Part shown: piece by piece, positions 1 through 64,000 of the stretch
Position numbering within the stretch: the first letter of the stretch is position 1
Layout of the letters: each line of letters starts with the position of its first letter
Assembly: GCA_022340775.1 (NCBI GenBank)
Contig: JAJDNH010000087.1
Coordinates: forward strand, 23,440 to 87,439
Direction: 5' to 3'
Length of the DNA: 64,000 nucleotides
DNA from: Acidobacteriota bacterium
GTDB taxonomy: Bacteria > Acidobacteriota > Thermoanaerobaculia > Thermoanaerobaculales > Sulfomarinibacteraceae
Position numbers and translations under genes: made by a program
Notes under the pieces: model-generated
What the model was told of the DNA's origin: nothing
Database searches by the model: none
The model's input: the letters and a program-made list of their open reading frames with translations, nothing else

Positions 1-599
1 ACCACGCATACACCGTCCCACAACCGGTGCACGGCGCACACGCCGCCCATCACGAAGGTGTTGAGCTGGAGGGTTTCGCAGGCGGTCCCAAGCGTCCCTG
101 CGCCGATACCCCGGAAAGGCGACGACACCAGCCGGACTCCGGGCCGGTGCAGGTGAGCCACCATGTCGTGGAGGTAGTTCGACCGAACGCGTACGTTGGA
201 GTCGCTGATCAGGATCAGCTCGCCTCGGGCGTGCGGCAGCATGTTGGCGAGGTTGTTGACCTTGGGGTTCAGACCTACCTCGCGGTGGCTCACCACGAGT
301 CGGGCCGGAACCTGCGGAAAGGCCGCCATCACGCGCCGGGCGACCTCGGCGGCGGGATCATCCGCATCCCGCACTCCGAGGAGCACCTCGAAGTCGGGGT
401 AGGCCAGAAGAAAAAAGGAGGCCAGGTTGGCCTCGAGGTTGGGATCGGCACCCCTGAGAGGCTTGAGGATGCTGACCCGGGGACGATAGAAGGGAAGAGA
501 TGGCTCAGGTGAAGCCAGGTGGTGCCGCTGAATCACCGCCATCAGGGCCACGAGGGCGAGACCCAGGAGCACCAGCGGGGTCAGGAGCGGCATCTCCAT
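1..599 (-). CDS. Glycosyltransferase family 2/21 (ceramide glucosyltransferase-like / HpnI-like), N-terminal part; 3' end outside window
   Basis: Not in the ORF track because it runs off the window edge. My translation of the minus strand from ATG at 599 gives MEMPLLTPLVLLGLALVALMAV (TM helix), then RPRVSILKPLRGADPNLEANLASFFLLAYPDFEVLLGVRDADDPA, NPKVNNLANM and ELILISDSNVRV. There is no stop down to position 1. From memory, the ILKPLxGxD / NPKxxNL pattern matches Glyco_transf_21-type enzymes. Confidence 0.6.
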   Translation of the reverse strand, partial: MEMPLLTPLVLLGLALVALMAVIQRHHLASPEPSLPFYRPRVSILKPLRGADPNLEANLASFFLLAYPDFEVLLGVRDADDPAAEVARRVMAAFPQVPARLVVSHREVGLNPKVNNLANMLPHARGELILISDSNVRVRSNYLHDMVAHLHRPGVRLVSSPFRGIGAGTLGTACETLQLNTFVMGGVCAVHRLWDGVCV

Positions 600-702
600 G
601 ACCGTGAGGGTAGGAGGAGGTGGTGAAGCCGGCATGAAGTCGGGCCATTGGGTGTCGTGTGGTGCCGCCGGCCCTGCCTTCCTGCCGCGATGCTAACCTG
701 TC

Positions 703-1950
703 GTGATGAGCATGGCAGTCGAGAGGGCCGAGCAGCGGATGCCGGGGGCAAGCCCGGTGGTCTCGGTGACCATGGGCTACGGACACCTCCGGGCTGCTTT
801 TGCTCTCGGGTCCGAGCTGGGGGTGCCGGTTGTAGAAGCGGACACGCCACCGCTTGCCGGCGCAGCCGACCTGCGCGTGTGGCGGTGGGCACGCCTGGCC
901 TATGAGGCGCTCTCCCGTTTGTCGCAACGACCTTTTGTGAGGTTCGTGGCGGGACCGGTCCTGGCACGGCTTACTCGAATCCCCCGTATCGACGGCAACC
1001 GCGATCTGTGCCGGCCCGACCTCGCGGCGCGCGCCCTCGCCGAGCTCGTCCGCCGAGGCTTCGGGCGCCGGCTGGCACAGGCGGCGGCCCGATGGGACGA
1101 GACCCTGGTCACGACCTTCTACATGCCGGCAGTCGCGGCCGACGCAGCCGGCCTCCAACGGGTCATCTGCGTGGTCACCGACACCGACGTGGCCCGCATC
1201 TGGGTGCCCCGCGCCCCGTCCGCCTCGCACATCGTCTACTGCGTTCCGGCGCGCCGCACCGCGCGACGGCTGATCGCCTACGGAGTCGCGCCGGAGATGG
1301 TGCACGTCACCGGCTTCCCGCTACCACCCGAGCTCGCCGCCTCGGCCGCGAGTGACCTCGAGCGCCGTCTCAATCGACTGACCAAAGACGGGAGCGAGCG
1401 GCAACCGCCTCGTCTCACTCTCGCCGTCGGCGGTGCCGGCGCGCAGGCTGAGCGAGCGCTGACCCTCACCCGTGCCGTCGTACCCCTGGTCCTGGCAGGA
1501 CGGCTTCGGCTCACCCTGGTCGCCGCTACACACCGAGACCTCGCCTCCGCCTTCCGCCGGGAGCTGGAGCGCGCTGGCTTGGACCCAGGCGGGCCCGAGG
1601 CCCAATCCGGCGTGCTGGTCGCCGACGCCGTCCCAACCTATCTGGAGCGCTTCAACTCGCTTCTTGCCGACACCGACCTGCTGTGGACCAAGCCCTCCGA
1701 GCTGAGCTTCTTCGCCGCTCTCGGGTTGCCGCTGCTTCTCGCACCGCCGGTCGGCGATCACGAGGAAGCCAACCGGGAGCTCGTCCTCGCGGCCGGCGCC
1801 GGCTTTGACCAGCCACCAGCATCGTTGTTCTCGTCCTGGCTCAGCGACCGCCTGGCCGACGCGAGCCTGGCGGCGGCGGCGAAGGCCGGCTTCGCGGCAC
1901 TGCCACGCGATGGCGCGGTGCGCATCGCTGACATCGTGTCCACATTGTGA
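703..1950 (+). CDS. Putative GT-B glycosyltransferase (MGDG-synthase / MurG-like)
   Basis: 415-aa ORF. The N-terminal VSVTMGYGHLRAAFALG resembles the G-x-G-H motif of MGDG_synth/GT28 enzymes. A later LTLAVGGAGAQAE resembles the second Rossmann half. It is divergent from the GT2/21 gene. Start is ambiguous (GTG 703, ATG 706, ATG 712). Confidence 0.45.
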   Translation: MMSMAVERAEQRMPGASPVVSVTMGYGHLRAAFALGSELGVPVVEADTPPLAGAADLRVWRWARLAYEALSRLSQRPFVRFVAGPVLARLTRIPRIDGNRDLCRPDLAARALAELVRRGFGRRLAQAAARWDETLVTTFYMPAVAADAAGLQRVICVVTDTDVARIWVPRAPSASHIVYCVPARRTARRLIAYGVAPEMVHVTGFPLPPELAASAASDLERRLNRLTKDGSERQPPRLTLAVGGAGAQAERALTLTRAVVPLVLAGRLRLTLVAATHRDLASAFRRELERAGLDPGGPEAQSGVLVADAVPTYLERFNSLLADTDLLWTKPSELSFFAALGLPLLLAPPVGDHEEANRELVLAAGAGFDQPPASLFSSWLSDRLADASLAAAAKAGFAALPRDGAVRIADIVSTL

Positions 1951-1988
1951 ATTCTCAATACGCTGTAAAGTAAGGGGATAGAACCGAG

Positions 1989-2060
1989 CTTTACGGCACC
2001 TTCATCTCCTGAACATCTTTACCCGCCCTTCATCCTCGCTTCACGCCAGCTTCACGGGCC
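1989..2060 (+). promoter_or_regulatory. Candidate Pho-box array: six 11-bp direct-repeat units with core CTTYAY
   Basis: The units are CTTTACGGCAC (1989), CTTCATCTCCT (2000), CTTTACCCGCC (2017), CTTCATCCTCG (2028), CTTCACGCCAG (2039) and CTTCACGGGCC (2050). Spacing is 11 bp except for one 17-bp step. The array sits 70-140 bp upstream of the porin start, next to phoU and a PhoB/PhoR-like pair. OmpR/PhoB-family regulators bind direct repeats with 11-bp periodicity. Confidence 0.5.
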
Positions 2061-2129
2061 CCGCCCAAGGTGCCCTCTAGCGGGCGGTTCCGCCCGACAC
2101 AGGGAGAACACAGGAACAAGGAGGGCTGT

Positions 2130-3425
2130 ATGAGGCTGATTCGCTGGACCGCACTGCTGGTCGTCGGGCTCGCGCTGATCACGAGCTCGGCCGCCGCTCA
2201 GGAAGCCACGAAGATGGACCCGCTGCTCAAGCTGCTGGTGGAGAAGGGCGTGGTCTCGCAGCAGGAGGCGCTCGCCCTGCAACGCGAGTACGCCGGCCGC
2301 CAGGCGGCCGAGGCGGAGCAGCAGCACGCACAGACCGTGAAGGTGGCCAAGGAAGCGGTGTCCGAGCTGCCGCCGGCCAAGGTCGAGCTGCCGAAGGCCC
2401 TTCAGGGCCTCAAGATCGGCATGCTGGCCTACATCTCGTACCAGGACGGAACCAAGTACTCGGGCGTACCGGGCGAGACCTCCGATTACAGCCGCTTCAC
2501 CCTCAAGCGCGGCTATTTTGATGTCAACAAGTCCATCACGTCTTCCCTCGACGCCCGAATCACCACCGACCTGCACCAGGATTCGACCGGCGATTGGAAG
2601 CCGCGCCTGAAGTACGTCTACGGCAAGTTCAAGTGGGCGGGCAGTGGCGTCGTGCAGAAGCCGTACGTCGAGTTCGGCCTCGCGCACATGCCGTGGCTCG
2701 ACTTCGAGGAGCACATCAACCGCTTCCGCATGCAGGACCCGATGTTCATGGAGAGGAACGGCCTCTTCAACTCGGCCGACGTCGGCGTGATGTTTGGCGG
2801 CAACTTCGGAAAGGACCTGCCCGCCGACTACAAGAAGAACGTGAACTCCCACTACGCAGGTAGTTACGGCTCGTTCCAAGTTGGCGTCTACAACGGAAAC
2901 GGCTACCACGCCGCAGAGGCCAACACGAACAAGGTGCTCGAAGGCCGTGTGTCGCTGCGCCCGCTGCCGGACTCGCTGCCCGGCCTACAGTTCTCCGCGT
3001 TCGGGATCAACGGCAAGGGCAACACCGCCGCCGAGCCCGACTGGAACCTGTTCGCATTCATGACCAGCTACGAGTCCCCGCGCTGGGTGGCGACCGCTCA
3101 GTACTTCTCGGGCACCGGCAACCAGAGCGGTAGCGCCATTGATTCGACCGGTGCGTCGGTCGACCGCAAGGGTTACTCACTGTTCACCGAAGTGCGGTTC
3201 GGACAGAACGCCGAGTACAGCTTCATCGGCCGTTACGACCATTTCGACCCCAACAGCAGCGGTCCGTCTACGACCGACGACATCCAGAAGCGGTGGATCG
3301 CCGGCGTTGCGTGGCAGTTCGCGCACGGCAACTACTGGCTTCTCGACTACGAGAGCCTGAGCCACGACATTCCGAGCATCCCAAATGAGAACCGTCTCCA
3401 GCTGACGCTCCAGCTGAGCTACTGA
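2130..3425 (+). CDS. Outer-membrane porin, phosphate-selective porin O/P-like
   Basis: Start trimmed to ATG 2130, with AAGGAGG 7 nt upstream. Signal peptide MRLIRWTALLVVGLALITSSAAAQE. The sequence is Gly/Tyr/Asn-rich in a beta-barrel-like way and ends in ...LQLSY (aromatic C-terminus). It lies directly upstream of phoU and the phoB/R-like genes. Confidence 0.6.
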   Translation: MRLIRWTALLVVGLALITSSAAAQEATKMDPLLKLLVEKGVVSQQEALALQREYAGRQAAEAEQQHAQTVKVAKEAVSELPPAKVELPKALQGLKIGMLAYISYQDGTKYSGVPGETSDYSRFTLKRGYFDVNKSITSSLDARITTDLHQDSTGDWKPRLKYVYGKFKWAGSGVVQKPYVEFGLAHMPWLDFEEHINRFRMQDPMFMERNGLFNSADVGVMFGGNFGKDLPADYKKNVNSHYAGSYGSFQVGVYNGNGYHAAEANTNKVLEGRVSLRPLPDSLPGLQFSAFGINGKGNTAAEPDWNLFAFMTSYESPRWVATAQYFSGTGNQSGSAIDSTGASVDRKGYSLFTEVRFGQNAEYSFIGRYDHFDPNSSGPSTTDDIQKRWIAGVAWQFAHGNYWLLDYESLSHDIPSIPNENRLQLTLQLSY

Positions 3426-3493
3426 AGGAGCCACGCCGCTCTCATACCAACCCTCCCCGGGCGGCCCGGCCAGCGCTCATTCGGGAGGAGGAT

Positions 3494-3516
3494 GCGCCCC
3501 GCACGCCGCGGGGCGC
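3494..3516 (+). terminator. GC-rich hairpin downstream of the porin (possible terminator)
   Basis: GCGCCCCGC-acgcc-GCGGGGCGC forms a perfect 9-bp stem with a 5-nt loop, 69 nt after the porin stop. The trailing U-tract is weak (gtcccttatc). Confidence 0.35.
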
Positions 3517-3638
3517 GTCCCTTATCATCCGAAAGGGTTTACGATGGTTCATGTGATCCGGGCAGGAAGGCGCCGTTGGCAGGGGTGGAGCTGTCATCCT
3601 GCGGCCGGCGCATCTTCCGGCGGACGGGAAGGTTACGA

Positions 3639-4307
3639 ATGATGCGTCGACAATTCGAGGAAGAGCTGAACGGCCTGAAGACCTCCGTGCTGACGATGGC
3701 CGGCCTGGTTGAGAGGAGTCTGGAGGAGGTCAACCGGGCCCTCGTCGGCCGTGACTCGGCGCTGGCGAATGCTGTCATCGCCATGGACGACGAGATTGAC
3801 GCCTATGAGGTGACGATCGATCACCTCGCCACCGAGTTCATCGTCCGTCACCAGCCGGCCGCGACCGACCTGCGGTTCGTGGTCGTCGCAATCAAGCTCG
3901 GTCCCGAGCTCGAACGGATCGGCGATCACGCCGTCAACATCGCGGAGCGTGTCCTGGAGCTCAACCAGCAACCCCTGCTCAAGCCGCTTTACGACCTGCC
4001 TCGGATGGTCAACCTCGCCCAAGCGATGGTGTCGGACGCCATCGGCGCCTATGTGGCCAGGGACCCCGAGGCGGCGCGCGATGTCATCCGCCGGGACGAC
4101 GAGGTCGACCACCTGTACATCCATCTGTTCCGCGAGCTTCTGACGTTCATGATGGAGGATCCGCGCACGATCACCCGGGCCATCAACCTGATCTTTGTCG
4201 CCCGCTTTGCGGAGCGCATCGCCGACCAGGCCACCAACATCGCGGAGGAGGTCGTCTACCTGGTTGAGGGTACGCCGATCCGCCATCAGAAGATTGACGG
4301 CGAGTGA
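3639..4307 (+). CDS. phoU: Phosphate signalling complex protein PhoU
   Basis: Start trimmed to ATG 3639 (MMRRQFEEELNGLK...). It has two PhoU repeats with the conserved E..RIGDHAVNIAE and ERIADQATNIAE motifs. Confidence 0.85.
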   Translation: MMRRQFEEELNGLKTSVLTMAGLVERSLEEVNRALVGRDSALANAVIAMDDEIDAYEVTIDHLATEFIVRHQPAATDLRFVVVAIKLGPELERIGDHAVNIAERVLELNQQPLLKPLYDLPRMVNLAQAMVSDAIGAYVARDPEAARDVIRRDDEVDHLYIHLFRELLTFMMEDPRTITRAINLIFVARFAERIADQATNIAEEVVYLVEGTPIRHQKIDGE

Positions 4308-4372
4308 GCCGCGAATGATGTCACCCCTACCGTTCCTCCGCACCAGGGCGGGATGTCGCACTGGAGGCTGAG

Positions 4373-5059
4373 ATGCCGGACACCACCATCGTGCTGGTCG
4401 AAGACGACGAGGATCTTGCCGCCTCGCTGAGCCTGGCCTTGGGGCGCGAGGGGTACGCGTTGCGGCACTTCGGGAACGGCACCAGCGGGCTCGCCGGCAT
4501 CCTCGACGAGCCGCCGGACCTGGTATTGCTGGACCTCAACCTGCCCGACATCGACGGCCTCGCGCTGTGCCGCGAGCTCAGGACGACACCGGCCGTCCGC
4601 GACCTCCCGATCATTATGCTGACCGCACGCGCCGAGGAGCGTGACCGGGTCACCGGGCTCGACCTCGGCGCCGACGACTACGTCACCAAGCCATTCTCGC
4701 TGCGCGAGCTGAAGAGCCGGATCAGGGCCCAGCTGCGGCGCCGCACCCTCGACCAGGGCGTGCCCGAGAACGCCTACAGCGACCAGCGGCTCACGGTGCG
4801 CCGCGACGCGATGGACGTCCAGCTGGACGGCCGTCCGGTGCGGCTGACCGCGCGCGAGCTCGATCTGCTGTGGTTTCTGATCACCAACCGACCGCGGGTA
4901 GTGACCCGCGAACACATCCTGGAGCGCGTGTGGGGGTTGTCCACCGACATCGAGACTCGGACGGTGGACGTCCACGTCCGCGCTCTGCGCCGCAAGCTGG
5001 GGGCCGAGTGCATCGAGACCCTGATCGGCGCCGGCTACCGCTTCCGAGGGTACGAATGA
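4373..5059 (+). CDS. phoB: OmpR/PhoB-family response regulator (likely phosphate regulon)
   Basis: 228 aa. Receiver domain with ...DLVLLDLNLPDIDGL...ADDYVTKPF. Winged-helix output domain with LTARELDLLWFL...VDVHVRALRRKL...GAGYRF. It sits between phoU and the kinase, with an ATGA overlap onto the kinase gene. Confidence 0.7.
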   Translation: MPDTTIVLVEDDEDLAASLSLALGREGYALRHFGNGTSGLAGILDEPPDLVLLDLNLPDIDGLALCRELRTTPAVRDLPIIMLTARAEERDRVTGLDLGADDYVTKPFSLRELKSRIRAQLRRRTLDQGVPENAYSDQRLTVRRDAMDVQLDGRPVRLTARELDLLWFLITNRPRVVTREHILERVWGLSTDIETRTVDVHVRALRRKLGAECIETLIGAGYRFRGYE

Positions 5060-6342
5060 GTGCGCTGCGCCACCTCGTGATCGTGGTCGCCTCGTCGCTG
5101 CCCCTGCTGATCGCGGTCGTCCTCGCTACCGCGCACGCGGGGATGGGTGCCGTCATCGCCGGCTTCCTGGTCTGGCTCCTCGGAGTCACGGTGCTCAGCG
5201 CCACGGTCTGGCGCGAGACGGTGCGGCCGCTGAGTGACCTGCTCGACGCCCTCGGCACCCGTACCGGCCACCTGGCCCGGTGGCAGCTGCGCCTGCTGCA
5301 GGACGAGGCGGCCACGTGCCGCGAAGAGCGGGGCGCAATGGCCGACCTGATCGAGGATCTTTCCGCCGGCCTCGGTGACGGCCTGGTGGTCGTCGACACC
5401 GACCTCAAGGTGCGCCTGATCAACCAGGTGGCGCTCCGCTTCTGCGGCTGGGAAGAGGTCCGTACGGGTGCCCAGCTGGTCGAGGTGCTGCGCGACCCCG
5501 AGGCGCTGGCTGTGGTCCACTCCGCCGCAGCCGGCCGGCAACCGCAGCCGGTCGTGATCGAGAACCCGCGCGGGGTGTGGGAAGTACGGGCCTTCCCGGT
5601 GCGCCGCGGGGGCGCCGTGGTTCTGCTGACCGAGGTCTCGTCGGCGCGGCGTGCGGCCGAGCTCCGTCGCCGCTTCGTACAGGACCTCTCGCACGAGCTC
5701 CGTTCGCCGCTGGCTGTGCTGAGGACCACGGTCGAGGCGCTGGCCGAAGAGGTTGACCCTGCAAGCGCCGACCTGCTCGTCCGTCAGGTGGAGCGGATCA
5801 CGCTGCTGTCCGAAGAGCTCCATGAGCTCGCCGTCATCGAGGCCGGTGAGCTGCAGCTGCAGGTGGAAGAGGTCGACGTCAGTGGGCTGGTCAACGCCGT
5901 GATCAAGGACTTCCGCAGCCTCGCCGACCGCGGCGGGGTGCGGGTGGAGGTCCTGATCCCCGCCGACCTGAAGGTGAGGAGCGACCGGAGGGCGCTGTCC
6001 AGGGTGCTCGGCAACCTGATCGACAACGCCATCAAGTACAACCGAGAGGGTGGCTGGGTCCGCGTGCGGGCGTCGCGCGCCGATCACGCCGTTACCCTTG
6101 AAGTTGCCGACAGCGGCCAGGGAATCCCTCCGGATGAGCTGTCGGCGGTCACCCAGCGCTTCTATCGGGTCGACCGCGGCCGCACGCCCGGCAGCGGCGG
6201 CCTCGGCCTCGGCCTGGCTATCGTCAAGCACCTGGTACAGCGGCTGGGCGGCAAGATCGAGCTCGACTCACGGGTCGACGTCGGCACCACCGTGCGGATG
6301 GTGCTGCCCACGCTCCCGCCCGGTGACGGAGTGACGGAGTGA
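5056..6342 (+). CDS. phoR: Sensor histidine kinase, PhoR-like
   Basis: Start trimmed to ATG 5056, which overlaps the regulator stop. Two N-terminal TM helices are followed by a PAS-like segment. H-box FVQDLSHELRSPLAVL. N/G boxes NLIDNAIKYN and DSGQGIP...GGLGLGLAIVK. Confidence 0.65.
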   Translation: MSALRHLVIVVASSLPLLIAVVLATAHAGMGAVIAGFLVWLLGVTVLSATVWRETVRPLSDLLDALGTRTGHLARWQLRLLQDEAATCREERGAMADLIEDLSAGLGDGLVVVDTDLKVRLINQVALRFCGWEEVRTGAQLVEVLRDPEALAVVHSAAAGRQPQPVVIENPRGVWEVRAFPVRRGGAVVLLTEVSSARRAAELRRRFVQDLSHELRSPLAVLRTTVEALAEEVDPASADLLVRQVERITLLSEELHELAVIEAGELQLQVEEVDVSGLVNAVIKDFRSLADRGGVRVEVLIPADLKVRSDRRALSRVLGNLIDNAIKYNREGGWVRVRASRADHAVTLEVADSGQGIPPDELSAVTQRFYRVDRGRTPGSGGLGLGLAIVKHLVQRLGGKIELDSRVDVGTTVRMVLPTLPPGDGVTE

Positions 6343-6399
6343 GGGAGACCCCTACGCACCCAAGGAACACGAACGGTGAGTGCTCCGGAGAGGCTTTCC

Positions 6400-7332
6400 T
6401 CAGCCGCCATTCTCCAGGCCGAGAAGATCGGACAGCAAGTCAAAGGCGAGCCGTGTGCGGACGCCCGGAGCGAGGGGATCGAGCTCCGGAATCAAGGTAA
6501 CGCGGTAGGCTACCGTACGCTCCTCGGCCGCCATCTCCGCGCGCGTCCACGGAAACCCCGGACCGAACTCTGCGACCCACCCTGCTCCGTCAGCAGCTAC
6601 ACTTGCAACCACCTCGCCGCCGCCTTCGAGGCGCAGCAGTAGCTCCTGTCCGTGCGGTTCGACTGTCCGCACATCCTCCCTGCGGCCGAGCACCCGCTCG
6701 TGGTCGCGCCAGCCCTGCCCCGTCAGGGCGAGAGCGCGCCGGACCTCGAGTGTGGCGGGCCGCGCTCCGGCCTCCAGGCCGAGACCTTCCAGTATCGCCG
6801 CGTCGACCCGCTGGGCGCGCACCAGGAGCGTCTCGAGCCGGTCCCGCCCCGCAGGAGCCCGGACTCGGCAGAACGGGTCTTCGGCCTCGATCACACCGTC
6901 GCGGAGCAAATACCGCGCCGACGTCGAGAACCAAAGAAGGTCGAACGGCCTCTCTGGGGACGCTTCGGGTGGTCCGGTGGTCGACAGGAGGAGGCGCTCC
7001 TCGCCGGCTGCCTCGCGGAGCACCCCGTCTGTCGACAGCCGATAGACTCCGTCTATCGCATCTTGCGCCTCGGCGGTCACCACCGCCGGGACCCCCGGCG
7101 CCGCCAGCCACTCCTCGCCACCGACGTAGGGCCACGTTGCCGCGAACGCGGACCCGTTGGCGGCGGCCGCACCGAGCAGGTGCTCGAGGACGGCGCCGGC
7201 CTCCCGGAGGCCTCTGACCCAGCCCCGCTCGATGACCTCCTCGGGAGACGGCGCATCCCCCTCCATGCCAAGGCGCAGCGGCATCCTCACCAGCTGTGCT
7301 GCGGCACGCGTCGCGGCCAGCGGTGCGTTCAC
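6400..7332 (-). CDS. Hypothetical protein
   Basis: 310-aa ORF. Its ATG overlaps the stop of the upstream enoyl-CoA hydratase gene (ATGA). I recognised no motif. GC3 looks coding-like. Confidence 0.5.
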   Translation of the reverse strand: MNAPLAATRAAAQLVRMPLRLGMEGDAPSPEEVIERGWVRGLREAGAVLEHLLGAAAANGSAFAATWPYVGGEEWLAAPGVPAVVTAEAQDAIDGVYRLSTDGVLREAAGEERLLLSTTGPPEASPERPFDLLWFSTSARYLLRDGVIEAEDPFCRVRAPAGRDRLETLLVRAQRVDAAILEGLGLEAGARPATLEVRRALALTGQGWRDHERVLGRREDVRTVEPHGQELLLRLEGGGEVVASVAADGAGWVAEFGPGFPWTRAEMAAEERTVAYRVTLIPELDPLAPGVRTRLAFDLLSDLLGLENGG

Positions 7333-8087
7333 GACTCCAGGCGGCGGACCACGCCGGCAATGCGATCCTGCGTGTCCTCCTCAAGCCAGCACTCGATGAA
7401 GGTGTCGACTCCTGCCGCCGCATCGCGCCGCGCCGCTTCCCACGACTCTCCGAACAGGGACCGCTTGGCCTCGGCATAGGCGCGAGCCGACTTCAGCTGC
7501 AGGGAGTAGAGCTCGCGCTCCGCCTCGTCCTCCACCGGGCGATCCACAGCTACTCCCTGAATCACTCCCAGCTGGGCAGCCTTCTGCACCCTGAAGCCGT
7601 CGCCTTGCAGGATCAGCTCCGCAGCCGCCGCCCCGAGGCGTGCCGTCAGCATCCGTACGCACCCGGCCGGCACCGGCACCCCGAGATTGATCTCCGAGAG
7701 GCCGATGCGAGCCCGTCCCGCCGCCATGATGCGGACATCGCAGGCCATGGCCAGCAAGCAGCCGCCGGCGATGGCATGGCCGCCGACCGCGGCCGCGGTC
7801 GGTCCCGGGTAGGAGAAAAGATCGAGGATCAAGGATTCGAACAGCTCCAGAAAAGCACCCACCTCGTCGCGCCCGGCCCCGTACAGGCGCTTGAGGTCCC
7901 ACCCGGGCGAGAAGATCGTCGGGTGGGCGGACGCCAGCAGCAGCGGCGGCGCACCGCCCTCGCGCTGATCAGCGACCGCCGAGCAGAGGGCCTCCATCAG
8001 TGGCTCGTTGATAGCGTTCGCTCCGCGCTGCATGGTCAACCTGGTGATCCCCTTGGACGTCGTGACCTCGAGCAGCTCCTCGCTCAT
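7329..8087 (-). CDS. Enoyl-CoA hydratase/isomerase (crotonase) family protein
   Basis: 252 aa. Crotonase signature ...AAVGGHAIAGGCLLAMACDVRIMA... Its ATG overlaps the pdxT stop (ATGA). Confidence 0.8.
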   Translation of the reverse strand: MSEELLEVTTSKGITRLTMQRGANAINEPLMEALCSAVADQREGGAPPLLLASAHPTIFSPGWDLKRLYGAGRDEVGAFLELFESLILDLFSYPGPTAAAVGGHAIAGGCLLAMACDVRIMAAGRARIGLSEINLGVPVPAGCVRMLTARLGAAAAELILQGDGFRVQKAAQLGVIQGVAVDRPVEDEAERELYSLQLKSARAYAEAKRSLFGESWEAARRDAAAGVDTFIECWLEEDTQDRIAGVVRRLES

Positions 8088-8662
8088 CGGCTTCCTCCAA
8101 TGCGGCGCAGGAAGCGCCGCTGGACGCGATCATCGTCGGTCAGCTCGGGATGGAACGTCGCCGCCAGAACCGCGCCCTGTTCCAGGAGCACCGGATCCTC
8201 GCCGCGCCAGCCGAGCACCGTCACCCCGGGGCCTGTGCGCCGCACGCGTGGGGCACGGATGAATACGCCCTCCATCGTCGGCCCGTCACCGAGCTCCTTC
8301 GCGGCACGCACCTCGACCACCGCCGACGCCAGCTGGCGCCCATAGGCGTTCCGCTCGATCGTGACATCGAGGAGGCGGAGGCTGGGTTGCTCCGGAACCA
8401 CCTCGCGCGCGAGCAGAATGATGCCTGCGCAGGTGGCAAGGACCGGGAGTCCGGTCTCGATCCGGGTGCGCAAGGCATCGGTCATGGCGCCGTGATCGAG
8501 CAGGTTGAGCATCGTGGTGGACTCCCCGCCCGGCAGCACCAGGCCGTCGACGGCGTCAAGCTCCGGCGCCGTGCGGACCGGCTCGGCCGCACCTCCGGCG
8601 CGGGCCAATGCTGCGGCGTGCGCCTGCCAGTCTCCCTGGAGGGCGAGCACGCCGACCCGCAT
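8084..8662 (-). CDS. pdxT: Pyridoxal 5'-phosphate synthase glutaminase subunit PdxT
   Basis: [15 protein letters not shown]..., VLPGGESTT, CAGIILLA (catalytic Cys), ...HPELT. ATG at 8662 shares one base with the pdxS TGA (TGATG). Confidence 0.85.
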   Translation of the reverse strand: MRVGVLALQGDWQAHAAALARAGGAAEPVRTAPELDAVDGLVLPGGESTTMLNLLDHGAMTDALRTRIETGLPVLATCAGIILLAREVVPEQPSLRLLDVTIERNAYGRQLASAVVEVRAAKELGDGPTMEGVFIRAPRVRRTGPGVTVLGWRGEDPVLLEQGAVLAATFHPELTDDDRVQRRFLRRIGGSR

Positions 8663-9549
8663 CACCACCCCCGGCGCGAGAGCATCTCCTCAGGCGACAG
8701 CGAACCGATGTCGAGACCCGACATGGGCTCGCCGAGGCCAGCGGAGATCTCCACCAGCTTGGTCGGGTCCTGCCAGTGTGTGACCGCCTGGACAATCGCC
8801 TGCGCCCGGGTTGCCGGGTCCGCGGACTTGAAGATGCCGGAGCCGACAAAGACGGCTTCGGCGCCGAGCATCATGCAGAGCGCGGCGTCGGCGGGGGTCG
8901 CGACCCCGCCGGCAGCAAAGTTCGGGACCGGCAGGCGGCCGTGCTCGGCGACGTAGGCCACCAGTTCGAACGGCGCCTGCAGCTCCTTCGCCTGGGCCAT
9001 CAGCTCGTGGCCGTCGAGGACCGTGAGGGTCTTGATCTGACGCTGGACCGCGCGCAGGTGGCGTACCGCCTCGACGATGTTGCCGGACCCGGCTTCCCCC
9101 TTGGTGCGAATCATCGCGGCACCCTCTCCGACTCGGCGCAGCGCCTCGCCGAGGTTCCGACAACCGCACACGAACGGGACCTTGAACGGATGCTTGTAGA
9201 CGTGGTTCTCCTCGTCCGCCGGGGTCAAGACCTCGCTTTCGTCGATGAAGTCGACCTCGAGAGCCTCAAGCATCTTGGCCTCGGCGACATGACCGATCCG
9301 ACATTTGGCCATGACCGGAATCGATACCGTCTTCTGGATCTCACGGATCTTTTCGACCGGCGCCATCCGGGCCACGCCGCCCTGGACCCGAATATCGGCC
9401 GGCACCCGCTCCAGCGCCATGACCGCCGCCGCCCCGGCGTCCTCTGCGATCTTCGCCTGCTCGGCCGTCGTCACATCCATGATGACGCCGCCCTTGAGCA
9501 TCTCCGCGAGACCCACCTTGACGCGGAACTGGGGATCGTTGAAGTCCAT
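8662..9549 (-). CDS. pdxS: Pyridoxal 5'-phosphate synthase lyase subunit PdxS
   Basis: Start trimmed to ATG 9549, with GAGGGAGGA upstream. Contains [42 protein letters not shown] and further sequence highly characteristic of PdxS. Confidence 0.9.
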
Positions 9550-9639
9550 CTCTCGTCCTCCCTCGGGGCGCTGGAGCCACCCGGCGCCATTGTACACATC
9601 GAAACACCGACGTGGGGTCTTGAGCGCTCGGTGCTGCCC

Positions 9640-10222
9640 TCAGGCGCCCTGCTCCCCTGTGCCCTCCGCCTGTCCACGCAGTCGCAGCAAGCCGAAGGCG
9701 TTGATTGCCAGGTGTGCCGCGGCCGCGGCCGGGTAGCCCCCGCTCTCGAACACTCCTCCGAGAGCGAGCCCCAGCACGAAGGCCAGCAGCGGCCACATCC
9801 ACAGCCGGCGGTCAGGCACGATGTGCAACAACCCGAATACGATGGCCGCCGCTACCAGGCCGATCAGAGGCTGCAACAGCGCACGCGCCAGCGCCTCCTC
9901 CGCGAGGCCCGACAGCACCGCGATCGCCACAGCATCTCCCCTACTCCACCCCACCACCAGGTGGCGCTGCCACGACTCGAGGCGGCGTAGCGGCGGTAGC
10001 CGGTGGAGAATCCACAGGGCAAAGGCGATGGTTATACCGGCCCCGAGGCCGATGCCAACACTCGTCCACAGCTCGCCGCGCGGAGCGAGACCTGTCAGGG
10101 GGCTGCCATCGCGGAGGCCGAGACCAACGATCGCCACGATAGCGACGATGCCCTCCTGGTGTGCGACCAGCCGCGACGAGATGCTGGGCGGGTCAGGGCT
10201 ACCTTTGCCGGTGGGATGGTGG

Positions 10223-10242
<20 letters not shown>
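9640..10242 (-). CDS. CPBP-family intramembrane glutamic endopeptidase (CAAX protease-like)
   Basis: Multi-TM protein with [11 protein letters not shown] (EExxxR) and IVFGLLH (FxxxH) motifs. The ORF-track start at 10344 lies inside gyrA. The first in-frame ATG after that is 10242, which still overlaps the gyrA 3' end by 20 nt. Start is uncertain. Confidence 0.6.
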
Positions 10243-12757
<2,515 letters not shown>

Positions 12758-12758
12758 C

Positions 12759-16275
<3,517 letters not shown>

Positions 16276-16279
<4 letters not shown>

Positions 16280-17379
16280 ACCCTCATGGGCATCAGTACG
16301 TACAGGTACTCCTCCAGACGAGGATCATCCTCGACGGGAACGACCACACACTGAGTTCCCGCATCCTTGAGCTGCAGCTCGACCCTCTCGCAGTCGAGCA
16401 CCTGGAGCATTTCCATCAGGTAGCCTGCGTTGAGAGCAATCTCCAGTGTATCCCCTTGGTAAGCGACAGAGAGGGTTTCCTCGGCACTTCCCTTCTCGTA
16501 GCCGATCGACACCAAAGTGAGCTCCCCAGCGGAGTCGACGCGAAACCTCACGCCTCGGGCTTTTTCGTGGGCCAAGAGGCTGACCCGACGTAACGAGGCC
16601 AACAGCTCAGCACGATCGACCCTCACCCGGTTCGGGTTGTCCCGTACGATCACTCTCTCGTACTGGGGAAACCGGAGCTCGACCACCCTGGAGATGAGCT
16701 GCCGCTCTCCCATCCGGAAGCCGAGGTGGTTCTCTTCCGCCGACAGCTCGACCTTGTCGTCGGCAAAGCGGGCGAACTCTGCCAACAGCTTGCGTGGAAA
16801 CAGCTGCTGCTCAAACGGTGGCGCTCCATCGGGACCCTGGGCGCGCACAACCGCCAGCCGATGACCATCGGTGGCCGCAATCTCAACCTCGCCGGGCACC
16901 AGCTTCACGAGAGCACCGTTGAGCTGGAACTTCGGATCGTCCTTGGTGATCGCGAACGCGACCCGCTGCAGCATCAGCTGAAACAGCTCCAGCGACAGCC
17001 CGTAGTCGCCGGCCTGCGGCGCTTCCGGCACGGTCGGGTACTCGGTCGCGTCCGCTACCGACATTCGGGAGTGGAACCGGCCGCTCGTGAGCTCAACCGC
17101 GTCACCGTCCAGCCGAATCGTGAATTCCTCTTGCGGCAGGTTGCGGACCAGCTCTTGAAATACCCTGCTATCAAGGGTCAAGCGACCCTCGCCACTGGTC
17201 TCGGCCGGGCATGAGGTGATGATCGTCATGTCGAGGTCGGTCGCGACCAGGCGCAGCGATGAGTCAGACGCCTCGAGAAGGATATTGGAGAGAATCGGAA
17301 TCGTGGTGCGACGTTCCACAACACCCTGCAGGACAGAAAGCTCTTGCAGGACACGATTTCGCTGCAGTTTTAGTTCCAT
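16276..17379 (-). CDS. dnaN: DNA polymerase III beta sliding clamp
   Basis: Start trimmed to ATG 17379 (MELKLQRNRVLQELSVLQGVVERRTTIPILSNILLEA). 367 aa, typical clamp length and N-terminus. The upstream part of the ORF-track entry runs through the intergenic region. Confidence 0.95.
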
Positions 17380-17628
17380 GCACAGCCCCTTGCGGTGACT
17401 ACTAAGTAACTCACAGGTCGAAATATAGCATATATCATCGTCGTCGTCGAGCCTGTGAAGATGTGGAAGATCGGTCCAAGGTGCGCAGCAGCCAGAGGTT
17501 GTGCGAAGCCCAGCTGTGACTGCTACTGTCAATCGGCTGTGAACAGCTGTGGAAAATCCCCGCGCCGAGTCGTTCTTTCACAGGGTTGTGAGGCGCGCTG
17601 TGGAAAACCTGTGCTGGGAGCAAAGAGG
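17380..17628. other. Candidate oriC (dnaA-dnaN intergenic region)
   Basis: DnaA-box-like 9-mers, all in the same orientation: TGTGGAAGA (17462-17470), TGTGGAAAA (17548-17556), TGTGGAAAA (17599-17607). Several further TGTG-starting variants are present. The only strongly AT-rich stretch in the area is AAATATAGCATATATCAT (17421-17438), followed by (TCG)4. The consensus box is TGTGGATAA. Confidence 0.55.
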
Positions 17629-18945
17629 TCAGCTTTCGAAGTGCTCACGAAACGACGTCATGGTGGCGTCGAAGTCGGGGTTCGACTGCCGCATCTTCTG
17701 TACCGTGTCGACGGCGTAGATTACGGTCGAGTGGTGCTTGGCGAAGATCTTGCCGATCTCGGGGTAGCTGAGGTTGAGGATCTCGCGGATGAGGAACATG
17801 GCGACCTGCCGTGGCAGCGCAATCGATCGGCGGTTGGAGCGGCCCTTGAGATCAGCCACACGGACGCCGTAGTGGTGAGCGACGAAACGAATGACGTCGG
17901 GCGGAGAGGTGCGATGCTCGTCAGGCAGTAGCTGGGAGAGCGCGGTTCGGACAAGGTCCACGGTCATGGGGTGGCTGGTCAGCTGAGCGAAGGCGACAGA
18001 GCGGTTGAGGCAGCCTTCGAGCTCGCGGACGTTCTTTTGCACTCGGCGCGCGATGAAGAGCACGACATCCTCTGGAAGCTGCCAGCCGATGGCGCGCGCC
18101 TTCTCCCGCAGGATGGCGCAGCGCGTCTCGAGCTCAGGCGGCTGAATGTCGGCGAGCAGCCCCTGCAGAAAACGTGAGCGCAGACGCTCCTCAAGGCCCG
18201 GTATGTCAGCCGGGCGCGCATCGGAGGTGAAGACGACTTGGCGGCCGGCGGACTGGAGAGTGTTGAAGGTGTGGAAGAACTCGACCTGTGTTCGTTCCTT
18301 GCCTGCGATGAACTGGATGTCGTCGAGCAGCAACACGTCGGCAGCACGAAAGGTCGAGCGAAACTCATCCATCTTCTTGCGACGGATACAGTTGATGAGT
18401 TGGTTCACAAACTGCTCGGTGGTCATGTAGACAACCCGGAGGCGCTGGCCCCGTTCGTGGAGGATTCGGTGCGCTATGGCGTGAAGGAGATGGGTTTTGC
18501 CAAGCCCTGAGCCGCCGTAGATGAACAGCGGGTTGTAGGCCTGGCCGGGGCGCTCGGCGACAGCCTCCGCGGCGGCGCAAGCAAACTGGTTGGACGGTCC
18601 GATGACGAATCGGTCGAACGTGTACGCAGGATTCATCTGTGGCGACGCGTGCCGGCCGGTGGTTGAGGTAGAGGAACTCTCGACGGAAGCGGTCTGCGGC
18701 GCGTGTGAACCATTGGGCGTTTCCAGCTCGATGTGGAAGTCCGGGCCATAGTGACTCCGGGCGACGGTCTGAATGTCGCGGAGGAGGTGGTCACGCACCC
18801 AGTCGGTCACAATGTCGTTTGTGCATGAAAGAACCAGGGTCGAGCCCTCGAGCCGGACCGGGGAGAGTGGACGGATCCAGGTGCCGTACTCCTCGGTGCC
18901 GAGCATCTGCCGCAAGTGGGGCTGGAGGTCTATCCACCGTTTCAT
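17629..18945 (-). CDS. dnaA: Chromosomal replication initiator DnaA
   Basis: 438 aa. AAA+ Walker A GGSGLGKTHLLHA, LLLDDIQF, and C-terminal DNA-binding domain ...SYPEIGKIFAKHHSTVIYA. Confidence 0.97.
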   Translation of the reverse strand: MKRWIDLQPHLRQMLGTEEYGTWIRPLSPVRLEGSTLVLSCTNDIVTDWVRDHLLRDIQTVARSHYGPDFHIELETPNGSHAPQTASVESSSTSTTGRHASPQMNPAYTFDRFVIGPSNQFACAAAEAVAERPGQAYNPLFIYGGSGLGKTHLLHAIAHRILHERGQRLRVVYMTTEQFVNQLINCIRRKKMDEFRSTFRAADVLLLDDIQFIAGKERTQVEFFHTFNTLQSAGRQVVFTSDARPADIPGLEERLRSRFLQGLLADIQPPELETRCAILREKARAIGWQLPEDVVLFIARRVQKNVRELEGCLNRSVAFAQLTSHPMTVDLVRTALSQLLPDEHRTSPPDVIRFVAHHYGVRVADLKGRSNRRSIALPRQVAMFLIREILNLSYPEIGKIFAKHHSTVIYAVDTVQKMRQSNPDFDATMTSFREHFES

Positions 18946-19029
18946 CGCAGTGTCCTAGCATAGCAGAGGCAGCGGCCGTGGAGGAAGAGGGAGGAGGGGA
19001 GCAGAGGAAGGCCGAACAGGCGCGAGAGC

Positions 19030-19058
19030 CTTGACAGCTGCCAGCCGCCGGGATATCC
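19030..19058 (+). promoter_or_regulatory. Sigma70-type promoter candidate for rpmH
   Basis: TTGACA (19030-19035), a 17-nt spacer, then TATCCT (19053-19058). It lies 32 nt upstream of the rpmH ATG. GGAGAG precedes the start. Confidence 0.5.
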
Positions 19059-19089
19059 TGACGCGCCCAGTTTTGGAGAGTGATGAACG

Positions 19090-19224
19090 ATGAAAAGGAC
19101 CTTTCAACCGAATAACCGCCGACGCAAGAAAAAGCATGGCTTTCGCGCGCGGATGCGAACCCGGGCAGGCCGCCAGGTGCTCGCCGCTCGTCGCCGAAAG
19201 GGACGGCGGCGGCTCGCCGCCTGA
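19090..19224 (+). CDS. rpmH: 50S ribosomal protein L34
   Basis: Too short for the ORF track. My translation is [44 protein letters not shown]. This is the canonical L34 sequence, in the expected position upstream of rnpA. Confidence 0.95.
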
Positions 19225-19226
19225 GG

Positions 19227-19697
19227 ATGCGGCGGCTGCCGCGATGGAGACGTCTGCGGCGGCGGCGGGAGTTTCAGCGCGTGTATTCAGCCGGCGCTCG
19301 GGCTGCGGGGCGCTGGCTTGTAGTGTTCGGCCGGCCGACGACGGGCGACGAGCCGGCGCGCCTCGGCGTCACGGCATCACGGCGCGTAGGTGGCGCCGTG
19401 GTGCGCAACCGCTGCAAGCGGCGGATCAGGGAACTGTACCGGCTCCACCAACCGGTCGTGTGCGATCGTCTTGAGTTGGTGGTCAACGCACGTCCGGGCT
19501 GCGAGTCGGCGCCGTGGGAGCAGCTGGTGCTGGAGTATGAGCGGTGCGTGACACGCCTACAGGAGCGGCTCGAGCGGCGGCCGCCTGCCTCAGGGCCTAC
19601 AAGAAGTGGATCTCTCCCCTTCTTCCACCGGCGTGTCGATTCTCACCAACGTGCTCGGAGTACGCAGCAGAAGCCATCGGTCGATACGGACTCGTGA
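19227..19697 (+). CDS. rnpA: Ribonuclease P protein component
   Basis: ATG 2 nt after the rpmH stop. Basic N-terminus ...[12 protein letters not shown]...[24 protein letters not shown]. The frame stays open to 19697, overlapping yidD out of frame. The true C-terminus is uncertain. Confidence 0.8.
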
Positions 19698-19774
19698 AGG
19701 GAAGCTGGTTGGGACTGAAGCGCCTGCTCCGGTGTCACCCGTTCCACCCGGGAGGGTATGATCCGGTTCCCTGA
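19544..19774 (+). CDS. yidD: Membrane protein insertion efficiency factor YidD
   Basis: 76 aa, GTG start. ...[58 protein letters not shown], the canonical YidD motif. Confidence 0.9.
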
Positions 19775-19796
19775 AAGGAGGCGGCGGGACAACAGC

Positions 19797-21461
19797 ATGG
19801 AAAAACGGTTCCTCCTCGCTCTCGTGCTGTCGGCTGCGATCTTCATCGCGTGGTCGATTCTCGTTCCCCAGCCGGCGCAAGCTCCGCGGCCGGTGCAGCA
19901 GGTACCGACACCGAGTGCCCAGGCCACAGCAGCTGCGGGAACGACGGCTGCAACGCCGGTGCCGACTCCGCAGCCCCAGCCACAGGCGGTGAAGGTCACG
20001 GAAGCGATCGGCGCCGAGCATCCAGAGACCGTGGAGCTGGTGTCCGACGATCTCCACCTGCGGCTGACCAGCCAGGGGGCGGCAATCGCTTCGCTCGTTC
20101 TCAGCAAGTACACGGACGACGAGGGGCGGCCTCTCGATCTGGTCAAGACCGTGGATCTGCCACAGCGAGCCCTGCCGCTGCAGATGGTGAGCGACGCCGG
20201 CCCCGACCAGCACGTGTATGCGGTCGAGAAGGTCAGCGGGGGGTATCGGTTTAGGTGGTCCGACGGCACCACCGCAGCGGTCGAGAAGACCGTGCGCCTT
20301 GGAGATCAGCCGTACACTCTCGACATTGAAGTCTCGGCCAGCGGCGCGGCAGCGAACTGGGCGCTCGCGGTGGGTACGGGAATGCGTGACATCGGACCGG
20401 CGGAACGGGCCAACCGTTTTGCGACGTGGGGAGATGCGGTCTTCATCACGCCGGAGAAAGCCGAGAGGATCAAGCGCAAGAAGGTCACAGAAGAAAAGAT
20501 CGAGCCCGGAGCAGGGTTCACCTACGCGGGCTTCGAGGATACGTACTTCGTCAACCTCCTGCGCCCCTTGACGCCGCTCAAGGACATGAAGGTGCGGCCG
20601 CTGGATTTACCGCCTAGCGACGTAAAGTCCGGCAAAGAGAAGAAGAAGAACGAGAAGGAGACGGTGCTCGAGCTGCTGGCGGAGCCCCAGGCGTACCCGT
20701 TCAAAGGCCAGCTGTTCTGCGCTCCCAAGGAGTACGACCTCCTGCGCAAGGTAGACCGCGGCGTCGAGAAGACACTCCATTTCGGGTTCTTCCACCCCAT
20801 ATCGGTCGTGTTCTTGCAGGTGTTGCGGTGGATCTACGGCCTGGTCGGCAACTACGGTGTGGCGATCATTCTCCTGACCCTGGCCATCCGGCTGCTTCTT
20901 TTTCCGCTCATGCACAGCTCGACGGTGTCGATGCGGAAGATGCAGAAGCTGCAGCCGAAGGTGAAGGCGATCCAGGAGAAGTACCGCAAGAACAAGTCTG
21001 ATCCGCAGATGCGGGCCAAGATGAACCAGGAGATGATGGAGCTGTACAAGGTGGAGGGCGTCAACCCGATGGGCGGATGCCTGCCGATGCTCATCCAGCT
21101 CCCGATCCTGTGGGCGCTGTACACCTTGTTTGCCTATGCGATCGAGCTCCGCCACGCCCCCTTCATATTCTGGATTCACGACCTCTCGGCGAAGGACCCC
21201 TACTACATCACACCGATCCTGATGACCTTCACGATGTGGCTGCAGCAGAAGGTGGCACCACAGGCCGGCGATCCCAAGCAGCAGAAGATGTTCAGAATGA
21301 TGCCGCTGATTTTCGGCATCATGTTCCTCGGCTTCCCCTCCGGACTGGTGCTGTACTGGTTGACCAACAACGTGCTGACAATTATCCAGCAGGAGGTTAC
21401 GCTGCGGCTCATCGGAGAGCGGCAGAAGAGCGGCGCGAAGGGGAAGGGCAAGCGGAAATGA
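19797..21461 (+). CDS. yidC: Membrane protein insertase YidC
   Basis: Start trimmed to ATG 19797 (MEKRFLLALVLSAAIFIAW), with AAAGGAGG upstream. Large periplasmic domain, then the conserved core ...GVAIILLTLAIRLLLFPL...MGGCLPMLIQLPILWALY... and a basic C-tail. Confidence 0.93.
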   Translation: MEKRFLLALVLSAAIFIAWSILVPQPAQAPRPVQQVPTPSAQATAAAGTTAATPVPTPQPQPQAVKVTEAIGAEHPETVELVSDDLHLRLTSQGAAIASLVLSKYTDDEGRPLDLVKTVDLPQRALPLQMVSDAGPDQHVYAVEKVSGGYRFRWSDGTTAAVEKTVRLGDQPYTLDIEVSASGAAANWALAVGTGMRDIGPAERANRFATWGDAVFITPEKAERIKRKKVTEEKIEPGAGFTYAGFEDTYFVNLLRPLTPLKDMKVRPLDLPPSDVKSGKEKKKNEKETVLELLAEPQAYPFKGQLFCAPKEYDLLRKVDRGVEKTLHFGFFHPISVVFLQVLRWIYGLVGNYGVAIILLTLAIRLLLFPLMHSSTVSMRKMQKLQPKVKAIQEKYRKNKSDPQMRAKMNQEMMELYKVEGVNPMGGCLPMLIQLPILWALYTLFAYAIELRHAPFIFWIHDLSAKDPYYITPILMTFTMWLQQKVAPQAGDPKQQKMFRMMPLIFGIMFLGFPSGLVLYWLTNNVLTIIQQEVTLRLIGERQKSGAKGKGKRK

Positions 21462-22057
21462 CAGAACGCCGGCACTTCACCGGGGGGACTCTCGACGAGG
21501 CACTCACAGCGGCATGTGCGGAGCTGCGCGCGCGGGTCGGCGAGATCCGCTACGAGCCGGTTGACGTTGACGATGGCGAGGGGGTCACGATACGTGCCGC
21601 CGTCGATCCGGTTGCCGTCCTCGGGCTGTTCCTGTCAGAGATGTTCGCAGCCGGCGAGCTCGAGCTTCGAGTGTCCCTCAAGGAGTGCGGAGAGGCGTTG
21701 TCGGGGGAGATTGAAGGTGCCGACGCGAGGCTGCTTACCGGGAGTGGGGGCAAGCCGCTCGACGCGTTGCAGTACCTCGCCAATCGGGTGCTCGACAACC
21801 GTGCCGGGGAGCATCCCCCGGTCCAGCTGGATGTGGGAGGCTTCAAGGAGCGGCGAGCACGCAGCCTCCACCAGCAAGCCCGGGAGACGGCCAACCGCGT
21901 GGCCCGAAGCGGCCAGGCGGTGATGTTCCCACCGATGTCTCCAGCTGCCCGCCGAGAGGTCCATATGGCGCTCGGTGAGGACGATAGAGTTGAGACAGAA
22001 TCTCAAGGAAATGGATTCCTCAAGCGTCTGGTCGTTCGACCTCGCCGGCGGCGCTGA
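21458..22057 (+). CDS. jag: Jag/KhpB-like RNA-binding protein (KH + R3H)
   Basis: ATG 21458 forms an ATGA overlap with the yidC stop. About 200 aa. C-terminal ...MSPAARREVHMALGEDDRVETESQGNGFLKRLVV is R3H-like. Conserved position after yidC. Confidence 0.75.
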   Translation: MTERRHFTGGTLDEALTAACAELRARVGEIRYEPVDVDDGEGVTIRAAVDPVAVLGLFLSEMFAAGELELRVSLKECGEALSGEIEGADARLLTGSGGKPLDALQYLANRVLDNRAGEHPPVQLDVGGFKERRARSLHQQARETANRVARSGQAVMFPPMSPAARREVHMALGEDDRVETESQGNGFLKRLVVRPRRRR

Positions 22058-23363
22058 CACGATCGTTGCTGTGGCGACCCCACCGGGTCACGGGGCACTG
22101 GCACTGCTGCGACTCAGCGGAGCGGACACGTCCCGGATTGCTGCCGAGCTGTGTCCGGGTCTCGACATCGCGGAGAGCTGGCGCGCACAGCTGACGGTAG
22201 TCCGTTGCGGCGACGGCCTTCCCCAGGAGCGCGCGGTAGCAATCGTTTACCGCGGCCCGCGGAGCTACACGGGGGAGGACATGCTGGAGCTGACTGTCCA
22301 CGGCTCGCCGGCGCTGGTACAGGGCGTGATGCACGAGTGCGTCGAGCTCGGCTGTCGGCCGGCGCAACCGGGGGAGTTCACTCGCCGGGCGGTCGCGAAC
22401 GGAAAGATGGATGTCACGCAGGCCGAGGGCATCGCGGACCTCATCGCGGCGGAGACTGCTTGGCAGCTGCGGGTGGCGCAGGCCCAGGTTCGGGGCGTGC
22501 TGTCGGCGCGGGTGGCCGAGACGCGGCGCGTGCTGGTTGGTCTGCTGGCGCGGATCGAGGGCGAGCTCGATCTTGCGGCCCAGGGCGTTGGCGCCCCGCC
22601 GGGCGAGCTGGCGGCCGAGCTGGCCACAGCGGTGCGCGGGCTTCAATGGCTGCTGGCCACCGCCCGTGCGGGCGAGCGGATTCGTGACGGGGTGCGGGTG
22701 GTGATCCTGGGGCCTCCGAACAGCGGGAAAAGCACGCTGTTCAACCGCCTGCTGAGATGTGAACGCGCTATCGTGTCGGTGCATCCGGGGACCACACGCG
22801 ACGTGCTCGAGGCGGAGGTGGAGATCGGCGGCGTACGGGTGGTTCTGGCGGACACGGCGGGACTGCGTGAGAGCTCCGATCTCGTTGAGCAGGAAGGGAT
22901 CAGGCGGGCGGAGGCAGCGGCTGCCGCCGCCGACGTCATCGTGTTCCTGCGTGACGCGAGAACCGTCGCGGGTCCGGGGCCCCGTGGCTGGGAACCTGAT
23001 GGGCGACCGTGGATCGGTGTGCTGAGCAAGACCGATCTTGTGAATGGGCCGGTATCGGGCGACCAGCGATGGGTAGCCGTGTCGCTGACGACGGGCGCCG
23101 GCTGGGAGGATCTCGAGAGCCGGCTGCAGGCGCTGGTGATTGGCGAGCTTGGTGAAACCGACGGCGTGGTGGCGGTCAGCCGGCGGCACGCTGCCGGCCT
23201 GCGCGCCGCCCTCAACGAGCTCGGGGCAATACGCCTCGCCGAAACAGAGGTGGCGGCGGAGGCGGTCCGCGCGGCCATCGACCATCTCGGCGAGATCATC
23301 GGGGATGTCACATCGGAGGAGGTCCTTGACGCCGTCTTCGCCCGCTTCTGCGTGGGGAAGTGA
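22011..23363 (+). CDS. mnmE: tRNA modification GTPase MnmE
   Basis: DTIVAVATPPGHGALALLRLSG, G-domain GPPNSGKSTLFN...DTAGLR, and the C-terminal ...FCVGK motif. Start is uncertain: ATG 22011 overlaps the jag end by 47 nt. Confidence 0.9.
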   Translation: MDSSSVWSFDLAGGADTIVAVATPPGHGALALLRLSGADTSRIAAELCPGLDIAESWRAQLTVVRCGDGLPQERAVAIVYRGPRSYTGEDMLELTVHGSPALVQGVMHECVELGCRPAQPGEFTRRAVANGKMDVTQAEGIADLIAAETAWQLRVAQAQVRGVLSARVAETRRVLVGLLARIEGELDLAAQGVGAPPGELAAELATAVRGLQWLLATARAGERIRDGVRVVILGPPNSGKSTLFNRLLRCERAIVSVHPGTTRDVLEAEVEIGGVRVVLADTAGLRESSDLVEQEGIRRAEAAAAAADVIVFLRDARTVAGPGPRGWEPDGRPWIGVLSKTDLVNGPVSGDQRWVAVSLTTGAGWEDLESRLQALVIGELGETDGVVAVSRRHAAGLRAALNELGAIRLAETEVAAEAVRAAIDHLGEIIGDVTSEEVLDAVFARFCVGK

Positions 23364-25255
23364 GCGTGACCCGACACGCGGATCTGGTGGTGGTGGGCGC
23401 CGGACATGCCGGCTGCGAAGCGGCTCTGGCCGCGGCCAGGATGGGCGCCAATGTGGTGGTCGTGACGCTGCGTCGGGGGACCGTCGCCCAGATGCCCTGT
23501 AACCCGGCGATGGGCGGCATTGGCAAGGGCCACTTGATGGCGGAGATCGATGCGCTTGGCGGAGCCCAGGCGTGGGCGGCCGATCGCGCGGGGCTTCAGT
23601 TCCGGATGCTGAACCGCTCGCGGGGCGCGGCCGTGTGGGGGCCGCGCGCACAGTGTGACAAGGCACGGTACTCGCAGCTGATGCTGCGGCTTCTCGAGAG
23701 GATCGCGAACATCGAGCTGGTGGAGGGAGAAGCGACCGGTCTGATGGCGGGCGACGCCCGTGTTGCTGGTGTGCAGCTGGCCGACGGGCAGCGCGTGATC
23801 GGTCGGGCAGTGCTGCTCACCACCGGGACGTTCCTGGGTGGGCTGCTGCACACCGGTGCGGAGAGGCGGGAGGGTGGCCGGTTCGGCGAGCCGGCAAGCT
23901 ACGGACTGGGCAAAGACCTCGCTCGGCTCGGCCTCGAGCTGCGCCGGTACAAGACGGGAACACCGCCGCGGCTCGACCGCGACAGCCTCGACTACTCGAA
24001 ACTCCACGAGCAGTTGGGCGATGACCCACCGCGTCCGTTCTCCTGGCGGACGAGGGAGGTTCGCAACCGGGTGAGCTGCTGGGTGACGCGGACGCCGCCG
24101 GTGGTGCGGACGATCATCGAGGCGAACCTTGATCGGTCGCCCCTTTTCAGTGGACGCATCTCGGGTACCGGTCCCCGTTACTGCCCATCGATCGAGGACA
24201 AGGTTGTCCGGTTCCCGGATCACGATCGCCACACCGTGTTTCTGGAGCCAGAGGGGCTGACCACGCCGAGCATGTACGTCAACGGCCTGTCGACGAGCCT
24301 GCCGCGCGACGTGCAGGAAGAGATCGTCCGTGCGGTGCCGGGCCTGGAGCGGGCTCGGTTTCTGCGTTACGGCTACGCGGTGGAGTATGACGTGGTGCCG
24401 GCGGTACAGGTCAGTCGCACGCTGGCGGTTCGCGATGTAGACGGCCTGTACCTCGCCGGCCAGCTCCTCGGCACCTCCGGCTACGAGGAAGCTGCGGCGC
24501 AAGGGCTGATGGCCGGTGTCAACGCTGTCCAGGTCGGCCGCGGGCAGGAGCCGCTGCTGCTGGGACGCGAGGAGGCCTACATTGGAGTGCTGCTCGATGA
24601 TCTCGTCACGCGTGACCACCGAGAGCCATACCGCATGATGACGTCGCGGGCTGAGCACCGGCTGCTGCTCGGCGTCGACTCGGCGCGCGAGCGGCTGATG
24701 GCCCTGGGCGTTGGCCTGGGGCTGGTACCGGAGGCTGCGTTTCACGTGGAACGGGCGCGCTGGGAGGCGCGCGAGCGGCTCGAGACACGCCTCGACACGG
24801 CGCGCGTCAGCCCGCATCACGAGTCCTGGACTGCGCTACGGGAAGTGGCTGGCGTGGAGCTTCGCCGGCCCACCACGTGGGCTGCGCTGCTGCGCCGACC
24901 AGATCTCGACGCCGAGGCAGTAGCCAGGCATGTTCCGGGCCTCGCCGAGGTTGGGGATGAGGACCGCCAGGTGATCGTGTCGCGCCTGCGCTACGCCGGC
25001 TACCTGGAACGGCACGAACGTGAGCGGGAACGAATGCACAGACTGCGCGGGCGTCCGATCCCGGAAGCTCTGCTCGAGCAGGGTGCGCCGGGACTGTCGC
25101 GAGAGGTCGAGGAGCTACTCGCCCGGTTCCGGCCGAGAACCCTGGGCGAGGCGGAGCAGCTGCCGGGCATGACGCCAGCAGCGATAGCGATCCTCGCCGG
25201 GCGCATCGCCGGGTTTGAGCGGAGGGGCGGGGACGGAGCCAGAGCGGGTGTCTGA
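23360..25255 (+). CDS. mnmG: tRNA uridine 5-carboxymethylaminomethyl modification enzyme MnmG (GidA)
   Basis: 631 aa. GTG start overlapping the mnmE stop. FAD motif DLVVVGAGHAGCEAALAAARMG, and ...MPCNPAMGGIGKGHL. Confidence 0.95.
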   Translation: MSVTRHADLVVVGAGHAGCEAALAAARMGANVVVVTLRRGTVAQMPCNPAMGGIGKGHLMAEIDALGGAQAWAADRAGLQFRMLNRSRGAAVWGPRAQCDKARYSQLMLRLLERIANIELVEGEATGLMAGDARVAGVQLADGQRVIGRAVLLTTGTFLGGLLHTGAERREGGRFGEPASYGLGKDLARLGLELRRYKTGTPPRLDRDSLDYSKLHEQLGDDPPRPFSWRTREVRNRVSCWVTRTPPVVRTIIEANLDRSPLFSGRISGTGPRYCPSIEDKVVRFPDHDRHTVFLEPEGLTTPSMYVNGLSTSLPRDVQEEIVRAVPGLERARFLRYGYAVEYDVVPAVQVSRTLAVRDVDGLYLAGQLLGTSGYEEAAAQGLMAGVNAVQVGRGQEPLLLGREEAYIGVLLDDLVTRDHREPYRMMTSRAEHRLLLGVDSARERLMALGVGLGLVPEAAFHVERARWEARERLETRLDTARVSPHHESWTALREVAGVELRRPTTWAALLRRPDLDAEAVARHVPGLAEVGDEDRQVIVSRLRYAGYLERHERERERMHRLRGRPIPEALLEQGAPGLSREVEELLARFRPRTLGEAEQLPGMTPAAIAILAGRIAGFERRGGDGARAGV

Positions 25256-25856
25256 GGTCTACGATGTCCTGCTCGCCAGCCACGTGACCGACGCCGAGGT
25301 CCGCCGGCGCCTGGCGCGATACCTGTCCCTTCTCGAGCACTGGGCCAGGACCCACAACCTGGTCGCCGCCACGACTCCCGAGGAGTTGGTCGGCCGGCAT
25401 GTGCTTGAGGCGTTGGCGGGGGTGGAGGCGCTGCCGGCCCGGCCCGGCCTGCTGGTCGATGTGGGCAGCGGGGCCGGCCTGCCGGGGGTCCCGCTGCTGT
25501 GCGCGGCGAGCCACTGGCGCGGCGTTCTGGTCGAGCCGCGGCAGAAGCGTTGGACGTTTCTCCGCCTGGTGATACGGGAGCTCGGCTTGAGTGCGGAAGC
25601 GGTGCGGATGCGGTTCCAGGATCTCCCGGGCGACGTCAAGGAGATCTCCGTGGTTTGTGCGCGGGCGTTGGGCCGGCACGACGAGCTGTTGCGGTGGGCG
25701 AAGCCACGGCTCGCGAGCGGCGGCAAGGTGGTTCTGTGGACCACGGTGGAGGGCTGCGAGGCACTCGCCCGGGTGGCCGACTGGCGTGTGGTAAGCTCAC
25801 CGCTACCTGGCCTGGCAAGCGGCCGGCTGGCGGAACTTCAACCATGTTTCACGTGA
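25215..25856 (+). CDS. rsmG: 16S rRNA (guanine527-N7)-methyltransferase RsmG
   Basis: ...HWARTHNLVAATTPEELVGRHVLEAL...LVDVGSGAGLPGVPL (SAM motif). Start is uncertain: TTG 25215 or GTG 25248, both overlapping the mnmG end. Confidence 0.85.
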   Translation: MSGGAGTEPERVSEVYDVLLASHVTDAEVRRRLARYLSLLEHWARTHNLVAATTPEELVGRHVLEALAGVEALPARPGLLVDVGSGAGLPGVPLLCAASHWRGVLVEPRQKRWTFLRLVIRELGLSAEAVRMRFQDLPGDVKEISVVCARALGRHDELLRWAKPRLASGGKVVLWTTVEGCEALARVADWRVVSSPLPGLASGRLAELQPCFT

Positions 25857-26632
25857 AACGTCGCATCGTGGCGGTGGCCAATCAGAAGGGCGGCGTGGGC
25901 AAAACCACCACGGCCATTAACCTCGGTGCTGCCCTCGCGGCGTACGAGCAGGAGACGCTGCTTGTTGATCTCGATCCACAGTCCAACTGCACCTCCGGCG
26001 TCGGGGTCGAGGTGCTGGACGGGGGGCTCACCACCTATCAGATGGTAACCGGCGCGGCCAGTCACACCGACGTTCTGCGGGCGACGGCCTTTCCACACCT
26101 TGGGATCCTGCCCGCGACGATCGAGCTGGCGGGCGCCGAGGTCGAGCTCGTGGGAATGGTCGGGCGCGAGTTCCGCCTCCGTGACGCCCTCTCGCTGACC
26201 GACGGCTACCGTTTCATCTTCGTCGACTGCCCACCCTCACTCGGGCTTCTCACCGTCAACGCCCTCGCCGCTGCGGATGCGCTCCTGATCCCGATCCAAT
26301 GCGAGTACTTCGCACTCGAAGGCGTGTCCGACCTCATGCGGACTGTCGACGAGGTGCGGAGGTTTCTCAACCCCGGATTGGTGATCGACGGCGTTCTCCT
26401 GACCATGTACGACGAGCGCACCAATCTCTCCCAACAGGTGGCGGAAGAAGTCCGCTCGGTGCTCGGCGATCTCGTGTTCGACACGATCGTGCCGCGCAAC
26501 GTACGCCTCGCCGAGGCCCCTTCGTTCGGCCGTCCGATACACGCGTACGACCTCCGCAGCCGCGGGTCGCACGCATACCTTGCGCTCGGCCGCGAGTACC
26601 TGCAACGACTCGAGGTCCGTCATGACGCGTAA
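25844..26632 (+). CDS. parA: Chromosome partitioning ATPase ParA (Soj)
   Basis: Start trimmed to ATG 25844. Deviant Walker A VANQKGGVGKTTTAINLGAALA. ...VDCPPSLG... Confidence 0.93.
   Translation: MFHVKRRIVAVANQKGGVGKTTTAINLGAALAAYEQETLLVDLDPQSNCTSGVGVEVLDGGLTTYQMVTGAASHTDVLRATAFPHLGILPATIELAGAEVELVGMVGREFRLRDALSLTDGYRFIFVDCPPSLGLLTVNALAAADALLIPIQCEYFALEGVSDLMRTVDEVRRFLNPGLVIDGVLLTMYDERTNLSQQVAEEVRSVLGDLVFDTIVPRNVRLAEAPSFGRPIHAYDLRSRGSHAYLALGREYLQRLEVRHDA
25845..25860. promoter_or_regulatory. parS centromere-like site
   Basis: TGTTTCACGTGAAACG matches the canonical parS palindrome TGTTTCACGTGAAACA at 15 of 16 positions. It lies across the rsmG 3' end and the parA start codon region. Confidence 0.75.
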
Positions 26633-27500
26633 GCAGGCCCTCGGCCGTGGCCTCAAGGCCCTGATTCCTGATACTCCCCACGCGCGCTCCGGCCTGGCCG
26701 AAATCCCTCTTGCCCGTATTCGACCCAACCCGAACCAGCCTCGCCACCGCTTCGACCCGGCCGCCCTCGACGAGCTTGCGGCCTCGATCGCCGAGCACGG
26801 GGTCCTGCAGCCCTTGTTGGTGGCCGAGGACGGTGGGGGTGGCTACGTTCTCGTCGCCGGCGAGCGGCGCCTACGCGCAGCGGAGAGGGCCGGCCTGGCG
26901 GTGGTGCCCGCGGTCATCAGGGAGCGGCTCGATGATCAGGGTGAGCTGGCCCTGGCCCTGGTCGAGAACCTGCAGCGAAGCGACCTCACACCGCTCGAGG
27001 CCGCACACGCCTTCTCGCATTTACGGGACGTTTTCGGTTTGTCTCAGGAAGATATTGCTAAACGAGTTGGTATAGATCGCAGCACAGTGTCAAATGCTCT
27101 CCGTCTTCTCAAACTGGAGCCGGAAATCCAGGCCATGGTCGACGACGGCCGGATAGCCGCGGGCCACGCGAGGGCGCTGCTGGCGATAACGGAAGGCGCT
27201 GACCGGCTGGGGTGGGCGCAGCGAGCGGCAGCGGGAGCGGCTTCCGTCCGAGACCTCGAGCGTGCCGGGACCGCGAAGCGCTCCAAGAAGGCCGGCGCCG
27301 GCGCGCGGAGACAGAGGCGGAGCGTCGATCCCAACCTCCGTGCCGCGGAGGAAAGACTCAGCCTGCGCCTCGGCGCGCGGGTCGAGATCCGGCAGCGGCG
27401 GCGGGGATCGACGATACTCATCGACTGCCGCGATCAGGCCGAGCTGATCCGGGTGTTCGATCGACTGATGGGAGAGGAATCCGATGCGGCGGAATCATGA
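26622..27500 (+). CDS. parB: Chromosome partitioning protein ParB (Spo0J)
   Basis: Start trimmed to ATG 26622 (MTRKQALGRGLKALIP). ParB box GVLQPLLV...GERRLRAAERAG. HTH segment LSQEDIAKRVGIDRSTVSNALRLLKL. Confidence 0.93.
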   Translation: MTRKQALGRGLKALIPDTPHARSGLAEIPLARIRPNPNQPRHRFDPAALDELAASIAEHGVLQPLLVAEDGGGGYVLVAGERRLRAAERAGLAVVPAVIRERLDDQGELALALVENLQRSDLTPLEAAHAFSHLRDVFGLSQEDIAKRVGIDRSTVSNALRLLKLEPEIQAMVDDGRIAAGHARALLAITEGADRLGWAQRAAAGAASVRDLERAGTAKRSKKAGAGARRQRRSVDPNLRAAEERLSLRLGARVEIRQRRRGSTILIDCRDQAELIRVFDRLMGEESDAAES

Positions 27501-27852
27501 GGCTCTGAACGGCTTTGTCGATCCGGGATGCCGGATCCACGGCGAGCTGGAGTTCGAGAGCTCCTTTCGGGTCGACGGTACCGTCGAAGGCACGGTGCGG
27601 TCGAAGGCCGAGCTCGTGATCGGCGAGCAGGGAGTTGTAGAAGGCGAGGTCCATGTGGCGCGATGTCTGGTTGGCGGCACCGTTCGCGGCCGGATCAAGG
27701 CCAGTGAGCTGGTGCAGCTGCACACCTCGGCCAAGGTTTGGGGGGACATCGAGACGCCCGCCCTGGTCATGGAGGAGGGCGCCTTCCTCGAGGGCAAGAT
27801 CGCGATGGAGGCCCCGAAAGGGCAGTCTCCGTTGCAGAAGGGGTCATCTTGA
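27484..27852 (+). CDS. Bactofilin (polymer-forming cytoskeletal protein, DUF583)
   Basis: 122 aa with a repetitive beta-helix pattern: ...FRVDGTVEGTVRSKAELVIGEQGVVEGEVHVARCLVGGTVRGRIKASELVQLHTSAKVWGDIETPALVMEEGAFLEGKI. Its ATG overlaps the parB 3' end by 17 nt. Confidence 0.8.
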   Translation: MRRNHEALNGFVDPGCRIHGELEFESSFRVDGTVEGTVRSKAELVIGEQGVVEGEVHVARCLVGGTVRGRIKASELVQLHTSAKVWGDIETPALVMEEGAFLEGKIAMEAPKGQSPLQKGSS

Positions 27853-27922
27853 CCCGCTCGGCGATCTTTGTTAGCTTGAGCCGCCCTGCGGCAGCAGGAG
27901 AGGAACTCGCCAGGAGCGGCGC

Positions 27923-28354
27923 ATGACCCCACCAAACCTGTCCCTGCTCCTCATCATGGGCTGCTTTTGGCTGGCCTATCTAGTTATTCGTCGTCTTCTG
28001 CTCAATCCGATTGCCGAAGTGACCGACGAGCGGCAACGCCGGCTCGACGATGCGGAGGCGACCTGGAGTGCCAAGCACGACGAGTACACCACCGCGACCC
28101 AGAGGCTCGAGACGGAGCTTGAGGACGCCGCGCGCAGCGCCAGCCAGCACCGGGCCGAGGTTCGCAAGCAAGCCCTGTCGGAGCGTCAGGACCATCTTCA
28201 GGGCGCGCATGAGGAGGCGGACCAGCGGCTGGAGGGGGCACTCCAGACGCTCGACCGCGACGCCCAAGCCGCCCGCGACGAGCTCCGCCGCCGCGCCGGA
28301 ACGCTCGCCGGCGTTCTCGCCTCCCACCTTCTCGAGCGCGAGGTAGCACGATGA
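27923..28354 (+). CDS. F0F1 ATP synthase subunit b'
   Basis: 143 aa. One N-terminal TM helix, then a long charged coiled coil. AGGAG RBS. Directly precedes a second b-type subunit, with an ATGA overlap. Confidence 0.7.
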   Translation: MTPPNLSLLLIMGCFWLAYLVIRRLLLNPIAEVTDERQRRLDDAEATWSAKHDEYTTATQRLETELEDAARSASQHRAEVRKQALSERQDHLQGAHEEADQRLEGALQTLDRDAQAARDELRRRAGTLAGVLASHLLEREVAR

Positions 28355-28914
28355 GGCCGGTGCTCCTCTGCTTCGCGGGACTCATGGCAGTTGCGGCGCC
28401 GGCCGCTGCTGCAGAAGGAACCACTTTCGGCATTCCGGACCCCTGGTGGAAGCTCCTCAACCTGATCATCTTCCTGTTTGCTCTGGTGTGGTTCATCGGC
28501 CGCCCGCTCGGCAGGTTCCTCGAGGACCGGCGGCGCGGGATCCGGGCATCGCTCGACGAGGCACAGGAGAAGCTCGAGCGTGCCGAGGCCCTGCGCACCG
28601 AGATCGCCGAGCGGCTGCAGCGTGTCGAAGGTGAGATGGCCGAGTTGCGCGCGCGCGCCGAGCGCGAGGCCCAGGCCGAGGCCGAGCAGATCGCCAAGGA
28701 CACCAAGGCCGAGGAGCAACGGTTCCTGCAGCGGGTGGACGATGAGATCGACAGACGGACGGCGGAAACGCGCCAGCAGCTGGCTCGAGATGCTATCGAC
28801 CTGACAGCCCAAATGGCCAAGGAGCTGCTGGAGAACGAGCTGACCGATGCGGATCGGGCGCGTCTGCTCGACAAGAGCCTGGCCGCCATGGGCTCGTTGA
28901 AGAGAAAGGGCTGA
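28351..28914 (+). CDS. atpF: F0F1 ATP synthase subunit b
   Basis: 187 aa. N-terminal hydrophobic segment ...LLNLIIFLFALVWFIGRPL, then an E/R/A-rich coiled coil. Followed by delta. Confidence 0.8.
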   Translation: MRPVLLCFAGLMAVAAPAAAAEGTTFGIPDPWWKLLNLIIFLFALVWFIGRPLGRFLEDRRRGIRASLDEAQEKLERAEALRTEIAERLQRVEGEMAELRARAEREAQAEAEQIAKDTKAEEQRFLQRVDDEIDRRTAETRQQLARDAIDLTAQMAKELLENELTDADRARLLDKSLAAMGSLKRKG

Positions 28915-28916
28915 TC

Positions 28917-29471
28917 ATGGGACGTTTCCGCGCGGCACCGTACGCCAAGGCACTGCATGAGGTCGTGCTTTCCTCGGTTCCGGAGCGCGAGGAGGGCGTG
29001 ACCAGCGACCTCGAGCGGCTGTGCCAAGCCTTCGCGGCTGTACCGGACCTGCACCGCGTCCTCGTGACGCCAGTGGTGGCACCGGATGTGAAGGCCGCAA
29101 TCCTCGACGAGGTCTTGGACGAGCTCGGCATCGAGGAACCGACGCGACGCTTCGGCCATGTCGTTCAACGTCACTACAGAACCGGGCACCTGGATGAGAT
29201 TCTCCGCGCCTACCGGAACCTCGTTGATCGCCGCCATGGCCGGATACGGGCGCGGGTCGAGATGGCGGCGCCGGCCGAGGAAAGCGAGCGCCGGGCCATT
29301 GTCGAGGCGCTGTCTCGCGTGACCGAGTCCGCGGTGTTCGCCGAGTTCGAGCAGGCGCCGGAGCTGCTCGCCGGTTTCCGCGCCACCGTCGGCTCGCGGG
29401 TGTTCGACGGATCGCTCGTCGGCCAGCTCGAGCAGCTGCGCCGGAGGATCACCTCCGAACAGTTCCAATAG
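28917..29471 (+). CDS. atpH: F0F1 ATP synthase subunit delta (OSCP)
   Basis: 184 aa. Assigned from its position between b and alpha and its OSCP-like length and C-terminus (...[21 protein letters not shown]). Confidence 0.8.
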
Positions 29472-29491
29472 AAGACCAGCAGAGGGAAGGT

Positions 29492-31016
29492 ATGCAGATC
29501 AAAGCCGCCGAAATCGCCGACATCATCCGCCGCCAGATCGAGGGCCACGAGACCTCCATCGACATGGCCGAGGTGGGCACAGTGATCTCCGTCGGAGACG
29601 GCATCGCCCGCGTCTACGGCCTCGACGGGGTCATGGCTGGGGAGCTGCTGGAGTTCCCCAACGACGTCTACGCGCTCGCCCTCAACCTCGAGGAGGACAA
29701 CGTGGGCTGCGTGCTAATGGGGGAATCGCAGTTGGTGGGCGAGGGAGACGAGGTGAGGCGGACCCGCCGCATTATCCAGGTACCGGTGGGGCCCGGCCTG
29801 GTTGGCCGGGTGGTTGACCCGCTGGGCCAGCCGCTCGACGGCAAAGGGCCGATCGAGGCGGCCGACCACTATCCTGTAGAGCGGATTGCACCGGGCGTAG
29901 TTGCGCGCCAACCGGTGAAGGAGCCGATGCAGACGGGAATCAAGGCGATCGACGCCATGATCCCGATCGGACGTGGCCAGCGCGAGCTGATCATCGGCGA
30001 TCGCCAGACCGGCAAGACCGCGATCATCCTCGACTCGATCATCAATCAGAAGGGCACCGGTAACGTCTGCATCTACGTCGCCATCGGCCAGAAGAAGTCG
30101 ACGGTGGCGCAGGTCGTAGCCACCCTCGAGAGGCACGGCGCGATGGAGCACACGATCGTCGTCTCGGCGACTGCCTCCGAACCGGCTCCCCTGCAGTACC
30201 TTGCACCGTACGCCGGCTGTGCGATGGGCGAGTACTTCCTGTACACCGGCGGTCACGCGGTGTGCTTCTACGACGACCTCTCCAAGCATGCCCAGGCGTA
30301 CCGCGAGATCTCGCTCCTGCTGCGGCGTCCGCCGGGCCGCGAGGCGTACCCCGGTGACGTCTTCTATCTCCACTCACGGCTGCTCGAGCGCGCGGCCAAG
30401 ATGCGCGACGATCTCGGCGGCGGCAGCCTCACCGCGTTGCCGGTGATCGAGACCCAGATGGGCGACGTGTCGGCGTACATCCCGACCAACGTCATCTCCA
30501 TCACCGACGGCCAGATCTACCTCGAGTCGGACCTCTTCTACGCCGGGCAGCGACCGGCCGTGAACGTCGGCCTGTCAGTCAGCCGCGTCGGCGGTAACGC
30601 CCAGATCCGCGCCATCAGGTCGATCGCCGGGTCGCTGCGTCTCGACCTGGCGCAGTACCGCGAGCTCGCCGCCTTCGCCCAGTTTGGCTCGGACCTCGAC
30701 AAGGCGACCCAGCGACAGCTTTCCCGCGGCGCCCGGCTGCTCGAGATCCTCAAGCAGGGGCAGTACCAGCCGCTCCCGGTCGACCTTCAGATCGTCTCGA
30801 TCTTTGCCGGCACCCAGGGCCAGCTCGACCGGATTCGGCTGGCTTCGATCCGCGTCTTCGAGCGGTACCTCCACCGCTACGCCAGGGATGAAGCGCCGCA
30901 AACCCTGGAGAGGATCATCGCCACCGGGAAGCTCGACGACCAGACCAGGGACGAGCTAAACAAGCTCTGTGTAGATGCCCGGGAACGCTTCCTGAAGGAG
31001 AACCCGGAGGCAGCCG

Positions 31017-31030
<14 letters not shown>
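29492..31030 (+). CDS. atpA: F0F1 ATP synthase subunit alpha
   Basis: 512 aa. P-loop [10 protein letters not shown]. ...[21 protein letters not shown]... Confidence 0.97.
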
Positions 31031-33337
<2,307 letters not shown>

Positions 33338-33338
33338 G

Positions 33339-33746
33339 GTGAGGGACCACCTGCGCCTGGAAGTCGTGACCCAGACCCGCCGCGTTCTCGAGGTGGAGGC
33401 GGAGGAGGTGCAGCTTCCCGGTACCCTCGGCGCTCTCGGGGTCCTCCCGGGCCACACGCCGCTCCTGACAACGCTCGGCATCGGCGAGCTGATGTACCGG
33501 AGCGATCACCGCGAGTCCTACCTCGCGCTCCAGTGGGGATTCGCCGAGGTCCTGCCGGACCGTGTCACGGTGCTGGCCTCGATCGCGGAGATGCCAGAGG
33601 AGATCGACGTGGCGACCGCCGAGCGCGAGCGAGACGAGGCCGAGGTTGCACTCAAGACGGCCGGCGCCATGGAGGTCAAGATGATCACCGCTCGCCTGCA
33701 GATGGCGCTGACCAGGATCAAAGTAGCGGAGCGCCGCAACAGCTAG
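33339..33746 (+). CDS. atpC: F0F1 ATP synthase subunit epsilon
   Basis: 135 aa, GTG start 1 nt after the atpD stop. ...LEVVTQTRRVLEVEAEEVQLPGTLGALGVLPGHTPLLTTL... The TAG stop (33744-33746) uses the G that is the first base of the IS element. Confidence 0.9.
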   Translation: MRDHLRLEVVTQTRRVLEVEAEEVQLPGTLGALGVLPGHTPLLTTLGIGELMYRSDHRESYLALQWGFAEVLPDRVTVLASIAEMPEEIDVATAERERDEAEVALKTAGAMEVKMITARLQMALTRIKVAERRNS

Positions 33747-33776
33747 TACACGTATTCGCAAGTACAATAACGTATA

Positions 33777-34112
33777 ATGGTGAAGGGCAACGTTTGGGAG
33801 AGCCCCCGGAAGGAGGCTTCCGGAGTGCCAAGAATGAGCCCTTTTGTGATCTCGTTAACCGTCGAGGAGCGATGCGAGCTGGAGCGGAGGACGAGACAGT
33901 ATACGTTACCGTATAGGGATGTCGTCCGGGCCAAGCTGATTCTCCTCGCTGCGGAGGGACGGTCGAACAAGCAGATCGGCGAGACCTTGGGCCTGCCACG
34001 GCCCATCGTGAGCAAGTGGCGAAAGCGCTTCTTCGAGAGGCGTCTGATGGGCTTGGACGACGAGCCGCGGGGAGGACGACCTCCCACTTTCCCCCCCAGA
34101 TCTCATCGTTGA
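33777..34112 (+). CDS. IS630 transposase, N-terminal HTH part (orfA)
   Basis: ...LTVEERCELERRTRQYTLPYRDVVRAKLILLAAEGRSNKQIGETLGLPRPIVSKWRKRF...GGRPPTF. It ends 12 nt after a C7 run. The likely real start is GTG 33825 or ATG 33834, downstream of AAGGAGG at 33810. Confidence 0.75.
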   Translation: MVKGNVWESPRKEASGVPRMSPFVISLTVEERCELERRTRQYTLPYRDVVRAKLILLAAEGRSNKQIGETLGLPRPIVSKWRKRFFERRLMGLDDEPRGGRPPTFPPRSHR

Positions 34113-34122
34113 GGTCAAGGCA

Positions 34123-34962
34123 TTGGCTTGCGCTTTGCCTGCGGAAGCGGGGGTGCCTATCTCTCGCTTCAGTTGTTCCGAGCTGCGCCGCGAAGTGATC
34201 AACAGGGGTTTGGTAGCTGAAATCTCCGGTACGACGATCTGGAGGTGGCTGCGCCAGGACGCCCTTCGCCCATGGAGTCGGCGCAGCTGGATCTTTCCGC
34301 GTGACCCATTGTTTGCCGAGAAGGCCACCGCTGTCCTGGACCTCTATGCGCGTCACTGGCAAGGGCAACCACTCGCTCCGACTGACTTCGTCCTCTGTGC
34401 GGATGAGAAGACTGGCCTTCAGATCCGCCAGAGAATCCACGTCAGTCAACCTCCGGCACCAGGCCGGCCGTTGCGCGTGGAGCATGAGTATCGCCGCAGA
34501 GGTACTTGTGCCTATCACGCAGCATGGGACGTCCACCACGCCAGACTCTACGGCCACGTGGTGGAGCGATCAACCATTGAAGCCTTTGATCGGCTCGTCC
34601 AAACCGTCATGGCCAAAGAGCCCTACCGATCCGCGTCGCGCGTCTTCTGGGTCGTTGATAACGGCACGATTCACCGGGGGGACCGAGCTGTGACACGTCT
34701 GCGCTCTCAACACCCCAGGCTCCGCCTCGTCCATCTTCCCACGCACGCCAGCTGGCTCAACCAGATCGAGATCTACTTCTCCATCCTCTCCCGTAAAGCA
34801 CTTGACCCTGACGACTTCGCATCCCTGGAAGATCTCACCCAGCGTGTCCTTCGCTTCCAGCACCACTACCAGGAAATCGCCAAGCCCTTCGAGTGGAGAT
34901 TCACGCGCAACGATCTCCACCACCTCCTCCGCAACCTCAATGTCCCCAAGCTCGCTGCGTGA
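34123..34962 (+). CDS. IS630 transposase, DDE catalytic part (orfB, +1 frame relative to orfA)
   Basis: ...CADEKTGLQIR...WVVDNGTIHRG...THASWLNQIEIYFSILSRK (DDE superfamily endonuclease pattern). This frame is already open from about 34090 (FPPDLIVEVKALACALPAEAGVPISRF). The product therefore needs a frameshift at the C7 run, or the gene is disrupted. Confidence 0.75.
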   Translation: MACALPAEAGVPISRFSCSELRREVINRGLVAEISGTTIWRWLRQDALRPWSRRSWIFPRDPLFAEKATAVLDLYARHWQGQPLAPTDFVLCADEKTGLQIRQRIHVSQPPAPGRPLRVEHEYRRRGTCAYHAAWDVHHARLYGHVVERSTIEAFDRLVQTVMAKEPYRSASRVFWVVDNGTIHRGDRAVTRLRSQHPRLRLVHLPTHASWLNQIEIYFSILSRKALDPDDFASLEDLTQRVLRFQHHYQEIAKPFEWRFTRNDLHHLLRNLNVPKLAA

Positions 34963-35047
34963 CTCAATACGTCACCGAACTTCCGTATCGGTGTACTAGT
35001 CGACGCTGGGGTGAGCCCGCGAACGCCCATCGGAAGCGCGGGATGCG

Positions 35048-35093
35048 GCGACGGCCGGGTGGTTTGACAACGCCGGGCCGTGTCGCTAGCTTT
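35048..35093 (+). terminator. Hairpin plus short T-run; possible native atp-operon terminator displaced by the IS
   Basis: GCGACGGCCGGG-tggtttgacaacg-CCGGGCCGTGTCGC is an imperfect stem. It is followed by tagcTTTggg, about 90 nt after the right IS end. Confidence 0.3.
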
Positions 35094-35156
35094 GGGTGAG
35101 ATTTCCGCACGGCGCCCGCGTACTCTCGACGGCGGCGCAAACTCAGGGGATGGAGG

Positions 35157-36503
35157 TTGAGTCCGGTGACGGTGAACCGTGGCCAGTGGAGCTCCCAGGT
35201 CGGCTTCGTCCTCGCCGCGGCCGGCTCGGCCGTGGGTCTCGGCAACATCTGGCGCTTTCCCTACATGACCGGGGAGAACGGCGGCGGCGCCTTTCTCCTC
35301 GTCTACCTGCTGTGCGTCATCTGCTTCGGGCTGCCGGTGATGCTGCTCGAGATCAGCCTCGGTCGCGCCACCCAGCGCAACCCGGTCGGTGCGATCGAAA
35401 AGGTGGCGCCGAGGAGTAGCTGGCGGGCGCTGGGCTTCCTGGCCCTGCTGACCGGGCTGTGCATTCTCTCCTACTACTCGGTCATCGCGGGCAAGGTGCT
35501 CGCATTCGGTGCCCTGTACGCGCGCAGCCTGGTGACGGGAGGGACGGTCACCTACACCGGCGTCACCCCGGAAGTGCTGTTCTACTTTGCGGTATTCATG
35601 GTCCTCACCGTGCTGGTGGTCGTCGGCGGCGTCCAGCGCGGCATCGAGCGCTGGGCCAAGATCCTGATGCCGCTGCTGCTGGTGACGATGATCGCGATCA
35701 TCGTCCGCGGCCTGTTCCTGCCCGGCGCTATGGCCGGCGTGCGCTGGTTCCTGACCCCGGACTTCTCGAAGATCACGCTGACGGTCGTCCTCAACGCCAT
35801 GGCACAGGCGTTCTTCTCGCTCTCACTCGGGATGGGGGCGATGCTGACCTACGGCTCCTACCTCTCGAAACACCAGGACATCCTTCGCTGCGGCGTCTGG
35901 GTCGTGGTCTTCGACACGCTGGTCGCAGTCCTTGCCGGCTTCATGATCTTCCCGGCGGTGTTCGCTCTCGGTGGGAACCCTGCGGCGGGCTCCACCCTGA
36001 TCTTCGAGGTCCTGCCGCGCGTGTTCGGGAGCATGGCCGGCGGCGGACTGGTCGCCGTGGTCTTCTTCTTCCTCCTGTGCGTGGCCGCGCTGACCTCGAC
36101 GGTGTCGTTGCTGGAGGTCGTCACCGCGTACTTCGTCGACGAGCTGTCCTGGTCGCGGGCGCGCACGGTGTGGTCGGTTGGTATCGCTGCAATCGTGGTC
36201 GGGATTCCGTCAGCGCTCGCGCTGGCGGGGATCACCCCCTGGTCAACCGTGCACCTGTTCGGGCGCGAGGGTTTTCTCGATGCCATGGACTTCCTGTGGG
36301 GAAACCTGTCCCTCGCGGTGGGCTCGCTTCTGTTGTGCGTCTTCGTCATCTCACGCTGGGGTCTGAAACGCGCTGCCGACGAGATCGAGAGCAGCTCGCG
36401 CCGGTTCCGGAGTTTGCGCGGGGTGTGGATCTTCTTCGTGCGCTGGGTGTGCCCAATCTCGATCGCGATTATCCTTGCCGCCAAGGTGATCGGGTGGTCG
36501 TGA
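35157..36503 (+). CDS. Sodium-dependent transporter, neurotransmitter:sodium symporter (SNF/NSS) family
   Basis: 448 aa. Signature WSSQVGFVLAAAGSAVGLGNIWRFPYMTGENGGGAFLLVYL, with about 11-12 TM helices. Start is uncertain: TTG 35157, while GTG 35166 has better spacing from GGAGG. Confidence 0.88.
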   Translation: MSPVTVNRGQWSSQVGFVLAAAGSAVGLGNIWRFPYMTGENGGGAFLLVYLLCVICFGLPVMLLEISLGRATQRNPVGAIEKVAPRSSWRALGFLALLTGLCILSYYSVIAGKVLAFGALYARSLVTGGTVTYTGVTPEVLFYFAVFMVLTVLVVVGGVQRGIERWAKILMPLLLVTMIAIIVRGLFLPGAMAGVRWFLTPDFSKITLTVVLNAMAQAFFSLSLGMGAMLTYGSYLSKHQDILRCGVWVVVFDTLVAVLAGFMIFPAVFALGGNPAAGSTLIFEVLPRVFGSMAGGGLVAVVFFFLLCVAALTSTVSLLEVVTAYFVDELSWSRARTVWSVGIAAIVVGIPSALALAGITPWSTVHLFGREGFLDAMDFLWGNLSLAVGSLLLCVFVISRWGLKRAADEIESSSRRFRSLRGVWIFFVRWVCPISIAIILAAKVIGWS

Positions 36504-36519
36504 GGTAGGTAGAATCCGG

Positions 36520-36548
36520 TTGCCTTTGCCGAGAGCTTGGGCTACACT
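36520..36548 (+). promoter_or_regulatory. Sigma70-type promoter candidate for tRNA-Pro
   Basis: TTGCCT (36520-36525), a 17-nt spacer, then TACACT (36543-36548). It ends 10 nt before the tRNA 5' end. Confidence 0.5.
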
Positions 36549-36558
36549 TGCGCGCCGT

Positions 36559-36635
36559 CGGGGCGTAGCTCAGCTTGGCAGAGCGCACGGTTCGGGACCG
36601 TGAGGCCGGTGGTTCAAATCCACTCGCCCCGACCA
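36559..36635 (+). tRNA. tRNA-Pro (anticodon CGG)
   Basis: Cloverleaf folded by hand. Acceptor CGGGGCG/CGCCCCG, D-arm GCTC/GAGC, anticodon stem CACGG/CCGTG with loop TTCGGGA, T-arm GGTGG-TTCAAAT-CCACT. Discriminator A and encoded CCA. Confidence 0.92.
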
Positions 36636-36711
36636 TCCTCGTTCCCGCACTGCGTACCGGCGGAGATCGCCCCGGTTGACCGGGCGCCGCGACCTCAGCT
36701 ACGGTGGCGCC

Positions 36712-37338
36712 ATGCAGCCCACACGTGCACCGCTGACGGAGCGCCAGCTTGCGGTGCTTGACTTTATCGCCGCGAGCCTTGCTGCGCGTGGCGTGGCGCC
36801 GACCCTCCAGGAGATCGCCGACGCCTTCGCCTTTTCCAGCACCGCCAGCGCTCAGAAGCACGTGAACCAGCTGGTTCAGAAAGGGTACCTGCTGCGCGAG
36901 CGGCACCGGAAGCGCGGCCTGGTGCCGGTTACCGAGACCGCCGACGACCGTCACCAGGGAGTCTCACTGCCGCTCCTCGGGGTCGTCGCAGCCGGGCAGC
37001 CGATCGAGGCGCTCCCGGACCCACAGCCGGTGGTCGTGCCTGCCGTGATGGTCGGTGCCGGCGAGCACTATGTGCTGCGCGTACGGGGAGATTCGATGGT
37101 CGGTGACGGTATCCTCGACGGCGATCTCGTCGTCGTCCAGGCTCGTCGCCGTGCCCGCGATGGCGAGACCGTGGTGGCGTTGGTCGACGGGGAGGTGACC
37201 CTCAAGCGGGTGTACTACGGTCGGGACGGTACGGTGCGGCTCCAGCCCGCAAACCCGGCGATGACCCCAATCCGCGTGGTGGCCGACCGAGTCGAAGTCC
37301 AAGGCGTCCTGGTAGCGCTCCTCCGCCGGTTCACCTGA
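36712..37338 (+). CDS. lexA: LexA repressor
   Basis: Start trimmed to ATG 36712. LTERQLAVLDFIAASLAARGVAPTLQEIADAF (winged HTH). VAAGQPIEA cleavage site. Ser/Lys dyad context VRGDSMVGDGILDGD...TLKRV. Confidence 0.93.
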   Translation: MQPTRAPLTERQLAVLDFIAASLAARGVAPTLQEIADAFAFSSTASAQKHVNQLVQKGYLLRERHRKRGLVPVTETADDRHQGVSLPLLGVVAAGQPIEALPDPQPVVVPAVMVGAGEHYVLRVRGDSMVGDGILDGDLVVVQARRRARDGETVVALVDGEVTLKRVYYGRDGTVRLQPANPAMTPIRVVADRVEVQGVLVALLRRFT

Positions 37339-37409
37339 TCCTCCGGCTGTCCCCCCGATCCTGTCTTCACGATCTTGACTGGCCGCGGCGTTTCCGCTAG
37401 CTTCTCAAC

Positions 37410-37787
37410 ATGAGCGACCTCGAGCCCATCTCGCTGATCTTGACCTCCGTTGGTACCGAGCAGCAGGCGGTCGAGATCTCCGAAGAGCTCATCCTCCGGC
37501 GACTCGCGACGTGCGTCAACATGGTCCCCTGCCAGCGGTCGATCTACCGTTGGAAGGGCAAGGTTTGCGAGGATACGGAGTACATCCTCCTCGTCAAGGC
37601 GCCGACCAGTCTCTTCGAGCGCGTGTGCGACGCCATCCGTGAGCTCCACTCCTACGAGTTGCCGGAGATCCTCTCGTTCTCGATCGACCAGGCGGAGAAG
37701 ACCTTCCACGAGTGGATCCTCCGCATGGCCACCGGCGCCTCCGCCGACGAGGAGGAGGCCGAGGCCGAAGAACCCGTCGAGTACTAG
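37410..37787 (+). CDS. cutA: Divalent-cation tolerance protein CutA
   Basis: 125 aa. ...LATCVNMVPCQRSIYRWKGKVCEDTEYILLVKA...HSYELPEI..., the CutA1 pattern, plus an acidic C-tail. Confidence 0.85.
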   Translation: MSDLEPISLILTSVGTEQQAVEISEELILRRLATCVNMVPCQRSIYRWKGKVCEDTEYILLVKAPTSLFERVCDAIRELHSYELPEILSFSIDQAEKTFHEWILRMATGASADEEEAEAEEPVEY

Positions 37788-37839
37788 AGACCCGGCCGAC
37801 GGCCATCTTTCAGAACTGAGGTGCTGAGCGGGGGCCCGG

Positions 37840-38487
37840 TTACTTTGCCGGCTCTGCCGGAGGATTCGGGAGCACCTTGGCGCTCTCGATCACGATCGTC
37901 TTGGTCGGAACGTCCCGGAACGGGAACTGTCGTCCGGAATGCGGGTCCTTGACCATCTTGGTCTCGGTCGGCGTCGCCGCGATCGCATCGACGACGTCCA
38001 TTCCCTCGACGACATGGCCGAACACGCAGTATCCGAAGCCCCCAGGCGTGCTGTCGCGGTGGTCGAGGAATCCGTTGTCGACCAGATTGATGAAGAACTG
38101 GGCGGTTGCCGAATCAACTTGGCCGGTACGGGCCATGGCGACCGTGCCGCGGAGGTTCTTGAGCCCGTTCGCGGCCTCGTTGCGGATCGGGGGCTGGGTG
38201 GCTTTCTGCTTCATGTCGGACGTGAAGCCCCCTCCCTGGACCATGAACCCCGGGATCACCCGGTGGAAGATGGTGCCGTCGTAGAAGCCGGACTTGACGT
38301 AGGCCAGGAAGTTGTCGACGGTCTTCGGCGCGTGCTCTCGGTCGAGCTCGATGACCACCAGGCCCTTGCTGGTCTTCAACTCGACCCGTGGGTTGACGTT
38401 CGTGCTCATGGCTGCTCCTTCCTGCGAGCTGGCGACGGCAGCCACTCCGAGTACGAGAACCGCCGCGAGTAGGTGTTTCATCCTCAT
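37840..38487 (-). CDS. Peptidyl-prolyl cis-trans isomerase, cyclophilin type (secreted)
   Basis: 215 aa. Signal peptide [21 protein letters not shown]. Cyclophilin core [15 protein letters not shown]...GTVAMAR...[19 protein letters not shown]. Confidence 0.9.
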
Positions 38488-38555
38488 TCCCCTTCTGAGC
38501 TCCAGGCCGCGGGCCCGGACCTCCCCGTGAGCTGGTTGTATATAATACTCGACCT

Positions 38556-39011
38556 GTGGTGTGCCCCACGCCCCTCACTGCTTCCCTCGTGCTGTCGAGT
38601 CGCTTCGAGAATATCGAGGTCGCCGAACGCGTGCTGAGGGATCTGTGCGAGCGCGCGGGCTGCGACGAAGACGACCTGCGGCCGTTGCTGAGTGCCCTGT
38701 GGGAAGCCCTGGCCAACGCGATCCGACATGGCAACCGGCGCCAGGTGGACCGCAGGGTACTCGTGGAGTACTCGGTCGATGGCAACGCAGCGGTCATCAC
38801 GGTTCACGACCAGGGCGAAGGTTTCGATCCCGAGGCCGTACCGGATCCCACCGCCCCCGAGAACTTGCTGCGACCGAGTGGCCGCGGTATTTTCTTCATG
38901 AAACAGCTGATGGACCGGGTGGAGTTCACCTCTCCCCCAGCGGGCGGCACCTGTGTGACGATGCGGCGCCGCCTGAACGCAACCGCGAGGAGTACCGACA
39001 ATGAAGAGTGA
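38556..39011 (+). CDS. Anti-sigma regulatory factor / Ser-Thr protein kinase (RsbW/SpoIIAB-like, HATPase_c_2)
   Basis: ...[16 protein letters not shown] (N-box)...[13 protein letters not shown]...[16 protein letters not shown] (G-boxes). GTG start lies 10 nt after a TATAAT at 38541-38546. An alternative start is GTG 38589. Confidence 0.75.
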
Positions 39012-39339
39012 AGTTCAGGATCAGGCCGACATCCGCGTCATCAGGCTCTCCGGCAAGATCACGATCGGTGCCGGCGATGTCAAGCTGCGTGAGTTGATCC
39101 GCGACGCCCTCGAGAGTGGCCGCACCAAGATCCTCCTCGACCTCGCCAAGGTATCGGCGATGGACTCCTCGGGGATCGGCGAAATGGTGGCGGCGTACAC
39201 CACGGTCAGGAAGCGTGACGGCCAGCTCAAGCTTCTCAACCTGTCTCCGAAGATCAACGATATCCTGCAGGTGACACAGCTGATCACCGTGTTCGATGTC
39301 TTCGATGACTCGGAGGAGGCGATGGCATCCTTCGCGTGA
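39001..39339 (+). CDS. STAS-domain anti-sigma-factor antagonist (RsbV/SpoIIAA-like)
   Basis: 112 aa. ...ILLDLAKVSAMDSSGIGEMVAAY (phosphorylatable Ser context DSSGIG)...LKLLNLSPKINDILQVTQL. Overlaps the kinase gene by 11 nt. Confidence 0.85.
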   Translation: MKSEVQDQADIRVIRLSGKITIGAGDVKLRELIRDALESGRTKILLDLAKVSAMDSSGIGEMVAAYTTVRKRDGQLKLLNLSPKINDILQVTQLITVFDVFDDSEEAMASFA

Positions 39340-39411
39340 GCGCCGGCGGCGGCTGTGCGCCGGTCGTGGGTGGCCGGCGTGGCCGACCGATGACGATCTA
39401 GGACTGTCGCC

Positions 39412-40287
39412 ATGGCACACGGCGAGCCACTTCCGTGGGACGGCTTCCAGAGGGAGGTCGACGAGACGCTGCGATCGGTGGCCGCGGGAGAGGTAGCATC
39501 CGGTGGCGTTGATGCTGCCTGGCGGGAGGCGCTGCTGTCGCCCGGCAAGCGCGTGCGGCCGATCCTGATGTTGCTGGTGGCCGGGATGTTCTCGGTGCCC
39601 AGGCGTCGGGTCTTGCCGCTGGCAGTCATCGTGGAGATGGTCCACGCCGCGTCCCTGGTGCTCGACGACCTTCCCTGCATGGACGACGCCGACACCCGGC
39701 GAGGACGGCCGAGCCTTCACAAGACCCACGGCGAAGCGGTTGCCACGCTGGCGTCCTTCGAGTTGCTCAGTCGTGCCCATGCCCGGCTGCCTGCAGCATG
39801 TGCGGTCGCACGCCTTCCACGGCGACGGTGGGCCGCGCTCGGCGATGAGCTGGCCCACGTCGTGGAGCAGTTGTGCCGGGGCCAGGCGCTCGACCTGGCC
39901 GGCACGGCGGAGGCCGTCGACGAGCTGGAGCGTGTGCATGCACAGAAAACCGGCTCGCTGTTCGTGCTGTCGGCTCGGTGGGGCGCTCTGGCGGGGCGTC
40001 CTTCGAGCGTCGAGCTCGATGCCGTTGAGGACTATGCGCGCAACCTCGGCCTTGCCTTCCAGGTGATGGATGACGTGCTCGACTGCGTGGGTGACGCGGG
40101 CCGTCTCGGAAAGCCGGTCGGCCAGGATGCGTCGCGAGCGACGTTCGTCGATCTGCTCGGCCTCGACGGCGCACGTCGTCTCGCCGACGAGCTGACTGCC
40201 ACAGCGGTCCACTGCCTGGCCCCGTTTGGGCGGCGGGGCGCCGAGCTCGAGACCCTGGCTCGGGAAGTTGTGTCCCGTGTCCGGTGA
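39412..40287 (+). CDS. Polyprenyl diphosphate synthase, CrtE-like (probable geranylgeranyl diphosphate synthase)
   Basis: 291 aa. First Asp-rich motif VEMVHAASLVLDDLPCMDDADTRRGRPSLH. From memory this closely resembles Pantoea CrtE (VHAASLILDDMPCMDDAKLRRGRPT), with small residues before the motif. Second motif GLAFQVMDDVLD. Confidence 0.8.
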   Translation: MAHGEPLPWDGFQREVDETLRSVAAGEVASGGVDAAWREALLSPGKRVRPILMLLVAGMFSVPRRRVLPLAVIVEMVHAASLVLDDLPCMDDADTRRGRPSLHKTHGEAVATLASFELLSRAHARLPAACAVARLPRRRWAALGDELAHVVEQLCRGQALDLAGTAEAVDELERVHAQKTGSLFVLSARWGALAGRPSSVELDAVEDYARNLGLAFQVMDDVLDCVGDAGRLGKPVGQDASRATFVDLLGLDGARRLADELTATAVHCLAPFGRRGAELETLAREVVSRVR

Positions 40288-41944
40288 GCCCCAGAGGTGG
40301 GACGAGGCGGTCCACGCGCTGCGCGAGCGCGGCTATCTCGGTCGTGGCGGAGCCGCACCGGCCGGCGGCTGGCGGCGGTTCGCTGCGCTCGGCTGGCTTG
40401 CCGGCGGTGTGGCCCTGGCCGTGGTCTCCGCGGTTCCGGTGGCCGCTGCACCGCCCTCGGCGTGGGCCGTCACCGTCAGCCTGGTCCTGCCGATCGTCGT
40501 GCTCGTCCTCGTCATGTTGGTGCCGCTGCTGCTGCTCGCGGCTTCGCGGGCCCATCGTGCGGGGCTCGGCGTCGGCAGTGTCGCCGCAACAGAGGCGATC
40601 CTGGTCGGAGTCGGCGTCGCGGCGGCCTGGCTCACGGCGGTGGCGGAGCCACCGCAGGTGGTCTCCGGCTGGCGGCTGACATGGGCCGTGATCGCCGGAC
40701 TGGGCGCAGTTTTCCTCACCGTCCGCGGCGTCGGACGCACGGTAGCGGGCTCGCTGCTGCACATGCGAGCCGCACCGGCAGGGCCGGCACCTCGGCTACG
40801 TACGGTCTCCGCCGTGACGCTTGCCGCGGCCGTCGTGCTTGCCGCGGTGAGTCAACTCGGTGGCGGCCACACCCGAGCCGATGGCGGGCCGGGAGCTCTC
40901 CAAGTGCGTCCGGCATGGCGGCCGGTGGCGGTCATCGGGATTGATGGTCCGACGCGCGATGAGGTGCTCCTGCTGGCACAGCAGAATGCGCGCCTCGCAG
41001 AGATGCGAGACTGGTCCTGGGCGCGGATAGAGCTCGGTGGCGAAGGCCGGTCGCTGCCGGTGCACTGGATCACGATCGCGACCGGCGTGTCCCCCCAAGA
41101 GCATGGTGTGACCACGCTGCGGCAGGTGCACGTCGTCGCCGCCAACCGTGATCTCCTGCTGTCCCCGGCTCTCGACCGCCTGATCGTCGCCGTGTGGGGC
41201 AAGCTCGGGGTGGTGCAAGAGCGGACTGTGCCGGCGGCGTACCGCCGCGCACCGACCGTGTGGGAGATGGCGGCGCGCGCAGGCGCGGCGGTGCGGATCG
41301 CCGGATGGTGGGGCAGCTTCCCTCCCCGCCGCGTACGCGGTGTGGTGGCTTCGGAACGCTGGTTGTTCACCGGCAACCGGAACCGAGACACCGTCTATCC
41401 ACCGGACGCAGCGGGCGTGCCGTCGGGCGGAGGGATCTCAGCGCTCGCCATGGACCGGCGGGCGGTGGCGATGATCGGTGGCGCCGACGCCTCGCAGGAA
41501 CGGCTGGCCATGGCGTACCTCCCGGGTTGGTGGCTGGAGGAAACCAGGGAGCGTCGCCCGCCGTTGCTGGCTGCCGAGGCCCTCCAACCCCACCTCGAGT
41601 TGCTCGGGAGCGCCGTCGAGACCCTGATGGGTAAAGGCTACGAGGTTTGGATCATAGCGCTCGTTCCCAATGGCGGCGGATGGCTGATGTCGTCGGCGGC
41701 GTCCGAAGGGGAAAGGCCACAGCTCCGGCCGCCCGACCTGGTGGCGACGCTGCTCGACGCCCTCGGTCTGCCGCCGGCCCAAACCGTCGGGGGAATCGTC
41801 CGCCGGGACCTCTCCGGGACGTCAGAGCGCCCGGTCCTGGCGGCTGCGGACTACGGAGGTCCGCCGCCGCTCGCCTCACAGACGACCGCCGCCGAGGGAC
41901 GCGAGCAGCTCGAGCTTCTGCGGAACCTCGGCTATCTGCAGTAG
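40277..41944 (+). CDS. Membrane-anchored alkaline-phosphatase-superfamily protein (type I phosphodiesterase/nucleotide pyrophosphatase-like)
   Basis: Start moved to GTG 40277, an 11-nt overlap with the synthase stop. The N-terminal third has several TM helices. Then VAVIGIDGPTRDEV...HWITIATGVSPQEHGV...PTVWEMAARAGAAVRIAGWWGSFPP...VVASERW. This matches the IGIDG / W-T-x-ATG-x-P-x-HG / WW-x-x-P pattern of PF01663-like proteins as I recall it. Confidence 0.55.
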   Translation: MSGEPQRWDEAVHALRERGYLGRGGAAPAGGWRRFAALGWLAGGVALAVVSAVPVAAAPPSAWAVTVSLVLPIVVLVLVMLVPLLLLAASRAHRAGLGVGSVAATEAILVGVGVAAAWLTAVAEPPQVVSGWRLTWAVIAGLGAVFLTVRGVGRTVAGSLLHMRAAPAGPAPRLRTVSAVTLAAAVVLAAVSQLGGGHTRADGGPGALQVRPAWRPVAVIGIDGPTRDEVLLLAQQNARLAEMRDWSWARIELGGEGRSLPVHWITIATGVSPQEHGVTTLRQVHVVAANRDLLLSPALDRLIVAVWGKLGVVQERTVPAAYRRAPTVWEMAARAGAAVRIAGWWGSFPPRRVRGVVASERWLFTGNRNRDTVYPPDAAGVPSGGGISALAMDRRAVAMIGGADASQERLAMAYLPGWWLEETRERRPPLLAAEALQPHLELLGSAVETLMGKGYEVWIIALVPNGGGWLMSSAASEGERPQLRPPDLVATLLDALGLPPAQTVGGIVRRDLSGTSERPVLAAADYGGPPPLASQTTAAEGREQLELLRNLGYLQ

Positions 41945-42004
41945 GAACCTGGCCGGGAGCCTGATTCGACCGCGATCCGCCAGGGCATCGAGCGACTGGG
42001 TGGC

Positions 42005-43069
42005 CTACCTGGGGGAGGAATGAGCAGGGACGATGAGGGTTGCCTCGTGCTCACCGGCCGTCACGCCGGCCAGTCTCGTGCCCGTGAGCAGAGCGCAGGC
42101 GCGGTCCAGTGCCGTTGCTCGGTGGCGCTCGGACGGGACGTTCTTGTCCTCGAGAGCCGGTCTTGCGGCGGCGATCCGGCCGTCGTCTTGGACGGTCATG
42201 TGGAGCGGATACCGGCCGCTGGCAAGATCAGCAGGGAGGCGCACTGCGAGAGCGAAGGCGCGTCCCCCGATCTCCACAGAGGACGCAGCCTGCCGGCCAG
42301 CCGTGCTGCCCGTGGTGACACCCAGCCTCACAAACCCTTTCTCCTCGGACGTCTGCGCAGGTCTTGCCGCGCCCGGCTGGCCAGAGACCGGCTCCGCGCG
42401 AACGCGAGGGGGGAGCGTCGGGCCGGCCTTATTCACTGACTCCTGTTCCTTCACCGATACCTCCTGGCGCCGGGAGACACGGGGAGCACGAGCGTGCTCG
42501 CCCTCCGCGGCGGCCTGCGGCCTAGGAACCGGGCGCGCAGAAGGCTGAGCCGCCTCGCCGCGAGCGCCCTCCGCCCCGCCCATCCGCCTGGCGGCCGGCG
42601 GGGACGGTGCGCGAGAGGCCAGACGATCAACCTCCTGCAGTGGGCCCTCCGGCCTGCTCTGAGCGGTGCTCGCCCGTGAGGGCTCGGCGTGCGCCTCGTC
42701 CTTTGCCTTGGCCTGTTGGGTAGAGCCGGCCGGGCGTGGGATCTGCGGCTGTGAGTGCTGGCTGAGGCGCAGCACGACCGCGGTGCCGATCACGAGGGTG
42801 GCGGCGATGGCCGCGACGCGAAGTGCCGGCCGCAGACGTGGGGCCGGAGGCGACGAGCGCTCGAGGTGGCCGAGCAACCGGTCCAACGCAGACGGCGCCT
42901 GCTCGGAGCTGGCCAACTCCCGGATCGCGTCCCGGATGCGCCGCAACGCGTCAAGCTCCTCCTTCAACGTCTGGTCTGCCGCCAGACGCGTCTCGAGCTC
43001 GCGACGCGCGTCCTGGTCGAGGTCGTCGTCCAGGTAGCGGCTGAGCAGCTCGGTGGTGTCCGGTGTCAT
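42005..43069 (-). CDS. Anti-sigma factor (single-pass membrane protein)
   Basis: 354 aa. N-terminal anti-sigma domain MTPDTTELLSRYLDDDLDQDARRELETRLAADQTLKEELDALRRI. TM helix LRVAAIAATLVIGTAVVL. Pro/Ala-rich linker and a C-terminal domain of unknown type. ATGA-type overlap with the ECF sigma stop. Confidence 0.7.
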   Translation of the reverse strand: MTPDTTELLSRYLDDDLDQDARRELETRLAADQTLKEELDALRRIRDAIRELASSEQAPSALDRLLGHLERSSPPAPRLRPALRVAAIAATLVIGTAVVLRLSQHSQPQIPRPAGSTQQAKAKDEAHAEPSRASTAQSRPEGPLQEVDRLASRAPSPPAARRMGGAEGARGEAAQPSARPVPRPQAAAEGEHARAPRVSRRQEVSVKEQESVNKAGPTLPPRVRAEPVSGQPGAARPAQTSEEKGFVRLGVTTGSTAGRQAASSVEIGGRAFALAVRLPADLASGRYPLHMTVQDDGRIAAARPALEDKNVPSERHRATALDRACALLTGTRLAGVTAGEHEATLIVPAHSSPR

Positions 43070-43611
43070 CGTCTCTCTACCGCCTCCCTCAGTGTTCCCC
43101 TTGCCCGCGCCAGGCGTGAGCGAACGGTTCCGATCGGGATCCCCAGGGTTCGCGAGATCTCGTCATAGCTGAGCCCCTCGGCGTCTCTCAGCCAGATGAC
43201 GGCCCGTTGCTCCTCCGGCAGCCGGTCGAGAGCCGCGTCGACCTGCTCGAGAAGCTCTCCTGCGGCGGCCCGCCTCTCCGGGTCGGGTGCCGGGTCGTGA
43301 ACCTCCACGCCCTCGGCCGGGTCCGTCGAAGCAGTTGGCACCTCGACCAGGTGGAGGGCGCCGCGGCTTCGGCGATGACGCGACCGCAGGCAGTTCCAGG
43401 CCACCTGGAACACCCACGTACTGAGCTTGGAGGCGCCGCGGAAGCCGGGCAGACCCCGCCATACGCGCAGGAAGATCTCCTGGGTCGCATCGAGGGCATC
43501 GTCCTCGGTCCGCGACATGCGCCGTGCCAGACGCCAGACCGGATCCTTGTAGCGAGCATAAACCTCCTGGAACTCCACGTTCCCAGTGTGCCATAGGAGC
43601 TCACCTGCCAC
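43066..43611 (-). CDS. ECF-family RNA polymerase sigma factor (sigma-70 group IV)
   Basis: 181 aa. Region 2 ...DALDATQEIFLRVWRGLPGFRGASKLSTWVFQVAWN. Region 4 ...EEQRAVIWLRDAEGLSYDEISRTLGIPIGTVRSRLARAR. Start is GTG 43611, or GTG 43578. Confidence 0.88.
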   Translation of the reverse strand: MAGELLWHTGNVEFQEVYARYKDPVWRLARRMSRTEDDALDATQEIFLRVWRGLPGFRGASKLSTWVFQVAWNCLRSRHRRSRGALHLVEVPTASTDPAEGVEVHDPAPDPERRAAAGELLEQVDAALDRLPEEQRAVIWLRDAEGLSYDEISRTLGIPIGTVRSRLARARGTLREAVERR

Positions 43612-43619
43612 ACCTCGTG

Positions 43620-43645
43620 AGACTCACGGCGGCGGCAGAAGTTCC
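43620..43645 (-). promoter_or_regulatory. ECF-type promoter candidate (GGAAC-N17-GTCT)
   Basis: The minus strand reads aatGGAACttctgccgccgccgtgaGTCTcacgaggtg, immediately upstream of the sigma gene start. This resembles GGAAC...CGTCT-type autoregulated ECF promoters. The very short distance to GTG 43611 would imply a near-leaderless mRNA or use of the downstream start. Confidence 0.4.
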
Positions 43646-43868
43646 ATTGCCGGCCGAGAGGCCTCCAGAGGGTCGCTCGTGGCGGGCTAGCCCGCGTCAG
43701 TCATGAGCGGTCGTAGCGAGACCGGCGAGACGCTTGTCAACGTTGGGATCTGAGCGTCGAGGTGCCGCAGGCATACTCGGAGGGTATGTTGAGGACACCG
43801 AGACGCGAAGAGCACAGCGATGGCTGGCGTATCGTCGGTCGCAGTAGATCGCGAGTGATTGACGCGGG

Positions 43869-44261
43869 CTAAACCAGCTCGTCGACGAGCTCGCGGACTC
43901 GGCCCTCGATCATGCGGGCGATGGCGAGGTAGGTCTCGTCGTCCTCGCCAAACGGGTCGGAGATACTCCACACCCGGCTACCGGCCGCCAGGTTGAGCGG
44001 TAGCCAGCGCAGCCCTTCGCGGCCGATCAAGCTCACTACCAGGTCGACCTCTTCAAGAGGCACCTCGCCGAGCCCCTTGGACCTGAGCTCCCGATGGCTG
44101 TAGCCCAGGGTGGTCAGCGCGCGGCGCGTTCCGCTCGCGATGCGGCCGGTGGGAGAGATGCCGGCGGACAATGCCTCGAGCCGCCCGCCGCTCAGACTGC
44201 GGGCCATCGCTTCGGCCATCGGCGAGCGGCACGTGTTGCCGACGCAGATGAAGAGCACCAT
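43869..44261 (-). CDS. Low-molecular-weight protein-tyrosine phosphatase
   Basis: Start trimmed to ATG 44261. P-loop MVLFICVGNTCRSPMAEA and general-acid DP motif (SISDPFG). It lacks the extra Cys pair of Staphylococcus-type ArsC, so a phosphatase call is preferred over arsenate reductase. Confidence 0.8.
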   Translation of the reverse strand: MVLFICVGNTCRSPMAEAMARSLSGGRLEALSAGISPTGRIASGTRRALTTLGYSHRELRSKGLGEVPLEEVDLVVSLIGREGLRWLPLNLAAGSRVWSISDPFGEDDETYLAIARMIEGRVRELVDELV

Positions 44262-44279
44262 CGGACGTGACACGCGGCG

Positions 44280-44321
44280 ATTGTACGCGGGGTTTGTGGT
44301 CGACGGAAACCCCAGTACAAT
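44280..44321. repeat. Near-perfect inverted repeat in the phosphatase/tnaA divergent intergenic region
   Basis: ATTGTACGCGGGGTTT-gtggtcgacgg-AAACCCCAGTACAAT forms 7+7 paired positions with a small internal mismatch. The 11-nt centre contains GTCGAC. A second hairpin, CCCGCG-N11-CGCGGG, follows at 44324-44346. Confidence 0.7.
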
Positions 44322-44376
44322 CACCCGCGCTCGCACGCGACGCGGGCAACAAGCGCCGGCGCAGAGGAGGGATACC

Positions 44377-45789
44377 ATGCAACACGGTGCCGAGCCCTGG
44401 CGGGTCAAGGTCGTCGAGCCCATCTCCCTACCCGACAAGGACACCAGGAGGCGACGGCTTGAAGAAGCCGGCTACAATGTTTTCGCGATTCCGGCCGCCG
44501 ACATCTTCATCGATCTCCTGACCGACTCCGGCACCTCGGCGATGTCGCAAAACCAGTGGGCCGGGTTGATGGTCGGCGACGAGTCGTACGCCGGCGCGCG
44601 CAACTTCTACAACTTCCAGGAGACGGTCCAGGAAATCACCGGGCTGCCGTTCGTGATCCCGACTCATCAGGGACGGGTGGCGGAGAACCTCCTCTTCACC
44701 ACCCTGGTCAAGCCTGGCATGAGGGTACCCTCCAACAGCCACTTCGATACCACCCGAGCCAACATCGAGGTGCACGGCGGCGAAGCGGCCGACCTGGTGA
44801 TTGCCGAGGGCCGCGATCCCGATGCCGACCACCCGTTCAAAGGCAACATTGACCTGGGGCGCCTCGACGCATTCCTGAAAGAGAACGGCCGCGACCACGT
44901 CCCGATCGCGATGCTCACGATCACGAACAACTCCGGCGGCGGGCAGCCGGTTAGCCTGGCCAACATCCGTGGCATGGCGGAGGTGTGTCGGCGGCACGGC
45001 GTGCCGTTCTTCCTCGACGCCTGCCGCTTCGCGGAGAACGCGTGGTTCATCAAGCAGCGGGAGCCGGGACAGGGCCACCGCAGCGTGCCCGAGATCGTGG
45101 CGGACATGTTCCACGCTGCCGACGGCTGCACCATGAGCGCCAAAAAGGACGGGCTCGCGAACATCGGCGGCTTCATCGCGATGCGTGATCAGGGGCTGTT
45201 CGAGAAGCTGAAGAACATGCTGATCCTGATTGAGGGCTTCCCGACCTATGGCGGTCTCGCCGGCCGCGATCTGGAGGCCGTGGCACGCGGACTCCGCGAG
45301 GTGCTCGACGAGCGCTACCTGCAGTTCAGGGTCGGACAGGTGCAGGCCTTCTGGGAACACCTCGACCGCCGCGGAGTGCCGATGATCCGTCCTCCCGGCG
45401 GCCACGCCGTCTACCTGGACGCGCGGCGGTTCCTTCCCCACCTGGCGCAGGAGGATTACCCTGCGCAGGCGCTGACCGTGGCCCTGTACCTCGATGGAGG
45501 CGTGCGCGGAGTCGAAATTGGCGGCGTCATGTTTGGCAAGACCGATCCGCAGACCGGTACCGCCGTCTGGCCGCAGCTGGAGCTGGTACGCCTGGCAATC
45601 CCACGCCGCGTGTACACCAACACACACCTCGAGTACGTAGCCGAAGTGATCGAGAGGTTGTACGCCAACCGGGCGGCGGTTGGCGGCCTGCGGATGGTGT
45701 ATGCGGCGGAGGTGCTCCGTCACTTCACGGCGCGGTTCGAACCGCTTTCGCCAGCACGGCCAGCCGCTCCGCCTGCGGACCAGGTGTAA
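44377..45789 (+). CDS. tnaA: Tryptophanase (beta-eliminating lyase family)
   Basis: Start trimmed to ATG 44377, with GAGGAGG upstream. IDLLTDSGTSAMS, IPTHQGRVAEN, ITNNSGGGQPVSLANI, RFAENAWFIKQRE, PLP-lysine context MSAKKDGLANIGGF, EGFPTYGGLAGRD. HFDTTRAN carries the Asp of TnaA (FDTT) rather than the Thr of tyrosine phenol-lyase (FTTT). Confidence 0.85.
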   Translation: MQHGAEPWRVKVVEPISLPDKDTRRRRLEEAGYNVFAIPAADIFIDLLTDSGTSAMSQNQWAGLMVGDESYAGARNFYNFQETVQEITGLPFVIPTHQGRVAENLLFTTLVKPGMRVPSNSHFDTTRANIEVHGGEAADLVIAEGRDPDADHPFKGNIDLGRLDAFLKENGRDHVPIAMLTITNNSGGGQPVSLANIRGMAEVCRRHGVPFFLDACRFAENAWFIKQREPGQGHRSVPEIVADMFHAADGCTMSAKKDGLANIGGFIAMRDQGLFEKLKNMLILIEGFPTYGGLAGRDLEAVARGLREVLDERYLQFRVGQVQAFWEHLDRRGVPMIRPPGGHAVYLDARRFLPHLAQEDYPAQALTVALYLDGGVRGVEIGGVMFGKTDPQTGTAVWPQLELVRLAIPRRVYTNTHLEYVAEVIERLYANRAAVGGLRMVYAAEVLRHFTARFEPLSPARPAAPPADQV

Positions 45790-45854
45790 GCGGCGACACA
45801 GGTCTCAGAGGCGCGGACAATTGACCTCGGAAGGCCAGAGGTTGTAGCCTACAG

Positions 45855-46571
45855 ATGCCGCGGAGGTGCGTGCAGGGCGTGGTTCTAACGGGTTACAACA
45901 CCGACATCGATTTTCGAGGGATGACCTACCACGTCCAGACCGAGGACAAGGGGCGGTCGAACCCCGTGATCGAGTCTCTGGTCTACGCCAACGGCGAGAT
46001 TCTCTACTCGCGCCGGACCCAGTACCGGGAGCTGGTGGACGAGGGCATCGACGTCAAAGCGGTGGCCAGCCTGATGGATCGCCAGCACCGGACAATTGTC
46101 GAGGCGATTCGGCGCGGCATGCTCGAAGAGCTCTCCTCGCACCCGGAGGTCGCAGACGAGGGAGACGATACCGCCGTCTCCTCGGCGTCGCCGCTGGTCC
46201 CGAGCCAGGGTGAGGACCGTACCCTGGATCAGGTGATTCTCGAGTACCTCGAGGCCCAGAAGGAGCAGGCACACCTGGTGCTGCGGTCGGCCGAAAACGA
46301 GGACTTTATTTACGGCGCCGAGGTCACGGTCCGGGTTGTGGCGCTGAACTCCCGCTCGGATGAGCCGGAGGGCGGAGTCCGTATCTCGGTGGTGTTCAAG
46401 TCGACCGCAGAGCCGCGCCGGCTGTTGCTGGCCGAGGGTGTGACCGATGACGAGGGCGCGTTTGAGGCGGTCGCGCAGCTCCCTGATTTCAATGGTGGGA
46501 CGTCGGCGGTGGTCGTGGCAGCCGAGGGACGGCTGGGCCAAGCCGAGATGAAGCACCTGGTCCACCGCTGA
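45855..46571 (+). CDS. Hypothetical protein
   Basis: 238-aa ORF with good GC3. N-terminal ...GYNTDIDFRGMTYHVQTEDKGRSNPVIESLVYANGEILYSRRTQY is a conserved-looking small domain I cannot name. Start is either ATG 45855 (possible leaderless) or ATG 45921. Confidence 0.55.
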   Translation: MPRRCVQGVVLTGYNTDIDFRGMTYHVQTEDKGRSNPVIESLVYANGEILYSRRTQYRELVDEGIDVKAVASLMDRQHRTIVEAIRRGMLEELSSHPEVADEGDDTAVSSASPLVPSQGEDRTLDQVILEYLEAQKEQAHLVLRSAENEDFIYGAEVTVRVVALNSRSDEPEGGVRISVVFKSTAEPRRLLLAEGVTDDEGAFEAVAQLPDFNGGTSAVVVAAEGRLGQAEMKHLVHR

Positions 46572-46616
46572 AGGGATCTCGCGTGCGCAGGCCCCGGCTC
46601 CGCATCGCCGGCGGGG

Positions 46617-46645
46617 TTGCTCCACATGGAAATCTGCTGTAAACT
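46617..46645 (+). promoter_or_regulatory. Sigma70-type promoter candidate for the tRNA-Lys/tRNA-Leu (and possibly tig) unit
   Basis: TTGCTC (46617-46622), a 17-nt spacer, then TAAACT (46640-46645). It ends 13 nt before the tRNA-Lys 5' end. Confidence 0.45.
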
Positions 46646-46658
46646 GCGCTTTGCGTGT

Positions 46659-46734
46659 GGGCCGTTAGCTCAATTGGCAGAGCAAGGGACTCTTAATCCC
46701 TAGGTTGGAGGTTCGATTCCTCCACGGCTCACCA
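46659..46734 (+). tRNA. tRNA-Lys (anticodon CTT)
   Basis: GGGCCGT acceptor pairing with ACGGCTC. D-arm GCTC/GAGC. Anticodon stem AGGGA/TCCCT with loop CTCTTAA. T-arm GGAGG-TTCGATT-CCTCC. Encoded CCA. Confidence 0.92.
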
Positions 46735-46748
46735 ACCTCCTTTTCGCT

Positions 46749-46836
<88 letters not shown>

Positions 46837-46849
46837 GGAGTTCAGATCC

Positions 46850-48133
46850 ATGCCATATCAGCTCACACGTCGTCCCGATCACACGATCGAGGTCACGGCC
46901 CACGCCGACTCCGAGACGGTGGAGGCCGAGCGCCTGCAGATCCTGCACAACGTGCGCCGCTCCGCCCGTGTCCCCGGCTTCCGGCCGGGCAAGGCACCGC
47001 TGTCGGTCATTCGCACTCGCTTCGGTGATGCCGTCCAGAGCGAGCTCGAGGAGCACCTCTCCAAGCACCTCTGGCAGGAGGTGCTCGACGGCGAGGAAGG
47101 GCTGGAGCCGCTGACGCCGCTGCAGGTCAAGAGCGCCGTCTTCAAGGACGATGGCTCGTTTGCGATCGATGCCGAGCTCGAGGTCCGGCCCCGCTACGAC
47201 CTCACACCGGTCGACAAGCTGACGCTGCCCGAGATCGCGATCTCTGTCACCGACGGGGAGGTCGAGCAGGAGCTGGAGAAGCTGCGCAAGGAGCAGGCAG
47301 CGTGGGAGCCGGTTGACGACCAGCCGGCCGAGGACGGCATGTTGGTCGAGATCGATCTCCACGGGGAGTACGTGGACGGCGATGGCGAGCCGTTCAGCAG
47401 CGAAGGGGTCCGCTTCGAGCTCGGCGAGGATGGGGTATTCGCGGAGATCCAGGAGGCCCTGCAAGGCGCCAAGCCGGGCCAGGAAGTAACCGCCGAGAGG
47501 CGCTTCCCGGATGATGACCAGGATCAGGAGCGGGCCGGCAAGTCCGTCCGCTACCGCATCGATGTGCTCAGCCTCAAGCGTCAGATCCTGCCCGATCTCG
47601 ATGACGACTTCGCGGCCGGGTTCGGTTTCGACGGCCTCGAGGCGCTGAGCGGGCGGGCTCGCGACGCGATCCAGGCCCGCAAGAACAGCGAGCGTCGCAG
47701 CAGCTGGCGGAGAGCCCTTCTCGACCAGCTCGAGGAGGGGATCGACCAGAACCAGCTGCCGCCAACCCTTGTCCGACGCGATCTCCGAGAGGAGATGGAG
47801 CGGTACGCCTACGCGATGGCGATGCAGGGCAAGGATCCGCGCAGTGAAGATACCGACTGGCAGCGGATCTCGGCTGAGCTGGAACCGCAGGTCCGCCGCA
47901 AGGTGCTCGACAGCCTGGTTCTCGAGCAGCTCGGCGAGGATTGGGCAACCGAGGTGCCCGAGGACGAGGTCAACAGCTTCCTGCAGGAAGATGCACACCG
48001 CCGCGGTGTGCCCGTGGCGGAGCACACGGCAAACCTGGAGAAGGAAGGACGTCTCGACGAGATCCGGCACGCGGCACGCGTCTCGGCCACGGTCGACGAG
48101 CTCATCCGGCGTGCCGGCGGGGAGGTGGAGTGA
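46850..48133 (+). CDS. tig: Trigger factor
   Basis: 427 aa, acidic. N-terminal ribosome-binding-domain pattern ...[14 protein letters not shown]. Canonical position upstream of clpP-clpX. Confidence 0.9.
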
Positions 48134-48717
48134 TGCTAGTACCGATAGTGGTCGAGCAGACCAGCCGCGGGGAGCGTGCCTTCGACATCTTCTCGCGTTT
48201 GCTGAAGGACAACGTCATCTTCCTGGGAGCCCCAATCGACGACCAGGTTGCCTCCCTGGTGATCGCACAGCTTCTCTTCTTGGAGGCGGAGAACCCGGAG
48301 AAGGACATCTTCCTCTATGTCAACTCGCCAGGGGGATCGATTACCGCCGGGCTCGCGATCTACGACACGATGCAGTACGTGAAGCCAGACGTCAGCACGA
48401 TCTGTCTCGGGCAGGCAGCCTCGATGGCGGCGGTGCTGCTGGCCGGAGGCGCAAGCAAGAAACGGTTCGCGCTGCCTCACAGCCGCGTCCTCCTGCACCA
48501 GCCGCTGATGTACGGGCTGCAGGGACAGGCCACAGACATCGATATCCATGCCAAGGACCTGATGCGCCTACGAGAGCGACTCAACGAGATCCTGGCGCAC
48601 CACACTGGTAAAGGGGTCGATCAGATCCACCAGGATACGGAGCGCGACTTCATCCTCGAGGCCGACGGGGCTCTCGAGTACGGTGTGATCGACAAGGTCA
48701 TCGCCTCGAGAGAGTGA
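48133..48717 (+). CDS. clpP: ATP-dependent Clp protease proteolytic subunit ClpP
   Basis: ATG 48133 shares a base with the tig [35 protein letters not shown]..., catalytic Ser context [15 protein letters not shown]. Confidence 0.96.
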
Positions 48718-48772
48718 GGAATCCTGAAGGCGGCGGAGAAGTGGTAGTATACAATGTTCCGAGGAGGGCCTG

Positions 48773-50008
<1,236 letters not shown>

Positions 50009-50037
50009 ACCCACCGGTCCTTCATAGGTTGGAACCC

Positions 50038-52434
<2,397 letters not shown>

Positions 52435-52438
52435 TGCC

Positions 52439-53041
52439 GTGGAGATCAAGGATGTCACCTTTCTGCAATCGGCGCTCAGCACTGCTTCGCGGCCCAAGGA
52501 CTGGCTGCCGCAGGTTGCGGTCGCAGGACGGTCGAACGTTGGCAAGTCGAGCCTACTGAACTGGTTATGTCGGCGTCAGATGGCCCGGGTCGCAAAAGCG
52601 CCGGGCAAGACGCGGACCTTGAACTTCTATCTGGTCAACCGGGCGTTCTTCCTGGTTGATCTGCCGGGTTACGGTTATGCGAAGGTGCAAAGCAGGTTAC
52701 GACAGCAGTGGGGCGCGGAGCTCGCGCGGTACCTCGCGGGCGAGACGCGATTGGCGGGCGTCGTGAGCCTGATCGATATCCGCCACGGGCCGAGCCCCCT
52801 CGACTTCGAGCTGCAGGAGCTGCTGCTCGAGAACGGGAGGGAGCGCCTTGTAGTGCTGACCAAGGCCGACAAGGTCAACCGTTCCCATCGCGCCGACATG
52901 CGCCGCGAGGTCCAACTCGCGTTCGGGGTCCCAACCCCGCCGCTCGTGGTGAGTGTTCGCTCAGGAGAGGGACGCAGGGAGCTTCTGGACGGGATCGAGG
53001 ATCTGCTTGATAGGTGGAGAGAGAAACAGCGAGGAGAGTGA
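52439..53041 (+). CDS. engB: Ribosome biogenesis GTP-binding protein EngB (YsxC/YihA)
   Basis: Start moved to GTG 52439, just after the lon stop; the ORF-track ATG lies inside lon. ...[20 protein letters not shown]...[12 protein letters not shown]...VLTKADKV. Confidence 0.85.
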
Positions 53042-53042
53042 G

Positions 53043-54407
<1,365 letters not shown>

Positions 54408-54433
54408 GCATTCGCGGAGCGAGTTCGGCGGAG

Positions 54434-55552
54434 ATGAAAGACTCTCGGACACAAGCTGGTTGTAGGCAAAGGAGTAGGTTGCGAGTGGACGTTCAGGAGA
54501 CCCTGCAGAAAGCCGTCGACGGGAATCGGCTGGAGCGGGGCGAGGTACAGGCGCTCTTCGAGGATGCACCCCTGCTCGACCTGGGGCAAGCCGCCGACCT
54601 CGTCCGCGGGCGCCACACGAACCCCACCGAAGGCACCTATATCATCGATCGCAACATCAACTACACCAACGTCTGCGTCTACCGGTGCCGCTTCTGCGCG
54701 TTCTACCGCACGCCCAAGGACGGCGATGCGTACGTTCTCCCGTTCGAGGAGCTTGCGGAAAAGGTGGCGGAGACGGTGGCTGCCGGTGGGACCGGAATCC
54801 TCCTCCAGGGCGGCGTCCACCCGGCGCTGCGTCTCTCCTACTACGAAGACCTGTTGCGGCGTCTCAAGACCACGTTCCCGCAAATCCACCTCCATGCGTT
54901 TTCCGCTCCAGAGGTGTGGTACGTGGCCAAGCTCGAGAGAATGCCGGTACGCGAGGTGATTCGGCGCCTGATGGAGGCCGGCCTAGACTCGATCCCCGGC
55001 GGCGGTGCGGAGATTCTCGAGGACGAGACGCGTCGGCGCATCTGGTCACGTGCCAAGGCTTCAACCGCGCAGTGGCTGAACGTCCACCGGGAGGCCCACA
55101 GGCTCGGTTTGCGCACCACGGCCACGATGATGTTCGGGGTTGGCGAGCCATACACCGCAAGGGTCGACCACCTGACGGCGATCCGCGAGCTGCAGGACGA
55201 GACCGGCGGTTTCACAGCCTTCATCCCCTGGACCTTCCAGGAAGAGAACACGGACCTCGAGGGAGAGGTCGCAACCGCGGGCGGCTATGAGTACCTGCGG
55301 ACGCTCGCGATCTCCCGCTTGGCGCTCGACAACATCCAGCACGTCCAGGGCTCATGGGTGACGCAGGGCCCGAAAATCGGCCAGGTGTCCCTGTTCTTCG
55401 GGGCCGACGACCTCGGTTCGATCATGCTCGAGGAGAACGTCGTCGCCGCGGCGGGTGCGCAGCACCGGATGACGCAGGCGGACATGGAACGTGTGATCTC
55501 CGAGGCCGGCCGCCGGCCCCGCCAGCGCCGCAGCCTCCACGACCCACTCTAG
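54434..55552 (+). CDS. Radical SAM menaquinone (futalosine pathway) enzyme, MqnC/MqnE (CofH-like) family
   Basis: [23 protein letters not shown] (CxxxCxxC radical SAM cluster)...[13 protein letters not shown]...[10 protein letters not shown]...FIPWTF. I cannot tell MqnC from MqnE by eye. Start is uncertain: ATG 54434, with TTG/GTG alternatives about 50 nt downstream. Confidence 0.75.
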
Positions 55553-56296
55553 AGCCCGGCCCGGGAAGACGGGAAACGGGCAACGGAAAACGCTCCCCCT
55601 CCCACCCGGAGAACGGGGCCGAAGCGCGCTCCAGAGAATCTGGCGCTCAAACGGGCGTGCCGGGCGCGGCATCTCCCCTGCAGCGCGACCGGCAGCCGAG
55701 CTCGGGGGGAGGGGAATGCCGACGCCGGGCTCCCACGGCCCTTGGCGCTGGAGGCATCGGCCTCACGATTGGATGAGGCGGCCCGAGCGGCTTCCGGCGG
55801 GAGCCTCGAGGCTACCGATCCGTTCTCGTGGCCTTGCGACCGCCGGAGACGCGAGGCGTGCGGCCACCCGGTGACCGCACGGCCGCCGGAGCCGCGGAGA
55901 AGGACCCTCCGGTGCGCTCGGCGGGAAGGTCCCGCGGGCCGTCAGAAGGAACGTCCTCCGAGGCAATGTTGGGGAGTCTCTTCTGTACCTCCGGCGCCCG
56001 GACGACTGCTTCGCAGACGTCCGTCGCCACCTGCCTCGAAGCGGGCAACGGGCTCGGCCTCTGAACCGACTTCGATGCCCGCTCCGGGCAGGCGGCGAGG
56101 CGCCTTCCTCGAAGCTGTAACCAGACAGGCGAGCGCTCCTCCCGCGCATTGCCAAGCTCGAGGTTTCCAGCCAACGTGCCGGTGCGGAAACGGTCCTTCA
56201 GGAAACCTCGAAGCATGGCACGTGCCACCGAACGCACCCTGTCGGAGACGCGAGACGTGCAGTTGCCTTGGGCCGCGTGCCGGTGGGGAATGCGGG

Positions 56297-57787
56297 CTAA
56301 GAGAGGATTTCGTACTGCTCGAGGTGGAAGGTGGGGTTCTCCCTGAGCACGACCTCGAAGCGGTGGACCTCCTCCATCTCTCGCAACACCTCGCGGAACG
56401 GCCCCTGCAGGTAGTGCGAGATCTCGGGGTGTACGACCAGGGAAAGCTGCGCCGCCCGCTCCCGCTCGGCGGTCGTCAGCAGCTCCCTCCGGATCTCGAG
56501 ACACACGGTCGCCAGCGATTTGATGCGGCCGGACCCGTGGCAGTAAGGACACTCCTGGCTGAGCATGACGTCGAGGCTGGGACGGCTTTTCTTACGCGTC
56601 AGCTGGACAAGGCCGATATCGCTCATCGGCAGCAGTTGGCTGCGGGCGCGGTCAGTCTGAAGCTCGGCCGCCAGGGCCTCGTACACCTGGAGACGGTGGG
56701 CAGCGTCCTCCATGTCGATAAAGTCGATGACGATGATGCCACCAAGATCGCGCAGCCGAAGCTGACGCACGATCTCGCGCACCGCCTCGATGTTGATGCG
56801 GAAAACCGTGTCCTCGAGGGAAGTGCTGCCGACGTACTTGCCGGTATTGACGTCGATCGCGACCAGTGCCTCCGTCTGGTTCACGACCAGGTAGCCGCCG
56901 GACTTCAGCCATACCTTGGGGCGCAAGGCCTTGTCGAGCTCACGGTCAATGGCGAACGCCGCCATCAGGTCGCCGGGCCGACGGAAAAGCTTCACGCGTT
57001 GTACCAGTGCCGCGTCGCGTTGATCGAGAAGCTCGACGGCCTCGCGGTAGGCATCGACATCATCGACCCAGCACTCGCGGACGGACTCGGTCAACATGTC
57101 GCGAACCGAGCGCAGCGCAGGGCTCAACTCCCTGTGAACCAGGACCGGGGATGGGCTGCCTTCGGTCACCCTCTGCACTCGGTCCCAGAGCTGCCGCAAC
57201 ACCCAGCGATCAGCCTCCAGCTCGGCCGCCCCCTGGCCCTCTCCGGCGGTACGGACAATCCACCCGCCTGGGTCATCGAACTCTTCGATGATCTCCCTCA
57301 GCCGCGCCCTCTCGTCGGCGTCGGTGATGCGCCGCGACACGCCGCGCTGCACGATCGTCGGCAGGTAGACCAGGAAGCGTCCGGGCAGGCTGATGTAGCT
57401 GGTGAGGCGTGGGCCCTTGGTGCCAAGGCCGTCGCGAACCACTTGGACCAAGACCTCCTGCCCCTCACGCAACAGCTCATCGATCGTTGCATCGTTGGCG
57501 GGCGGGGCGAGCTCCTCCCCGGCTTCGTCGAGGAACAGATCGGAGTAGTCGTCAACCACCGCGCCGGCCTCGCGGACATAGAGAAAGCCATCGCGCCCCA
57601 CGCCGACATCGACAAACGCCGCCTGCATGCCGGGGAGCACCCGGGTGACCGTTCCCCGGTAGAGGTTGCCGACCAGCGAAGAGGCGCGGTGACGCTCGGT
57701 CCGGTAGGTCACCAGGCGTCCGTTCTCACGCAGCGCAACCCGGGTTTCGAACGGGTTGACGGACAGGTACATTGAGGCCTCGGTCAT
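56297..57787 (-). CDS. rng: Ribonuclease G / E-family endoribonuclease (Rng/CafA-like)
   Basis: Start trimmed to ATG 57787, an ATGA overlap with the rodA stop. S1 domain VGNLYRGTVTRVLPGMQAAFVDVGVGRDGFLYV. ...GGIIVIDFIDM (catalytic core). About 496 aa, the RNase G size. It is the last gene of the mre operon, as in E. coli mreBCD-yhdE-rng. The 847-aa ORF-track entry is an artefactual upstream extension. Confidence 0.88.
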   Translation of the reverse strand: MTEASMYLSVNPFETRVALRENGRLVTYRTERHRASSLVGNLYRGTVTRVLPGMQAAFVDVGVGRDGFLYVREAGAVVDDYSDLFLDEAGEELAPPANDATIDELLREGQEVLVQVVRDGLGTKGPRLTSYISLPGRFLVYLPTIVQRGVSRRITDADERARLREIIEEFDDPGGWIVRTAGEGQGAAELEADRWVLRQLWDRVQRVTEGSPSPVLVHRELSPALRSVRDMLTESVRECWVDDVDAYREAVELLDQRDAALVQRVKLFRRPGDLMAAFAIDRELDKALRPKVWLKSGGYLVVNQTEALVAIDVNTGKYVGSTSLEDTVFRINIEAVREIVRQLRLRDLGGIIVIDFIDMEDAAHRLQVYEALAAELQTDRARSQLLPMSDIGLVQLTRKKSRPSLDVMLSQECPYCHGSGRIKSLATVCLEIRRELLTTAERERAAQLSLVVHPEISHYLQGPFREVLREMEEVHRFEVVLRENPTFHLEQYEILS

Positions 57788-58866
57788 GCATTCACCAGCC
57801 GGTGGCGCCAGACTGAGACCACCATCCCAAGCGCCATGCAGGTTGTCAGCAGGGAAGACCCCCCATAGCTCATGAGGGGCAGGGTAATGCCGGTGGTCGG
57901 CAGCCAGCCGACAACCATTCCGAGGTTGACCACGATTTGGAAGCCGAGCCAGGAGACGATCAGCGTGGCCAAAACGACGCCGAACCGTTCCCCCGCCTCC
58001 GCGGCCGTGGCGCCCACCCGCCACAGGAGAAGGCCGTACGCAAGGAGCAGTGCCGTGGTGCCGAGGAACCCCGTTCCCTCTGCCCAGGCGGCGAAGACGA
58101 AGTCGGTGTGCTGCGCGGGCAGGAAGCGGAGCGCCGACTGGCTTCCCCTCCCGAGCCCTTGCCCGAGTAGGCGCCCCGAGCCAATGGCGATCTTCGACTG
58201 CCTGACCTGATAGCCGGACCCATAAGGGTCGCGCTCCGGCTGAACGATGGTCAGGATGCGGTCCTTCTGGTAAGGCTTCAGACCCCACATCCACGTCGCC
58301 CCGGCCCCGAGAACAGCAACCAGGCCGAGTACGACCCACACCTGTGGCCGAAGGCCTCCGATCCACAGGGCTGCTCCGATGAGTGGAAGGTAGGTGAGCG
58401 CCACCCCGAGGTCCGGCTCCAACAGGATCAGGACGACGGGAGCGCCGACGATTGCTACCAGCACGGGAAGATCCAGCAGCTGGAGTCGGTTGCGGCCGCT
58501 GCGAGCGAACCACGCAGCGAGCATCAGCGCCGTGCCGAGACGCGCGACCTCGCTTGGCTGGAACGAGACCGGACCGAACGAGAACCACCCGCGGGTCCCG
58601 CTCCGCGTCTGACCGATAAGCAGAACTGCGGCCAGCAGCAGCAGTGACAGCGCATAAGCCATCGGTGCGAAGCGCTGCAGAGCCGAGGCCCGGAGCTGGC
58701 CAACCAGCCACAGGGCCGCCAACCCGGCCCCACCCCAGATCGTCTGTCTCAGCAGGAGCCTGTGACCGACGATCGGATCGACAGCTCCGAGGACCGACAG
58801 CGACGCACCGAGTATGGCGAGAACGGCCAGCAGCAGCCATGGGTCGATGCGGTGCTCCACGGCCAT
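57784..58866 (-). CDS. rodA: Rod shape-determining protein RodA (SEDS family)
   Basis: Start trimmed to ATG 58866 (MAVEHRIDPWLLLAVLAILGASL). About 10 TM helices. ...KIAIGSGRLLGQGLGRGSQ...LPAQHTDFVFA...GITLPLMSYGGSS. Confidence 0.92.
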   Translation of the reverse strand: MAVEHRIDPWLLLAVLAILGASLSVLGAVDPIVGHRLLLRQTIWGGAGLAALWLVGQLRASALQRFAPMAYALSLLLLAAVLLIGQTRSGTRGWFSFGPVSFQPSEVARLGTALMLAAWFARSGRNRLQLLDLPVLVAIVGAPVVLILLEPDLGVALTYLPLIGAALWIGGLRPQVWVVLGLVAVLGAGATWMWGLKPYQKDRILTIVQPERDPYGSGYQVRQSKIAIGSGRLLGQGLGRGSQSALRFLPAQHTDFVFAAWAEGTGFLGTTALLLAYGLLLWRVGATAAEAGERFGVVLATLIVSWLGFQIVVNLGMVVGWLPTTGITLPLMSYGGSSLLTTCMALGMVVSVWRHRLVNA

Positions 58867-58870
58867 CAGT

Positions 58871-60673
58871 CTACCTTGAAGAGGCGACGACGGACTTCTC
58901 GCCCATCGGTGTGTCGCCGGTCTCGGCGAGGGCCGCCCTGAGAACCGCAGCAACAACCGGTGCCGCGGTCGCTGATCCGCCCCCTCCGTGCTCCACGACG
59001 GCAGCAACCACGAGCCGCGGGTCCTGCAGAGGCGCCCAGCCGACGAACAGGGCATGGTGACGGAACCTCTCCTCGAGCTCATCGGGCTTGGTGTCGTCAC
59101 GGAGCCGGATCACCTGGGCCGTGCCCGTCTTGCCGGCGATAGGCAACGCCGCCAAGGATCGGGCGGTGCCGTCGCTGCCGTGCACGACATCCCACAGTCC
59201 CTTACGAACCGTCGCCAGGTCTTGAGGATCGAGCCCGAGGTCGTCGACCTGTGGTGGTTGAGCCCGTTCGACCAGGTGAGGCTGGACGCGGTGGCCGCCG
59301 TTGGCGAGTTCGGCGTATGCGACCGCCAGCTGCAGGGGTGTCACCAGCAGAGGGCCCTGGCCGATGGAAACCGACACCGTCGTTCCTGGGTACCACGGGC
59401 GGTGCCGCACCCGCTGCGCCCATTCGGGAGTGCCAACCAGGCCGGGTTGCTCGGCCGGGAAACCGAGCCCGGTCCGTGAGCCGAAACCGAAACGTTGGAG
59501 CCAGCGGGCGATCTGGTCAATTCCGAGCCGCTGGCCGAGAAGGTAGAAGTAGGAGTCACACGAGACCTCCAGGGCTCGAGTCATGTCAACACGCCCGTGT
59601 CCCCCTCGCCTCCAGCAGTGGAAAGTGTGACCGAACAGAACCACCGAGCCGGAGCAGTAGATGGAGGTTGTGGGACGGATGAGACCGTCCTCGAGCGCGG
59701 CCAGTGCGAGAAACGGCTTGATAGTGGAGGCCGGTGGGTAGACTCCCTGAATACACCTATCTTGAAGGGGGTGCTCGGGGTCGTCGCGAATCTGCGCCCA
59801 GCTTTGTGGGGTCAGCCTGGCAGTGAACAGGTTGGAGTCGAAGGACGGCGCGGAATAGAGGACGCGGACGGCGCCGCTGTGCGGATCCAGTGCGACGACG
59901 GCGCCGCTGTGTCTGGACAGCGCATTCGCCGCAACCCGCTGCAGTCTCAGATCCACGGTCAGCGTAATGTCGTGGCCGTCCTGGGGAGGTGACTCGCCCA
60001 CCACGCCGAGACGCTGCCCGATAGCCGAGACGACCACCTGGCGCCTTCCTCCCCGACCGCCGACGAAGTCCTCCATCATCTCCTCGGCGCCGGTTGCTCC
60101 GACCAGAGTGTCGGGGTTGGCGTCGTCTCGCGTGGCCAGCTCCCGCTCGGTCAGAAGCCGCAGGTGCCCTACCACGTGGGCGGCAAGCTCGGAGTTGGGG
60201 TAGTGGCGGCGGAACCCACTCACCACGGCGAGCTCGGGGTGGTCGCTCTGGTGGGCACGCACGCGCGCGACCTGGTCCCAGGTCAGGTTCTCAGCCACGA
60301 GCACGGGCGCCAGGGAGCTATGAGCCCTCTGCTGGAGGCGCTGGCAGAGGTCGCGGGCGCTGGCGATGCCGGAGCGGGCGAGGAAGAGAGCAGTGACGTC
60401 CAGGTGACGGGCCTCATCTGGGAACAGGAGCAGATCAAAGGATGGCGTGTTGGTGGCCAGGACCAGCCCGTTGCGGTCGTAGATTCGGCCGCGGCGGGCG
60501 GCGATCGGGACGCTGCGGAGGCGGTTGTTCTCTGCCATGGCGCGCCAGAAGGATCCGTGCAGAACCTCGAGGTCGGCAACCCGGATGTGGATCACACCGA
60601 TGAGGAGGATCAGCGCCACCACCATCCATGAGGAGCGGTATCGGAGTGGGGAGATGTCCTCGTGGATCTGCAT
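58871..60673 (-). CDS. mrdA: Penicillin-binding protein 2 (elongasome transpeptidase)
   Basis: 600 aa. N-terminal TM helix. ...RRGRIYDRNGLVLATN..., SxxK (PASTIKP), and KTG (AGKTGTAQV). Lies between mreD and rodA. Confidence 0.93.
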   Translation of the reverse strand: MQIHEDISPLRYRSSWMVVALILLIGVIHIRVADLEVLHGSFWRAMAENNRLRSVPIAARRGRIYDRNGLVLATNTPSFDLLLFPDEARHLDVTALFLARSGIASARDLCQRLQQRAHSSLAPVLVAENLTWDQVARVRAHQSDHPELAVVSGFRRHYPNSELAAHVVGHLRLLTERELATRDDANPDTLVGATGAEEMMEDFVGGRGGRRQVVVSAIGQRLGVVGESPPQDGHDITLTVDLRLQRVAANALSRHSGAVVALDPHSGAVRVLYSAPSFDSNLFTARLTPQSWAQIRDDPEHPLQDRCIQGVYPPASTIKPFLALAALEDGLIRPTTSIYCSGSVVLFGHTFHCWRRGGHGRVDMTRALEVSCDSYFYLLGQRLGIDQIARWLQRFGFGSRTGLGFPAEQPGLVGTPEWAQRVRHRPWYPGTTVSVSIGQGPLLVTPLQLAVAYAELANGGHRVQPHLVERAQPPQVDDLGLDPQDLATVRKGLWDVVHGSDGTARSLAALPIAGKTGTAQVIRLRDDTKPDELEERFRHHALFVGWAPLQDPRLVVAAVVEHGGGGSATAAPVVAAVLRAALAETGDTPMGEKSVVASSR

Positions 60674-60674
60674 G

Positions 60675-61169
60675 TCAGTGCAGCCGTTGCCGCCGGTAGC
60701 GTGCCCACCGTGCCGTCAGATCTAGGGTTAGCGACCACCCGACGATACCGCACCAGAGGCCAGTCAGGGTCATGCTGACGGCGAGCCAGCTCCAGCGGAC
60801 GGGAGCAGCCTCACCCAGCGGCAGGAGGGCTAGCCAGCGGACAAGATGGACGCTGGCGGCGGCCAGTGCTCCGAGTGCGGCCCACATGCGGGGCGACCGG
60901 TCGGCGACCCATGAGGCGGTCCACGCCAGGAGCACGGCGGTAGCGCTCCAGGCAATGGCCCCGGGGCCCAACACCGGCTCCATGACGATGTCCCAAACGG
61001 CTCCGACGCCCAGACCAACGAACAGCGGGCTGGGACGTTCCGTACCTGTGGCAACGGCGACCAGCCAAACCGCCGGGAGCAAGAGGCCGGTGCCCCAGGC
61101 TGGCAGGCCGGGCAGGCCGAGCAGACGCTGGGCAACGAACGTGACGATGAAGAGTAGCGCCCACCTCAT
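60675..61169 (-). CDS. mreD: Rod shape-determining protein MreD
   Basis: Start trimmed to ATG 61169, a TGATG junction with mreC. About 164 aa, very hydrophobic with 4-5 TM helices. Conserved position. Confidence 0.8.
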   Translation of the reverse strand: MRWALLFIVTFVAQRLLGLPGLPAWGTGLLLPAVWLVAVATGTERPSPLFVGLGVGAVWDIVMEPVLGPGAIAWSATAVLLAWTASWVADRSPRMWAALGALAAASVHLVRWLALLPLGEAAPVRWSWLAVSMTLTGLWCGIVGWSLTLDLTARWARYRRQRLH

Positions 61170-61990
61170 CAACGCGTCTCCGCGCTGCCGTGGGTATGCC
61201 ACGAGGTGACCACCATCACCAGGTCCAGTGCGTCCAGGGTTACGACGGCCCGTGCTCGGACCTCGAGAAACGGCCCGGCTGACTCACGAACAGAGGAGAC
61301 TCGGGCGACCGGAATCCCGGGCGGGTAGACGCCGTCCGCGCCGCTGCTGACGAGCTCAGTGTCGAGGAGGACATGAGCGCGGCTGGGTACGTATTCTAGA
61401 TGCAGCTCGCCGCTGCCGGTGCCGACGAGGAGACCGGGAAGCCCACCAGGCGCGGTGCGCACCGCAATGGCACTTCCAGGGCGGATCACCAGCTCAACCC
61501 ATGACACGGACTCACTGACGCGCACGATCCGGCCGACGAGGCCGGTGGCGGAGAGCACCGGCATGTCGCGTCCCAGTCCGCTCCGGGTGCCCGCGGAGAT
61601 CTCCATCAGCCCGGTGCCGAGGTTGCGGTACGTGCACGGCACGACGACGCACCCCCGGGCGAGGCTTGGGATGTCGCTGGCGATTGTGAGAGCGCCGCGC
61701 AGGGAGGCCACGTCACGCTCCAGCAGTTGCTGCCGCATCGTCGCTTCCTCGAGCTTGCGCTGCAGAAGGGCGTTCTCGCCGATCAGTCGGGAGGTGTCGC
61801 GGATTCCCCACGACAGGTCAACAGCGCACCGGTACACCGCACCTGCGGCGGCTGTGAAGGGGCGCGCCAGCGTGTGGACCCAGACGAACACCAGGGGCTC
61901 TCGGTCGCGCTGAACCTGTGCTGCGGCGACCAGCTCGAGGAGGAGCCAGATCAGAGCCGCCTGGACAACGCGTCGTCGATTGTGGAGCAC
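61169..61990 (-). CDS. mreC: Rod shape-determining protein MreC
   Basis: 273 aa, GTG start. N-terminal TM helix, then a coiled coil (...LLQRKLEEATMRQQLLERDVASLR), then beta-rich domains (...GLVGRIVRVSESVSWVELV...). Confidence 0.88.
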   Translation of the reverse strand: MLHNRRRVVQAALIWLLLELVAAAQVQRDREPLVFVWVHTLARPFTAAAGAVYRCAVDLSWGIRDTSRLIGENALLQRKLEEATMRQQLLERDVASLRGALTIASDIPSLARGCVVVPCTYRNLGTGLMEISAGTRSGLGRDMPVLSATGLVGRIVRVSESVSWVELVIRPGSAIAVRTAPGGLPGLLVGTGSGELHLEYVPSRAHVLLDTELVSSGADGVYPPGIPVARVSSVRESAGPFLEVRARAVVTLDALDLVMVVTSWHTHGSAETR

Positions 61991-61996
61991 CGGACC

Positions 61997-63022
61997 CTAG
62001 GAAATGGCGATCTTACGCAGGAGATCGATGTCGGTGAGCATCATGCCGGTACCACGTACCACCGCCGATCCGGGGTCCTCCGTGTACGCCACTGGCAGTC
62101 CGGTCTCCTCGCGCAAACGTTTGTCGAGGTTCTTGAGAAGCGAACCACCACCAGCCAGAATGATGCCCTTGTCCATGATGTCCGCGGAGAGCTCGGGCGG
62201 AGTTCGCTCGAGCGCGTTGCGGACGGCGTCAACAATCGTCACGATGATCTCCGCGAGGGCCTCGCGGATCTCCTCATCGGTGACGGTGAGGGTCTTTGGA
62301 ACTCCCTCGACGAGGTCGCGACCCTTGATCTCCATCGTCAGCGGCTCGTCGAGAGGGTACGCCGAGCCGATTTCCATCTTGATCTGCTCTGCTGAGCGCT
62401 CGCCAACAAGCAGGTTGTACTTCTTCTTGATGTACTGAATGATCGCCTCGTCCATGCTGTTCCCGGCCACACGCACTGACCGGGAGTAGACCACACCCGC
62501 CAGCGAGATCACCGCGACATCGCTGGTACCGCCACCGATGTCGACGATCATGTTGCCCGATGGCTCCGTGATTGGCAGGCCAGCGCCGATCGACGCTGCC
62601 ATCGCCTGTTCGATCAGGTAGACCTCACTGGCACCGGCCTTGAGGGCGGTGTCCTTGACGGCCCGCTTCTCGACCTGTGTGATCTCGGAGGGTACGGAGA
62701 TGACGATCCGGGGCCGTACGAAGAACGAACGTCCGTGTGCCTTCCTGATGAAGTAGTCGAGCATCCGCTCGGTGACCTCGAAGTCGGCAATGACGCCGTC
62801 CTTCATCGGTCTGATCGCCTGAATGTTGCTCGGCGTCTTACCGAGCATTTCCTTGGCCTTGCTGCCAACGGCCTCGACTCGATTGGTCACGCGGTTGACA
62901 GCCACGATTGACGGCTCGACAACGACGATCCCACGGCCGCGAACGTACACCAGCGTCGTTGCGGTCCCGAGATCGATCGCGAGATCGGACGAAAAGAACC
63001 CCAGCAAGCTGGAGAAACGCAT
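61997..63022 (-). CDS. mreB: Rod shape-determining protein MreB (actin homologue)
   Basis: ATG 63022 (MRFSSLLGFFSSDLAIDLGTATTLVYV...). DIGGGTSDVAV, ...GIILAGGGSLL. The ORF-track start at 63025 is a TTG one codon upstream. Confidence 0.97.
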   Translation of the reverse strand: MRFSSLLGFFSSDLAIDLGTATTLVYVRGRGIVVVEPSIVAVNRVTNRVEAVGSKAKEMLGKTPSNIQAIRPMKDGVIADFEVTERMLDYFIRKAHGRSFFVRPRIVISVPSEITQVEKRAVKDTALKAGASEVYLIEQAMAASIGAGLPITEPSGNMIVDIGGGTSDVAVISLAGVVYSRSVRVAGNSMDEAIIQYIKKKYNLLVGERSAEQIKMEIGSAYPLDEPLTMEIKGRDLVEGVPKTLTVTDEEIREALAEIIVTIVDAVRNALERTPPELSADIMDKGIILAGGGSLLKNLDKRLREETGLPVAYTEDPGSAVVRGTGMMLTDIDLLRKIAIS

Positions 63023-64000
63023 CAATAGACCTCCACGTAGACGCGTTGGCGCCGCTCGGTGCGGTTACCGGCCGGATCGACTGCCGCGATGACCAGATCG
63101 TTCCACCCGTCGTGGGGCACCTCGACGGCCTTGCGGAAATGGCCGTCCGCATCGACGTTTACTTCCTCGTCGTTGATAGTGACGGTTGCACCGACCTCGG
63201 TCCTGCCCTCGACGATGAACAGCTGGCCCATCTGCCGTGCCGGCTGAACCTCAAGCTCGGGCGGTGTCCGATCCTCCATCGGCAGCCGTTGGTGAGGCGA
63301 TAAAATCCTGAACCGACGCACACCGCTCCACTCCGACCGTGTACCGGTGGTGTCGACCACGGCCACACGCCAGAAGTAGGTCCCGGGTGAGATGACCTTC
63401 AGCTTCGCCTGGCTGTGGGAGAGCCCCGGGGCATCGACTTCCATCGTGCTGCCCAAGAAGCGCGGCGAGTGGCTGACCTGCAAATGTGACGTGACCGCCG
63501 CGGCGGGCGGCTGCCACGTCAACGAGATATCCGGGTTCGCAGCCATGTCGATGGTGGCGTTGTCACTGGGTTCGAGGGGCCGCGGCGGTTCCGGGATGTT
63601 CCCCTTGTCGGTGAGGGCTCCTTCAGCAGACACCGCCACGCGCTCGCGCGAATGTAGCTGAACTTCGTTGCCACCGCTGCCGCGGACGTCGGCCGCACCC
63701 GCGTACGCGGCGACGATAGCGGAGCGCTCCTTCTTCACGTCCACCGCCACGCGACTGTCGCGGGCCACGCGGGCCTCAAGGGTGTCGGTCGCAACCGTGG
63801 AAGGATGGGTTGAGGTGTAGACGTTGATGTGCCCGACGACCATCTTGACGCGTCCGGGGGCGGCGCGCGCGGGCCGGTGGTGAATCTCCAGCAGTGAGTC
63901 GGGCGAGATTCGGTACAAGGTCCCGTCGGCGAATAGAATCTCGGCCGTGCCATCGTCTCCCGTTCGCACGAAATCCCCGTTGAAGACCGGCATTTTGAGC
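63022..64000 (-). CDS. FecR-domain protein with C-terminal Ig/FN3-like domains (5' end outside window)
   Basis: The frame is open to the window edge. ...NGDFVRTGDDGTAEILFADGTLYRISPDSLLEI is the FecR sensor-domain signature. Then ...ISPGTYFWRVAVVDTTGTRSEWSGVRRFRI (YYWRV-type beta-sandwich) and a final Ig-like domain. Its TGA shares a base with the mreB ATG (TGATG). Confidence 0.65.
   Translation of the reverse strand, partial: LKMPVFNGDFVRTGDDGTAEILFADGTLYRISPDSLLEIHHRPARAAPGRVKMVVGHINVYTSTHPSTVATDTLEARVARDSRVAVDVKKERSAIVAAYAGAADVRGSGGNEVQLHSRERVAVSAEGALTDKGNIPEPPRPLEPSDNATIDMAANPDISLTWQPPAAAVTSHLQVSHSPRFLGSTMEVDAPGLSHSQAKLKVISPGTYFWRVAVVDTTGTRSEWSGVRRFRILSPHQRLPMEDRTPPELEVQPARQMGQLFIVEGRTEVGATVTINDEEVNVDADGHFRKAVEVPHDGWNDLVIAAVDPAGNRTERRQRVYVEVY

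Follow-up and report, generated by a model that had tools for sequence, protein, structure and literature searches.

A kinase/STAS partner-switching pair in a conserved four-gene cassette with a prenyl diphosphate synthase and a predicted AlkP-fold membrane protein in Thermoanaerobaculia

Four consecutive genes, coding for an RsbW/SpoIIAB-type serine kinase, a single-domain STAS protein, a short-chain trans-prenyl diphosphate synthase and an inner-membrane protein of predicted AlkP fold, form a real, class-restricted cassette that was previously undescribed; a literature search turned up no published account of it, in agreement with the initial annotation. Also as annotated, the genes lie on the same strand in two overlapping pairs, and the coordinates, the 11-nt overlaps of the kinase/STAS and the synthase/membrane-protein genes and the 72-nt gap were exact (Table 1), as read from the ORFs in the window, i.e. 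the whole 64-kb stretch of DNA analysed. The start of the 555-aa membrane protein is that of public gene callers (P0001, 100% identical). We tentatively favour the view that these genes constitute one two-module cassette, in which the kinase/STAS switch controls the synthase/membrane-protein module or its pathway; the cassette would then be a non-sigma form of partner switching, with a mechanism that we infer.

Table 1. Features of the cassette and its surroundings (window positions, except for the helices)
Feature	Position	Strand	Remarks
Extended -10-type promoter element	38537..38546	+	window sequence TGTATATAAT
RsbW/SpoIIAB-type Ser kinase gene	38556-39011	+	GTG start, 151 aa
Single-domain STAS gene	39001-39339	+	112 aa
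Spacer between both gene pairs	39340-39411	+	72 nt
Short-chain trans-prenyl diphosphate synthase gene	39412-40287	+	291 aa
Inner-membrane AlkP-fold protein gene	40277-41944	+	in-frame GTG at 40277, 555 aa
Predicted TM helices of the membrane protein	residues 32-56, 60-94, 99-122, 131-161, 174-194		AF2 model
Anti-sigma gene	42005-43069	opposite the cassette	convergent; starts 60 nt after the membrane-protein stop
ECF sigma gene	43066-43611	convergent with the cassette	4-nt overlap with the anti-sigma gene

Distribution of the cassette and separability of its modules

Genomes and metagenomes yielded about 30 distinct loci with the identical gene order: ten in the group of the window, 14 in a second group (flanks Pkinase, PPIase, DUF8575 and response regulator, aminotransferase) and six in two more distant groups (flanks Rce1-like gene, DUF8575 or ADH). 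Every locus that could be labelled belonged to Thermoanaerobaculia or Acidobacteriota. The initial annotation had named loss of synteny in related genomes as evidence against the arrangement; instead, the four genes are kept together well past close relatives, in at least four flank contexts and with the identity of the membrane protein dropping to about 30% or below. Within the window's group, the three called loci all keep the 11-nt overlaps; that they recur in relatives with only about 50% protein identity indicates an arrangement beyond chance. The synthase and membrane-protein genes abut or overlap in every locus checked, making up a tight core, and, in loci with sufficient upstream DNA, the kinase/STAS genes are directly upstream of every synthase-linked membrane protein except in L019/L020. 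The flanks of the cassette lineages are chain-linked through partial synteny, and the housekeeping region around the cassette, close to oriC, is broadly syntenic. All cassette lineages that could be labelled also belong to one class, so that common descent, in a part of the chromosome near the origin that rearranges slowly, accounts for part of the conservation. In this class, Thermoanaerobaculia, an uncultured one of Acidobacteriota, the kinase/STAS pair mostly has the synthase and membrane-protein genes behind it.

The two modules can also occur separately. In a sister clade, nested among cassette-bearing lineages in a neighbour-joining tree, all five sampled loci contain the kinase/STAS pair (STAS 73-76% identical) at the same oriC-proximal site without synthase or membrane protein, and directly followed by convergent anti-sigma/ECF genes; the pair must therefore have at least one other role. 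Likewise, one locus (L019/L020) contains the synthase and the membrane protein without kinase/STAS. The proposed linkage of the switch to isoprenoid synthesis holds for gene order in the ca. 30 loci, although the pair is separable from the synthase module.

A canonical partner-switching pair with no sigma gene beside it on its strand

The kinase matches PF13581 (HATPase_c_2, E 6e-31) and, under their respective cut-offs, the NCBIfam anti-sigma F and RsbW models; its nearest solved sequences are SenB, RsbW, SpoIIAB and Rv1364c, and its translation has intact N, G1 (DQGEGFD) and G2 (GRGIFF) boxes. The STAS protein matches PF01740 (E 1.6e-17) and TIGR00377, anti-sigma factor antagonist, with 68.5 bits over a cut-off of 53.45; its nearest solved sequences are SpoIIAA, TM1442 and RsbV, and the DSSG phospho-acceptor motif is intact within 'AMDSSGIG'. 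From these motifs, both proteins appear to form a canonical partner-switching pair, with a STAS protein predicted to be phosphorylatable on the DSSG serine. The STAS protein is very highly conserved (71-100% identity among its best 120 database matches). When both proteins were put through the same word-seeded search, it drew 7995 matches at E<=1e-10 and the membrane protein 20 at E<=1e-3; this suggests that STAS has a core role independent of the synthase/membrane-protein module.

No sigma gene adjoins the cassette on its strand and, as had been noted, the only one nearby belongs to a convergent ECF sigma/anti-sigma pair, 60 nt past the membrane-protein stop; no further sigma factor and no PP2C phosphatase gene were found within the 64-kb window. 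The accompanying remark that such modules are normally located next to their sigma factor was overstated, as both orphan pairs and modules with non-sigma outputs have been described (PMC8256260; bioRxiv 10.64898/2026.04.08.717354; PMC13373217). The pair contains the same proteins as RsbW-RsbV and SpoIIAB-SpoIIAA from Bacillus, an HATPase_c_2 serine kinase with N, G1 and G2 boxes and a DSSG STAS protein. It differs from these modules in the reversed gene order, with the kinase first; in the isoprenoid synthase gene that follows the pair in place of a sigma gene; in the lack of a PP2C phosphatase gene near the cassette in the window; in a promoter that looks like a housekeeping extended -10; and in a kinase under the NCBIfam equivalog cut-offs of both RsbW and SpoIIAB.

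Also similar, in their proposed output, are the partner-switching-like systems controlling envelope polysaccharide synthesis, HenR/All4160/Alr3423 from Anabaena (bioRxiv 10.64898/2026.04.08.717354) and SypE/SypA from Vibrio fischeri (PMC10120452, PMC4517449), where the output of the STAS phospho-switch is biosynthesis or an envelope process, not a sigma factor, and the regulators are encoded with or close to biosynthetic genes, as here. Unlike those systems, with their glycosyltransferases or polysaccharide locus, the cassette joins the pair to genes for a prenyl diphosphate synthase and a pseudo-AlkP membrane protein; its STAS protein is a free 112-aa protein, putatively linked to the synthase. 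The layout is also similar to that of CapK-CapS, RsbW-like kinases and STAS-like substrates encoded directly upstream of the immune operons they control (PMC13373217); however, CapS is a DNA-binding repressor, whereas the STAS protein of the cassette is a bare 112-aa domain without a recognisable DNA-binding part, and the downstream genes are metabolic or envelope-related, not immune.

Promoter and spacer

A TATAAT hexamer, within a putative extended -10 element (Table 1), ends 9 nt ahead of the kinase GTG, so that the operon transcript would be leaderless or nearly so. Nearly all related loci, those of the synthase-free clade among them, have a box of the type TGnTATAAT/TATACT/TATGAT 8-12 nt ahead of the kinase start, against a background of 2.3e-4 per position for hexamers matching at least five of six positions. 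A consensus scan needing both -35 and -10 boxes had no match at this promoter, which we predict to be of the housekeeping sigma-70 extended -10 type, unlike SigB-type promoters, and common to all groups. The cassette is probably transcribed from it, presumably as one unit, and a promoter of this type fits constitutive expression plus post-translational control.

The initial annotation considered that a promoter or terminator in the spacer would speak against a single unit. Searches of the window spacer for a consensus promoter or terminator found neither, and the spacer RNA shows no extra stability compared with shuffled sequence (fold z-score 0.05); in several relatives, however, a promoter-like box does lie near the synthase. 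Spacer sequence and length vary among relatives: it is 61-72 nt long in the window and three called relatives of its group, and distant cassette lineages lack it, with STAS and synthase genes that overlap or abut. Where the window has TAGGAC (39399-39404), relatives have TATGAT or TAGGAT. A strong -10-like TATGAT lies a few nucleotides before the synthase start in L005, L006, L009 and L012, and two further relatives have a weaker variant, suggesting that the synthase/membrane-protein unit may have its own promoter there.

The prenyl diphosphate synthase

The synthase belongs to PF00348 (polyprenyl_synt, E 1e-49), scores under the NCBIfam equivalog cut-offs of FPPsyn (208 bits, cut-off 275) and CrtE (170 bits, cut-off 460), and has a mixture of GGPP and FPP synthases as its best solved relatives. 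It shares the fold and both Asp-rich motifs with CrtE (type II GGPP synthase) and IspA (FPP synthase); these motifs are intact, the second one being DDVLD. Its chain-length region 'AASLVLDDLPCMDDA' is similar to that of CrtE-type enzymes, type II GGPPS-like with A-S at -5/-4 before DDLPCMDD. Judging from these residues, the enzyme is apparently active, short-chain (C15-C20) and CrtE-like, with a predicted product of either C15 or C20. In contrast to the crtE and ispA contexts, there are no carotenoid or xseB-dxs genes near it, and its gene is always followed by that of the membrane protein, abutting or overlapping.

A degenerate AlkP-like domain in the membrane protein

Domain searches confirmed three of the four families initially proposed, PF13581, PF01740 and PF00348, but the match of the fourth protein to PF01663 (E 0.0088, 16.1 bits) was under the cut-off of 23. 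Its assignment to the AlkP superfamily is thus not sustained by sequence; it is sustained by an AF2 model (pLDDT 79) with five TM helices and an AlkP fold, by Foldseek matches to phosphonoacetate hydrolase (PhnA) and NPP enzymes (probability 1.0, E ~1e-5), and by profile links to relatives that are true PF01663 members. A profile search of solved structures with the family retrieved no relative. Hydropathy, Arg-rich loops and the positive-inside rule place the C-terminal domain, which ends in 'LRNLGYLQ', putatively outside the cytoplasm, and the N-terminal 'LRxRGYL' motif would be cytoplasmic.

The description of this protein as a phosphodiesterase-like enzyme is unlikely to be correct, because the nucleophile and the metal-binding His/Asp residues are lost and are kept in catalytic relatives. 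All synthase-linked members have Leu or Pro in place of the nucleophile. The 'D..H' metal motif is 'PGWW' in the window's group, with other synthase-linked groups keeping only the Asp. As for 'DHG', the window's group and the second group have 'GGGW' or 'GG(T)', and 'D(P/A/G)GR' is what remains of it in L019 and the more distant groups. Two relatives over the PF01663 cut-off (L013, L014) keep the full catalytic set of nucleophile, D..H and DHG. Two features do not vary: D223 in 'IDG', which is the first metal-binding Asp, and the 'TG..P..HG' motif. An AlkP fold without catalytic residues makes binding or sensing likelier than hydrolysis, and such a role, in the periplasm and comparable to that of PbgA/YejM, is the probable one for this domain.

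PbgA/YejM (LapC) is an inner-membrane regulator of LPS synthesis (PMC6921655, PMC7240159, PMC9356133) built, as is predicted here, of five N-terminal TM helices and then a periplasmic domain of the AlkP superfamily whose active site is degenerate, and PbgA (6v8q) was the only full-length structural match in a PDB search (TM-score 0.39). Both would also share the logic of a membrane sensor governing a cytoplasmic committed-step enzyme, a role that is purely conjectural for the cassette protein. They differ in that there is no detectable sequence homology, the structures superpose weakly overall, the core of the periplasmic domain lies nearer the NPP/PhnA branch, and the partner gene codes for a prenyl synthase, not LapB/FtsH/LpxC.

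Possible functions of the cassette

In the two-module reading that we prefer, which builds on predicted co-transcription, topology and synthase product and on putative protein-protein contacts, the synthase/membrane-protein overlap would lead to translational coupling. The cytoplasmic face of the membrane protein (N-terminal LRxRGYL, HRxG loop and PRLR loop) would place the synthase at the membrane or modulate it there, and the protein could report the state of a periplasmic-face lipid or envelope component, as suggested by the resemblance of its five helices and outside domain to PbgA. The kinase/STAS pair would add phosphorylation-dependent post-translational control of the synthase module or its pathway, with the kinase acting on a non-sigma partner when free of unphosphorylated STAS, resembling the STAS switches of envelope-polysaccharide synthesis. 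The same order in about 30 loci, the tight junctions and the intact kinase, STAS and synthase motifs argue for a two-module cassette, and control has precedents in partner switching on an envelope biosynthetic enzyme (bioRxiv 10.64898/2026.04.08.717354) and in a kinase/STAS pair controlling the adjacent downstream operon (PMC13373217). If true, this would hint at non-transcriptional control of isoprenoid supply. The link between switch and module is weakened by the pair standing alone in the sister clade, by L019/L020 and by the TATGAT boxes. On these same observations, it is almost as likely that the modules are independent neighbours: kinase and STAS would be a core Thermoanaerobaculia regulator whose target, sigma factor or other, is encoded elsewhere, and the synthase and membrane-protein genes would be a separate unit, co-inherited and at most receiving read-through. 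The extreme conservation and abundance of the STAS protein, the non-conserved spacer and the syntenic housekeeping surroundings point the same way; against it are an order kept while flanks change at least four times, the absence of intergenic space between STAS and synthase in distant lineages, an association that is near-obligate viewed from the membrane-protein side, and no terminator-like signal 3' of the STAS gene in the window.

We consider it unlikely that, as first proposed, an active AlkP phosphodiesterase or transferase makes or modifies a prenyl-phosphate-linked envelope component under partner-switch control. Lipid-headgroup transferases of the AlkP superfamily, such as LtaS and EptA, also have five helices and an outside domain, which together with the predicted fold, the invariant D223 and 'TG..P..HG' residues and the tight coupling with the synthase gene would suit such an enzyme; even PbgA/YejM has been reported to be a metalloenzyme (PMC7576196). 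Nevertheless, the substituted nucleophile and metal motifs, retained in full by L013 and L014, the sub-threshold PF01663 score and the lack of relatives among solved structures by profile search argue otherwise, and the synthase product would be made in the cytoplasm, whereas the AlkP-fold domain is predicted to be periplasmic. It is very improbable that the kinase is an anti-sigma factor for the convergent ECF sigma, which would make the module not truly orphan. The anti-sigma/ECF genes are immediately downstream in the window, in L001/L004 and L003/L008 and in the five loci without synthase, but the ECF sigma is paired with a co-transcribed anti-sigma of its own, and RsbW-type kinases are known to bind group 3 rather than ECF sigma factors. 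Moreover, the ECF pair is a variable neighbour of the cassette, not found beside it in L002, L005, L006, L009, L010, L011 and the more distant groups.

Gene layout and domain content of the cassette

Re-reading of the window returned the four ORFs of the initial annotation, with both 11-nt overlaps, the 72-nt gap and the GTG at 40277 all as described there; a public gene call, P0001, is identical to the 555-aa membrane protein and shares its GTG start. The cassette consists of an RsbW/SpoIIAB-type kinase and a STAS protein (the kinase/STAS pair), followed by a prenyl synthase and a membrane protein (together, module B). The proposed Pfam domains were recovered in the first three products, but not in the membrane protein, whose match to PF01663 (E 0.0088, 16.1 bits) is under the cut-off of 23 and which has no NCBIfam match. 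A crude GC3 gene finder also picked an antisense ORF of 428 aa (38926-40212, minus strand) spanning the STAS and synthase genes, which we consider a high-GC artefact because the opposite strand bears three Pfam-supported genes.

Coordinates of the cassette, its neighbours and genes found beside the cassette in related loci (L numbers; all others, window positions)
Feature	Position	Strand	Remarks
Kinase	38556-39011	+	GTG start; PF13581, E 6e-31
STAS protein	39001-39339	+	PF01740, E 1.6e-17; 11-nt overlap with kinase
STAS-synthase spacer	39340-39411	+	72 nt
Prenyl synthase	39412-40287	+	PF00348, E 1e-49
Membrane protein	40277-41944	+	In-frame GTG; 11-nt overlap with synthase
Anti-sigma factor	42005-43069	-	354 aa; convergent, starts 60 nt after membrane-protein stop
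ECF sigma factor	43066-43611	-	4-nt overlap with its own anti-sigma
tRNA-Pro(CGG)	36559-36635		Between SNF and lexA; Rfam
tRNA-Lys(CTT)	46659-46734		Upstream of trigger factor; Rfam
tRNA-Leu(TAG)	46749-46833		Upstream of trigger factor; Rfam
HExxH protein	L015 3126-4268	-	
HExxH protein	L010 ~4570-5652	-	
HExxH protein	L065 2365-3750	-	
HExxH protein	L092 2344-3735	-	
Rce1-like/CPBP	L043 2563-3498		
Rce1-like/CPBP	L049 2675-3541		
Rce1-like/CPBP	L050 ~1800-2702		
Rce1-like/CPBP	L092 ~1510-2292		
Rce1-like/CPBP	L065 ~1936-2334		

The kinase has a HATPase_c_2 domain whose translation contains the N, G1 and G2 boxes, including GRGIFF, and the STAS protein is a single-domain antagonist with the phosphorylatable Ser of DSSG ('AMDSSGIG' in translation) that scores 68.5 bits against TIGR00377, above its cut-off of 53.45. 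No cognate sigma gene accompanies the pair on the same strand, in agreement with the initial annotation; the sole sigma gene in the 64 kb belongs to the ECF sigma/anti-sigma pair, which is indeed convergent and 60 nt past the membrane-protein stop. A PP2C phosphatase to reset the STAS protein was found neither in the window nor in the annotated flanks of relatives, and the window likewise yielded no group 3 sigma factor or carotenoid genes.

The synthase has the Polyprenyl_synt fold, with DDLPCMDD and DDVLD in translation as first and second Asp-rich motifs and with the IPP-binding 'GKRVRP'. Residues before the first Asp-rich motif bear on product length, and the chain-length region (AASLVLDDLPCMDDA) has small residues (Ala-Ser) at positions -5/-4, as in CrtE-type GGPP synthases, which, by known chain-length rules, would favour a C20 product. 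The protein scores below the curated cut-offs for both FPPsyn (208 versus 275 bits) and CrtE (170 versus 460 bits), and both GGPP and FPP synthases are among its nearest solved enzymes. In a more distant genome (GCA_964269765.1; L017, 5001-6444), a related synthase with 52% identity lies beside AhpC and a zinc-ribbon gene, with a different STAS gene on the opposite strand ca. 200 nt downstream and with neither kinase nor membrane protein.

Conservation of the four-gene order

Within the window's group, all ten distinct loci with enough sequence show the same four-gene order, with identities to the window of 52-90% (kinase), 67-92% (STAS), 57-82% (synthase) and 41-77% (membrane protein); each of the three loci for which genes were called repeats the 11-nt overlaps. 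Synteny in this group extends to the entire neighbourhood, so the search was widened beyond it. In L015, a locus of a second group whose synthase is 52% identical, the same four genes lie in another neighbourhood (enolase, DivIC, Ser/Thr kinase, PPIase, DUF8575), and the fourth product matches the membrane-protein family profile with a probability of 100% (E 4e-47). A metagenome scan seeded on the second group (alignment A3 of the family, the broad alignment A2 being too divergent to yield search patterns) gave 80 loci, in which the cassette was then mapped by HMM. It is complete in 14 second-group loci and in six loci of two more distant groups (L043, L049 and L050; L055, L065 and L092), whose flanks differ again (Rce1-like, DUF8575, ADH), and 11 more loci contain the synthase and membrane protein with a contig end cutting off the rest. 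The STAS and synthase genes overlap or abut in the distant groups, indicating that the 72-nt spacer is local to the window's group.

The synteny check called for by the initial annotation thus had a positive outcome, the four genes keeping their order across groups with different flanks. Housekeeping synteny accounts in part for the conservation seen in the window's oriC-proximal group, although not for all of it, because groups with other flanks retain the same order. In a scan of species-representative genomes, the membrane-protein family appeared only in MAGs labelled Thermoanaerobaculia or Acidobacteriota, and the distant groups' STAS clusters likewise have 'Thermoanaerobaculia bacterium' or 'Acidobacteriota bacterium' as their NCBI labels; the cassette is therefore a class-level trait. 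It is confined to one largely uncultured class, with a clear exception clade.

Separability of the two modules

This exception is a sister clade, sampled via five STAS matches (73-76% identical, one of them labelled Thermoanaerobaculales). All five loci show the window-like origin-proximal order (ATP synthase, SNF, LexA, CutA, kinase, STAS) and have the convergent anti-sigma/ECF genes directly after the pair; the synthase, the membrane protein and the cyclophilin are all missing at this site. MAGs without module B at this locus include GCA_048061535.1, GCA_041552055.1 and the source of a 1.88-Mb contig of ERZ25039603, whereas GCA_054021315.1 is a MAG that carries the cassette. Neighbour-joining analysis of the concatenated kinase and STAS sequences places the clade within the cassette-bearing groups, as sister to that of the window, and the simplest reading is that module B was lost from it or relocated. 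Since the pair persists at this site without module B, it has a role for which an adjacent module B is not needed.

The STAS protein greatly exceeds the neighbouring proteins in both conservation and abundance, with 7995 of 8000 candidates at E<=1e-10 and identities of 71-100% among the best 120 matches. The kinase/STAS pair is an ancient, highly constrained switch, able to stand alone, that is physically fused to the synthase and membrane-protein unit in most Thermoanaerobaculia lineages; among synthase-linked loci with upstream DNA, L019/L020 is the only one without the pair. Module B, in turn, is a tight, always-coupled unit.

A membrane-protein family with degenerate and catalytic members

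An AF2 model of the membrane protein (20 homologues, pLDDT 79) has a short N-terminal helix, five long helices (residues 32-194) and then an alpha/beta domain. Foldseek searches of the PDB retrieved phosphonoacetate hydrolase (PhnA) and NPP/autotaxin enzymes (probability 1.0, E ~1e-5), and the outer domain is accordingly modelled as having the AlkP alpha/beta core fold; the only full-length match was PbgA/YejM (6v8q), with a TM-score of 0.39. Hydropathy, Arg-rich loops after helices 2 and 4 and the positive-inside rule suggest a cytoplasmic N-terminus and a large periplasmic domain; on this topology, residues 1-31, 89-98 and 151-173 would be cytoplasmic and the periplasmic domain would span residues ~205-555. 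As modelled, the protein would therefore match the PbgA/YejM-type layout of five N-terminal helices, N-terminus inside and AlkP-like periplasmic domain, and the likeness appears to extend from the architecture to a dead active site. Searching solved structures with a profile of the family gave two chance-level matches only.

The family profile retrieved 1321 relatives at E<=1e-3 from 1.84 billion cluster representatives, of which 267 reach 1e-10 and 24 reach 1e-30. The result is a family, unnamed until now, of membrane proteins that carry an AlkP-like domain, with ca. 1300 representatives at 50% clustering and terminal 'LxxxGYL' motifs, in which catalytic and degenerate members can be separated. 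L013 and L014, two distant relatives that score above the PF01663 cut-off (E ~1e-20), have the full catalytic set: 'DG' (DA in L014), the Ser in 'TLS', 'E.DA..H', 'SDHG' and a later His. In all synthase-linked members, the nucleophile column is Leu or Pro (Leu in the window) and the metal-binding His are lost; those of the window's group show 'PGWW' and 'GGGW' in place of the 'D..H' and 'DHG' metal motifs, leaving only D223 (the first Asp) and 'TG..P..HG'. The loss of catalytic residues makes canonical AlkP chemistry very unlikely, and a role in binding or sensing is the better reading of the outer domain. The phosphodiesterase-like enzyme envisaged in the initial annotation is unlikely on these grounds, the nucleophile being Leu and the metal motifs, retained in L013 and L014, being replaced.

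Conserved cytoplasmic features include an N-terminal 'L[RQ]xxGYL', an 'HRxG' loop and a 'PRLR' loop, and every family member in alignments A1-A3 ends in 'L[RK]SLGY[LI]'. The N-terminal motif is at 40277-40369 of the window and its near-identical C-terminal copy at 41918-41941; the catalytic L013 and L014 proteins have no N-terminal copy. The intact members occur in L013 (849-2789) and, as a tandem duplicate, in L014 (4904-6835 and 7254-9185), and in both they adjoin a 5'-nucleotidase and a Wzi-like capsule assembly protein, a context unlike the synthase-linked one. Around more remote family members, catalytic ones included, genes for a synthase, a kinase or a STAS protein are absent.

Transcription signals

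Nearly all loci in all groups, those of the sister clade lacking module B among them, share a conserved extended -10 element (TGnTATAAT, TATACT or TATGAT) positioned 8-12 nt ahead of the kinase start. Its version in the window is TGTATATAAT (38537-38546). Comparable hexamers have a background of 2.3e-4 per position in these GC-rich loci, and the element points to a housekeeping-type promoter with a leaderless or nearly leaderless transcript.

The initial annotation had held that a terminator or independent promoter between the STAS and synthase genes would count against its proposal, and a scan of the window's spacer found no consensus element of either kind. RNA folding of the spacer was not more stable than that of shuffled sequences (z = 0.05), so that a hairpin spotted by eye (CGGTCG...CGACCG) is not evidence. 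Among relatives, a TATGAT box precedes the synthase start by a few nucleotides in L005 (~7087-7092), L006 (~1799-1804), L009 (~6710-6715) and L012 (~3343-3348), the equivalent position being TATGAG in L002, TAGGAT in L004 and, in the window, TAGGAC (39399-39404), with the critical final T missing. These -10-like boxes make an internal promoter plausible in some relatives, where module B may be expressed as a leaderless transcript, and leave one doubtful in the window. Such a promoter, if present, would be compatible with read-through from upstream.

Possible roles of the cassette

To our knowledge, partner-switching modules are increasingly seen as general phospho-switches, with few non-sigma outputs known. 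A non-sigma, post-translational output would fit the housekeeping-type promoter, the absence of an adjacent sigma gene and the intact motifs of kinase and STAS protein, and there are precedents for it: in Anabaena, an enzyme of exopolysaccharide biosynthesis is the target of a partner-switching-like system (bioRxiv 10.64898/2026.04.08.717354), Vibrio SypE/SypA has a non-sigma output (PMC10120452), CapK/CapS pairs control the directly downstream operon (PMC13373217), and non-canonical STAS proteins have been reviewed (PMC8256260). The periplasmic domain of PbgA/YejM, in turn, is linked to LpxC control (PMC6921655, PMC7240159, PMC9356133). Together, gene layout, promoter type, these precedents and the likeness to PbgA/YejM lead us to favour, tentatively, a linked system: the membrane protein would act as anchor or sensor for the synthase, and the kinase/STAS switch would modulate module B or its pathway. 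The main rival, itself a serious possibility, holds the two modules to be unrelated and co-inherited only as neighbours; it sits well with the pair that stands alone in the sister clade and with the housekeeping synteny around the window, and has to accommodate the four-gene order retained amid other flanks. An active envelope enzyme, as first proposed, is improbable: the predicted AlkP core fold speaks for it, but the active site of the synthase-linked members is degenerate. Still less likely is the ECF sigma factor as target of the kinase. Its genes adjoin the pair in some relatives and in all five synthase-less loci, but they are a variable neighbour, absent beside many cassettes, which rules them out as the fixed missing target.

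A more specific and rather unlikely version of the linked system is a transmembrane homeostat of isoprenoid precursors, in which a PbgA-like pseudo-AlkP sensor and the kinase/STAS switch directly gate the synthase. The sensor would read a lipid at the periplasmic face, such as a prenyl-phosphate carrier or another envelope lipid, and with it the RsbW-type phospho-switch would gate the short-chain prenyl diphosphate synthase of the cell. If true, this would be the first partner-switching system controlling isoprenoid supply rather than a sigma factor.

Our literature searches on STAS proteins or partner switching with isoprenoid or GGPP synthases returned nothing relevant, nor did they find the arrangement described. 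Non-sigma or orphan partner switching and the PbgA-like pseudo-enzyme design are known; what we did not find described is this combination. The cassette would add a metabolic and envelope output, prenyl diphosphate synthesis, to those of partner switching, and would provide a second PbgA-like case of a dead AlkP-type membrane protein coupled to a committed-step enzyme. Its reach is limited in that it occurs in uncultured Thermoanaerobaculia and that the kinase/STAS pair clearly serves some other function too.

Genomic neighbourhood

The window covers an origin-proximal housekeeping region of a high-GC genome, with dnaA, recF, gyrB, gyrA, rnpA, yidC, mnmE, mnmG, rsmG and parB. The stretch at ~12000-19700 looks like a replication origin (gyrA, gyrB, recF and dnaA on the minus strand, then rnpA and yidC on the plus strand), and the cumulative GC skew has its minimum at ~14-16 kb. 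The segment at 27.9-33.7 kb is in the position of the ATP-synthase genes annotated in relatives, and is followed by SNF, lexA, cutA, cyclophilin and the cassette. On its 3' side are the ECF pair, a low-molecular-weight (LMW) phosphatase, a tryptophanase-like lyase, Rho, PBP2, mreC and mreB; relatives have trigger factor, ClpX and Lon between the lyase and Rho. Rfam models matched three tRNAs and nothing else in the window.

Taken at their longest, the ORFs of the LMW phosphotyrosine phosphatase (43869-44444, minus strand) and of the lyase (44110-45789, plus strand) overlap by ca. 330 nt. Relatives have shorter calls for both (119-141 aa and ~476 aa), and translation probably starts further inside each ORF. 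A gene for a 238-aa protein without Pfam match (45855-46571, plus strand) lies between the lyase and the tRNA genes/trigger factor, and all syntenic relatives have a gene for a 229-237-aa protein, also without Pfam match, at the equivalent position.

Other genes accompany the cassette elsewhere. A secreted-looking HExxH protein (DUF8575/DUF6782, 'HELxHAxQ') is divergent from the kinase in three cassette lineages, its L015 and L065 versions being 34% identical (E 1e-48), and may be a fifth, facultative partner; the window does not have it, and has the cyclophilin at that position. In the second group, the gene after that of the membrane protein encodes a single-domain response regulator of ca. 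125 aa (L015, 7616-8008, plus strand, and 14 further loci); in L010 it is nearby on the opposite strand (~9010-9375, minus), and it is absent from the window. Finally, the most distant groups have a gene for an Rce1-like/CPBP intramembrane protease just upstream of the cassette.

Follow-up and report, generated by a model that had tools for sequence, protein, structure and literature searches.

Conserved repeat modules tile a 744-bp non-coding gap between convergent mqn and rng genes in a clade of uncultured Acidobacteriota

The locus and its flanking genes

The 64-kb stretch of DNA analysed here (the window) holds a genuine 744-bp intergenic gap, 55553-56296, between convergent mqn and rng genes. 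The left flank, mqn (54434..55552, plus strand, TAG stop at 55550-55552), encodes a radical-SAM menaquinone enzyme of the CofH/MqnC type (futalosine pathway) with the Pfam domains Radical_SAM and CofH_C, and its orthologues adjoin rng in relatives. The right flank, rng (56297..57793, minus strand), encodes an RNase G of the Rne/Rng family with the Pfam domain RNase_E_G and a thioredoxin-like domain; its product is a 100% match to protein P0001, which is named 'ribonuclease G' by its source. Gene callers have chosen a later start for rng than the one assigned in this analysis. In a public JGI contig that is identical to the window (L088), the gene caller also predicted nothing in the 744 bp. 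Another ORF-poor stretch of the window, of about 500 bp, lies at 43612-44109. Consensus scans, which are weak for this phylum, detected no sigma-70-like promoter in 55300-56600 and a single terminator-like hairpin with a T-rich tail (55956..55984, plus strand); since 0.7 such sites are expected, this hairpin carries little weight by itself. Neither a gene nor noise accounts for the gap, which is non-coding and completely tiled by conserved repeat modules.

The 134-aa open reading frame

An earlier note on this DNA, made from the sequence alone, had drawn attention to a 134-aa ORF on the minus strand (55812..56216, ATG at 56216, stop at 55812) and had considered a small novel protein among the possible contents of the gap. 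The coordinates of the ORF are correct, and its arginine content is 15.7% (about 16% in the note). The GC3 that the note gave was also recovered (0.754), but its similarity to that of real genes was not, as the flanking genes have higher values of 0.83-0.87. In addition, the GC2 of the ORF is 0.62, far above the 0.38-0.45 of the flanking genes. Two observations favour a small, fast-evolving, arginine-rich protein: the window keeps the frame open, as does the related contig L081 over 93 codons, and the frame shows a weak period-3 GC signal. Against this, substitutions in homologous copies are spread evenly over codon positions 1/2/3 (9/10/12, 28/24/25, 33/35/29 and 20/20/21), and all six tblastx frames score alike. 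The copy in L084 has two in-frame stops, the copy in L085 is frame-shifted and has no ATG, and the copies in L082 and L083 are without the 5' part that holds the start region. No Pfam domain was found in any of six candidate ORFs, this one included, and no homologue was found among 5.8 billion proteins with either the ORF or a six-frame concatenate of the whole gap as the query. Together with the missing gene call on the identical JGI contig, these results have effectively refuted the protein, which is now hardly credible. The ORF is not a gene but a spurious frame that runs across modules B and A, and a tempting false gene call is thereby removed. A 61-aa ORF called in the genome of a sister species likewise runs across modules.

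Modules of the gap

Modules L, D1 and A stand behind mqn on the plus strand, D2 and B stand behind rng on the minus strand, and the two convergent units meet at the terminator-like hairpin. Module L (55553..55606, plus strand) starts directly at the mqn stop codon and consists of a GCCCGGCCCGGG motif, a purine-rich short-period stretch (GGGAAAC-like) and then CTCCCCCTCCCACCCGG. It shows 86-93% identity to L081 8035-7984, where the gene context is different, and related sequences of the L type are present in L082, L083, L161 and at 6318-6350 of the window. Module D1 (55599..55732, plus strand) forms a 'leader' ahead of module A, whose core (55722..55900, plus strand) has further copies at L081 7818-7646, L084 5237-5415, L085 5580-5474 and L161 5837-5659. 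In the core of module B (55967..56165, minus strand), a three-way junction is predicted to come after a small hairpin. Module D2 (56150..56262, minus strand) is the leader of B and aligns with the D family; its homology to L081 begins at 56257/56258. It contains a conserved hairpin, TCGAGGTTTCC...GGAAACCTCGA at 56211-56158, in which L084 carries a compensatory C-G to U-A change. An nhmmer profile of the D family, for which 8 D copies were aligned, matched the window, L081 (twice), L082, L084, L085 and L161. A hammerhead ribozyme (CUGAAGA...GAAAC in D2) was rejected, as the order of the core is unsuitable and no ribozyme model scored. The spacer between D2 and the rng stop (56263..56296) begins, in the minus-strand reading, with TAGCCCGC like the termini of module C, a likeness of only 8-9 nt that may be due to chance.

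Module C lies outside the gap, at 43682-43874 of the window, and is a single long imperfect hairpin with terminal inverted repeats of 15-16 nt whose termini start and end with TA. Clear terminal inverted repeats were not found in A, B and D, and no consistent target-site duplication was found at their edges; the whole gap has just TAG(A)GCCCG / CGGGCTA (7-8 nt) in common between its two ends. Module units range from 55 to 190 nt. The window contains one copy of B, one of A, two of D, one of C and two of the L type, and 21 kb of the sister genome contained no further module copies.

The repeats that the earlier note had listed were all located as claimed and were compared with 1000 dinucleotide-preserving shuffles of the 744 bp. 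The 18-mer pair with one mismatch (55844-55861, in the core of A, and 56243-56260, at the 5' end of D2) is significant, because a pair with no more than one mismatch arises in 0.1% of shuffles. The 9-mer CCTCGAAGC at 56034, 56107 and 56206, which has a fourth copy at 56353 inside rng, is marginal (a triplicate 9-mer in 3.7% of shuffles), as is CGTGCCGGTG at 56175 and 56276 (an equal number of duplicated 10-mers in 4.5%). The palindrome GGCACGTGCC at 56217-56226 is not significant, since a 10-nt palindrome arises in about 80% of shuffles. Of the internal structure proposed by the note, the 18-mer belongs to the modular repeat system, and the 9-mer, 10-mer and palindrome are not conserved. Module A contains a D-like motif in inverted orientation, and the two 18-mer copies co-vary, both having G in the window and A in L081. 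Pairing of the 18-mer copies in cis or trans, between the 5' end of D2 and A, was considered and rejected: the relationship is lost in L084 and L085, and the 18-mer is therefore treated as a shared sub-motif or a product of gene conversion.

Copies at other loci and in relatives

Searches for nucleotide conservation revealed the modules of the gap at 74-92% identity in non-syntenic intergenic regions of related metagenomic contigs. Window 55952-56257 is 92% identical to L081 5265-4960, and window 55595-55901 is 74% identical to L081 7947-7645. The identity of B to the window copy is 92% in L081, 82-83% in L082 and L083, 77% in L084 and 74% in L085. Neither mqn nor rng is encoded at the matching loci of L081, L082, L083 and L084. 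Overall, B is present at at least six distinct loci (window/L088/L161; L081; L082/L083; L084; L085/L165; and a second copy in L161), none of its copies encodes a protein, and it is flanked by convergent genes in all five loci with assignable neighbours. The order and orientation of the modules differ among the window, L081, L084, L085 and L161, and B is preceded by D in most copies and by unrelated sequence in L082 and L083. The whole composite of the window gap occurs in L081 in another gene context, where a 2.2-kb insertion, with a 52-nt duplication on its flanks, interrupts it. An invertible A-D segment between the 9-nt inverted repeats CGGAGAACG (55607-55615) and CGTCCTCCG (55952-55960) would fit the difference between the window and the first copy in L081. 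A simple inversion switch was nevertheless dropped, because L084, L085 and L161 are left unexplained.

In the sister species (L085/L157, RNase G 89% identical), the gap at the same locus is tiled by A, B, D and C, and B is inverted relative to the flanking genes. In relatives with 66-72% RNase G identity the rng-mqn gap is 13-183 bp, and in L001, L159 and L160 (72-76%) other genes lie between rng and mqn. No modules were detected in the loci of 80 species representatives. The nearest species-representative genomes of the clade carry the labels Thermoanaerobaculales, Thermoanaerobaculia, Holophagae or Ca. Sulfomarinibacter. Two contigs from one metagenome, L083 and L085, have B copies that differ by about 23% and keep the fold; if they came from one organism, this divergence would be more typical of RNA genes that are old paralogues than of a mobile element with recent activity.

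Predicted structure of B and C

On the minus strand, the junction in the core of B is predicted to contain a long hairpin (56097-56025) and a short hairpin. RNAalifold gave B -97 kcal/mol on the minus strand versus -71 on the plus strand, and the folding z-score was -5.2. In the alignment of six closely related sequences, in which most pairs are invariant, 94.8% of the cells are paired and 12 cells are compensatory. Among 500 shuffles, none had a paired fraction or covariation score as high as those observed, and 17 had at least as many pairs changed on both sides. Each copy of B has 7-9 G-U pairs in the minus-strand fold; on the plus strand these positions would be A-C mismatches. Module C is predicted to form a 180-nt hairpin with -117 versus -80 kcal/mol between the strands, and its three sequences contain 10 compensatory pairs, a number reached by none of 500 shuffles. 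For module A the two strands gave similar values (-80 versus -75 kcal/mol). In these folding models, a defined fold of B and of C is preserved by wobble and compensatory changes with a bias for one strand. The asymmetry in wobble pairs is equally compatible with RNA and with a single DNA strand that folds.

A known RNA family, for which the earlier note had proposed an Rfam scan, was not found at gathering score. Scans with Rfam 15 covered the window, the gap, L081-L084 and module C, in both the gathering and the E-value mode, and returned only sub-threshold miRNA-like hairpins. Plasmid and phage collections, searched with distant blastn, contained no match to the modules. The 16-17-nt core patterns had 43 and 24 matches in IMG/VR, which were dismissed as chance after re-scoring with profiles.

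Strain-level breakpoints at module edges

Exact module edges are the points at which genomes with 94-99.9% identity in the flanking genes, rng included, diverge. Up to 55989/55988, the exact 3' edge of B, L161 matches the window at 99.94% identity, and beyond this edge it carries a HigB-like/HTH gene pair (a toxin-antitoxin island), more modules and its second D-B copy. L163 and L164 have an IS4 element inserted 3 nt past the rng stop. L165 is without the core of A and is otherwise 97.9% identical to L085; the indel that separates them is bracketed by an 8-nt GCTCCGGC repeat. In L082 an IS110 transposase gene directly follows a D module, and B is located 180 nt downstream of the transposase gene. 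The same B locus in L083 is without this gene, and L082 is the only B-bearing locus with an IS110 transposase. No transposase or IS110 remnant was found in or near the gap of the window.

Origin and possible roles of the modules

The gap is probably, on balance, occupied by a new lineage-specific family of mosaic intergenic repeats of the REP/BIME, ERIC or BOX kind, confined to a narrow clade of uncultured Acidobacteriota. The modules would be non-autonomous repeats that owe their spread and shuffling to a trans-acting enzyme, for which an IS110-type recombinase is a candidate, or to recombination at short shared motifs. As in MITEs, there are several dispersed copies, each without its own transposase, and as in REP/BIME elements the units are extragenic, form hairpins and vary in order and orientation. 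They are longer than the 20-40-nt palindromes that REP/BIME elements have at about 100 or more copies per genome, and the low copy number, as it appears from the 64-kb window and 21 kb of the sister genome, argues against a repeat family. Transposition is a proposal only, because clear terminal inverted repeats and target-site duplications are missing from A, B and D, and ordinary recombination is an equally possible cause of the rearrangement. Modules may persist at convergent junctions because no promoters are there for an insertion to disrupt. They are probably co-transcribed at these junctions as 3' UTR structures, and their stable hairpins could act as 3'-end barriers that terminate convergent transcription or protect mRNA 3' ends. 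Such repeats are often co-transcribed at gene 3' ends, where they affect mRNA stability, and REP and SPRITE elements are biased toward convergent genes (PMC3184786).

Two other explanations take their evidence from the same folds and breakpoints. It is rather doubtful, though worth weighing, that stand-alone sRNA genes are present in B with its leader D2, and perhaps in A and C, as a paralogous family of trans-acting or protein-binding structured RNAs whose position between convergent genes would be incidental. The conserved, strand-specific fold points in this direction, as does the retention of the fold in the divergent B copies of L083 and L085, which would suggest selection on paralogues if both belong to one organism; since there is no Rfam match, B would then be a new RNA family. 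Against sRNA genes stand the consensus scans, which located neither a sigma-70-like promoter within the gap nor a clear terminator downstream of B, the varying sequence ahead of B and its inversion at the orthologous locus of the sister species. In addition, modules are gained and lost among near-identical genomes, which is unusual for a needed sRNA. Quite unlikely is the explanation in which the modules, chiefly B, are attachment or target sites of mobile DNA and the mosaic consists of the scars of integration and excision, possibly guided by IS110-type bridge RNA. The island joined to the 3' edge of B in L161, the transposase gene behind D in L082, the IS4 element next to rng and the insertion within the L081 composite all favour it, and IS110-family elements are known to target REPs (PMC1525189, PMC12288879). 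Each of these events is represented by one example; no integrase lies beside the L161 island, whose far junction is beyond the end of the contig, the IS4 element is not within a module, and the window gap has no IS110 transposase remnant. A combination of the two, in which B and C are new structured RNA families and their edges are points of site-specific recombination or integration, is unlikely as well. Under it the modules would be an RNA-gene-like landing pad that drives strain-level plasticity, and accessory DNA such as the toxin-antitoxin island, IS elements and further modules would attach exactly where the B fold ends on its 3' side, like islands at tRNA and tmRNA genes, or like IS110-type bridge-RNA recombinases that target REPs and carry RNA modules.

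The remaining explanations would take the gap as a relic or as an ordinary spacer. Genes may formerly have stood between rng and mqn, as L001, L159 and L160 carry a GT2 glycosyltransferase and a membrane protein of 671-762 aa there, and the membrane proteins of L001 and L159 are homologous (36% identity). When compared by tblastn with the gap and with the gap of the sister species, they gave only chance-level matches (E above 0.1), and the sequence of the gap is common to non-syntenic loci instead. A decayed remnant of these genes is thus very improbable and, judged by these comparisons, is already effectively refuted. GC-rich compositional noise, an ordinary spacer with chance repeats, was the outcome that would have overturned the earlier note, and the palindrome, 9-mer and 10-mer are indeed at or near chance frequency. 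It has practically no chance of being correct: the sequence is clearly conserved in relatives, at 74-92% nucleotide identity to non-syntenic loci, and this conservation excludes noise; the conserved fold and the 18-mer pair, seen in about 1 of 1000 shuffles, also stand against it. The note had offered a structured ncRNA, a small protein or a decayed repeat element as the content of the gap. The structured ncRNA and the repeat element have held up, while the protein and the decay have not; the modules are not decayed, because they are 74-92% identical across loci and their edges are still sites of strain-level change.

The unassigned gap is thus resolved into defined features, namely four or five families of non-coding modules (L, D, A and B in the gap, and C elsewhere in the window). 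Since the modules coincide with assembly breaks and strain-level insertions, they are of practical use for marking hotspots of plasticity in metagenome-assembled genomes of the clade. If they are RNA genes or recombination targets, they would provide a new system in which the spread of such repeats can be studied.

Comparison with known repeat systems

Proteobacteria and firmicutes are well known to carry mosaic repeats between their genes, and no description of such repeats in Acidobacteriota was found in the literature searched. The Rhizobium-specific intergenic mosaic elements (RIMEs) are lineage-restricted large palindromes on a scale of roughly 100 nt, and are unrelated to the modules in lineage and sequence. 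The IS110-family element ISPpu9 of Pseudomonas putida has REPs as its insertion sites and brings along a hitch-hiking sRNA module, ssr9, which also occurs as stand-alone copies (PMC12288879). Its arrangement, with an IS110 transposase in an intergenic repeat and a structured RNA-like module downstream, resembles that of L082; among B-bearing loci only L082 has a transposase, and no minicircle or end-box evidence was obtained. ERIC/IRU elements, 127-bp imperfect palindromes of Enterobacteriaceae, and Correia-like MITEs are similar to module C in their long hairpin, and ERIC-type elements also in terminal inverted repeats that start with TA; elements of this kind are found in intergenic DNA that is transcribed, where they can change the decay of mRNA (PMC3184786). 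Module C differs from them in its strong strand asymmetry and is placed outside the gap, and A, B and D lack the terminal inverted repeats. The BOX elements of Streptococcus pneumoniae (boxA-boxB-boxC) and RUP/SPRITE are, like the modules, composed of distinct sub-elements. BOX elements are transcribed, have stable predicted RNA structures and are crossed by spurious small ORFs (PMC3184786). They belong to a different phylum, have no sequence similarity to the modules and follow a fixed A-Bn-C grammar, whereas the order and orientation of the modules vary.

REP/BIME elements of enterobacteria and pseudomonads also show no sequence similarity to the modules, and REP units are simple palindromes of 20-40 nt in hundreds of copies, whereas the modules measure 55-190 nt, have complex folds and were observed at low density. 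Both are extragenic, G+C-rich and hairpin-forming, and both build mosaics in alternating orientations. REP/BIME elements are, moreover, sites of recombination and IS110-family insertion (PMC3184786, PMC1525189, PMC12288879). Like the modules, they are enriched between convergent genes, and they are co-transcribed at 3' ends with effects on mRNA stability (PMC3184786), a co-transcription that the modules of this clade would share.

Module organization of the gap

The 744-bp gap (55553–56296) separates the CofH/MqnC-type radical-SAM gene mqn (54434–55552, plus strand) from the convergent RNase G gene rng (56297–57793, minus strand), in a window with 66% G+C. Profile searches and alignments have delimited its modules. 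On the plus strand, module L (55553–55606) is followed by D1 (55599–55732), the A core (55722–55900) and a tail (55901–55966) with a terminator-like hairpin (55956–55984, plus strand). On the minus strand, D2 (56262–56150) precedes the B core (56165–55967), and a 34-nt spacer not assigned to a strand (56263–56296) extends up to the rng stop. Since D2 aligns with the D family as one of its divergent copies, the module map resolves the gap into two convergent "leader plus core" units, one behind each flanking gene. L-type motifs also lie at gene 3' ends in the window (6318–6350) and on the related contigs L081 (8040–8100), L082 (288–325) and L083 (1860–1916), in the order CCGCCCGG, a short-period purine-rich tandem, and (A/T)CCCC(G)CC. 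TGA falls in all three frames of one such tandem, (TGACGGAG)n, and the window gene at 4870–6342 has its stop codon within an L-type motif.

The repeats, palindrome and open reading frame (ORF) that an earlier note had listed for the gap were all found in place. Among 1000 dinucleotide-preserving shuffles of the 744 bp, an 18-mer pair with at most one mismatch was reached in 0.1%, a 9-mer in three copies in 3.7%, an equal number of duplicated 10-mers in 4.5%, and a 10-nt palindrome in about 80%. In D2 the 18-mer makes up the 5' end; in A it appears as an inverted D-like sub-motif.

Coding potential and history of the locus

The minus-strand ORF (ATG 56216 to stop 55812), which might have encoded a small novel protein, comprises 134 aa with 15.7% Arg and GC1/2/3 of 0.69/0.62/0.75. 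The values first counted (about 16% Arg, GC3 about 75%) hold; neighbouring genes have about 0.67/0.42/0.84. Pfam contained no match for the ORF or five other candidate frames, and among 5.8 billion proteins there is no relative of the ORF or of the gap translated in all six frames. Conservation by codon position did not emerge, substitutions in homologous DNA copies being even (9/10/12, 28/24/25, 33/35/29 and 20/20/21). The copy in L084 carries two in-frame stops, that in L085 is frame-shifted and without ATG, and those in L082 and L083 are without the 5' part. The tblastx scores are alike in all six frames, and the identical JGI contig L088 has no gene calls in the gap. A small protein is effectively excluded. 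Public annotation of L085, from a sister species, places a 61-aa ORF (5473–5658, minus strand) across modules A and B, overlapping the rng stop; it matches neither Pfam nor NCBIfam, and the call is very likely a false one to which the repeat gave rise.

Species-representative genomes, which carry the labels Acidobacteriota, Thermoanaerobaculales, Thermoanaerobaculia, Holophagae or Ca. Sulfomarinibacter, have RNase G sequences no more than 72% identical to that of the window. Where RNase G protein identity is 66–71% (L002–L006), rng and mqn are 13–183 bp apart. At 72–76% (L001, L159, L160), a GT2 glycosyltransferase and/or a 671–762-aa membrane protein lies between them. These intervening segments are L001 7372–9660, L159 11485–14387 and L160 2656–3707; the GT2 gene occurs in L159 and L160, and the multi-pass membrane protein in L001 (inverted) and L159, at 36% identity. 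In the sister species (L085, L086, L157; 89%), 618 bp are tiled by A, B, D and a further family, C; the order is D-B-A in mqn's direction, so that B is inverted relative to the window, and in L085 the TTA at the end of C doubles as the mqn stop codon. None of the 80 species-representative loci has a module, and neither does the 76% relative. The locus is one of turnover over a long history. Nothing recognisable is left of the GT2 or membrane-protein genes in the gap, and a pseudogene is also effectively excluded.

Copies at other loci and breakpoints at module edges

Used as the seed of a metagenome scan, the ORF peptide led to four contigs, L081–L084, which encode neither mqn nor rng and resemble the window at the nucleotide level. 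B-bearing contigs were reached via peptide patterns, and the family has at least the copies listed here. Nucleotide conservation of the gap in relatives, on which the earlier note had placed weight, is present, with no protein-level homologue: window 55952–56257 is 92% identical to L081 5265–4960, and 55595–55901 is 74% identical to L081 7947–7645, with a partial match to L081 5257–5433 in the opposite relative orientation. The 180-nt core (56153–55975) shows 77–83% identity in L082, L083 and L084. These copies lie 3' of a Pyr_redox_2 dehydrogenase gene (L081), facing a PALP enzyme gene (L082/L083, with an IS110-family transposase gene upstream only in L082), and between an enoyl-CoA-hydratase-like gene and an AMP-binding gene (L084). 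Compositional noise is effectively excluded by this conservation of modules in non-syntenic DNA. L081 keeps the arrangement of the entire window composite in a different gene context, interrupted by an insertion of 2.2 kb that lies between the two copies of a 52-nt duplication (5214–5265 matching 7461–7512). L081 also has a low-G+C two-gene cassette between inverted repeats some 86 nt long (5570–5655 and 7340–7425; 80% identity). One of its genes is a membrane-like ORF of 155 aa; the other, of 291 aa, has a clear Shine-Dalgarno sequence. Neither matches Pfam or NCBIfam, and one further copy of the repeat lies in L161 (6819–6892). The cassette has the look of a mobile unit in its own right, lodged inside the mosaic.

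Strain-level differences fall at module edges. Over 4784 nt (60772–55989) spanning rng, D2 and B, L161 (contig ERZ27251509 k141_414529) matches the window at 99.94% identity, and it departs exactly where GGGCGCCGGAG closes the B junction at its 3' end. Its divergent stretch (4785–7091) has a 45-nt A-like start, a HigB-like (sub-threshold Pfam score) and HTH_3 gene pair, inverted A, D and L copies just 81% identical to the window's, and a DUF2442 gene; mqn is absent within 2.6 kb. Another D-B copy (73%) terminates the contig, the repeat having probably broken the assembly at this point. Through rng, L163 and L164 share 94% identity with the window; they diverge 3 nt past its stop, where an IS4-family element (Nterm_IS4 and DDE_Tnp_1; terminal repeats CCAATACNGTT) is inserted (L163 2584–4031, L164 2447–2565). 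L165 is 97.9% identical to L085 but is without the 83-nt A core, with GCTCCGGC on both sides of the breakpoints. In L082, an IS110-family transposase gene (488–1939; DEDD_Tnp_IS110 and Transposase_20) lies directly 3' of a D module, with the B core 180 nt downstream; about 170 nt of non-coding DNA upstream form a possible bridge-RNA region. L083 has the downstream 1.5 kb, including the B locus, in common with L082 (95%), with a different upstream gene and without the IS.

Folding of the modules

RNAalifold folds B into a three-way junction preceded by a small hairpin, at -97 kcal/mol on the window's minus strand versus -71 on the plus strand. Across six distinct copies, 94.8% of cells are paired, with compensatory changes in 12 cells; the observed paired fraction and covariation score were reached in 0/500 shuffles and the number of pairs changed on both sides in 17/500, and in slid controls pairing falls to about 40%. 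Because most pairs are invariant and the copies closely related, this gives moderate support to a structure of B conserved through pairing. Module C (43682–43874, plus strand), met while mapping relatives, forms an imperfect hairpin 180 nt long with 72 pairs (-117 kcal/mol versus -80 on the other strand) and has the terminal inverted repeats TAGCCCGCGTCA.../...TGACGCGGGCTA; although just three sequences were compared, ten pairs are compensatory, with both sides changed (0/500 shuffles). Its copies are in L084 (4198–4388), L085 (5909–6098) and L165, with a weak match in L081 (9620–9760). In the window it sits between genes that appear to be divergent, with the gene that starts at 44110 about 240 nt downstream.

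Each copy of B has 7–9 G-U pairs on the minus strand that become A-C mismatches on the plus strand, and single-sequence z-scores are -5.2 (sense) and -4.6 (antisense); folding of a single DNA strand would also fit this asymmetry, and A folds equally on either strand. The covariance-model check suggested for the gap found no known RNA family, and Rfam matched none of the modules, C included. The main rival explanation makes B a stand-alone sRNA gene family. A more novel, rather improbable reading makes B and C new structured RNA families whose edges are site-specific integration points, which the exact departure of L161 at the B edge would suit.

Interpretation and comparison with known repeat elements

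What fills the gap is a repeat system that is non-coding and modular, dispersed and structured, active in recombination and confined to a narrow clade; the structured and repeat-element options raised at the outset are borne out by modular, dispersed, folding non-coding copies. In such a system, the modules may be transcribed as the rng and mqn 3' UTRs, their hairpins could serve as 3'-end barriers between these convergent genes, and a trans-acting recombinase or transposase might move them. The system matches the general kind of REP/BIME, ERIC and BOX elements, which are extragenic, hairpin-forming and mosaic (PMC3184786); elements of this type affect mRNA stability and are targets of IS110-family insertion (PMC3184786, PMC1525189, PMC12288879). 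The gap modules differ from them in size (55–190 nt), in fold complexity and in copy density, which is apparently low.
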